Assembly: GCA_019243975.1 (NCBI GenBank)
Contig: JAFATL010000570.1
Location: 1 to 27,286, forward strand
From: Actinomycetota bacterium
GTDB taxonomy: Bacteria > Actinomycetota > Acidimicrobiia > Acidimicrobiales > JAFATL01
Direction of reading: 5' to 3'
Length of the DNA stretch: 27,286 nt
The notes under the pieces were generated by a model. The model was not told the DNA's origin and made no database searches. It saw only the letters and a program-made list of their open reading frames with translations. The position numbers and the translations under genes were made by a program. Positions 1 to 27,286 of this stretch are shown piece after piece (position 1 is the first letter of the stretch; each line of letters begins with the position of its first letter).

Positions 1-318
1 GACGGTGCGCTTGCCACCTTCGACGGGCCCGCCCGCGCCGTGCGATGCGCCAAGTCAATCGCCGAGAGCGTGCGGTCGCTCGGCATCGAAATCCGGGCCG
101 GAGTCCACACCGGCGAGGTCGAGCTACGAGGCGACGACGTGGGCGGGATCGGCGTCCACATCGGCGCCCGTGTCGCGTCGGCCGCGCAGGCCAGTCAGGT
201 GTTGGTCTCCCGGACAGTCGTCGACCTCGTCGCCGGCTCCGGCCTCGACTTCTCCGACGTCGGCGTCCACGAGCTCAAGGGCGTGCCCGGTGAGTGGCAG
301 CTGTTCGCGTCGGTGTAG
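1..318 (+). CDS. Class III adenylate/guanylate cyclase catalytic domain, C-terminal part (5' truncated by the window edge)
   Basis: Frame 1 is open from base 1: DGALATFDGPARAVRCA..IRAGVHTGEVELRGDDVGGIGVHIGARVA..VLVSRTVVDLV..HELKGVPGEWQLF, TAG at 316-318. These are typical cyclase-homology-domain motifs. Confidence 0.88.
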   Translation, partial: DGALATFDGPARAVRCAKSIAESVRSLGIEIRAGVHTGEVELRGDDVGGIGVHIGARVASAAQASQVLVSRTVVDLVAGSGLDFSDVGVHELKGVPGEWQLFASV

Positions 319-336
319 CCGGCCGCCGATCGAGCG

Positions 337-1557
337 TCAGGAGACGACGACCTTGCCGACCATGCGGGGGTGCAGCAGGCAGGCGTAGTTGTAGGTGCCG
401 GGCTTGGTGAAGGTGACGCTGTAGAACATCGGGCCCTGGAAGTTGGCGCCCGACGACAGAAACTTGCTGCCGTCGTAGCTGCCCGCGTCGACGGTGACCG
501 GCGCCGGCAACTGGTCGCCCGTGGGCGGTGGCGCGTCGGTCTGCGGGTACCCGGGGCCGTTGCGGGGCTCGGTCGTATCGGGGTTGCCCGAAACGGTGCC
601 GTCCTTGGCCACGGTGATGACCGACACGTAGCTGGGCACGCGGAAGCTGACCGTGTGGGCGGGCTGCGTGCTCAGGTACCACGTGACCTTCTGGCCCACC
701 TTGGCGTGGAACGTCGACGGATAGAACTCGCGCAGGTCGAAGCTGTCGAGGCTTCCGGCCGGCGGCGCCGCGCCGGCGAGAATGTCTTCGCCCGGCGGCG
801 CCGTCTGATGGGCGACGAAGGCGGCGTGCAGCTTGTCGAGCTCGTCAGCAAACCGGTTGAGCTGCCGAAGGGCGGCCGTGTCGATGCTGGACTGGCCCGG
901 CACCTTGACAGAACGCGGCTTGACCGTGATCGCCCCGCCCATCTGGGGCCCGTGCACGACGCAGTAGAAGGCGTACTCCCCCGGCTTGATGTCGTCACTC
1001 AGCTTCACGTCGAAGCGGTTGCCGTTGTTGCCGGCGTAAGGGATGAACCCGCTGTTGAAGAACGTCTGGGTGCCGTCGAACGCCGGCTCGCGCCGCTGGG
1101 CCTTGGGGCATGGCTTGGTGCCCGTCGGGATGGATCCGCTGGCGATGTAACACGGTTGGGCCGCCAGCTGGTTGACGTCGGGGCTGAAGAACGACGGCAG
1201 CGCGGCAAACGCATTCGTCACGTTGGCGGGCGGCCCGCCCGGTGGGAGCGGCTGGCCCTTGAGGTATGGCAGCACCGGCGCCATGGCTTTGTCGACCGAC
1301 GTACCGAGGGTGACGGTGTGAGGGTCACCCGTCCACGCCTGGCGGAACCGGATGGTGTCACCCGGGTGAGCGGTGACGAACCGTGGGAAGAACGCCTGAT
1401 ACGCATTCGACCGCCCGGGCACGTTGTAGTCAGCCAGCACCGTCCGCGTGGCACCCGATCCGCTCGACCCACCGCCGCACGCGACGACCAGCATCGATGC
1501 GAACACGGGAGCGAGAACGAGTGCGAGCCGCCGTGGTGCGTGCATCCGCCGTATCAC
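337..1557 (-). CDS. Lipoprotein with two cupredoxin (type-1 copper) domains
   Basis: Lipobox-like MLVVAC-GGGSSG. Two His...Cys-x2-His-xn-Met sets: DPHTVTL...YCVVHGPQM and PAHTVSF...YACLLHPRM. Start is GTG 1557 or ATG 1545; the ORF track start at 1875 overlaps the SDR gene. Confidence 0.8.
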   Translation of the reverse strand: MIRRMHAPRRLALVLAPVFASMLVVACGGGSSGSGATRTVLADYNVPGRSNAYQAFFPRFVTAHPGDTIRFRQAWTGDPHTVTLGTSVDKAMAPVLPYLKGQPLPPGGPPANVTNAFAALPSFFSPDVNQLAAQPCYIASGSIPTGTKPCPKAQRREPAFDGTQTFFNSGFIPYAGNNGNRFDVKLSDDIKPGEYAFYCVVHGPQMGGAITVKPRSVKVPGQSSIDTAALRQLNRFADELDKLHAAFVAHQTAPPGEDILAGAAPPAGSLDSFDLREFYPSTFHAKVGQKVTWYLSTQPAHTVSFRVPSYVSVITVAKDGTVSGNPDTTEPRNGPGYPQTDAPPPTGDQLPAPVTVDAGSYDGSKFLSSGANFQGPMFYSVTFTKPGTYNYACLLHPRMVGKVVVS

Positions 1558-1564
1558 TTGCCGC

Positions 1565-1570
1565 AGTGTA
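1565..1570 (-). promoter_or_regulatory. Putative -10 box (TACACT) for a leaderless cupredoxin transcript
   Basis: TANNNT hexamer 7 nt upstream of GTG 1557, with no clear SD sequence. Confidence 0.55.
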
Positions 1571-1586
1571 GGCAGGCCGTCCGCGA

Positions 1587-2366
1587 CTACTCGCCCGCGG
1601 GCTTGGCCATCACCTGCGTCGTATCGAGCGGCGGCGGACCGGCCGTCGTGCCGCCGTCGATGGGCAGGAGGACACCGGTGACCTGGGCGGCGCGGTCGCT
1701 GGCCAGGAACACCGCCGCGTTGGCCACGTCGGTGGGTTTGCCGAGTCGCGGCAGCGGCTGCATCTTGGCCACGATCGACTTGGTGTCGAAGGCGGCGTTG
1801 ATGGCCGTCGCGATGTTCCCGGGTGCGATCACGTTGACGCGAATCCCGCGCTCGGCCAGTTCGATGGCCGCGCACTTGGTGAAGTGGGTGACGCCGGCCT
1901 TGGCCGCCCGATAGGTCTGCAGGCCGACGCCGGGGACGAGGCCCGCGATCGACGTCACGTTGATGATCGAGCCGCCCTCGCCCATGCGCTTGGCCGCCTG
2001 CTGGGTGCCGACGATGACGCCGAACAGGTCGACGCCCATCACCTTGACGAAGTCGCGGAAGTCGTCGTCCATCAGCCGCCGGAACGACGAAGCGATGCCG
2101 GCGTTGTTGACCATCACGTGCACGGCCCCGAACCGATCAACGGCCGCATCGACAGCCGCGCTGACGCTGGCGGTGTCGGACACATCGCAGTGCTCGAAGG
2201 CGGCCGCCTCGCCCAAGGACGCCGCCACCTCCTTGCCCGTGCCGTCGTCGACGTCGGCGATCACCACGCGCGCCCCCTCGGCGACGAACGCCTCGGCCAT
2301 GGCCCGGCCGATGCCGTTGGCCCCGCCGGTGATGATCCCTACCTTTCCGTCCAGCTCGTGCGCCAC
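1587..2366 (-). CDS. Short-chain dehydrogenase/reductase (classical SDR)
   Basis: ITGGANGIG, NNAG and YRAAK motifs. GTG 2366 is preceded by a GGAGAGGGAG SD-like tract. Confidence 0.93.
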   Translation of the reverse strand: MAHELDGKVGIITGGANGIGRAMAEAFVAEGARVVIADVDDGTGKEVAASLGEAAAFEHCDVSDTASVSAAVDAAVDRFGAVHVMVNNAGIASSFRRLMDDDFRDFVKVMGVDLFGVIVGTQQAAKRMGEGGSIINVTSIAGLVPGVGLQTYRAAKAGVTHFTKCAAIELAERGIRVNVIAPGNIATAINAAFDTKSIVAKMQPLPRLGKPTDVANAAVFLASDRAAQVTGVLLPIDGGTTAGPPPLDTTQVMAKPAGE

Positions 2367-2383
2367 TGTCTCCCTCTCCGTTC

Positions 2384-2713
2384 CTATGGCTCGCGGATGC
2401 GGTCTAGTCGAGCAGAGCCGGTGTCGACGGGCAGCGGCTGCTGCCACACCTCGATCGGGTACGACACGAGGGCGAAGGAGAACAACAACTGCAGCAATCG
2501 CTCGGCGTCTTCAGGCATGGCGTCCAGGGCGAAACCGTCGCAGTACCGAATCGCCGCCTCGGCCCGCGGGAAGCAGGCGTCGTAGAACGCCTGCAGGTCC
2601 TCCATCGTCGTGGCCAGACGCCGCTCCCACCGCTCCGGCTCGGTCGCCAAGCACCACGTGAGCGCAAACGGTTCGAGGTCGGCAAACTCGCCCGGCAGCA
2701 GCGCCGCGCTCAT
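2384..2713 (-). CDS. 109-aa protein of unknown function, translationally coupled to the Rieske oxygenase
   Basis: MSAALLPGEFADLEPFALTWCLATEPERWERRL...QAFYDACFPRAE... ATG 2713 overlaps the upstream TGA (ATGA). It is the only coding-like part of the 681-aa track ORF. Confidence 0.8.
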   Translation of the reverse strand: MSAALLPGEFADLEPFALTWCLATEPERWERRLATTMEDLQAFYDACFPRAEAAIRYCDGFALDAMPEDAERLLQLLFSFALVSYPIEVWQQPLPVDTGSARLDRIREP

Positions 2714-3969
2714 CGGCTCGTTCCCGCGCTCTCGTAGGCGGCGACGTAGTCGGCCACCGTCTTGTGGAAGTGACGCACGAGGATCTCCTGGTCGTTGAGG
2801 GGGAAGCTGGCGCACGCGCGCGACTCGAGGCCCAGCTGGGTGCCGTCGAGGGTGCCGGCGTCCTGCAGGGCGTACTCCTTCACCGTGATGGCGGCGTACT
2901 CGCGTGCGAGCCGCTCCCGTGCCGTCGTCGCCGGGGTGAACCACAGATCGGCTTCGAACACGTGGGTGTTGTACGACGTCGGCCAGAACCGGTAGGTGAG
3001 GTACCAGTTGCGCTCGTAGATGAGGAGCTCGAAGTTGGGGAAGATCTGAAAGTTGTCGATCCCCCACCGCTTCACGCCTCCGGGATTCACGCCCGCCAGC
3101 GCGCGGTCGATGGTTGGTGCCTCCCACGGCCCCATGTTCCCGCTGCGCAGCAGCGCCTCGGTCGGGTACAGGTGCTCCTCCGGGAAGAGGTGCTTGTGCG
3201 ACCCGCTCGTACTCACGACGCGGTGGGGTCCGTCGAGTTGGTAGTGGGCCGCTTCGAACGTGGCTTCCGGATTGCGGTAGCTCGGTCCCAGCTGCTGCGT
3301 GTGCAGCGGGGGCACGTGGTAGTACTCCTGGAAGGCGTCGATGAACACCTTCCAGTTGCTGTTGTTCTCGGCCCGGAACGTGTAGCGCTCGGTCATGGCG
3401 TCGAAGGGGTATTCCTCCAGCGCCCCCACCATCGGCCCGAGGTACTCCCGCAGCGACTGGCGCGGCGTCTCGGCCAGGTTCACGAAGATGAAGCCGGCCC
3501 ACACCTCGCAGTGCACGGGGACCAGGCCCAGCTCCGACTTGTCGATGCCGAAGAACTCCTCTTCCTGGTGCACGTACACGCACCCGCCGTCGAGGCCGTA
3601 GCGCCAGCCGTGGTACTTGCACGCGAACTGGCGGGCCACGCCGCACGCCTCCTGCGTGGGCTTCGACGACCACACCAGCTTGTTGCCTCGATGGCGGCAC
3701 ACGTTGTGGAACGCGTGCACGGCACCGTCCATGTCGCGCGTCACGAGCACCGACGTGCGGGCGGCCACGATGTCCTTGGTGAACCACGCACCGTTGCGGG
3801 GCAGGTCGTCGACGCGGCCGACGCTCAGCCACGTCTGGCGGAAGATGGCGTCGCGCTCGAGCTCGTAGAAACGGGGCGAGATCGAGTCCTCGAACGACAC
3901 CGGCCCCGTCCCCAGGTCGGGGTAGTGCTCGGTCCAGGTTCCTTCGGCTGGTCGCGGGAATGAGGTCAC
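2710..3969 (-). CDS. Rieske non-heme iron oxygenase alpha subunit
   Basis: Rieske ligands CRHRG...CKYHGW. Mononuclear Fe motif DAFQEYYHVPPLH plus C-terminal QDAGTL. GTG start. Confidence 0.95.
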   Translation of the reverse strand: MTSFPRPAEGTWTEHYPDLGTGPVSFEDSISPRFYELERDAIFRQTWLSVGRVDDLPRNGAWFTKDIVAARTSVLVTRDMDGAVHAFHNVCRHRGNKLVWSSKPTQEACGVARQFACKYHGWRYGLDGGCVYVHQEEEFFGIDKSELGLVPVHCEVWAGFIFVNLAETPRQSLREYLGPMVGALEEYPFDAMTERYTFRAENNSNWKVFIDAFQEYYHVPPLHTQQLGPSYRNPEATFEAAHYQLDGPHRVVSTSGSHKHLFPEEHLYPTEALLRSGNMGPWEAPTIDRALAGVNPGGVKRWGIDNFQIFPNFELLIYERNWYLTYRFWPTSYNTHVFEADLWFTPATTARERLAREYAAITVKEYALQDAGTLDGTQLGLESRACASFPLNDQEILVRHFHKTVADYVAAYESAGTSR

Positions 3970-3981
3970 TGAACGCTCCTG

Positions 3982-5010
3982 TTACGGCTCGTACACGACA
4001 CGGACGACGGGCGACACCGGCACGGCTTGGCACGTGAGCACCCAGCCTTCGGCGACCTCCTCGTCGGTGAGGACGTCGTTGACGGCCATCTCCACCTGAC
4101 CCTCGACGAGCATCGCCATGCAGGTGGCGCAATGGCCGGCCTCGCACGACGACGGCGCCGGGAGCCCGGCCCACCGGGCCGACTGCAGAATCGTGGCGCC
4201 CGCCCGCTGGTCGACGGTCTTGGTCTGGTTGCGGACCGTCATGGTGACCTGGATGGCCTCGGCGGCACTGTCGGTATCCGCGCCGTCGGCAGCGGGTGGC
4301 TCCTCGTGCGTCGGCAGGAACCGCTCGATCACGATGCGACCGCCGTCGAGGCCGAGGTCGAGCAGCGTTGTCTCCACGATGTCCATGAACGGGGGCGGCC
4401 CGCAGATGTAGAACGACCCGCCCTCGCACCCGTCGAGCAGCGCCTTTACGGCGGCCGGGTCGACGAAGCCATCCACCACGTCCTCGCGGTGCTGCAGCAG
4501 GAAGCGGTCGCCGAATTGCACCGCCAAGGCGTCGAGCTCGTCCCCGAAGATGGCAGCGGACCGGTCCCGGTTGGCGAACAGGAGGCGCACCCGGCGCGAC
4601 GTCGTGTGCAACGTCTGCTTGATAAGAGAGAACACGGGCGTGATGCCGCTGCCCCCGGCGAAGGCCACGACGTCGTCAGCATCAACATCGTGGAGCGTGA
4701 AGACACCGGCGGGCACGCTCACGTCGAGCACGTCGCCGTCGTGAATGGTGTCGGGAATCCAGTTGGAGACGACGCCGCCGGGGACGCGCTTGACGGTGAC
4801 CTGGAGGTCGGCGTCGAGCGTCGGCGTCGACGACATCGAGTAGCTCCGGTAGTAGGGCTCGCCGTCGATGTCGACGCGCAGCGTGACGAACTGCCCCGCC
4901 CGGTACCGGTACGCGTCGCGCAGCGACTCGGGCACGTCGAACACGAGCGACACCGCGTCGCTCGTCTCGGCGACGACGCGCTTCACCCGCAGCTGGTGGT
5001 AGCGATCCAC
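3982..5010 (-). CDS. FNR-type reductase with C-terminal plant-type [2Fe-2S] ferredoxin (PaaE/KshB-like architecture)
   Basis: RSYSMSS (FAD), GGSGITP (NAD), ICGPPPFM, CEAGHCATC...VLTCQA. Confidence 0.93.
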   Translation of the reverse strand: MDRYHQLRVKRVVAETSDAVSLVFDVPESLRDAYRYRAGQFVTLRVDIDGEPYYRSYSMSSTPTLDADLQVTVKRVPGGVVSNWIPDTIHDGDVLDVSVPAGVFTLHDVDADDVVAFAGGSGITPVFSLIKQTLHTTSRRVRLLFANRDRSAAIFGDELDALAVQFGDRFLLQHREDVVDGFVDPAAVKALLDGCEGGSFYICGPPPFMDIVETTLLDLGLDGGRIVIERFLPTHEEPPAADGADTDSAAEAIQVTMTVRNQTKTVDQRAGATILQSARWAGLPAPSSCEAGHCATCMAMLVEGQVEMAVNDVLTDEEVAEGWVLTCQAVPVSPVVRVVYEP

Positions 5011-5032
5011 TTGCAGTTAAGCGACCGATGCA

Positions 5033-5038
5033 TAGGAT
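5033..5038 (+). promoter_or_regulatory. Putative -10 box (TAGGAT) for a leaderless tetR transcript
   Basis: TANNNT hexamer 7 nt upstream of in-frame GTG 5046. Confidence 0.55.
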
Positions 5039-5045
5039 TAGGCGA

Positions 5046-5669
5046 GTGATTAAACCACGGCGCGGGCAGCCCGGCAACAAGGCCGACACCCGCTCGGCCC
5101 TGCTCGATGCGGCCGAGGCGCTCCTGCTCGAGGAGGGCTACCCAGCGGTGACGTCGCGGCGCGTGGGCGAGCGGGCGGGCGCCAACTCGGCGTTGATCCA
5201 CTACTACTTCGAGTCGATGGACGGCTTGTTCGTCGAGCTGTTCCGGCGGGGCGCCGAACGCGGCCTCGAACGCCAGGCCGCTGCCCTGCAGTCACCCCAA
5301 CCGCTGTGGGCGCTGTGGGACGTGCTGCACGACCACATCAACACCTTCCGCACGGTCGAGTTCTTTGCCCTCGCCCACCACCGGCCGGCCGTGCAGGCCG
5401 AAGTCGTCGAGTACTCGGCGCGCTACCGCCAGCAGCAGCTCGACGTCCTCACCGAAGTCCTCGCCGGCTACGGCCTCGACGCGGCGACGTGGCCTCCGGT
5501 CACGCTGATCCTGTTGCTGGGTAGCGTCTCGCTCTTGCTGCTCATCGAGAAGGGCATGGGCTTCGACCTCGGCCACGCCGAGATGATCGCCGTCGTCGAG
5601 CGCGAGATCCGCGCTCTGGAGGGCGACCGCTTCACCGCGCACCCCGCCCTGGCGCGCCGCCCGTCCTGA
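5046..5669 (+). CDS. TetR/AcrR-family transcriptional regulator
   Basis: TRSALLDAAEALLLEEGYPAVTSRRVGERAGANSALIHYYFESMDGL helix-turn-helix. Divergent from the oxygenase genes. Start is GTG 5046 (alternative ATG 5028). Confidence 0.93.
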   Translation: MIKPRRGQPGNKADTRSALLDAAEALLLEEGYPAVTSRRVGERAGANSALIHYYFESMDGLFVELFRRGAERGLERQAAALQSPQPLWALWDVLHDHINTFRTVEFFALAHHRPAVQAEVVEYSARYRQQQLDVLTEVLAGYGLDAATWPPVTLILLLGSVSLLLLIEKGMGFDLGHAEMIAVVEREIRALEGDRFTAHPALARRPS

Positions 5670-5683
5670 CTGAGAGGAAGCCG

Positions 5684-6922
5684 ATGCCGGATCAGACCGT
5701 GACCGTCCTGCAGCCCAAAGGTGTGCTCGACGTCGACAAGGGCGAGGTGCTCGACGGCGCGGTGGTCGTCATCGAGGGCAACCGCATCACCGCCGTCTCC
5801 GACCGCCGCGACGCGGCCAGCGATGCGGACCAGGTGATCGACCTTCCCGAGCTCACGCTCGTGCCCGGGCTGATGGACATGGAGGTCGACCTCGTCCTGG
5901 GCGGCCCGGGCGCCGGCCTCACCGACCCGGTGCGGATGGACCCGGTGAAGATGGGCCTGCGCGCCGTCGCCAACGCGCAGCGAACGCTGCGCGCCGGCTT
6001 CACGACCGTGCGCAACCTCGGCCTATTCATCAAGACGGGCGGTTACCTCGTCGACGTCGCCCTGTCCGAGGCCATCGCGGCCGGCTGGTTCGAAGGGCCG
6101 CGCGTCATTCCCGCCGGCCACGCCATCTGCCCCACGGGCGGCCACCTCGATCCCAGCGCCCAGAGTGGCTTGGCCCCCGGCATCATGCCGATGACCGTCG
6201 AGGAAGGGATCGCCGACGGCGTCGACGAGGTGCGCAAGGCCGTCCGCTACCAGATCACCCACGGCGCCCAGCTCATCAAGTGCTGCGCGTCGGGCGGCGT
6301 GATGACGCCGACGGGCCCGCCGGGAGCGCAGCAGTACTCAACCGAGGAGCTGGCCGCCATCGCGGATGAGGCGCACCGCCGCGGCCTGCGCGTGGCCACC
6401 CACTGCCACGGCGACACCGCAGTCAACGCCGCCATCGACGCCGGCATCGACTGCATCGAGCACGGGATGATGATCACCGACGACACCATCCAGCGCCTCG
6501 TCGACACCGGCACGTTCCTCGTGTCGACGTGCGCCCTCACCGAGAACTGGGACATCTCCAACCAGCCCAAGTCCCTGCAGGCCAAGGCCGGCGAGGTCTT
6601 CCCCAAGGCCAAGGAGTCGTTGTCCAAGGCCATCGAGGCGGGCGTGAAGGTGGCCCTCGGCACCGACGCCCCCGCCATCTTCCACGGCCGCAACGCCGAG
6701 GAGCTCGACGTGCTCGTCAAACGAGGTATGACTCCCCTGCAGGCCATTCGCGCCGGGACCACCGTGGCAGCCGACCTCATCGACTCGCCCGAGCTGGGCC
6801 GCATCGCTCCCGAGATGCTGGCCGACATCATCGGGGTGCACGGCAACCCCCTCGACGACGTCACCACGTTCTCGCGCGTCCCCTTCGTGATGAAGGACGG
6901 CGCGGTCGTCAAGCACCGCTGA
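5684..6922 (+). CDS. Amidohydrolase-superfamily protein (Xaa-Pro dipeptidase-like subgroup) with an atypical first metal motif
   Basis: LVPGLMDMEVDL (HxH position), AGFTTVRNLG, LIKCCASGG, ATHCHG, CIEHG, LGTDA, GRIAPEMLADIIGV. SD GAGAGGAA precedes the ATG. Confidence 0.9.
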   Translation: MPDQTVTVLQPKGVLDVDKGEVLDGAVVVIEGNRITAVSDRRDAASDADQVIDLPELTLVPGLMDMEVDLVLGGPGAGLTDPVRMDPVKMGLRAVANAQRTLRAGFTTVRNLGLFIKTGGYLVDVALSEAIAAGWFEGPRVIPAGHAICPTGGHLDPSAQSGLAPGIMPMTVEEGIADGVDEVRKAVRYQITHGAQLIKCCASGGVMTPTGPPGAQQYSTEELAAIADEAHRRGLRVATHCHGDTAVNAAIDAGIDCIEHGMMITDDTIQRLVDTGTFLVSTCALTENWDISNQPKSLQAKAGEVFPKAKESLSKAIEAGVKVALGTDAPAIFHGRNAEELDVLVKRGMTPLQAIRAGTTVAADLIDSPELGRIAPEMLADIIGVHGNPLDDVTTFSRVPFVMKDGAVVKHR

Positions 6923-6931
6923 CGGGTCAGA

Positions 6932-7249
6932 TCAAGAAGAGCGGCCCTTGGCGTTGCCACGCCGTTGCGCGTCCGCCAGTTGTCGCTGCAGATCTGCGAC
7001 TTCAGCTTCCAGCTCGAGGATCCGCCGGATGCCGGCGAGGGTCATGCCCTCGCCGGCCATGTCGGAGACCCGTTGCACGAGCGCGATATCCGCTCGGCTG
7101 TAGCGGCGCTGACCGCCGTCGGACCGGGCCGGACGCACCACGTCTTCGACGTCGATTCGCCGGAGAAAGGGCGCCTGGACGCCCAGCATCCCCGCGACCT
7201 GGCCCACCGTGTACAGGGGGGCGAACTCGTCGTCGAAGGCCATGGGCAT
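6932..7249 (-). CDS. MerR-family (HspR-like) regulator
   Basis: LYTVGQVAGMLGV...RPARSDGGQRRYSRADI...GMTLAGIRRILELE plus coiled-coil tail. Lies 7 nt downstream of hsp20. Confidence 0.87.
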   Translation of the reverse strand: MPMAFDDEFAPLYTVGQVAGMLGVQAPFLRRIDVEDVVRPARSDGGQRRYSRADIALVQRVSDMAGEGMTLAGIRRILELEAEVADLQRQLADAQRRGNAKGRSS

Positions 7250-7256
7250 CGGACAG

Positions 7257-7715
7257 CTACGCGACCGGAACCGGTTCGCGCTCCTCCGAGGTGGTGTTGA
7301 TCGCGGTCTGCTCGGGCGTTCCGGTGTTGATCTCGACGCGTCGCGGCTTGGCCTTCTCGGCGATGGGGAGCCGCAGCGTCAACACGCCGTCGTGGTACTG
7401 CGCGTCGATGCGGTCGGTGTCGAGGGTCTCGCCGAGGAACAGCTGCCGACTGAAGGCCCCGAACGGCCGCTCGCCGACGAGCAGCTCCACCCCCTCTCCG
7501 CCGGCGCGCGTTCGTTCCGCGTGCACCGTGAGGACGTTCTTCTCCACGGTGAGGTCGATGGAGTCGGCTTTTACGCCGGGGAGGTCGAACTGCACGACGA
7601 ACTCGTCGCCGTTCCGGTAGGCGTCGATTGGCATGGCTGCCGGGCGTGTGGCGGTGCCCATCACCTGCTGGGTGAGGCGGTCGAGCTCACGGAAAGGATC
7701 GGTGCGCATCAGCAT
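7257..7715 (-). CDS. Small heat-shock protein, Hsp20/alpha-crystallin (Hsp18-like)
   Basis: MLMRTDPFRELDRL..MPIDAYR..FDLPGV..ERPFGAFSRQLFLGETLD..YHDGVLTLRLP. ATG 7715 is preceded by the SD GAGGAGG. Confidence 0.95.
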   Translation of the reverse strand: MLMRTDPFRELDRLTQQVMGTATRPAAMPIDAYRNGDEFVVQFDLPGVKADSIDLTVEKNVLTVHAERTRAGGEGVELLVGERPFGAFSRQLFLGETLDTDRIDAQYHDGVLTLRLPIAEKAKPRRVEINTGTPEQTAINTTSEEREPVPVA

Positions 7716-7752
7716 GGAGGTCCTCCTCTCGGTCATGGAACCCATCGGCATA

Positions 7753-7798
7753 CCTATACCCCGAGAGCGAAGAAACTGTCAACTGAAGTTGTAAGTTT
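7753..7798 (-). promoter_or_regulatory. Putative hsp20 promoter (TTGACA-N18-TATAGG) with an imperfect inverted repeat over the -35
   Basis: Minus-strand TTGACA at 7782-7777 and TATAGG at 7758-7753. Inverted repeat AAACTGTCAACT-GA-AGTTGTAAGTTT at 7773-7798 (10/12 match). Confidence 0.5.
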
Positions 7799-7846
7799 TG
7801 GGCGTCCTATCGGGGCTACCGGGAGCCGATCCACTAGAACAGCGCC

Positions 7847-8332
7847 ATGGCTACGAATGCAGAGACGGCGTACGAATCGATCAAGGGCAACGTGGGTCTC
7901 AACAACGGCACCGGCGACTGGTTCGAGGTCACCCAGGACCTGATCAACAAGTTCGCCGACGTCACTCTCGACCACCAGTTCATCCACGTCGATCCCGAGA
8001 AGGCGGCGGCGGGTCCGTTCGGCACGACGATCGCCCACGGCTTCCTCACCTTGTCGCTGCTGGTGCACCTCCAGGCATCGCTCAAGGGTGGAGACGAGCG
8101 CCCGGCGCCCAACTTCTCGGGCCTGGTCGCGGGCGTGAACTACGGCTTCGACAAGATCCGGTTCATCAACCCGGTCAAGGTGAACTCGCGGATCAGGGCG
8201 ACCAGCGTCACCAAGGACATCGACCTCAAGGGCAATGCCATCAACATGACGAACACCCTCACGGTCGAGATCGAGGGCGAGGACAAGCCGGCCCTGGTGG
8301 CCGACTGGATCACCCGGATGGTGTTCGCCTAA
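7847..8332 (+). CDS. MaoC/NodN-like hotdog-fold (R)-hydratase/dehydratase
   Basis: WFEVTQDLINKFADVTLDHQFIHVDPEKAAAGPFGTTIAHGFLTLSL..VNYGFDKIRFINPV. Confidence 0.92.
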   Translation: MATNAETAYESIKGNVGLNNGTGDWFEVTQDLINKFADVTLDHQFIHVDPEKAAAGPFGTTIAHGFLTLSLLVHLQASLKGGDERPAPNFSGLVAGVNYGFDKIRFINPVKVNSRIRATSVTKDIDLKGNAINMTNTLTVEIEGEDKPALVADWITRMVFA

Positions 8333-8345
8333 GAGCCGAGGCCCG

Positions 8346-8351
8346 TAGAAT
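8346..8351 (+). promoter_or_regulatory. Putative -10 box (TAGAAT) of the signalling operon
   Basis: Near-consensus hexamer 30 nt upstream of ATG 8382. Confidence 0.45.
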
Positions 8352-8381
8352 CAGGCGAAATCATCGAGTGTCGGGGCGGGG

Positions 8382-9572
8382 ATGCTGCAACAGGGGCCAG
8401 ATGGGGGGGAGCCGGTCAGCCTTCGTTCACTCGTGATCGTCGAGGACGACGCCGGCGACACCTTGCTCGTCGCCGAGATGCTGTCCGATGTCGATCCGGA
8501 CGTGCGCCTGACCTGCTTCACCACGCTCCAGGCGGCGCTCGACGACTGGCCGGCGGACGCCGACTGCGTCTTGCTCGACCTGGGCCTGCCCGACGCGGTC
8601 GGCCTCAGCGCCCTCGAGAAGCTGCGCGTGCAGGTGCCCGAGGTGCCCGTCGTCGTCCTCACGGGCCGGCTCGAGGATGGGATCGGACCCGAAGCGCTGG
8701 CGGCCGGGGCGCAGGACTTTCTCGTCAAAGGTCAGGTGGACGGGCCTGCGCTCGAGCGTTCCCTGCGATACGCCGTCGAGCGGGGCCGGGCGACCGCCTA
8801 CCAGCGCGACCTGGTCGCGGCTGAGCTGCGTTCGCAGGAGAACACCCGCCTCCAACGAGGGCTGCTGCCGAACCCGATCATCGGCACGGCAAAGTTGGGC
8901 CTCGCCCTCTTCTCCCGTCCCGGCAGCGAGCGCGCCCTGCTGGGCGGCGACTTCTACGACGTCGTCGAGACGCCGACGGGAATCCACCTCCTGATCGGCG
9001 ACGTGAGCGGGCACGGTCCCGACGAGGCGGCGTTGGGGGTCGCGCTGAGGATCGCCTGGCGCGCCCTCGTGCTGGCCGGACTCGATGCTGCTGCCGTACT
9101 GCGAGGCGTCGAGCAGGTGCTGCTGGCCGAGCGCAACGACGACGAGCGCTTCGCCACCGTCGCCATGGTGTCGCTCAGCCCCTCGCTCTCTCACGCCGAG
9201 GTCGTGCTCTGCGGCCACCCGCCGCCCATGCTCGTTCGCGGCGACGAGGTCAGCGAGCTCGAGGTCGACGCGCTCCCGATGCTCACCATGCTGCACGGTC
9301 GGTCCGTGGAGCCGGTGACGGTCGCCCTCGATGGTGCGTGGGGCCTGCTGCTGTTCACCGACGGTCTGATCGAGGGCGGCAGGACGCCGGGAACGACCGA
9401 GCGCTTCGGCGCCCAAGAACTGGCGCGCAATCTGGCCGCGCTGGTGGCGAAGGAAACGGCGCGGGCCGAGTTGGCTCCGATGCTGTTGGCCGAGGCGGAG
9501 CGCTGCCACGGCGGCCCGTTGAGCGACGACGTCGCCGTCTTGCTGGTCGGCAGCCTCGACTGGTGGCGGTAA
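8382..9572 (+). CDS. Receiver domain fused to a PP2C/SpoIIE (RsbU-like) phosphatase
   Basis: REC: IVEDD, LLDLGLPD, VVLTG, FLVKG. PP2C: GGDFYD, IGDVSGHG, LFTDGLIE, SDDVAVL. Confidence 0.92.
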   Translation: MLQQGPDGGEPVSLRSLVIVEDDAGDTLLVAEMLSDVDPDVRLTCFTTLQAALDDWPADADCVLLDLGLPDAVGLSALEKLRVQVPEVPVVVLTGRLEDGIGPEALAAGAQDFLVKGQVDGPALERSLRYAVERGRATAYQRDLVAAELRSQENTRLQRGLLPNPIIGTAKLGLALFSRPGSERALLGGDFYDVVETPTGIHLLIGDVSGHGPDEAALGVALRIAWRALVLAGLDAAAVLRGVEQVLLAERNDDERFATVAMVSLSPSLSHAEVVLCGHPPPMLVRGDEVSELEVDALPMLTMLHGRSVEPVTVALDGAWGLLLFTDGLIEGGRTPGTTERFGAQELARNLAALVAKETARAELAPMLLAEAERCHGGPLSDDVAVLLVGSLDWWR

Positions 9573-9574
9573 GG

Positions 9575-11113
9575 GTGCCCGCCAGCCGGGGATGGGGGCG
9601 CTGGACCTTGGCCCGACGTTTGCGGGCCGCACTCATTGCCCTGCTCGTGTTGCTTCTGCTGGCCGAGCTGGCGCTGGTCGTAGCGCTCCGCCAGGCCGAC
9701 CGAGCCCTGGCCAACGAAACTGGGCGCACGTTCCCGGCCCGCCTCGCCGCCGGCCAGCTCCTCACGTCGCTGGTCGACCAGCAGACGGGCTTGCGGGGCT
9801 ACGCCCTCACCGGCGACAACGCGTTCCTCGCGCCGTATCGCCAGGGCCTCATCGACGAGCAGAAGGCCCGGGCGCTGCTCGACCGTTACGTCCTGCCCAG
9901 CGATCGCGCCCGCCTCGCTCTTCTCACTGTCGACGCCGCCATCACCGCGTGGCGCGATCAGTACGCCTCGCTCCACACCGGGGCGCCACACGGCGCCTCC
10001 GACAACTCGATCCAGTTCGGGAGTGCGCTGTTCGACCGGGTGCGGGAGACCCACCGGGCCCTGGATGCGCAGCTCGCCAGCCAGGTGCGCACGGCCCAGC
10101 GTCAGGCCGATCGCGACCGGCGCCTCGTGACGGTGGTCCTGGGCCTGATAACCGTTGCTGTGGTGGTGGCCGTCGTCGGCCTCCAGCGCGCCTTGCAGAC
10201 CGCGGTGCTCCGGCCGATGCGCCACCTGGGTGAACAGGTCGCCGTGGTCTCGGGTGGCAACCACGCCACGTCGATCCGTCCCGAGGGACCTCCCGACATC
10301 CGGGAAATGGGTGCCGGGGTCGAGTCGATGCGCCTCGAACTCGTGAGTGTGCTCGCCGAACTCGAAGAGCAGCAGCGTGGCCTCGAGCGCCGGGCGGCCG
10401 AGCTGGCCCGCTCCAATGCCGACCTGGAGCAGTTCGCGTACGTCGCGTCGCATGATCTCCAGGAGCCGCTGCGCAAGGTGGCGAGCTTCTGCCAACTGCT
10501 CGAGCAGCGCTACGGCGGTCAGCTCGACGAGCGTGCCGACCAGTACATCGCCTTCGCCGTCGACGGGGCCAAGCGCATGCAGCTGCTCATCAACGACCTG
10601 CTCACCTTCAGCCGGGTGGGCCGCACGAGCGAAAGGTTCGCCCCTGTCGATCTCGAGGCCGCCGTCGCCAAGGCCTGGGACAGCTTGGAGACCCAGGTCC
10701 GGCAATCAGGCGCCCGGCTCGACCTGCAGATCGACGGCCGGTCGCAGCACGTCCTGGGGGATGCGTCGCTTCTGCAGATGCTGCTCGTCAATCTGCTCGG
10801 CAACGCTCTCAAGTACCGCCGCCAGGACGTGAACCCCGTGGTGCAGGTGAGCACCACGACCGACGGGCCGCTGGTTCGCATCGGTGTCGCCGACAACGGC
10901 ATCGGCATTCCCGACGAGTACGCAGAGAAGGTGTTCGTGATCTTTCAGCGTTTGCATGCACGCGAGGACTACGAGGGCACCGGCATCGGCTTGGCCCTGG
11001 CCAAGAAGATCGTCGAGTTCCACGGCGGCACAATTGCGCTGCTGCCGTCGCCGCTCGGTGGTGCATGCGTGTCGTTCACCCTTCCTTTGGCGGAGGCTCC
11101 CGCGCATGTCTGA
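9575..11113 (+). CDS. Membrane sensor histidine kinase (TM-CHASE3-TM-HAMP-HisKA-HATPase)
   Basis: Two hydrophobic helices. CHASE3-like [24 protein letters not shown]-box [17 protein letters not shown]-box [22 protein letters not shown]. Start is GTG 9575 or 9563. Confidence 0.92.
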
Positions 11114-11552
11114 ACTGTTCGCGTCCCAGCCCATCGAGGTTCTCCTCGTCGAGGACGACCCCGGTGACGTCCTCATGACCCAAGAGGCGCTCGCCGACTA
11201 CAAGATCGCCAACCGGGTGACCGTGGTGACCAATGGCGAGGACGCGATCGCCTACATGCGCAAGGAGGGCCGATACGCCGACGTCACCACCCCCGACCTG
11301 GTGCTGCTCGACCTCAACCTGCCTCGGCGCGACGGGCGCGAGGTCTTGCGCGACATCAAGGGCGACCCCGACCTGCGTCGCGTGCCGGTGGTCGTACTGA
11401 CGACCTCGGAAGCCGAGGAGGACGTGCTCGCGTCCTACAACCTCCACGCCAACGCCTATGTCCGGAAGCCGGTCGACTTCGAGCAGTTCGTCGCAGCCGT
11501 CCGCGCCATCGACGACTTCTTCATCACCGTCGTCCGACTGCCGTCCCGCTAG
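11106..11552 (+). CDS. Single-domain response regulator (Rcp1-like)
   Basis: [59 protein letters not shown] overlaps the end of the kinase gene. Confidence 0.93.
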
Positions 11553-11562
11553 GGTCGAGACG

Positions 11563-12720
11563 TTGTCCGGAATTTCCCGACGAGACGTTCTGAAGCTCGG
11601 TGCCGTCGGCGCTGCAAGTCTGCTGTCGCTCGACCTCCTCAGCGCCTGTAGCGGGAAGAGCGGCAAGCAGACGGCGCTCGACCCCAACTCGCTGAAGCGA
11701 TTCCAGTCGGGCGGATCCAAGGGCAGCCCCACGGGTCTGCCGTCGAGGGTCGCCTGGGCTTCCACCGCCGACTCCGAGTTCTTTCTCGCCCTCGGACGCG
11801 GGATGCAGGACGCGGCCACGCGTCGGGGCCTCGAGTTCGTCACCGCCACGTCCGGGAACGACCCCGGCAAGCACGTCGACCAGATGAACGGGTTTCTCCA
11901 ACGAGGCGTCGGAGCCCTGGCCATGCAGCCCCTCAATCCGGACGCCGACAGCCTGGTGTTGCAGCGGGCGATCGACAAGGGCGTCTGCACGCAGGGCATC
12001 ATCACCGCGCCCAGCACCATGCAGGTCGTTGCCAACCAGTATCAGATCGGCTTCGACCAGGGGAAGGCCGCCGCCGACTACGTCACGGCCCACCTGGGTG
12101 GCAACGCCCAAGCGCTCTACTTCAACCTCGACACCGCATCGCCGCAGCTCAAGATCCGCCACCGCGGCGTGCTCGACGGGCTCAAGACGGGTGGTGGGGG
12201 CATCCAGGTCGTGGGCGACCTGACCGTCGCCGACATCAGCACGGCCTCGGGCTTCAACACGATGATGAGCGCGCTGCAGACACACGGCGACATCAAGGTC
12301 GTGCTGGGCGGCGACACCATCGTCGTGGGTGCTTTCAAGGCGCTGCAGCAGAGCGGGAAGCTCCGCGACGACATGTTCCTGTCGGGCGTCGACGGCGACA
12401 AGGAGGCGCTCGACCTGGTCAAGGCGGGCGGCGCGTACAAGCTGAGCATCGCCTTCGCCTGGTCGCTCATGGGTTACGGACTCGGAGAGTTCGGCGCCGA
12501 CTGGATCGACGGGAAGGAAGTGCCGCGCGTCATCGTCGCCAAGGGGGTCAAGCTCGACTCGGACGCGGCGGTGACCCGGTTCACGGCCGCCAGCGCCGAT
12601 CCCTCCAGCGTGTTCGCCGATCGAAAGCGCTACGAGGAGTACCTGCCCCTCTACGGCACCGTGAGCCACGCCACCCGGCACACCTACTGGACCTCGCCGG
12701 TCGACCCGCCCGCCACCTAG
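11563..12720 (+). CDS. Tat-exported lipoprotein, RbsB-like (type I) sugar-binding protein
   Basis: SRRDVLK twin-arginine motif and LSAC lipobox. QMNGFLQRGVGALAMQP, LSGVDGDKEAL. Probable TTG start at 11563, 7 nt after TAGGGT. Confidence 0.82.
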   Translation: MSGISRRDVLKLGAVGAASLLSLDLLSACSGKSGKQTALDPNSLKRFQSGGSKGSPTGLPSRVAWASTADSEFFLALGRGMQDAATRRGLEFVTATSGNDPGKHVDQMNGFLQRGVGALAMQPLNPDADSLVLQRAIDKGVCTQGIITAPSTMQVVANQYQIGFDQGKAAADYVTAHLGGNAQALYFNLDTASPQLKIRHRGVLDGLKTGGGGIQVVGDLTVADISTASGFNTMMSALQTHGDIKVVLGGDTIVVGAFKALQQSGKLRDDMFLSGVDGDKEALDLVKAGGAYKLSIAFAWSLMGYGLGEFGADWIDGKEVPRVIVAKGVKLDSDAAVTRFTAASADPSSVFADRKRYEEYLPLYGTVSHATRHTYWTSPVDPPAT

Positions 12721-12756
12721 TCGGGCGACACCGAGCACGCGGGGTAGGACCCGCGC

Positions 12757-13443
12757 ATGAAGTACGCCACCAAGACGTATGGGCCGCGTCGACAGGCCAG
12801 CCTCAACGCCTGCCGCAAGAAGTTCCTCTATTTCTTCCCCGATGGCTTCCGCGACCAGAACTACCTGGCCTGGGAGAGGGACTACAAGTGGGAGGCCCAT
12901 CGGCGCTGGACCGCCGAACTCGGCCCCGACCAGCTGCGTGCGCTGCTCGATCGAGGTGACTTCGCCGCCGCCGCCAAGGCCGCGGTGCGCATCGAGTCCC
13001 GCACCAACCTCCTCTTCTCCTTCGAGAAGATGGCGTTGCGCGACGCGGTTGCATCCGCCGAGGGGGCGCGGTTGTTCGCCGTCGGCCTCTACGAGTGGCT
13101 GTACGGCTCCGGCTCCGAGGCATCCAGGTTCGACACGTGGTGCGCGACAGTGGCATCCCTCCCCCGGCGTCAGACGCGGGTGCTCACCTGGCCCGCCGCG
13201 ACGGTCTTCGGGTTCATCGCCCGCCCGAAGGTGCACTTCTTCGTCAAGCCGATGGTGACGAAGGCGGCCACGGCTGCCTGCGACCTCGAGTTCCGCTATC
13301 GGTCGAAGCCGGATTCGGAGACCTACGCCGATGTCCTGGCCATGGCACGTGCCGTCCGGGCCGAACTGGCGGACATGAGCCCTCGCGACATGATCGACAT
13401 TCAGTCATTCCTCTGGGTCCAGGGCTCCGACGAATACGAGTGA
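12757..13443 (+). CDS. Hypothetical protein (228 aa)
   Basis: Protein-like composition (WERDYKW, NLLFSFEKMALRD, PRDMIDIQSFLW). Fills the gap between two genes. No family I can name with confidence. Confidence 0.8.
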   Translation: MKYATKTYGPRRQASLNACRKKFLYFFPDGFRDQNYLAWERDYKWEAHRRWTAELGPDQLRALLDRGDFAAAAKAAVRIESRTNLLFSFEKMALRDAVASAEGARLFAVGLYEWLYGSGSEASRFDTWCATVASLPRRQTRVLTWPAATVFGFIARPKVHFFVKPMVTKAATAACDLEFRYRSKPDSETYADVLAMARAVRAELADMSPRDMIDIQSFLWVQGSDEYE

Positions 13444-13448
13444 CGTGC

Positions 13449-13868
13449 TTAGCGCTGGCCTGACGGCACCACCGCCGGCTGCGCCAACGCGGCGATGGTG
13501 ACGCCCTGCAGGACGGTGCCGATGGCTTGGCCGACCGACTGCCATACCTCATCGAGTAGCGCCGCGCCGCCGAGGCTGCGCGGCGCGATCGGTGGGTCCC
13601 GCGCCTCGAGGGGGCCGTCTATGGCCGTGACCACGTCTGCGAGCGTGATCGAGGTCGCGGGGACGGCAAGGCGCCAACCGCCGCCGGGGGAGCCTCGCTG
13701 CGACCGAAGCAGGCCGCTGCGGCGGAGGTCGTTGAGAATGCGGCCCAGGAAGGCCTTCGGCAGTGATTGGGCTGCGGCGATCTGATCGCACGTGCGGCCT
13801 TCACCGTTGGCGCCCGCAAGCTCGACCATGGCTCGGATGGCGTACTCACTCTTGGCGGAGATCAACAT
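13449..13868 (-). CDS. Rrf2-family transcriptional regulator without Fe-S cysteine ligands
   Basis: MLISAKSEYAIRAMVEL..RSQRGSPGGGWRLA..ITLADVVTAIDGPL. Only one Cys, located in the HTH region. Confidence 0.9.
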   Translation of the reverse strand: MLISAKSEYAIRAMVELAGANGEGRTCDQIAAAQSLPKAFLGRILNDLRRSGLLRSQRGSPGGGWRLAVPATSITLADVVTAIDGPLEARDPPIAPRSLGGAALLDEVWQSVGQAIGTVLQGVTIAALAQPAVVPSGQR

Positions 13869-13878
13869 CGACGGCCCA

Positions 13879-14796
13879 TCACACGAGGTTCGGCACCAGC
13901 CGCGCCGCCACCTCGGTGGCGCCCCACAGACAGGCGACCACGACCGGCACGCTGGCCAGCAACGTAGGACGACTCCCCCACCGCCCGTACGCCCACGCGG
14001 CCGCTGCAAGCGTCACCACAAGGGCGGCCAGCCAGAGCGCGAGGGGCACGGCCGCGCGCGGATCGCCGCGCATCGCCGCTTCGACCGAAGGCAAGCGCCG
14101 TACTGGCGCCGCGCCCGTTCGTGGTTGGGCGGGTCCCGCCAGCAGCGCGTCGACGAACACGGTGTGGCGTTCCCATCCGCCGGTGAGGTTGTCGCTTCCC
14201 TCCGAGGTGACGAGCGTGAGGCGAGCCCCGCCGACAGGGAGCGGCGTCGGAAGATCGTCGCCGTCGCGGCGGACCCGTTCCACCCGGTACCGGAACGTGC
14301 CCTGGCCGGTGACCGCGTCGATGATGGCGCCCCTGTGCAGGTGTGCCACCGACGCGAAGGGCGCGCCGAAGGCGACGCTTCGGCCCATCAGGACCGACAC
14401 CCCCGGCTGCCCCGGCAACGCCGTGTCGCGGCGATGTCCGGGGCCGGCCGTGAGGACACCCGACGACGTGCCCTCCACCACGACCTCGTCGCCGATGCCA
14501 ATGCTCGGTACGCGCAAGAACGCAACCGGCGCGCCGACTCGAATGTGGCCGCCGATGGGCGACGTCTGGCGCGCCAGTTGCTCACGCAGCGTCGAGTGCA
14601 GCTCGTGCTGGCTCCGCCCTTCCTGGATCCGACCAAGCAAGCGGCCGTAGGCGAAGCCCCACAACGCCAGGCCGCTCACCGTCGCCAGCAGACAGGCGGC
14701 CACCGCGGCCGGGCGAGGCAGCGCCACGTTGCGGCGCTGCAGCCAGACCGCGTCGGTAGAGGAGCCAGCCGCGCTCGCGACGGGGATCGACGTCAC
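13879..14796 (-). CDS. Sortase-fold membrane protein with substituted catalytic residues (pseudo-sortase)
   Basis: LRVPSIGIGDEVVVEGTS..GPGHRRDTALPGQPGVSVLMGRS..FGAPF..GTFRYRV..LTLVTS. One N-terminal and two C-terminal hydrophobic helices. GTGA overlap with the upstream gene. Confidence 0.85.
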   Translation of the reverse strand: MTSIPVASAAGSSTDAVWLQRRNVALPRPAAVAACLLATVSGLALWGFAYGRLLGRIQEGRSQHELHSTLREQLARQTSPIGGHIRVGAPVAFLRVPSIGIGDEVVVEGTSSGVLTAGPGHRRDTALPGQPGVSVLMGRSVAFGAPFASVAHLHRGAIIDAVTGQGTFRYRVERVRRDGDDLPTPLPVGGARLTLVTSEGSDNLTGGWERHTVFVDALLAGPAQPRTGAAPVRRLPSVEAAMRGDPRAAVPLALWLAALVVTLAAAAWAYGRWGSRPTLLASVPVVVACLWGATEVAARLVPNLV

Positions 14797-17537
14797 CGCG
14801 CCGCCTGCAGCCGGCCCAGGACGTACACCACCAGTGACGCGATCCCGCTGCCGACTCCGAGCAGCAGCAGCGCGGGCAAGACGAACCCCGCCACGTGGGA
14901 GAGGACGCCGAGCGTCTTGCCGATGACGGCGCCGATCACTCCGGGGTGTTGCCCGGGAGCCGCCGGCGGCGGCAACTCGATGGCGCTGGTGAGCGGAGCC
15001 GTGCCCAACTGGTGGATCGCGGCCAGCGGCGACGCGGGCAAACCGGTGGACACGGCATCGTCGGCTCCGGACGTTCCGGCTCCCGCAGAAGACCCATCCG
15101 ATCCGGCTCCGGCCAGCGCGGTCAGCACCGGGACATCCCCGCTCTGCGTGTCGACCGCGTCGGCCGCCGCGAGGGTGTACTTCGACAAGGCGCCCAGGTC
15201 GTTGCCGGCGGTCATCGGAAGATAACCGTCGGGCAAGGTGCCCACCACGGAACCAGGCGTTTGCCCGTCGCCCACAACGAACCGCAGGAGTTGCGCGTAG
15301 GCGTGTGCGTCCTCAGCCGGTAGGCCCGTCGTCGGTACCTGCGCGTAGACGACCATCGTTCCCGGATAGGCGGCCGCTCCCCCAGGAGCGGTACGCAACG
15401 CGTCGTAGGGGATCGGCCACGTCTGGTTCACCGGGTCGTTGGTGAGCAACGCGGCAGCCGCGTGCAGTGAGTCGTTCGTCGGGGCCACGAACGAGCGGCC
15501 GTCCGCCGACGTGAACGCCGTGGGCGCCGACGACGCGACCTGGGTCTGCAGCGACGCCACATCGAGCCCGTAGCGACGGGCGTCGGCCAGGGCGGTCACG
15601 CCCAGCATGAAGCGGAAGCCCGGCGTCTGCCTACCCACGGCCACCAGCTTCTCGCCGTCGCTCGTTCCCTCGGCCACCTGCTGACAGACCGTCTGTGAGT
15701 TGGCCAGGGCGAACTCGACGTCGAGGGCGATCGGCGCCAGGTGAGGCAGGGGCGCAGCCACGAGGGGCAGGAATGGAACGGGGTTGTGGAAGAGGCAGTC
15801 GTTCGTGTCGGACGCGTAGAGCTTGGGCGGTTGGAAGGAGTCGAGCAGGGGCCACGAGTCCTTCGGGAGGGCGATGCCGCGGTAGTTGGGGTTGACGACC
15901 ATGCCCCAGGGGTCGGCCGACCCATCCAGCCACGCCCGGGCTTCGGGGTCGGCGTTGATGTACGCGGTGAGCGCGTTCATGACGTCGGAGTCACTGGAGA
16001 GCGCCAGCAGGGTCGACGCGCTCTGCGACGCCGGTACCCCGTGAGCGATACCGGGATTGAGCGCCTGGAACTCGGGGTCCTGCGATATGTCGAGCGGGTT
16101 GTGACTGAGGGCGGCGTACTCCTGCTTGATGCCGTTGATGGCCGGATACGACTGGGTCAGCAGCTTGGCCAACAGACGTGGCGTGAGCTTGAGCGATGCC
16201 ACCCGATGCCCGGTGGCGTCGTCGACCGAGAAGGCGATGGCGAAGCCGGTGACCCCGACCGGGGCGCTCACCACTGGCTTGGAGAAGCCTCCGTCGGGAA
16301 CGTCGCTGGACAGCGCCGCTTCGATGCCCCCCGACTCGAGCAGGTTGCGCGCCTCGGGCTCGCCTGTCTGCACGTGCTTGACCGTGAACAGCTTCGGGTC
16401 GAGACAGAAGTGCGGAAGCCATTGGGTGGCGGCCTGCGTCATCAGCTCCGAGCCGTACAAGTCGACACCTGCCTTGGCACCGACGACGTCGCACGCGTTC
16501 GACGCCGGCGCGAATTGCAACGGCACGGTGATCCGGTTCCGCCAGTTCGAGCTCGACCACCACAGGGCTCCGCTCACGGCGAGGTCTTCACGCCCGGCCG
16601 GCACCACGACCTGCCCGGGCTTGAACTGGCCCGTGGCCTGGCACAGGTTGGCGGCGGTGGTCGCAGGGTCGCCCGGCGCCGGGCGATCTGCCGGCGGCAG
16701 GTCTGCGGCCGCGACGTCGCAGCTGATGCCCATCACCGGCACGATGACGAGTGAGCACGCCACCTGTTGGGAGCAACCGAGCGACGCATTGTTCTCCGCA
16801 GTCCACACGTCGAACTTGGCGCTCCCCGTACCGTCCGCATTGGTTACGCCATAGGTCGTGTTGCTCGGAAGCGAGAGACCGCCGACGTTGGCCGACTCCG
16901 GTGCCATCCCCGCACACCCGCCCGATCCGCCCGGGTACGTCTTGCCGGCCGGCGTGCGGAACGGCACCCAGTGCTCGACGGGCGCAGGCGTGAAGCACGC
17001 CTGCGGCCGGGTGTCGGGCGCGCCCACCAGTGCGGTGCGTTGCCCGGCCGGCGCGTAGCGGTCGACGCGGAAAGGCGGGAAGGCAGTGTTGAACGAGTCC
17101 TGATAGCGCTCCCGAGCGGCGGCCGTCCAGCACGTCGTCGGGTCGAGCCGCTGGTTGGACGGTGCATCGGCGCTGTCGGTGCCCCAGCACTCGAGGAGCA
17201 CGACCGGATACTCCTCTTCACTGGCTGCGGCGGAGTTCTGATCAGCCACCAAGCCGCCCGTGGGATGAGCACCGGACCACGACACGTCGATCTGCTGGAA
17301 GTTGCGCAGGTCCTTGGTCTGACTGACAGCCACCGAAACGTTGCGCGTGTCGACGGTCTGATCACCGCCGTTGACGAGGTGGATCCGGGTCGCGGTCACG
17401 TGACCCGTGAACGCGGAGCCGCTGTCGTCGGCGTTGGACGGGTAGCCCGACCAGGCGACGGCCGACAACGCCAGGCCCAACCCGACGAGCACGGGAACGA
17501 TGCGCTGGGCTCGGCCGCGGGGCAGCACGTGGCTCAT
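14793..17537 (-). CDS. 914-aa exported Cys-rich protein with a degenerate PstS-like binding-protein region and a C-terminal membrane anchor
   Basis: Signal peptide (LVGLGLALSAVAWS..SNA). DLYGSELMTQAATQW and AAYPGTMVVYA resemble PstS-fold segments. 12 Cys. C-terminal TM FVLPALLLLGVGSGIASLVVYVL. Confidence 0.75.
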   Translation of the reverse strand: MSHVLPRGRAQRIVPVLVGLGLALSAVAWSGYPSNADDSGSAFTGHVTATRIHLVNGGDQTVDTRNVSVAVSQTKDLRNFQQIDVSWSGAHPTGGLVADQNSAAASEEEYPVVLLECWGTDSADAPSNQRLDPTTCWTAAARERYQDSFNTAFPPFRVDRYAPAGQRTALVGAPDTRPQACFTPAPVEHWVPFRTPAGKTYPGGSGGCAGMAPESANVGGLSLPSNTTYGVTNADGTGSAKFDVWTAENNASLGCSQQVACSLVIVPVMGISCDVAAADLPPADRPAPGDPATTAANLCQATGQFKPGQVVVPAGREDLAVSGALWWSSSNWRNRITVPLQFAPASNACDVVGAKAGVDLYGSELMTQAATQWLPHFCLDPKLFTVKHVQTGEPEARNLLESGGIEAALSSDVPDGGFSKPVVSAPVGVTGFAIAFSVDDATGHRVASLKLTPRLLAKLLTQSYPAINGIKQEYAALSHNPLDISQDPEFQALNPGIAHGVPASQSASTLLALSSDSDVMNALTAYINADPEARAWLDGSADPWGMVVNPNYRGIALPKDSWPLLDSFQPPKLYASDTNDCLFHNPVPFLPLVAAPLPHLAPIALDVEFALANSQTVCQQVAEGTSDGEKLVAVGRQTPGFRFMLGVTALADARRYGLDVASLQTQVASSAPTAFTSADGRSFVAPTNDSLHAAAALLTNDPVNQTWPIPYDALRTAPGGAAAYPGTMVVYAQVPTTGLPAEDAHAYAQLLRFVVGDGQTPGSVVGTLPDGYLPMTAGNDLGALSKYTLAAADAVDTQSGDVPVLTALAGAGSDGSSAGAGTSGADDAVSTGLPASPLAAIHQLGTAPLTSAIELPPPAAPGQHPGVIGAVIGKTLGVLSHVAGFVLPALLLLGVGSGIASLVVYVLGRLQAAR

Positions 17538-19174
17538 GCCTCCTCCCGCCGGCGTCGCAACAGCCGGGGCAGGACGGTCGGGGTGAGCACCACCGCCAGC
17601 AGCAGCAGGATCGACAGCGCGCCGAAGAGGTGCGTGGTGGCGCCGGCCAGAACGGGAACGATCCCGGCCGGTCGGTCGGCCGAGCCGGTGCGGCTGCCCA
17701 CGCCGGTGGTCGGCGCCACGGTGCCATCCGCCGCGGTCGGCAACGCCACCTCGTTCAGGGCGGACGTGCCCGTCGAGCCCACGCCGTTCGCGCCGGTGCC
17801 CGCGGCAGTGGCGCGAGCCGCCCCGCCTCCGCCGGTCGGGTTCGTACTGCTCTGACCGGCCGCGATGGCCGCGGTGAGCGCGTCACCCCGGCCGGCGGCC
17901 GCGTCGGCGCAGGGACCGGCACCGGAGGCGTCGCACGCCGGGGGCTGCGGCGCAACTTCGGCCAGGTAGTTCCGGTCGGGCTGACCGGCCACGAACGTCG
18001 GGTTGTGACACGTGGAGACGTCTCGCGACGTGAGGTCGACGTTGCCATCGGCGTCGTGCAACTTGCCGATCTGCTCGAAGCCGGCCTGCACCAGGTTGAT
18101 GGGAAGCGGCGAGTAGCCGATCGGCCCCATTTCCTTCTGGCCGTCGCAGATCGAGTAGTAGAGGAAGTCGGCCATGGTTTGGCGCTTGGCCGTCGTCATC
18201 TTCTGGTCGTCGGCCGCGGTCGGCACCACGAAGTACGAGTACGACGACAACGGGTAGGTGCGCGGGTCGCTGTACTTGTAGACCTGCGTCAGGTCCTGCA
18301 ACAGGTAGTCGGGCGAGGACTTGTCTTCGTTGATGATCGCTTGGGTCAGCGCCACCGCCACGTTGAATTGCGAGGGCAGCGTGAAGTAGCCCGCCGCGTT
18401 GCCGACCTTCGCGACCGGGTAGTTCTTGCCCAGCGCGTAGGAGTACTCGTCGTAACCGATAGCGCCGTTGGCCGCCGACGACGCAATGAAGTTCATCACC
18501 CCGTCGGAACCGCTCTGGGCGATGGCATTGCCCTTGCGCGGGTAGTACTCGGTGAGACCAGCGTGCCCCGCAAACGGGCGCCAGATGTCCGGGTACTGCT
18601 TGTCGAGGTAGTCGGTGAAGTGGGCGGAGGATCCCGAGCCCTCGGAGTGCACGACCGGGATGATCGGCAACGACGGGAGCGCACGGCCGTTGTTGTCGGC
18701 CGTGATGGCCGGGTCGCTCCAGTCGGTGACCTGGTTCGTGAAGATGAGCGCCAGCGTGCGCCCCGACAGGCGGAGGTTGCGCACCAACTGCCCGCGCACC
18801 CGTACCTGATAGGGGAACGACGTTCCGCCCGACACGATCGGCAGGTATGCGTAGTCGCGACCTTGGGCGGTATCGGCGTCGCCGGTGAGCGGGTCGGTGC
18901 CGCGGTAGCCGATCTCAGTGACCGCGAAGTCGCTGGTGCGGTACCCGAAGTCCTTCCTGCCCTGGGCGCTGCCGCTGGCGGTGAAGACGACCTGCAACCC
19001 GTTCGCCTGCACGTCGGCGATCCACTGGTTCATGGCGTTGGCGCTCCAGCTCGACCCCGACCCCTGGATGAGCGCATGGCTGGATGCGGCATGGGCAGAT
19101 CCGGCGGCCGCCGCACCGGTGCCGACGCACAGCCCCATGGCAACCGCCACCCGAACCAGCCTGCCGAGCTTCAC
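17534..19174 (-). CDS. pstS: PstS-like phosphate-binding-fold protein with a C-terminal linker, TM anchor and basic tail
   Basis: IQGSGSSW, SGSAQGRKDF, VVHSEGSGSS, GAIGYDEYSYA, RTYPLSSYSY. SPI-type signal (AHA/A). Tail LSILLLLAVVL..RRRR. Confidence 0.82.
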   Translation of the reverse strand: MKLGRLVRVAVAMGLCVGTGAAAAGSAHAASSHALIQGSGSSWSANAMNQWIADVQANGLQVVFTASGSAQGRKDFGYRTSDFAVTEIGYRGTDPLTGDADTAQGRDYAYLPIVSGGTSFPYQVRVRGQLVRNLRLSGRTLALIFTNQVTDWSDPAITADNNGRALPSLPIIPVVHSEGSGSSAHFTDYLDKQYPDIWRPFAGHAGLTEYYPRKGNAIAQSGSDGVMNFIASSAANGAIGYDEYSYALGKNYPVAKVGNAAGYFTLPSQFNVAVALTQAIINEDKSSPDYLLQDLTQVYKYSDPRTYPLSSYSYFVVPTAADDQKMTTAKRQTMADFLYYSICDGQKEMGPIGYSPLPINLVQAGFEQIGKLHDADGNVDLTSRDVSTCHNPTFVAGQPDRNYLAEVAPQPPACDASGAGPCADAAAGRGDALTAAIAAGQSSTNPTGGGGAARATAAGTGANGVGSTGTSALNEVALPTAADGTVAPTTGVGSRTGSADRPAGIVPVLAGATTHLFGALSILLLLAVVLTPTVLPRLLRRRREEA

Positions 19175-20223
19175 CGAGCCACCTGCCGGTTGCGGGCGGC
19201 GAAACGGGCCGCCGCAAAGAGGGCGAGCACGAGGACGACGAGGAGAGCGGCGGCGCCGTAGCCGCGGGCGATGTACTGCGGCTCACCGCTGCGGACCGAG
19301 GCGAAGATGAACAGCGGCAACGAGTTCATCGGGTTGTGGAAGGGGTTCTTGTTGAAGAACGTCGAGGCACCCGACACGATCAGCAGGGGCGCCGTCTCGC
19401 CGGCGATACGCGCCACCCCGAGGATGAGCGAAGTCGCCAGTCCGGGGCGAGCCGTCGGCAGCACGACACCCCGCACCGTCCGCCAGTGCGACGCGCCCAG
19501 GGCCAGGCCTGCCTCGCGCAACCCGTCGGGCACCAGCTTGAGGACCACCTCCGCCGAGCGGGCCACGACCGGCGTCATCGTCACCGCCAGGGCCAACGAG
19601 ACGGCAAACCCGTCGCGCTCCCAGTGAAAGCCGATGATCAGCACGGTGTAGACGAACAGACCTGCCAGCACGTCGGGCAGCGCCGTCATGGCTTCGATCA
19701 CCGTGCGCACAACGTTCGTCAGGCGGCCGCCCACCTCGGTCATGTACACGGCTGTGGCGATGCCAAGCGGCAGGGCGATGAGGACGGCGATGCCGATCTC
19801 GATCCCTGATCCGATGACGGCGTGCAGCACCCCGCCCTGACTCAGCGGCGACGTCGGCCGCACGCCCGACATGTCGTCGACGTAGAAGTTGAGGTGGTGC
19901 AGGGCGGGCCAGCCCCGCACAAAGACGAACCCGATCGTCACCACCAGAGCCGCCCCCACCAGGGCGGCCCCGCCGGTCACGACCGCAGCGACGAGGCGGT
20001 CGGCCACCACGGTGCCCGGGTTGGAGAAGGCGCTCAACGCCACGTAGACGCCGAGGAACGCCAGGTACCACGCCACCGCAAAACCAATGGCGCCGCTGGT
20101 CGGCAGCACCCGCAGGTACAGCAGCCACGTCAGTGCGAGGGAACCGACGCCGGCGCCGACCACCGAGGCCACATCGTCGAGGTGGCGGGTGGAGATGCGC
20201 CGGGGGACGTCGACGTCGATCAC
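19171..20223 (-). CDS. pstA: PstA-like ABC permease with an N-terminal hydrophobic extension
   Basis: GGVLHAVIGS, ALPLGIATAVYMTE, EAA loop VPDGLREAGLALGASHWRTV, GVARIAGETAPLL. Confidence 0.88.
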   Translation of the reverse strand: MIDVDVPRRISTRHLDDVASVVGAGVGSLALTWLLYLRVLPTSGAIGFAVAWYLAFLGVYVALSAFSNPGTVVADRLVAAVVTGGAALVGAALVVTIGFVFVRGWPALHHLNFYVDDMSGVRPTSPLSQGGVLHAVIGSGIEIGIAVLIALPLGIATAVYMTEVGGRLTNVVRTVIEAMTALPDVLAGLFVYTVLIIGFHWERDGFAVSLALAVTMTPVVARSAEVVLKLVPDGLREAGLALGASHWRTVRGVVLPTARPGLATSLILGVARIAGETAPLLIVSGASTFFNKNPFHNPMNSLPLFIFASVRSGEPQYIARGYGAAALLVVLVLALFAAARFAARNRQVAR

Positions 20224-20224
20224 G

Positions 20225-21226
20225 TCAGAGCTCCGCCCCTGCGCCGCTGCGGCTGCGGTTCACGAACACGGCCGCGACCGTGTTGACCCCCAGGGTCATG
20301 AGGAAGAGAACGAAGCCGGCAGCCAACAGCGCCGACAGCTGCGAGGTGGTCGCCTCGCCAAAGCGCCCGGCGATGAGAGCTGAGGTCGTCATCGTGCCGA
20401 CCGTCAGCACGTGGAACTTGATCTCGAACGCCGGCGAGATGATGAGCAGGACGGCGATCGTCTCGCCCAGGGCCCGGCCCAGAGCGAGCATCGTGCCGCC
20501 GATGATCCCGCGCCGCCCGAACGGCAACACGACGGTGCGGATCACCCCCAACCGGGTGGCGCCGAGAGCGGATGCAGCCTCTCGCTCGCCGAGCGGCGTC
20601 TCGGCGAACACGCCGCGCATGATTGCGCACGCCAGCGGGATCACCATCAGCGACACCGCAATGCCGGCGATGAACGCCGAAGCCGTGTACTTCGAGGGCG
20701 CCCACGCCGCCGCGTTGGGATCGGTGTCGACGCGGAAGATCGGCACCCAGGAGAAGTACTGGCTCAGCCAGCGGGCGATGTAAATCGCGTGGGGCTGCAG
20801 GAAGGCGAAACCCAGCAGCCCGTAGATGATGCTGGGCACGGCCGCCATCAAATCGACGAGGGCGACCAGGCCGGCCCGGATGCGCGCCGGCGCGTACTCA
20901 CTTATGTACAGCGCGGTAGCGAGTGCCAGGGGGAACCCGATCGCGAGGGCGATGACGGCCACCTCGACCGTGCCGACGAGCACGGCGGCGAGGCCGATGA
21001 TGTCGCGCTCGGGCAGCCACCGGCTCTCGGTGAAGAAATGGAGGCCGTAGCGGTGCAGCGTCGGGAGACCCTGGTAGCCGAGGAACAGGCCAATGGCGAG
21101 GATGAGGGCGAGCACGGCCATGCCCACGCCTCGGGCGCCGTGATGGAAGACGCGATCGGCCTTCGTCAGGCCCGGGTCGACGACGCGAGGCTCGTCGAAC
21201 GCAGGCGAGGGCAACACATGGGCCAT
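20225..21226 (-). CDS. pstC: PstC-like ABC permease
   Basis: FFTESRWLP, LYISEYAP, DLMAAVPSIIYGL, EREAASALGATR, LGRALGETIAV. Confidence 0.9.
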   Translation of the reverse strand: MAHVLPSPAFDEPRVVDPGLTKADRVFHHGARGVGMAVLALILAIGLFLGYQGLPTLHRYGLHFFTESRWLPERDIIGLAAVLVGTVEVAVIALAIGFPLALATALYISEYAPARIRAGLVALVDLMAAVPSIIYGLLGFAFLQPHAIYIARWLSQYFSWVPIFRVDTDPNAAAWAPSKYTASAFIAGIAVSLMVIPLACAIMRGVFAETPLGEREAASALGATRLGVIRTVVLPFGRRGIIGGTMLALGRALGETIAVLLIISPAFEIKFHVLTVGTMTTSALIAGRFGEATTSQLSALLAAGFVLFLMTLGVNTVAAVFVNRSRSGAGAEL

Positions 21227-21245
21227 GACGCGTGGGTCTTCGCGC

Positions 21246-22079
21246 TCAGCCGAATCGGCCGTGGACGTAGTCGGACGTCCGCTGGTCTTGAGGCTGCTCG
21301 AACACCTGCCGCGTCGAGCCCATCTCGACGACCACCCCGGGCTCGCCCTCGGCGGCGAGGAAGAACGCGCACTGCTGCGACACGCGCACGGCCTGCTGCA
21401 TGTTGTGGGTAACGATCACCACGGTCATGTCGTGGGCCAGCTCGCCGATCGTCCGCTCGATGTGGCGGGTCGAGGTGGGGTCGAGCGCGGAGCACGGCTC
21501 GTCCATGAGCAGCACGTCCGGATCGACGGCCAACGAACGGGCGATGCACAAGCGCTGCTGCTGACCGCCCGAGAGCGCCCCGCCCGGCCGGTCGAGCCGG
21601 TTCTTCACCTCGTCCCACAGGCCCGCACGGCGCAGGCTTCGCTCGGCGATCTCGGCCCGCTCCCCGCGACTGACGCGCTGGCCCGTGAGCTTGAGCCCGG
21701 CGGTGACGTTGTCGGCGATCGACATGGCGGGGAACGGGTTCGGCTTCTGGAACACCATGCCGATGCGCCGACGCGTCTCGGTGACGCGCTGACTTCCGTC
21801 GTAGACGTCATGCCCGTCGAGCAGGACCTCACCGGCCATCTTCGCCATCGGCGTCGACTCGTGCATGCGATTGAGGATGCGGAGGAACGTCGACTTGCCG
21901 CACCCCGATGGCCCGATGAGCGCAGTGACGCTGGCGTTCGGCATCGACATCGACACCCGCTCGAGCACTTTGTGGGTGCCGAACCACGCCGAGACGTTGC
22001 GCGTCTCGAGATGGGCCGCCGTGCCTGCGGGCGCGACGGCGGGCGGCGCCGGTTCGGCGAGAACGGAGGTCGCGGTCAT
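21246..22079 (-). CDS. pstB: PstB-like ABC ATPase
   Basis: Walker A GPSGCGKST, LNRMHE, MVFQKPNPFP, LSGGQQQRLCIAR, LLMDEPCSALDP, IVTHNMQQA. ATG 22079 overlaps the upstream TGA. Confidence 0.95.
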   Translation of the reverse strand: MTATSVLAEPAPPAVAPAGTAAHLETRNVSAWFGTHKVLERVSMSMPNASVTALIGPSGCGKSTFLRILNRMHESTPMAKMAGEVLLDGHDVYDGSQRVTETRRRIGMVFQKPNPFPAMSIADNVTAGLKLTGQRVSRGERAEIAERSLRRAGLWDEVKNRLDRPGGALSGGQQQRLCIARSLAVDPDVLLMDEPCSALDPTSTRHIERTIGELAHDMTVVIVTHNMQQAVRVSQQCAFFLAAEGEPGVVVEMGSTRQVFEQPQDQRTSDYVHGRFG

Positions 22080-23329
22080 ACCCGGTGCCGCCAGGCCGGG
22101 ACCCGCCGCCGGGCCCAGCCGACGACCGCCGCGCCCAACAGGAACACGCCCAGGCCTGCGCCCGCGGTGCCGAGGATCTGGCGACCCGTTCGGGGCAGGG
22201 CGCCCGACCCCGACGAGGATGACGACCCCGACGTGCCGCCCGTTGACGATGCCGCCACGGTGAACGGGTACGACGCGACGCGACTGGCACCGGTGAGGGT
22301 GATGGTGTGGGCACCGGCGTCGAGGCTCGTCGGCAGGGTGATCGACGCCGTCACCTTCCCCGCCGCGTCGGCCGTGACCGAACCCAGGCTTACGGTCGCC
22401 GAGTGGGCCGCCACGGCGACCGACTCGTTGGGCGTGAATCCGGATGCCGTGACCGTGATCTTTTGGCCCGGCGTCAGGGTGGTGTTCGCCGCCAGCGGGC
22501 TGCCGGATGCGTCGGTGGCGGTCGCGGTGGTGGTCGTGGTGGTGGTGGTGGTCGACCCGCCCACCGCCGTTGTGGTCGTGGTGGACCCTCCCGCCACCGT
22601 CGTCGTGGTAGAGCCGCCGGCCACGGTGGTGCTCGTGGAACCGCCGGACGCAGTGGTGGTGGTCGAACCGCCCGCCACGGTCGTCGGCGTCGTGGTCGGT
22701 GGCGTACTGCCGGGCGCCGGATACACCTGCGTCCACGTGGATCCCGTGATCTGGATGACGGTTTCGAAGTACTGCGAGCCCGGCGCCTGGCCCGGTCCCG
22801 ACGTCTTCAGGCGCAGCTGGTACAGCCCCTGATAGGGGTCACCGCTGGGCGCCGTATTGGGGAAGTCGCCTTGCAACTGCGCCAACGTCTCGTCCGACGA
22901 AGTCAAGCTCACCAGCGGCAGCGGCGAGCTCTTCAGGGCCGCGGGCGCGTTCGAGTTCGGATAGGTCGTCGAGCCCGACATCTGCTCGCTCGACCACGCC
23001 CCGCTGGGCTGCCCGCTCTTGGGCAGCGCGCCGAAGAGCGTGGCCTTGTTGTCGCCCGAACGGCCCGCCCCGCTGGCCTGCGCGAAGGCGGCGAAGGGAG
23101 CGTCACCCACGTTGCCGGTTGTGACGGCTGCGCCACTGGCGTTGTAGAAGGTGAGGAAGCCGCTCGAGTTGGGATCGGGCTCGAACGGCGGCGCCGATGC
23201 CGCGCCCGCGGGGCCGATGTCCGACAGCGTGGCCACCGCGCCGGCGACCAGCAGGCCCACCGCCAGCGCCAGGCGCACGGCCGTGCCGGTCCGGCGCCAG
23301 CGGGTCTTCGTCGGAATGGAGTTCGTCAT
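22076..23329 (-). CDS. LPXTG-anchored surface protein: unnamed N-domain, Thr-rich stalk, Ig-like domain, LPRTG-TM-basic tail
   Basis: Signal peptide. Ig-like PGQKITVTASGFTPNESV..ADAAG..SITLP..GAHTITLTG. GALPRTG followed by a hydrophobic stretch and RRR. ATG 23329 has SD AGGA. Confidence 0.87.
   Translation of the reverse strand: MTNSIPTKTRWRRTGTAVRLALAVGLLVAGAVATLSDIGPAGAASAPPFEPDPNSSGFLTFYNASGAAVTTGNVGDAPFAAFAQASGAGRSGDNKATLFGALPKSGQPSGAWSSEQMSGSTTYPNSNAPAALKSSPLPLVSLTSSDETLAQLQGDFPNTAPSGDPYQGLYQLRLKTSGPGQAPGSQYFETVIQITGSTWTQVYPAPGSTPPTTTPTTVAGGSTTTTASGGSTSTTVAGGSTTTTVAGGSTTTTTAVGGSTTTTTTTTTATATDASGSPLAANTTLTPGQKITVTASGFTPNESVAVAAHSATVSLGSVTADAAGKVTASITLPTSLDAGAHTITLTGASRVASYPFTVAASSTGGTSGSSSSSGSGALPRTGRQILGTAGAGLGVFLLGAAVVGWARRRVPAWRHRV
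22513..22704 (-). repeat. Five imperfect GGSTTT(T) coding repeats (Thr-rich stalk)
   Basis: TVAGGSTTTTASGGSTSTTVAGGSTTTTVAGGSTTTTTAVGGSTTTTTTTTT. Confidence 0.85.
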
Positions 23330-23336
23330 GCCAGTC

Positions 23337-24164
23337 CTATCGATGTCGTGAATGGAGAAAAGGGGTGCGCCGTCGCCTGCGGGCGATGAACGCGGCGCCG
23401 AGCACCGCCGGCACCGCGAGAAGTGCCCACGGGACGCCATGTCGCGTACGAGACGGGGCGGGACGCGCCGTGTCCGCCTTGGTCGTGGGCGCCGCCAGCT
23501 GGCCGGTCGTCAGCCCGGGGAGTGTCGTGCTCGTGGCCTGCTGCTCCTGGATCGCCTGGGCGACGGACTTCGAGGGGTCGGCCGACGGCAGTAGCTCGGC
23601 GATCGAGGTGGCCTGGCCGACGTCGCAGGCCACATCGCCGCCGCGCACGACCTCCCACCGCGCTCCCGACACGCGGATGTCTGTCGCTGCGTACGTCTGC
23701 GTGTAGGGCGGCTGGTCGGGGGCACCCAGGTAGAGGCGGAGCTGCAACAGCCCGTTCCACCGGGGCGGGTAGCTGTCGACGAACTCGCGCAGCGGCGCGT
23801 CCGCCGCGACGAGCTTGCCGATGGGGTGCGCCGGATTCGTGTACCGCGTCGAGGCGCCGAGGGCGTCGCCGCTCCACTCCCCCGGCGCGACTCCCGGCCG
23901 GGGCTGGAACGCGAACAGCGTCGCCGTGCGGCCGTCGCCCGCGTAGTCCGCCGGCGCGGCCGTCGAGCTCACGGCCGTACCCACGAAAGGCCGGTCGTCG
24001 AGTGAGCCCGCGTGCACCGCGTGCCCACTCGCATCGCACAGGCCGAGGTACCCGTTCACCTTGGCGTCGGAGTACGGCACCGACGCCGCGTCCGCCCGTG
24101 CGCCGAGCGACACCACGGCGACGACCGACGTGGCCAGCGCGGCGCCGGCCCGAAACCATCTCAT
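23337..24164 (-). CDS. Exported protein with the same unnamed domain, a linker and a C-terminal TM plus RRRRR tail
   Basis: Signal peptide (ARA/DAA). Domain alignable by eye to that of 22076-23329. VPWALLAVPAVLGAAFIA-RRRRR. Confidence 0.82.
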   Translation of the reverse strand: MRWFRAGAALATSVVAVVSLGARADAASVPYSDAKVNGYLGLCDASGHAVHAGSLDDRPFVGTAVSSTAAPADYAGDGRTATLFAFQPRPGVAPGEWSGDALGASTRYTNPAHPIGKLVAADAPLREFVDSYPPRWNGLLQLRLYLGAPDQPPYTQTYAATDIRVSGARWEVVRGGDVACDVGQATSIAELLPSADPSKSVAQAIQEQQATSTTLPGLTTGQLAAPTTKADTARPAPSRTRHGVPWALLAVPAVLGAAFIARRRRRTPFLHSRHR

Positions 24165-24173
24165 CGGCCTGGG

Positions 24174-25337
24174 TCACCCCGCCGAGACGTTGCCGAGGTC
24201 GTTGTAACCGGGGATGCCGCCCGCCGCGGCGACGAGCGCCTGGCCCGCCGGCTTCTTGAAGAAGGGCGTGCCGTTGGTATCGGAGAACAACGTCTGCACC
24301 CAGTTCTTCGTGCTGCCCGGCTGCCAGGGGGACGACGACGTGGCGTCGCTCTGGCGGAAGGTGACGTAGAGGCCGTTGGTGTCGTTGTAGAACGCGGCCC
24401 CGTCAGGAGCGCTCCCCGTGAGGGCCTTCACGCCGGGCTGCAGGGCCGACCCGCCGGGGAAGGCGGTGGCCGGGTTGTGGAAGTACCCCGAGTTCCAGAG
24501 GTTCAGGCGACCGATGGAGAAGGGAACGATCGCATCCGCCGGGCTGGTCGCACCCGTCACTGCGCCGGGGTCGTTCTGCTCGACGGTGATCACGTTGGAC
24601 CCGAGCGTGATGGCCGTGCCGCCGTTGGCGGCCTTCAGGTCGGCCAGGAACGTCTTGTTGATCGACGATGAGCTGGGCGGGATCAGCGGCAGGATGGCGT
24701 TTGTCGACCCACTGCTGTTCCCGGGCAACTCGTTCCAGTGCAGGTAGGTGCCTTTGTAGATGCCGATTAGCTCGGCAGTGGACAGGCCCGCCGGCGCGTT
24801 CGTGGTCGACGCCGCGACCACCTGGAGGGGGTCGGTCCCGATCTGCACCACGTGCAGGAAGCCCCACCCGTTGTTCTGGGCGGTCGTCTGGTTGGCAGCC
24901 GTGGGCAGGCTGGCGGCCCGGGTGAAGTTGATCTTCTGGATCGACCCGGTGTCGGCGAGGATGGCGCTGTAGCCGCCGCCAGTGCTGGTGATGCGCTGTA
25001 CGGGAAACGTGCCGGCCCGCAGCACGACGGTGGGGTTGAGGGCCTTGGGCGCCGACTCGGTACTGAACTGCGCGTATGCGGCGCGGCCGTTCGAATCAGC
25101 CGTGGCGTCGATGCTCACCAGCTTGTTGACGTTGTTCGCCGCGTTGTAGCCAAGGTCGCCGTTGGTGTCGCCATCGGCGCCGAAGTCGACGTTGTACTGC
25201 GGCGTCTCACCACCGACGCCGACGACGTCGGTGGCCGAGGGCGCGTAGTCCGCGTGGGCGCTGACGGCCGTGCTGACGAACAGCGTGAGCAGCGCAGCCG
25301 CGCCGAGCCACAGCCTCCCGAGATTCCTTGCCTGCAC
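24174..25337 (-). CDS. Secreted, unanchored, divergent PstS-like (PBP-fold) protein; first gene of the operon
   Basis: Signal peptide (AHA/D). VVGVGGETPQ, INFTRAAS, LSTAELIGIYKG.YLHWNEL. GTG 25337 has SD GAAGGA. No lipobox or C-terminal TM. Confidence 0.78.
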   Translation of the reverse strand: MQARNLGRLWLGAAALLTLFVSTAVSAHADYAPSATDVVGVGGETPQYNVDFGADGDTNGDLGYNAANNVNKLVSIDATADSNGRAAYAQFSTESAPKALNPTVVLRAGTFPVQRITSTGGGYSAILADTGSIQKINFTRAASLPTAANQTTAQNNGWGFLHVVQIGTDPLQVVAASTTNAPAGLSTAELIGIYKGTYLHWNELPGNSSGSTNAILPLIPPSSSSINKTFLADLKAANGGTAITLGSNVITVEQNDPGAVTGATSPADAIVPFSIGRLNLWNSGYFHNPATAFPGGSALQPGVKALTGSAPDGAAFYNDTNGLYVTFRQSDATSSSPWQPGSTKNWVQTLFSDTNGTPFFKKPAGQALVAAAGGIPGYNDLGNVSAG

Positions 25338-25391
25338 GTTCCTTCTCCCCTCGGGTCGCCCGGCCGAACAGCCCGGCAACTCATTGCCATC

Positions 25392-25416
25392 AATTCCTAT
25401 CAGGATAGTAGGAATT
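25392..25416. promoter_or_regulatory. 25-bp inverted repeat AATTCCTA-N9-TAGGAATT, candidate Rrf2 operator overlapping a -10 box
   Basis: Perfect 8-bp arms in an AT-rich patch. Minus-strand TACTAT (25410-25405) lies inside it, with TTGCAC (25434-25429) 18 nt upstream. Confidence 0.65.
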
Positions 25417-25496
25417 CGCGACGCGACTGTGCAATTCCGAGGTTCTTCTCACGCGGGCACCCGAGGGACGGTGGCCCGGCGACCTGGAGAGGCCGC

Positions 25497-25961
25497 CTAG
25501 AAGCTCATCGCTACTGGGAATTCGGCTGTCGAGATCGGCCCCACCAGCTGGACGCTGTAGGAACCGGCAAGACAGTTGAACCCGGCGATGCCGAAGGACA
25601 GGTTGCCGGCGCCATCCGACGTGAGGACAACCGGCGGCGTCACCCCATCGAACGTCACGGCACCGCAGTTGCCGCGCAGAAGCAACGAATCCACGGTGAC
25701 CGCCTCGAACGGCGCCAAACCATGGCACGCGGCAGACGTCCCGCCCGCGCCTTGCAACGTGAGCACGATTGTCTGCGGGGTCGCCGCGCAGAGCGATGGC
25801 GCCGCCGCTGGGGCTCCTCCCCCACCGCCGCCCCCGCCGCTGTGGTGGTGATGGTGATGATGGTGGCGGGCATGCGCGAGCGCGGGTGCCTCGAGCGTAA
25901 TGAGTCCGGCCACGAGAGCGATCACGATCGCCACGGCCAACTTCGCACCCGACTGCCTCAC
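25497..25961 (-). CDS. Small secreted protein with a His8-Gly tract after the signal peptide and a 4-Cys domain
   Basis: GTG 25961 has SD GAAGGAGG. APALA/HARHHHHHHHHSGGGGGGGG. Confidence 0.85.
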   Translation of the reverse strand: MRQSGAKLAVAIVIALVAGLITLEAPALAHARHHHHHHHHSGGGGGGGGAPAAAPSLCAATPQTIVLTLQGAGGTSAACHGLAPFEAVTVDSLLLRGNCGAVTFDGVTPPVVLTSDGAGNLSFGIAGFNCLAGSYSVQLVGPISTAEFPVAMSF

Positions 25962-26037
25962 GTGGAGCGCCTCCTTCGATCATCGAGCGAGTCGGCAGCG
26001 AAGCTAGGTGGCGCGTGTTACACGACCGCGCCCGACA

Positions 26038-26055
26038 TGTGAACACGGTGTGAAC
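26038..26055 (-). promoter_or_regulatory. GTTCACA-N4-GTTCACA direct repeat (PHO-box/OmpR-family-like)
   Basis: Two identical heptamers with an 11-bp period. Candidate -10 TAGCTT at 26006-26001. Confidence 0.55.
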
Positions 26056-26074
26056 GACTTCCGGGTGCAGACGC

Positions 26075-26112
26075 GCAAGGAGGAGGTGGGAACCGACCCA
26101 CCTCCTCCTTGC
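26075..26112. terminator. Perfect 16-bp stem / 6-nt loop hairpin, probable terminator of the repeat-protein gene
   Basis: GCAAGGAGGAGGTGGG-AACCGA-CCCACCTCCTCCTTGC, 7 nt after the TGA at 26120-26122. No U-tract. Confidence 0.75.
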
Positions 26113-26119
26113 ACAACTG

Positions 26120-27286
26120 TCAGGCGGATGCCTGTTTGATGTCGGTGGCGACGTCGGCGCCCAGGGCGTCGGCGTTGCCGGTGTCGATGTGCGCATGGCC
26201 ATCGTCGTTGTCGTCGCCGGTGTTCTTCACCGAGTTGTTGCCGGTGGCGGCTCGGGCGGACCCGAGGCCGGCGGCGTTGACGTTCTGCCCGACGTGGGCG
26301 ACCGTGCCGTTGGCGACGGCCGGAGTGGCCGCCATCTGGTCGACGGTGACGAGAGCCCGATCGCCGAGTGCGGTGGCATCGCCGGTCGACAGCCGCGTGT
26401 CGCTGTCGTTGTCACCGGTGGTCGCCAGAGCCGCACCGACGTCGGACACCCGTACCGGCTGGTCGATGAGGGTCACCGAAGTGCCCCACGCCGACGCCGA
26501 TTGGGTGACCGTCGTGGTCGCCAGGTTGCCCGTGGCGGTGGCCGTTCCTGTGGTCAACTCGGTCGCGTTGCCGTTGTGACCGGTGTTGGCCGTCGCCTTG
26601 CCGAGGTTCGTCACCGCGACGGGTTCGTCGATGATCGCCAGACCGTCGCCTGCGGCGATGGCGGACTGGCTCACGCCGGTGGTCGCCTCGTTACCGGTGG
26701 CCGTGGCCGGGCCGGTGAGGATGTCGGGTGGACCGGCGCCCGAGATCGCGCCCATGACGCGATTCGAGCGATCGGGGACCGTGGCCAGGGGGTCGACAGG
26801 CGTCGACGAGGTGTCAGCAGTCAGCGTGCTCGGCGTGTTCGTCCCCAGGGGGACAGCACTGACCGGCGCGGCGGAGCTCGAAACACTCGAACCCAGGTGC
26901 GTGCCCGAGAGCGGCACCGTGGGAGTCGTGCCGCCCGAGCTGGTCGGTAGTGGCGTGAGCGTGCCACCGAGCACCGTCTTGGCCAACGGAACGAGCTTGA
27001 GCGGCGCGCCGCCCGTCGACCCGTCGTCGGTGACACCGTTGTTGCCGGTGCGCGCGATGGCGACACCCCGGTTGGTGACATTCGCCGACTGGTCGATGAT
27101 CGATGCGCCGTGCTTGGTCGCGTTGGTCGTGGCCGACTGCATGACGTTCGTCGTCGCTATGTTTCCCTTGGCGACAGCCGGGCCCGTCTCGATCGACGCA
27201 TGGCCGTTCGAGGAGTTCGAGTCCGCCGACGTGTTCTGCGACGTGTTCCCGGATGCCTTGTTGCTGCCCGTGGTGGCAGCGGCAGT
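26120..27286 (-). CDS. Thr/Ala/Gly/Asn-rich repeat protein (beta-solenoid-like), 5' truncated by the window edge
   Basis: The frame stays open to 27286 (TAAATTGSNKASGNT...GHASIETG...). Four full ~50-55-aa repeats and one partial, consensus xTGxAxAxGNxAxTxVxQ...IxQxxxVxNxGxAxAxTGxN. Confidence 0.85.
   Translation of the reverse strand, partial: TAAATTGSNKASGNTSQNTSADSNSSNGHASIETGPAVAKGNIATTNVMQSATTNATKHGASIIDQSANVTNRGVAIARTGNNGVTDDGSTGGAPLKLVPLAKTVLGGTLTPLPTSSGGTTPTVPLSGTHLGSSVSSSAAPVSAVPLGTNTPSTLTADTSSTPVDPLATVPDRSNRVMGAISGAGPPDILTGPATATGNEATTGVSQSAIAAGDGLAIIDEPVAVTNLGKATANTGHNGNATELTTGTATATGNLATTTVTQSASAWGTSVTLIDQPVRVSDVGAALATTGDNDSDTRLSTGDATALGDRALVTVDQMAATPAVANGTVAHVGQNVNAAGLGSARAATGNNSVKNTGDDNDDGHAHIDTGNADALGADVATDIKQASA

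Follow-up and report, generated by a model that had tools for sequence, protein, structure and literature searches.

A widespread actinobacterial gene cluster joining a Pst-type ABC transporter to PstS-fold surface proteins and a sortase-fold protein without catalytic residues

The window analysed here is a stretch of 27,286 nucleotides from an Actinomycetota bacterium (GCA_019243975.1, JAFATL010000570.1:1-27286), the minus strand of which carries ten co-oriented genes between positions 13449 and 25337. In operon order, these code for a secreted PstS-family protein (g1), two surface proteins with a common domain, termed domain X (g2 and g3), paralogues of PstB, PstC and PstA, a PstS-like receptor (g7), a PstS-fold protein of 914 residues (g8), a pseudo-sortase (g9) and an Rrf2-family regulator (g10). 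Start and stop codons overlap by 4 bp (ATGA or GTGA) at four junctions, g3/pstB, pstA/g7, g7/g8 and g8/g9, and the remaining gaps measure 9, 7, 19, 1 and 10 nt. This layout, with four overlaps and no other gap exceeding 19 nt, had been proposed in a first-pass annotation and was confirmed when the coordinates and junctions were re-read. No internal promoter-like sites were found in the operon, and terminator-like sites within it showed no excess over chance. The arrangement itself far exceeds what chance would give, since synteny of the cluster's core is kept in about 60 of 80 related loci, those with enough flanking DNA.

The g1 product (24174-25337; 387 residues) is predicted to be a secreted, unanchored and divergent member of the PstS family with a PBP fold (Pfam PBP_like_2, 1.4e-07); its structural neighbours in the Atlas are PstS/PBP_like_2 clusters (TM 0.54-0.77), and homologues are present in about 45 of the 80 related loci. 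The g2 product (23337-24164) consists of a signal peptide, domain X, which is modelled as a beta-sandwich, a C-terminal membrane helix and an RRRRR tail. In g3 (22076-23329), domain X is followed by a Thr-rich stalk, an Ig-like region and a canonical sorting signal, formed by LPRTG, a helix of about 20 hydrophobic residues and RRR. The two copies of domain X are 34% identical over about 198 residues (E 4e-19). The g2 model has a pLDDT above 95 across residues 30-190, its top match among solved structures reached merely Z 5.5, and no Pfam family matched the protein. Among the clusters of AlphaFold DB, domain X is matched best by a protein annotated as 'DUF916 domain-containing' (32% identity); a Pfam match to DUF916 or WxL domains was not obtained for g2, g3 or 24 relatives at E<=1. 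The WxL/Csc clusters of Firmicutes comprise a membrane-anchored DUF916 protein, a small LPXTG protein and WxL proteins, and the operon described here resembles them in mixing helix-anchored and LPXTG-anchored beta-sandwich surface proteins. It differs from them, however, in that g2 and g3 are without Pfam DUF916 or WxL domains, and we know of no Firmicute WxL/Csc cluster that includes an ABC transporter or a sortase-fold protein.

The transporter genes are those for the ATPase PstB (21246-22079, with its start overlapping the stop of g3 as ATGA) and for the permeases PstC (20225-21226) and PstA (19171-20223), which score above the NCBIfam equivalog cut-offs (used throughout for PstB, PstC, PstA and PstS) with 344.6 bits against 343.2 (TIGR00972), 223.2 against 196.45 (TIGR02138) and 204.5 against 193.45 (TIGR00974), respectively. 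The cluster PstBs of five other genomes score just under the TIGR00972 cut-off, at 331-342, whereas the housekeeping PstBs of these genomes reach 365-389. When aligned to the cryo-EM chains of the Escherichia coli transporter, the LGRALGET motif of PstC, which contains E. coli R237 and E241, is identical (9k3x_B), and the ARIAGETAPLL motif of PstA, with R220 and E224, is conserved (9k3s_A). These Arg/Glu pairs are reportedly needed for phosphate transport, according to the older mutagenesis literature. In the PstB tree, one branch with an SH-aLRT support of 100 separates 68 cluster PstBs from six housekeeping PstBs, so that the cluster PstB forms a clade of its own, in support of the first-pass annotation; likewise, the cluster and housekeeping PstCs of five Streptomyces are 43-47% identical. 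All three transporter proteins are intact paralogues specific to the cluster, and the Arg/Glu pairs of the transport pathway are retained. Metatranscriptome contigs, at 80% likeness, yielded only scraps and a generic ABC-ATPase signal.

The PstS-like receptor g7 (17534-19174; 546 residues) has a signal peptide and, after the binding domain, a tether of about 130 residues that leads to a C-terminal membrane helix and a final RRRR; the helix and basic tail are found in all 65 members of the family. It aligns to PstS structures at 1e-25 but scores 170.5 bits with TIGR00975, under the cut-off of 205, compared to 325 for the housekeeping PstS of the same genome. Moreover, its signal peptide is of the cleavable type and has no lipobox, whereas the housekeeping PstS has one. 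At the phosphate-ligand positions of PstS (T10, F11, S38, D56, R135, D137, S139, G140 and T141, in E. coli numbering), the residues are S, W, S, E, H, E, S, G and S in the receptor of the window, compared to T, W, S, E, R, D, S, G and T in most of the family. Phe11 is replaced by Trp in all members, and the family otherwise keeps S/T10, S38, D/E56, R/H135, D/E137, S139, G140 and T/S141, all of the changes being conservative; according to the architecture of the locus, E56 goes with R135/D137, or D56 with H135/E137. As read from its sequence, g7 thus retains the PstS-type ligand positions or alters them conservatively, and it is held by its flexible tether and the membrane helix, without a lipid anchor. 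The tether contains an xPxTG pentapeptide in 61 of the 65 family members, where 11 would be expected; the copy in the window reads only APTTG, not D-P-x-T-G. The D-P-x-T-G of the family lies about 40 residues from the helix, whereas in true sorting signals the pentapeptide is adjacent to it.

The g8 product (14793-17537; 914 residues) is predicted to comprise a Cys-rich N-terminal domain (residues ~40-350) and a PstS-fold domain (353-797), after which come a disordered linker, the Thr motif, the membrane helix and, at the end, a basic tail. In the structure model (pLDDT 86, pTM 0.82), residues 353-797 match PstS-1 of Mycobacterium tuberculosis with a Z of 31.5, and Foldseek comparisons gave TM scores of 0.71-0.76. 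The residues that bind the ligand in PstS are replaced, among them Thr10, in the place of which there is a near-invariant Glu (Glu364). The model thus describes a full PstS fold from which the anion-binding residues have been lost. Thr875, just before the membrane helix, is kept in 43 of 45 homologues within an otherwise unconserved disordered linker, as part of a motif G-x-T-x near the helix, and the helix and basic tail are present in 64 of 66 g8 proteins. The family numbers 423 representatives at E<=1e-30.

The pseudo-sortase g9 (13879-14796) has an N-terminal membrane helix, a sortase fold (PF04203, 1.5e-11, 44.6 bits against 26.6), two C-terminal membrane helices and the end LVPNLV. It resembles the class E sortases, such as SrtE1 of Streptomyces coelicolor, in the fold, the N-terminal helix and the motifs VVVEGT and GH...T.LPG, but an alignment to two real sortases from its own genome places R, S and T where these have the catalytic His, Cys and Arg, respectively, and the score with the NCBIfam class E model (NF033747) is 53.3 bits, far from the cut-off of 160. 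The two real sortases, with the motif TLTTC, are encoded elsewhere in the genome (contigs C363 and C769), and that on C363 shares with g9 the two extra C-terminal helices and a ...RLLPxN. end. Across the pseudo-sortase family, the Cys position, readable in 71 of 77 sequences (six could not be read), is occupied by Ala (50), Ser (19), Val or Thr (one each) and never by Cys. The pseudo-sortases are separated from 14 real sortases at a single split and are monophyletic (support 100), and the clade accompanied the Pst, g7 and g8 genes in every case examined. From these alignments and trees, g9 is a sortase-fold protein without any of the three catalytic residues, belonging to an old, single clade that travels with the genes of the cluster.

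The same gene package recurs in hundreds of actinobacterial species. The conserved core consists of pstB, pstC, pstA, g7, g8 and the pseudo-sortase, which are syntenic in essentially all of the adequately flanked loci among the 80 inspected; these loci span the Acidimicrobiia and many orders of Actinomycetes. The gene order is permuted, as pstB-C-A-S or pstC-A-S...B, but the gene set is kept, and the 4-bp overlap of g7 with g8 is retained in 40 of 60 loci, a count that is approximate because the start codons in the related loci were chosen automatically. The first-pass annotation had pictured a distinct and perhaps widespread but unstudied system. The cluster is indeed distinct, widespread and apparently unstudied, with g7, g8 and the pseudo-sortase conserved alongside its Pst clade, and no paper describing it was found in the literature. 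The annotation had also counted as parts of the system the domain-X proteins and the Rrf2 regulator, and here it has to be amended. Domain-X proteins mark only one of the two architectures, g2 being restricted to the pstB-first one, and are thus not core components. As for g10 (13449-13868), it is assigned to the Rrf2 family (TIGR00738, 92.1 bits against 73.3), but Rrf2 is absent from all 80 related loci; the regulator is specific to the version of the operon found in this lineage and is not conserved in the system. The Fe-S subgroup of Rrf2 regulators has three clustered Cys residues, and g10, with a single Cys, is therefore not of the Fe-S cluster type.

A separate, canonical pstS-C-A-B-phoU locus is present on contig C579 of the genome of the window, again in support of the first-pass annotation, and a separate housekeeping Pst was likewise found in every other genome checked, namely five complete genomes with the cluster and five Streptomyces that carry it. 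The cluster is related to the PstSCAB systems of E. coli (9k3s/9k3x), M. tuberculosis (PstS-1, PstS-3) and Streptomyces by the equivalog matches of PstB, PstC and PstA, by the PstC and PstA motifs and by the PstS fold of g7 and g8. It differs from them, however, in a PstB clade apart from the housekeeping PstB, in the changed gene order and in being without phoU, which was not found within the cluster in any of the 80 loci; its receptor, which falls under the PstS cut-off, is tail-anchored on a long tether and is neither periplasmic nor a lipoprotein, and the transporter genes invariably come with those for a giant PstS-fold protein, the pocket of which is changed, and for a dead sortase. In four of the five Streptomyces carriers, the housekeeping pstS promoter contains a perfect tandem PHO box; upstream of the cluster pstC none was found in any of the five, with just two matches that have one mismatch, and control by phosphate starvation is thus not evident for the cluster in Streptomyces.

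Taken together, we favour the view, with a probability of a little over one half (about 0.55), that the cluster encodes an accessory ABC importer of the Pst type. Such an importer would take up phosphate or a closely similar phosphoryl or oxyanion ligand, operate alongside the housekeeping PstSCAB and be equipped with an envelope module of its own; it might, as the first-pass annotation suggested, obtain its phosphate from minerals, polymers or other cells. The Arg/Glu pairs kept in PstC and PstA and the PstS-type ligand positions of g7 point to a working importer with an accessory module and not, as had been put forward earlier, to a PstCAB core co-opted to energise or scaffold the assembly of a surface structure; of the two, the importer would be the simpler reading. 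The long tether of g7 would allow the receptor to sample the zone of the cell wall and then to return to the permease, while a layer for capture, relay or spacing may be formed by g8 together with g1, which is secreted, and the domain-X proteins, which are anchored in the wall or the membrane. The LPRTG protein g3 would be attached to the peptidoglycan by one of the real sortases of the genome.

More tentatively, and with a good deal less confidence than we place in the importer itself, we propose a part for the dead sortase. The hydrophobic helix and basic tail of g7, g8, g2 and g3 recall the tripartite sorting signal, and both conserved partners of the dead sortase, g7 and g8, thus bear sorting-signal-like tails; their pentapeptides are degenerate, with D-P-x-T-G far from the helix in g7 and G-x-T-x near it in g8, so that cleavage and attachment to the wall are not expected. 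From this resemblance of motifs only, we infer that g9, which would no longer cut, could serve as a membrane receptor or scaffold for these tails, contacting the D-P-x-T-G tether motif, helix and basic tail of g7 and the Thr motif, helix and basic tail of g8, and that it could thereby hold both proteins beside PstCA. A non-catalytic sortase would then act as a non-cleaving receptor for degenerate sorting signals, organising PstS-fold proteins, tail-anchored on long tethers, into a wall-spanning apparatus for capture and relay that feeds a dedicated Pst-type importer. If so, it would be the first functional pseudo-sortase, and the cluster would represent a new route for a scarce anion through the envelope of thick-walled bacteria.

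Partial parallels exist for these features. ABC receptors are tethered or fused in several ways, as lipoproteins in Gram-positive bacteria, through a Ser/Thr-rich linker and a C-terminal helix in archaea, and as fusions in OpuA and GlnPQ. The archaeal receptors resemble g7 in being kept near the permease by a flexible linker and a C-terminal helix; to our knowledge, no bacterial PstS-type receptor is tethered in this manner, and none is accompanied by a pseudo-sortase or by a giant second protein with the receptor fold. In Actinoplanes missouriensis, AMIS_11010 and AMIS_36440 have a signal peptide, a C-terminal helix and basic residues, with no recognisable pentapeptide, and are encoded beside sortase-family genes; these are class F sortases of the catalytic type, and no phenotype was detected in a quadruple class F mutant (PMC13251363). 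The A. missouriensis loci differ from the cluster in having no Pst genes and in that their sortases, unlike g9, are of the catalytic type.

Among the alternatives to an importer of phosphate or a close analogue, the one that fares best, although we regard it as unlikely, keeps the same architecture and changes the cargo from free orthophosphate to another tetrahedral oxyanion or phosphoryl compound, for example phosphate from teichoic-type polymers of the wall, phosphite, arsenate or an organophosphate, with g8 and g1 then binding the polymer or a counter-ion. The combination of E56, H135 and E137 in the receptor of the window, together with its score under the PstS cut-off, suggests that the ligand could differ from orthophosphate, and the systematic changes in the g7 family (F11 to W, and positions 56, 135 and 137 according to architecture), the near-invariant Glu of g8 at the Thr10 position and the Streptomyces carriers without clear PHO boxes upstream point the same way. 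However, every change in g7 is conservative, with R135, D137, S139, G140 and T141 retained in the majority form, the Arg/Glu pairs of the phosphate pathway are kept in PstC and PstA, and the proteins matched best, in structure and in sequence, all bind orthophosphate.

It is improbable that the cluster is primarily a sensing device, in which regulators would learn of the phosphate status of the envelope or the surroundings from the ligand occupancy of the tethered PstS-fold proteins and the state of the transporter, much as PhoR does from PstSCAB-PhoU, and which would not provide bulk supply. The resemblance of g8 and g1 to receptors with altered pockets would fit such a device, as would a PhoU paralogue about 6 kb downstream of the second cluster of this genome and the version of the cluster in Cellulomonas, which adjoins genes for a PASTA kinase and a lytic transglycosylase; yet across the 80 loci the cluster has no conserved PhoU, kinase or regulator, and the Rrf2 gene is unique to the lineage of the window. 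Slightly less probable still is an ordinary back-up phosphate importer that the surface-protein and sortase-like genes merely adjoin, with no functional link. The transporter genes by themselves do resemble a complete Pst set, and Actinobacteria can hold several Pst copies, such as those with PstS1-3 in M. tuberculosis. However, g7, g8 and the pseudo-sortase are found with the PstB clade at essentially all loci that have enough flanking DNA, in two classes and despite the rearranged order, pstA, g7, g8 and the pseudo-sortase are joined by 4-bp overlaps, and the pseudo-sortase clade was never met apart from the cluster genes in the cases examined. An ABC core that energises or scaffolds the assembly of a PBP-fold surface structure instead of importing a solute is about as improbable, since, although three PBP-fold, two beta-sandwich and one sortase-fold protein make an unusually heavy extracellular set for an importer, the permeases PstC and PstA are of the standard type I importer kind and keep the residues of the substrate pathway, all of the extracellular parts bear ordinary Sec signal peptides, and no Pst-type importer is known to us to serve as an assembly motor.

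Just outside the operon, in the 159-nt gap upstream of g1, lies a perfect inverted repeat, AATTCCTA-N9-TAGGAATT (25392..25416, assigned to neither strand), which is possibly an operator, perhaps for the operon's own Rrf2 protein.

The ten consecutive genes at positions 13449–25337, on the minus strand of actinobacterial DNA with a GC content of about 69%, code for a secreted protein (g1), two surface proteins that share a β-sandwich, domain X (g2 and g3), PstB, PstC and PstA, a tethered PstS-like receptor (g7), a 914-residue protein (g8), a pseudo-sortase (g9) and an Rrf2-family regulator (g10), in that order. Recomputation of the junctions gave gaps of 9 nt (g1–g2), 7 nt (g2–g3), 19 nt (pstB–pstC, with the start of pstB at 22079), 1 nt (pstC–pstA) and 10 nt (g9–g10), and 4-bp overlaps between g3 and pstB (ATGA), pstA and g7, g7 and g8, and g8 and g9; this is exactly the layout described in the first-pass annotation. 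A consensus scan found no promoter-like sites inside the operon, and terminator-like sites were not above chance; the layout thus fits a single transcription unit read from the 159-nt gap upstream of g1. This gap holds a perfect inverted repeat, AATTCCTA-N9-TAGGAATT, which, together with the Rrf2 gene, is specific to the lineage of the window. No known RNA or riboswitch from Rfam matched the window or the upstream regions of four Streptomyces.

The gene set almost certainly represents a real, conserved and undescribed system. Relatives of the pseudo-sortase number in the hundreds, at 40–68% identity, and occur in Acidimicrobiia, Cellulomonas, Nocardioides, Aeromicrobium, Dactylosporangium, Micromonospora and Plantactinospora, as well as in Actinokineospora, Actinophytocola, Amycolatopsis, Cryobacterium and some Streptomyces. 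A genome scan confirmed 546 stretches among the matches listed, an upper bound, as one of the two patterns used could match true sortases. Homologues of g8 were found in at least 11 of 400 evenly drawn Actinomycetota genomes, and 423 representatives (50% identity; E ≤ 1e-30) among 1.84 billion proteins. When the ten window proteins were compared by tblastn with 80 loci (flanks of up to 10 kb), pstC, pstA, g7 and g8 preceded the pseudo-sortase at practically all loci whose DNA reached far enough, and pstB was found either ahead of pstC or behind the pseudo-sortase. The same set is present among the called genes of a Cellulomonas genome, and the 4-bp overlap of g7 and g8 recurs in 40 of 60 loci, a count that is approximate because start codons were picked automatically. 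Genes for g1 and domain X occurred at about 45 and about 25 of the 80 loci, respectively, and the Rrf2 gene at none. The first-pass annotation had proposed a Pst-like ABC core in a pseudo-sortase and surface-protein operon, possibly widespread in other Actinobacteria; this interpretation is supported in part, the conservation being borne out by the synteny, and Rrf2 as a component of the system not being supported.

Two architectures can be told apart by the position of pstB. Loci of the pstB-first type, to which the window belongs, encode domain-X proteins and a g7 mostly with D56 together with H135 and E137; those of the pstB-last type are without domain X and encode a g7 with E56 together with R135 and D137. 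The g7 of the window combines E56 with H135 and E137.

PstB, PstC and PstA score 344.6, 223 and 204.5, respectively, and so pass their NCBIfam equivalog cut-offs of 343.2, 196 and 193. When aligned to the chains of the E. coli PstSCAB cryo-EM structure, PstC keeps the motif LGRALGET, with R237 and E241, and PstA keeps ARIAGETAPLL, with R220 and E224; in the older mutagenesis literature, phosphate translocation requires these charged pairs. Judged from their sequences, the transporter genes look functional. They are not the only Pst genes of the genome: a separate, canonical set is present on contig C579 of the same assembly, with a lipoprotein PstS that has textbook ligand residues (325 bits), a PstB scoring 369.7 bits and PhoU immediately behind. 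In each of five complete genomes, a single housekeeping PstB (365–389 bits) coexists with one or two cluster PstBs (331–342 bits) at the pseudo-sortase locus, and in five Streptomyces a cluster PstC and a housekeeping PstC, 43–47% identical, are both present. The PstB and sortase phylogenies are quick-search trees, rooted by assumption; in the former, 68 cluster PstBs and six housekeeping PstBs are split by one long branch (SH-aLRT 100).

The assembly, a metagenome-assembled genome of 3.85 Mb (87% complete, 5.7% contaminated), has Acidimicrobiia as its nearest named relatives, and its DNA recurs in metagenomes from rock, root and rhizosphere. It carries a second copy of the cluster on contig C420 (loci L011 and L012; about 4600–22600, minus strand), in which the order differs: pstC, pstA, a PstS-like gene, a gene for a PstS-fold giant of 1127 residues, genes for two surface proteins, its own pseudo-sortase gene, pstB and another three genes. 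About 6 kb downstream of this second cluster, at 2390–3301 of C420, lies a gene for a PhoU paralogue; PhoU was considered as a cluster member and rejected, as it was found near the C420 copy only and at none of the other 80 loci. The C420 copy groups with Acidimicrobiales, Ilumatobacteraceae and genomes of the same order, and the PstB, g8 and pseudo-sortase of the window are nearest to versions from genomes of the class Actinomycetes and from one Acidimicrobiia genome. This discrepancy could stem from horizontal transfer of the pstB-first type or, given the contamination of 5.7%, from mis-binning of the contig.

The first ~365 of the 546 residues of g7 align to solved PstS proteins (E 1e-25), with a score under the PstS equivalog cut-off (170.5 vs. 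205). At the nine E. coli ligand positions g7 has S, W, S, E, H, E, S, G and S, and the majority in the family (65 members) is T, W, S, E, R, D, S, G and T. Since these positions are changed only conservatively, the predicted binding site is PstS-like, and g7 looks like a phosphate binder. Its PstS domain is followed by about 130 residues of low complexity, a hydrophobic helix and RRRR. The 914-residue g8 had no match in Pfam or NCBIfam. Its structure model, built on an alignment of 45 sequences (pLDDT 86.4; pTM 0.82), superposes over residues 353–797 on M. tuberculosis PstS-1 and PstS-3 (Z 31); Foldseek returned many PstS entries (TM 0.71–0.76), and a profile–profile comparison with the g7 family gave a probability of 98%. 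In this comparison the PstS ligand residues of g8 are replaced, with a near-invariant Glu364 at the position of Thr10 and the GSGT loop absent, and such an altered, more acidic pocket argues against canonical phosphate binding. Residues ~40–350 form a Cys-rich extra domain, for which no structural match was listed, the PstS domain dominating both structure searches; residues 812–881 are disordered and 881–913 form a helix, followed by basic residues. The third protein of this kind, g1, is a secreted, unanchored and divergent PBP_like_2 protein, assigned to the periplasmic binding protein fold from Pfam and Atlas structure neighbours; hhalign gave no match to the g7 profile.

The g9 protein has a sortase fold (PF04203) in which, by alignment to the two genuine sortases that the genome encodes, the catalytic His, Cys and Arg are replaced by R, S and T, respectively. 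None of 77 pseudo-sortases examined has Cys at the catalytic position (A in 50, S in 19, V in one, T in one and unread in six). In the sortase tree, 29 pseudo-sortases and 14 Cys-bearing sortases from six genomes are split by one long branch (SH-aLRT 100). The Cys-bearing sortase on contig C363 (locus L107, 1279–2106) carries, like the pseudo-sortase, a further two membrane helices at its C-terminus, and its last residues are ...ARLLPANI, where the pseudo-sortase ends in ...ARLVPNLV; with these matching helices and end, the dead enzyme derives from a three-helix sortase subtype. A reading of the conserved C-terminal LPNL as a self-docking feature special to the dead sortase is weakened by the same helices and the similar ...LLPANI of the real enzyme. 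A P-x-N motif is conserved at the C-terminus of the pseudo-sortase.

The C-terminus of all 65 g7 proteins and of 64 of 66 g8 proteins consists of a hydrophobic helix and a basic tail, a predicted topology that is that of an uncleaved cell-wall sorting signal. In the tether of 61 of the 65 g7 proteins there is an xPxTG motif (about 11 expected from composition), almost always D-P-E/D-T-G and about 40 residues ahead of the helix; the window copy reads APTTG. A Thr in an [LVM]-[GPA]-x-T-x context is found about 10 residues ahead of the helix in 43 of 45 sequences of the g8 family, mid-way in an otherwise unconserved, disordered linker. A sortase that cannot cut is always encoded together with proteins whose sorting signals are degenerate, from which we infer, as the most economical reading, that the fold was kept for binding. 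From these sequence patterns, a role of the dead sortase as a scaffold for the sorting-signal-like tails is conceivable, at rather less than even odds. The family also bears on annotation: in public records the dead enzyme is entered as 'class E sortase' or 'sortase A' and the PstS-fold giant as 'hypothetical'.

Domain X, shared by g2 and g3 (34% identity; E 4e-19), has no Pfam family and was modelled as a confident β-sandwich, with weak matches to solved structures (Z ≤ 5.5). An identity as DUF916/WxL was ruled out by Pfam, though the best AlphaFold DB cluster hit carries the DUF916 name, and a kinship with the N-terminal domain of g8 was dismissed, as BLASTP found no similarity. The C-terminus of g2 is a helix followed by RRRRR and that of g3 is a canonical LPRTG signal; two real sortases with TLTTC are encoded elsewhere in the same genome, on C363 and C769, so that g3 can be wall-anchored in trans. 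The stalk of g3 (window 22500–22760) consists of near-tandem units of the VAGGSTTTT type and then nine consecutive Thr, and has the look of a spacer that is O-glycosylated.

Few bacterial transport systems have been studied as thoroughly as phosphate uptake by PstSCAB, and sortases are classic surface enzymes of Gram-positive bacteria; here, a Pst importer and a sortase fold are joined in a gene set conserved in hundreds of species. Because the transporter looks functional and g7 looks phosphate-binding, the default reading is a second, specialised phosphate-type importer, and we put the probability that the cluster imports phosphate or a close analogue at roughly 0.7. The dead sortase would be a membrane scaffold or receptor that holds the tails of g7 and g8 beside PstCA, and the long tethers (~130 residues in g7, ~70 in g8; g3 has a Thr-rich stalk) may allow the PstS domains to explore the zone of the wall and come back to the permease; g8, g1 and the domain-X proteins might serve in capture, relay or spacing. 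We class the system as a Pst importer equipped with a novel accessory module, of which a new family of pseudo-enzymes is part. In full-text literature searches we came across no account of the cluster, or of a sortase family without the Cys, and none of the papers that name pstC, pstA and sortase is relevant; sortases go unmentioned in the main review on phosphate transport in Actinobacteria. A 2026 survey of all sortase candidates of Actinoplanes missouriensis noted that some proteins encoded beside sortases have a helix and a basic tail and no pentapeptide (PMC13251363), which is a partial parallel only, as the sortases there are class F enzymes of catalytic type and there are no Pst genes (PMC13251363). 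If true, the proposed arrangement would show how monoderm bacteria extend nutrient capture across a thick wall, a role for a pseudo-sortase, and a new use of the PstS fold, in a giant protein with a changed pocket. Culturable carriers (Cellulomonas, Nocardioides, Aeromicrobium, Dactylosporangium, Actinokineospora and some Streptomyces) make it directly testable; they include Cellulomonas humilata ATCC 25174, Nocardioides soli DSM 105498, Dactylosporangium aurantiacum NRRL B-8018, Actinokineospora auranticolor DSM 44650 and Aeromicrobium sp. Root495.

As for regulation, g10 (window 13449–13868) has a single Cys and is without the three-Cys Fe-S site of IscR/NsrR-type members of its family; it is thus not of the Fe-S type, and sensing would need means other than such a cluster. 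In five Streptomyces carriers, a scan that found a perfect tandem PHO box upstream of the housekeeping pstS in four, as a positive control, detected none in the 1.5 kb that precede the cluster pstC, where there were two one-mismatch hits only; phosphate-starvation control is thus not evident in these Streptomyces. No RNA run contained the DNA of the window, and four soil and rhizosphere metatranscriptomes, compared at 80% likeness, gave only short fragments on g7 and an accumulation of matches at the generic ABC-ATPase motif.

Upstream of the cluster pstC in two Streptomyces carriers (loci L112 and L113, ~450–1500), about 450 nt of low GC (0.55–0.61), without an Rfam match, precede a small putative gene with a weak coding signal, immediately ahead of pstC; a gene of 131 codons is in the same place in Cellulomonas. 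In Cellulomonas sp. KRMCY2 (locus L014, 265–2756), co-oriented genes for a lytic transglycosylase (SLT_2) and a PASTA-domain Ser/Thr kinase immediately precede the cluster, a hint that in some lineages it is connected with growth of the cell wall. In the window, a plus-strand gene (8382–9572) for a response-regulator receiver domain fused to a PP2C/SpoIIE phosphatase, and 3′ of it a gene (11458–12720) for a sugar-type periplasmic binding protein with a TAT signal, have, as far as seen, no visible relation to the cluster. On the other side, a large secreted protein without a Pfam family is encoded on the minus strand at 26120–27286, running off the window, with repeats of the TG(N/D)xATT...VxQ...A type. 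Between this gene and the operon, just upstream of the latter and co-oriented with it, a minus-strand gene (25497–25961) encodes a secreted protein of 154 residues, also without a Pfam family, whose mature end opens with eight His and then at least eight Gly, and which could be a metal-binding surface protein.

What the first reader, a model, noticed from the sequence alone, without database searches (positions are those of the whole stretch)
13879..14796. Sortase with catalytic His replaced by Arg, Cys replaced by Ser, and two extra C-terminal helices
Seen: VLMGRSVAFG (~14367-14392) where active enzymes have IAGHRTTYG, and LTLVTS (~14202-14220) instead of TLxTC. The RxxVxA Arg position reads T, with an Arg two residues earlier. 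The surrounding fold motifs are intact and the ORF is undisrupted. Established: sortase transpeptidation needs the His-Cys-Arg triad. Inference: a maintained pseudoenzyme acting as a sorting-signal receptor, chaperone or membrane scaffold; a Ser-nucleophile variant is less likely.
Basis: partly seen in the sequence, partly recalled or inferred. Interest (0 to 1): 0.8.

Follow-up and report, generated by a model that had tools for sequence, protein, structure and literature searches.

The report
Dead sortase in phosphate-transporter-like operon
This gene encodes a membrane protein shaped like a sortase (the enzyme that staples proteins to Gram-positive cell walls) that has lost all three catalytic residues, yet is conserved across many actinobacteria as a fixed part of a phosphate-transporter-like gene cluster, so it probably binds or organises partner proteins instead of cutting them.

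Summary
ORF 13879-14796 (-) is a 305-aa, three-helix membrane protein with a class-E-type sortase fold. It has Arg at the catalytic His position (R139), Ser at the Cys position (S198) and Thr at the Arg position (T212).

- **Not a private decay.** None of 246-265 relatives has Cys at the nucleophile column (Ala and Ser about equally). The His column is R/K/H, and only 6 of 246 have any Cys in the domain.
- **Selection.** dN/dS (median 0.26) matches that of the neighbouring pst-like genes.
- **Context.** In 62/62 loci with enough flank it follows a 914-aa-protein homologue, and in 55/62 also pstC, pstA and a tethered PstS-like gene. In 401 sampled Actinomycetota genomes, 12/12 with the 914-aa homologue have it nearby.
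- **C-terminal helices.** They are real but not special. Active class E sortases, including one in this genome, carry the same two helices and an LLPxN tail, resembling the published fused SafA-like domain.

A canonical LPXTG protein is present in only 33/62 clusters, so a pure LPXTG-receptor role is not general. The most likely role is a non-catalytic adaptor for the cluster's tail-anchored proteins (inferred). The scan found this family at least seven times before in other genomes. No paper describing it was found.

The parts
13879..14796 (-). Pseudo-sortase ORF (305 aa, GTG start, TGA stop at 13879-13881)
14793..14796 (-). GTGA: 4-nt overlap between the stop of the 914-aa gene and the start of the pseudo-sortase (translational coupling inferred)
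14647..14712 (-). TM1 / signal-anchor (residues 29-50), N-terminal part of the long helix 28-75
   Evidence: topology inferred from the positive-inside rule and sortase homology
14137..14535 (-). Extracytoplasmic sortase-fold domain (residues 88-220)
   Evidence: Pfam PF04203 residues 94-199; AF2 strands 90-219; all top Foldseek PDB matches are sortases, e.g. 5go6 TM 0.70 and 4d70 TM 0.73
14422..14445 (-). GPGHRRDT motif (residues 118-125). GPGH is shared with active class E sortases. The Tyr that follows GH in class E is Arg here.
14380..14382 (-). R139 at the catalytic His position (family: R 247, K 12, H 6 of 265)
14203..14205 (-). S198 at the catalytic Cys position (family: A 125, S 107, T 13, V 9, other 11; no Cys)
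14161..14163 (-). T212 at the catalytic Arg position (family: T/V/A/L/P/S, R in 5 of 265)
14149..14151 (-). D216, a family-specific Val-to-Asp switch on strand beta8 (92% Asp; Val in active relatives)
13978..14061 (-). TM2 (helix 246-273), running out to in, followed by a short Arg-containing cytoplasmic turn
13897..13974 (-). TM3 (helix 275-300), running in to out, with near-invariant P284 and W291
13882..13899 (-). C-terminal LVPNLV (family consensus LLPNLx; 229 of 265 end in LPNxx). Active relatives end in LLP[AS]Nx.
14793..17537 (-). 914-aa secreted, C-terminally anchored protein. Its homologue lies upstream of the pseudo-sortase in 62 of 62 loci and is fused to it in one natural protein (P0133).
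14814..14924 (-). Tail of the 914-aa protein: IGKT (14913-14924), a degenerate L[GAP]xT-like motif, then a TM helix (14814-14882) and a basic end
17534..19174 (-). PstS-like binding protein with a C-terminal TM helix and RRRR tail (172 bits, below the TIGR00975 cut-off of 205)
19171..22736 (-). PstA-, PstC- and PstB-like ABC transporter genes of the same operon
22184..22198 (-). LPRTG of the operon's one canonical sorting signal (protein 22076-23440, start uncertain)

Best explanation
The gene encodes a catalytically dead descendant of a class E sortase. It is kept as a fixed, non-enzymatic membrane subunit of a paralogous Pst-like ABC uptake cluster. Shown: the sortase fold is intact, the His-Cys-Arg triad is gone in the whole family, the gene is under purifying selection, and it travels with pstC, pstA, a tail-anchored PstS-like protein and a ~900-aa tail-anchored protein. 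Inferred: TM1 places the sortase domain outside the membrane. The two C-terminal helices, inherited from active class E sortases and built like a fused SafA module, pack against TM1 and keep the protein in the membrane. The former substrate groove now carries a conserved Arg at the His position and an Asp on its floor. It holds, without cleaving, the juxtamembrane segment of the cluster's C-terminally anchored proteins. The gene directly upstream always ends in 'short motif, TM helix, basic tail': a canonical LPXTG/LAXTG in one cluster layout and a degenerate motif in the other. In this way it would position these binding proteins at the permease.
For: - Fold: Pfam Sortase above its cut-off; class E sortases are the best PDB sequence hits; AF2 model pLDDT 87; all top Foldseek hits are sortases.
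- Triad lost family-wide: 0 of 265 have Cys at the nucleophile column; the His column is R 247, K 12, H 6; the Arg column varies. Only 6 of 246 have any Cys in the domain. By contrast 120 of 120 active relatives have H-C-R.
- Origin: all active sequences lie on one side of a 100/99 branch.
- Selection: median dN/dS 0.26 in 16 within-genus pairs, against 0.15-0.36 for the operon neighbours.
- Synteny: 62 of 62 loci with 9.5 kb or more upstream hold a 914-like gene; 55 of 62 hold pstC+pstA+PstS-like+914-like on the same strand. In 401 sampled genomes, all 12 with a 914-like gene have a full-length pseudo-sortase on the same contig within about 8 kb, and a PstS546-like gene.
- Coupling: 4-nt start/stop overlap; one natural fusion of a 914-like protein to the pseudo-sortase, topologically consistent.
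- Tails: 78 of 79 914-like and 70 of 70 PstS-like proteins end in a TM helix, mostly followed by basic residues. Conserved short motifs precede the helix: [LMVI][GAP]xT in 37 of 78 against 13.7 in shuffles, and Px[ED]L[AV] in 25 of 70 against 0.1.
- C-terminal module: shared with active class E sortases. A SafA-like domain fused to class E sortases, and SafA binding to the sortase TM segment, are published (PMC9282373).
Against: - No direct evidence of binding: the only complex prediction (pseudo-sortase plus the 914-aa tail) gave no verdict.
- The tail motifs are only moderately conserved. The shuffle test does not correct for relatedness. This window's own PstS-like tail lacks the Px[ED]L[AV] motif.
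- Placement of R139 and D216 in the groove is deduced from strand register, not measured on coordinates.
- Homology of the C-terminal module to SafA could not be tested: no Pfam or NCBIfam hit, and the motif is LPN, not FPW.
- The strong conservation of a basic residue at the His position and of a hydroxyl residue at 197 could also mean residual chemistry.
Confidence: 0.6

Rival explanations
1. It is still an enzyme with non-canonical chemistry. A hydroxyl nucleophile (S198, or the invariant T/S197) would be assisted by the basic residue at position 139 and perhaps D216. It would process the tails of the cluster's anchored proteins.
For: - Position 139 is basic in 265 of 265 (R/K/H), and position 197 is T or S in 265 of 265.
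- D216 is a 92% conserved family-specific switch.
- The earliest-branching relatives keep Ser at the Cys column and the third Arg in otherwise canonical motifs (AGRR, TS.P, ERLVVIA), and they also sit next to pst genes.
- An earlier scan note reports a Ser-for-Cys sortase family in Patescibacteria (unchecked).
Against: - The nucleophile column is Ala in about 40-47% of the family and V/L/G in others.
- The Arg column is unconserved.
- T197 is also conserved in active sortases, where it is not the nucleophile, so its conservation is inherited.
- Arg is a poor general base (general enzymology; my knowledge).
Confidence: 0.12
2. It is a regulator or decoy of the genome's active class E sortase. 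It would pair with it through the shared membrane module, or compete for LPXTG/LAXTG signals. That would decide whether the cluster's LPXTG proteins stay in the membrane or are linked to the wall.
For: - The same genome has two canonical class E sortases, one with the same two-helix LLPxN module.
- The operon encodes an LPRTG protein.
- In the 'spaced' layout, 17 of 19 loci have an LAxTG/LPxTG protein ending 87-1218 nt upstream of the pseudo-sortase. The paralogous cluster in this genome has an LPLTG protein overlapping the pseudo-sortase start.
Against: - 29 of 62 clusters have no canonical LPXTG/LAXTG protein within 10 kb. The Cellulomonas (L001) and Pimelobacter/Nocardioides simplex (L004) clusters were read by eye and have none.
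- The constant partners are the pst-like genes and the 914-like protein, not a sortase or an LPXTG protein.
Confidence: 0.12
3. It keeps only the second-substrate site of a sortase (lipid II or the peptidoglycan cross-bridge). It would tether or position the transporter complex relative to the cell wall, or bind an anionic wall or phosphate compound through its conserved arginines.
For: - Conserved basic residues near the former active site (R139, R122/R123, R176/R177, R192).
- Constant association with a phosphate-type transporter.
Against: R192 is shared with active sortases.
Confidence: 0.08
4. It is a recently decayed sortase gene (private loss of function) with no role.
For: None beyond the missing triad.
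Against: - Hundreds of relatives share the same substitutions.
- dN/dS is well below 1.
- The frame is intact.
- Synteny is conserved across several actinobacterial orders.
Confidence: 0.01

Closest known systems
Class E (housekeeping, LAXTG-specific) sortases of Actinobacteria, e.g. S. coelicolor SrtE1 (PMC5148588), S. avermitilis SrtE (5go5/5go6), C. diphtheriae SrtF (5uus)
   Same: - Same fold and N-terminal membrane anchor.
- They are the best sequence hits in the PDB, and NCBIfam ranks class_E_sortase first.
- Shared motifs: VEG, GPGH, LPGQxG, GxPF and RLTL.
- The nearest active relatives share even the two C-terminal helices and the LLPxN end.
   Different: - His, Cys and Arg of the triad are all replaced.
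- The Tyr after GH is Arg. I infer this is the conserved beta3/beta4-loop tyrosine of class E.
- The class E model scores 53 bits against a cut-off of 160.
- The gene sits in a pst-like operon, not beside safA or LAXTG substrates.
SafA, the small membrane protein that shields actinobacterial housekeeping sortase from signal peptidase, and the SafA-like domain fused to Bifidobacterium class E sortases (PMC9282373)
   Same: - A single helix running N-in/C-out, preceded by a conserved Pro and followed by a short conserved exoplasmic motif.
- It is attached to the C-terminus of a class E-type sortase, and published SafA binds the sortase TM segment.
- Here TM3 has P284 before it and LLPNL after it, with TM2 as the return helix.
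   Different: The motif is LPN, not FPW, and the Pro-to-motif spacing is 18 residues, not 25. Sequence homology could not be tested, and no function has been shown for the fused form.
SrtB in the S. aureus isd locus: a dedicated sortase encoded inside a nutrient-uptake operon with wall-anchored receptors and an ABC importer (my knowledge; analogy also drawn by earlier scan note e1-5284452)
   Same: A sortase-family gene embedded in an operon that combines surface-exposed binding proteins at different depths with an ABC importer.
   Different: SrtB is an active Cys transpeptidase with an NPQTN substrate. Here the sortase is dead and most partners are membrane-tethered, not wall-linked.
Bacterial and eukaryotic pseudoenzymes that keep a binding groove (general concept)
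   Same: Catalytic residues are lost, the fold and much of the groove-forming motifs are retained, and the gene is under purifying selection with a fixed genomic partnership.
   Different: No natural sortase pseudoenzyme was found in the searchable literature.

Membership tests
Sortase superfamily (Pfam PF04203 / MEROPS C60 fold) | Sequence match to the family model above the curated threshold | tested here: met
   44.6 bits against a gathering score of 26.6, residues 94-199
Sortase superfamily (Pfam PF04203 / MEROPS C60 fold) | Sortase beta-barrel fold | tested here: met
   AF2 model pLDDT 87. All 50 listed Foldseek PDB matches are sortases; target-normalised TM 0.70-0.73 for 5go6 and 4d70.
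Sortase superfamily (as an enzyme) | Catalytic Cys in the TLxTC motif | tested here: not met
   S198 here; 0 of 265 relatives have Cys at this column
Sortase superfamily (as an enzyme) | Catalytic His | tested here: not met
   R139 here; family R 247, K 12, H 6
Sortase superfamily (as an enzyme) | Catalytic Arg at the start of beta8 | tested here: not met
   T212 here; the column is T/V/A/L/P/S, with R in 5 of 265
Class E sortase (NCBIfam NF033747) | Score above the curated cut-off | tested here: not met
   53.3 bits against a cut-off of 160
Class E sortase | Conserved Tyr in the beta3/beta4 loop used for LAXTG recognition (PMC5148588) | tested here: not met
   GH-Y in 5uus, 5go5 and both active sortases of this genome; GH-R here. 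That this Tyr is the one in the paper is inferred from its position.
Class E sortase | Nearest relatives by sequence and descent are class E | tested here: met
   Best PDB and NCBIfam hits are class E. On the tree the family joins the active class E clade through intermediate R/S forms.
Fused SafA-like C-terminal domain (PMC9282373) | C-terminal helix N-in/C-out with a conserved exoplasmic motif right after it | tested here: inconclusive
   The architecture fits (P284, helix 275-300, LLPNL). The motif differs (LPN vs FPW), and no sequence comparison with SafA was possible.
Fused SafA-like C-terminal domain | Binds the sortase TM segment and blocks signal-peptidase cleavage | not testable with these tools
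   Needs two-hybrid and processing assays as in PMC9282373
Maintained pseudoenzyme | Catalytic residues lost across the family, not in one copy | tested here: met
Maintained pseudoenzyme | Purifying selection | tested here: met
   Median NG86 dN/dS 0.26 (0.08-0.40) in 16 within-genus pairs, within the range of the operon neighbours. dS is likely underestimated at this GC content, which affects all genes alike.
Maintained pseudoenzyme | Conserved genomic partnership | tested here: met

The most novel reading that the evidence does not exclude
The sortase groove has been re-tooled into a non-covalent receptor for a new kind of C-terminal retention signal. The signal would be a short charged motif (P-T-[ED]-L-[AV]-[AS]-x-[RK] in the PstS-like proteins, L-[GAP]-x-T without the scissile Gly in the 914-aa proteins), followed by a TM helix and a basic tail. 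R139 (former His position) and D216 (groove floor) would read the charged residues. The cluster would then hold a 'sortase that holds instead of cuts', co-degenerated with its substrates. This would be a previously unknown way of assembling tethered binding proteins around an ABC importer.
Probability: 0.2. Interest if true: 0.8.

Novelty: new variant of a known kind. Interest (0 to 1): 0.64.

Why it matters
Sortases are textbook cysteine transpeptidases and drug and biotechnology targets. A large, conserved, triad-less branch would be, as far as I could find, the first natural sortase pseudoenzyme. It is currently mislabelled in databases as 'sortase' or 'class E sortase', so annotation-based counts of sortases and predictions of anchored proteins in actinobacteria are inflated. 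Its fixed place in a second, divergent Pst-like system with membrane-tethered binding proteins points to an undescribed envelope uptake apparatus in soil and freshwater actinobacteria. It also offers a natural experiment on what a sortase groove can do without catalysis. The intermediate forms (His to Arg and Cys to Ser in otherwise canonical motifs), also next to pst genes, give an evolutionary series that can be tested biochemically.

Tried and rejected
- **Complex prediction.** Pseudo-sortase with residues 825-914 of the 914-aa protein gave no verdict (score 0.05, controls not run). It counts neither for nor against binding.
- **Pfam and NCBIfam scans of the C-terminal 70 residues** of this protein, an active relative and a Dactylosporangium relative gave only chance-level hits. 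SafA homology is therefore untested.
- **Literature searches** (sortase + pseudoenzyme; sortase-like / lacks catalytic cysteine; sortase + catalytically inactive + Actinobacteria + PstS; pseudosortase and variants) found no paper on a natural dead sortase. The A. missouriensis sortase paper (PMC13251363) concerns class E and F enzymes only.
- **dN/dS over all locus pairs** was rejected. The median of 0.63 reflects saturated or compressed dS at about 70% GC, so only within-genus pairs with dS below about 0.5 were used, with neighbouring genes as comparators.
- **LPXTG-receptor as the universal role** was rejected, because 29 of 62 clusters lack a canonical signal.
- **Alternative His/Cys pair** was rejected: the extracytoplasmic domain has no Cys, and the only two Cys are in TM1 and TM3.
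- **One wrong-frame ORF** (from L094) entered the tree by mistake and was ignored.
- **Rrf2 as a conserved partner** was rejected: no tblastn hit to it in the 83 related loci.

Full report
**The observation**

The ORF 13879-14796 on the minus strand is open and encodes 305 residues. Its GTG start overlaps the TGA of the upstream 914-aa gene by four bases (GTGA). An Rrf2 regulator gene starts 10 nt after its stop.

Pfam finds a Sortase domain above the curated threshold (44.6 bits against 26.6, residues 94-199). NCBIfam ranks class E sortase first, but far below its cut-off (53 against 160 bits).

Two alignments agree on the catalytic positions. One is the phmmer alignment to solved class E sortases (5uus, 5go5/5go6). 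The other is a MAFFT alignment with two canonical class E sortases of the same genome. They place:

- R139 of 'LMGRS' under the catalytic His of 'AGHR';
- S198 of 'LTLVTS' under the Cys of 'LTLTTC';
- T212 under the catalytic Arg, with R210 two residues earlier.

An AlphaFold2 model built on 31 relatives is confident (pLDDT 87, pTM 0.80). It shows the sortase strands plus one long N-terminal helix and two C-terminal helices. Foldseek against the PDB returns only sortases, with class D and E catalytic domains superposing best (TM 0.70-0.73 by target).

**Not a private decay**

A word-indexed search found at least 334 relatives, and an exhaustive search of 50%-identity representatives found 201 clusters at E below 1e-30. 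A pattern scan of species-representative genomes found at least 574 encoding loci, and every titled record among the 80 loci returned is an actinomycete or Actinomycetota MAG.

| Column (265 aligned relatives) | Residues |
|---|---|
| Nucleophile (Cys position) | Ala 125, Ser 107, Thr 13, Val 9, other 11; never Cys |
| His position | Arg 247, Lys 12, His 6 |
| Arg position | unconserved |

Only 6 of 246 full-length members have any Cys in the whole domain. This protein's only two Cys lie in TM1 and TM3, so an alternative His/Cys pair is excluded. By contrast, 120 of 120 active relatives of a canonical sortase from this genome have the full His-Cys-Arg triad.

On a maximum-likelihood tree all active sequences sit on one side of a 100/99 branch, which is compatible with a single loss. 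The sampling of active enzymes was narrow and the root is not fixed.

Nei-Gojobori dN/dS in 16 within-genus pairs has a median of 0.26. The operon neighbours give 0.15 (PstB), 0.19 (PstC), 0.22 (PstA), 0.26 (PstS-like) and 0.36 (914-like). The gene is therefore as constrained as the transporter it travels with.

**Surroundings**

On the same strand upstream lie a PBP-fold protein, two proteins of unknown family (one ending in a canonical LPRTG sorting signal), PstB-, PstC- and PstA-like genes, a PstS-like protein with a C-terminal TM helix and RRRR tail, and the 914-aa protein with a C-terminal TM helix. The earlier scan notes describe the same operon.

The partnership is general:

- **Loci with enough flank.** Among 62 related loci with at least 9.5 kb of upstream DNA, all have a 914-like gene. 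55 have pstC, pstA, PstS-like and 914-like genes upstream on the same strand.
- **Two layouts.** In 43 loci the 914-like gene abuts the pseudo-sortase, as here. In 19 loci (some Streptomyces, Plantactinospora, Cryobacterium) extra genes intervene and pstB follows directly.
- **Even sample of 401 Actinomycetota genomes.** A 914-like gene was found in 12. All 12 have a full-length pseudo-sortase on the same contig within about 8 kb, and a PstS546-like gene.
- **Natural fusion.** One protein (P0133, 1211 aa) joins a 914-like protein (55% identical) to a pseudo-sortase in a topologically consistent way.
- **This genome.** It has a canonical PstS elsewhere (325 bits), while the two PstS-like genes next to pseudo-sortases score below the family cut-off. 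These clusters are therefore additional, divergent Pst-like systems. The genome also has a second pseudo-sortase cluster.

**The two extra helices**

They are real, but they are not an innovation of the dead enzyme. A canonical class E sortase in this genome (locus L005) has the same two C-terminal helices and ends in RLLPANI. 119 of 120 of its active relatives end in LP[AS]Nx, and 229 of 265 pseudo-sortases end in LPNxx.

The positive-inside rule and the extracytoplasmic position of a sortase domain imply this path: TM2 runs out to in, a short Arg-containing turn lies in the cytoplasm, TM3 runs in to out, and the conserved LLPNL is exposed outside (inferred).

This matches the published SafA logic. 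SafA is a 52-residue N-in/C-out helix with a conserved exoplasmic motif. It binds the sortase TM segment and blocks signal-peptidase cleavage, and it occurs fused to the C-terminus of Bifidobacterium class E sortases (PMC9282373). The motif here is LPN, not FPW, and homology could not be tested, so this is an analogy.

**What it most likely does**

A pure LPXTG receptor is not general. Only 33 of 62 clusters contain a canonical LPXTG/LAXTG protein within 10 kb, and the two clusters read by eye (a Cellulomonas and a Pimelobacter/Nocardioides simplex genome) have none.

What is constant is that the cluster's large extracytoplasmic proteins end in a sorting-signal-like architecture without a cleavable motif. 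78 of 79 914-like and 70 of 70 PstS-like proteins end in a TM helix, usually followed by basic residues. Short conserved motifs stand 10-17 residues before the helix, inside otherwise low-complexity linkers:

| Tail family | Motif | Observed | Shuffle mean |
|---|---|---|---|
| 914-like | [LMVI][GAP]xT | 37 of 78 | 13.7 |
| PstS-like | Px[ED]L[AV] | 25 of 70 | 0.1 |

The shuffles ignore relatedness. In the spaced layout, 17 of 19 loci have a genuine LAxTG/LPxTG protein ending just upstream of the pseudo-sortase.

Within the domain, most fold and groove motifs are shared with active enzymes. The family-specific switches are His to Arg at 139, Val to Thr at 110, Val to Asp at 216, and Arg for the class E Tyr after GH. 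By strand register, positions 216 and 212 lie on the same face of beta8 as the former active site (inference, not measured).

I therefore favour a non-catalytic adaptor that holds the juxtamembrane tails of the tethered binding proteins at the permease. The pseudoenzyme status and the operon membership are shown. The binding step is inferred, and the one complex prediction gave no verdict.

**Rivals**

- **Residual chemistry.** Suggested by the universal basic residue at 139 and the hydroxyl at 197. Also suggested by early-branching relatives in five sampled genomes; the four whose sequence was read keep Ser at the Cys column within otherwise canonical motifs (two of them also keep the third Arg), and those four sit next to pstSCAB genes. 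However, Ala at the nucleophile column in nearly half of the family argues against catalysis through that position.
- **Decoy or regulator of the active class E sortase.** Possible in clusters that carry LPXTG proteins, but it does not explain the clusters without them.
- **Wall or anion binding through the conserved arginines.** Could not be tested.
- **Simple decay.** Excluded.

**Novelty**

Databases label these proteins 'sortase', 'class E sortase' or 'sortase A'. Four literature searches found no description of a natural dead sortase, though the library misses most subscription journals. This scan has noted the same family at least seven times in other genomes, with the same reading.

- the C-terminal module is shared with active class E sortases, which links it to SafA;
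- the intermediate R/S forms are also tied to pst genes;
- selection was compared with the operon neighbours;
- the phyletic profiles of the 914-like gene, the PstS546-like gene and the pseudo-sortase match in an even genome sample;
- canonical LPXTG partners were counted (33 of 62 clusters).

Noticed in passing
L005:1285-2109 (+) (own genome, contig C363): A canonical class E sortase (AGHRTTYG, LTLTTC, triad intact) carries two extra C-terminal TM helices and ends in RLLPANI. 119 of 120 relatives, named Acidimicrobiia, Acidimicrobiales or Actinomycetota MAGs where a source names them, do the same. This looks like a widespread fused SafA-like module on active class E sortases.
   Followed up: partly
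L007:1120-2040 (-) and L095 (own genome, contig C420): A second pseudo-sortase paralogue (306 aa, VAGRLSGFGGPF, RLILATADG, ends KLLPNLL) lies in a second Pst-like cluster of the 'spaced' layout. The order is PstS-like, 914-like, two Thr-rich proteins matching the window's LPRTG protein (the nearer one ends in LPLTG and overlaps the pseudo-sortase start by 4 nt), then pstB.
   Followed up: partly
L096-L099 (genomes G252, G033, G124, G077): Early-branching relatives have only His to Arg and Cys to Ser in otherwise canonical sortase motifs (AGRR; TS.P; ERLVVIA with the third Arg kept in two of them). They also sit next to pstS/pstC/pstA/pstB genes. They may be intermediates or a Ser-type variant.
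   Followed up: partly
P0133 (metagenomic protein, 1211 aa): A natural fusion of a 914-like protein (55% identity over 925 columns) with a pseudo-sortase (residues about 938-1210). It could be a true fusion or a lost stop codon; there is only a single record.
   Followed up: partly
C-terminal tails of PstS-like proteins in loci L003-L089; window 17534-17750: Many PstS-like tails carry P-T-[ED]-L-[AV]-[AS]-x-[RK] about 8-12 residues before the TM helix, and often a Glu inside the helix (…LELL…, …AELL…). This window's copy lacks both.
   Followed up: partly
Own genome contig C579:1382-2317 (+): A canonical PstS (325 bits, above the TIGR00975 cut-off) exists elsewhere, so the window's cluster is an additional, divergent Pst-like system whose ligand is unknown.
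   Followed up: no
window 13449-13868 (-): The Rrf2 regulator gene 10 nt downstream of the pseudo-sortase has no counterpart in any of the 83 related loci (no tblastn hit), so it is a local addition and not part of the conserved cluster.
   Followed up: partly
L006:1471-2202 (-) and 2218-3294 (-) (own genome, contig C769): A second canonical class E sortase without the C-terminal helices lies directly downstream of an LPRTG protein. This is a likely ordinary sortase-substrate pair that could also serve the window's LPRTG protein in trans.
   Followed up: no
L001:7201-9848 (Cellulomonas sp. KRMCY2): The 914-like gene is called as two ORFs (801 aa plus 81 aa carrying the TM anchor), which suggests a frameshift or sequencing error in that record.
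   Followed up: no
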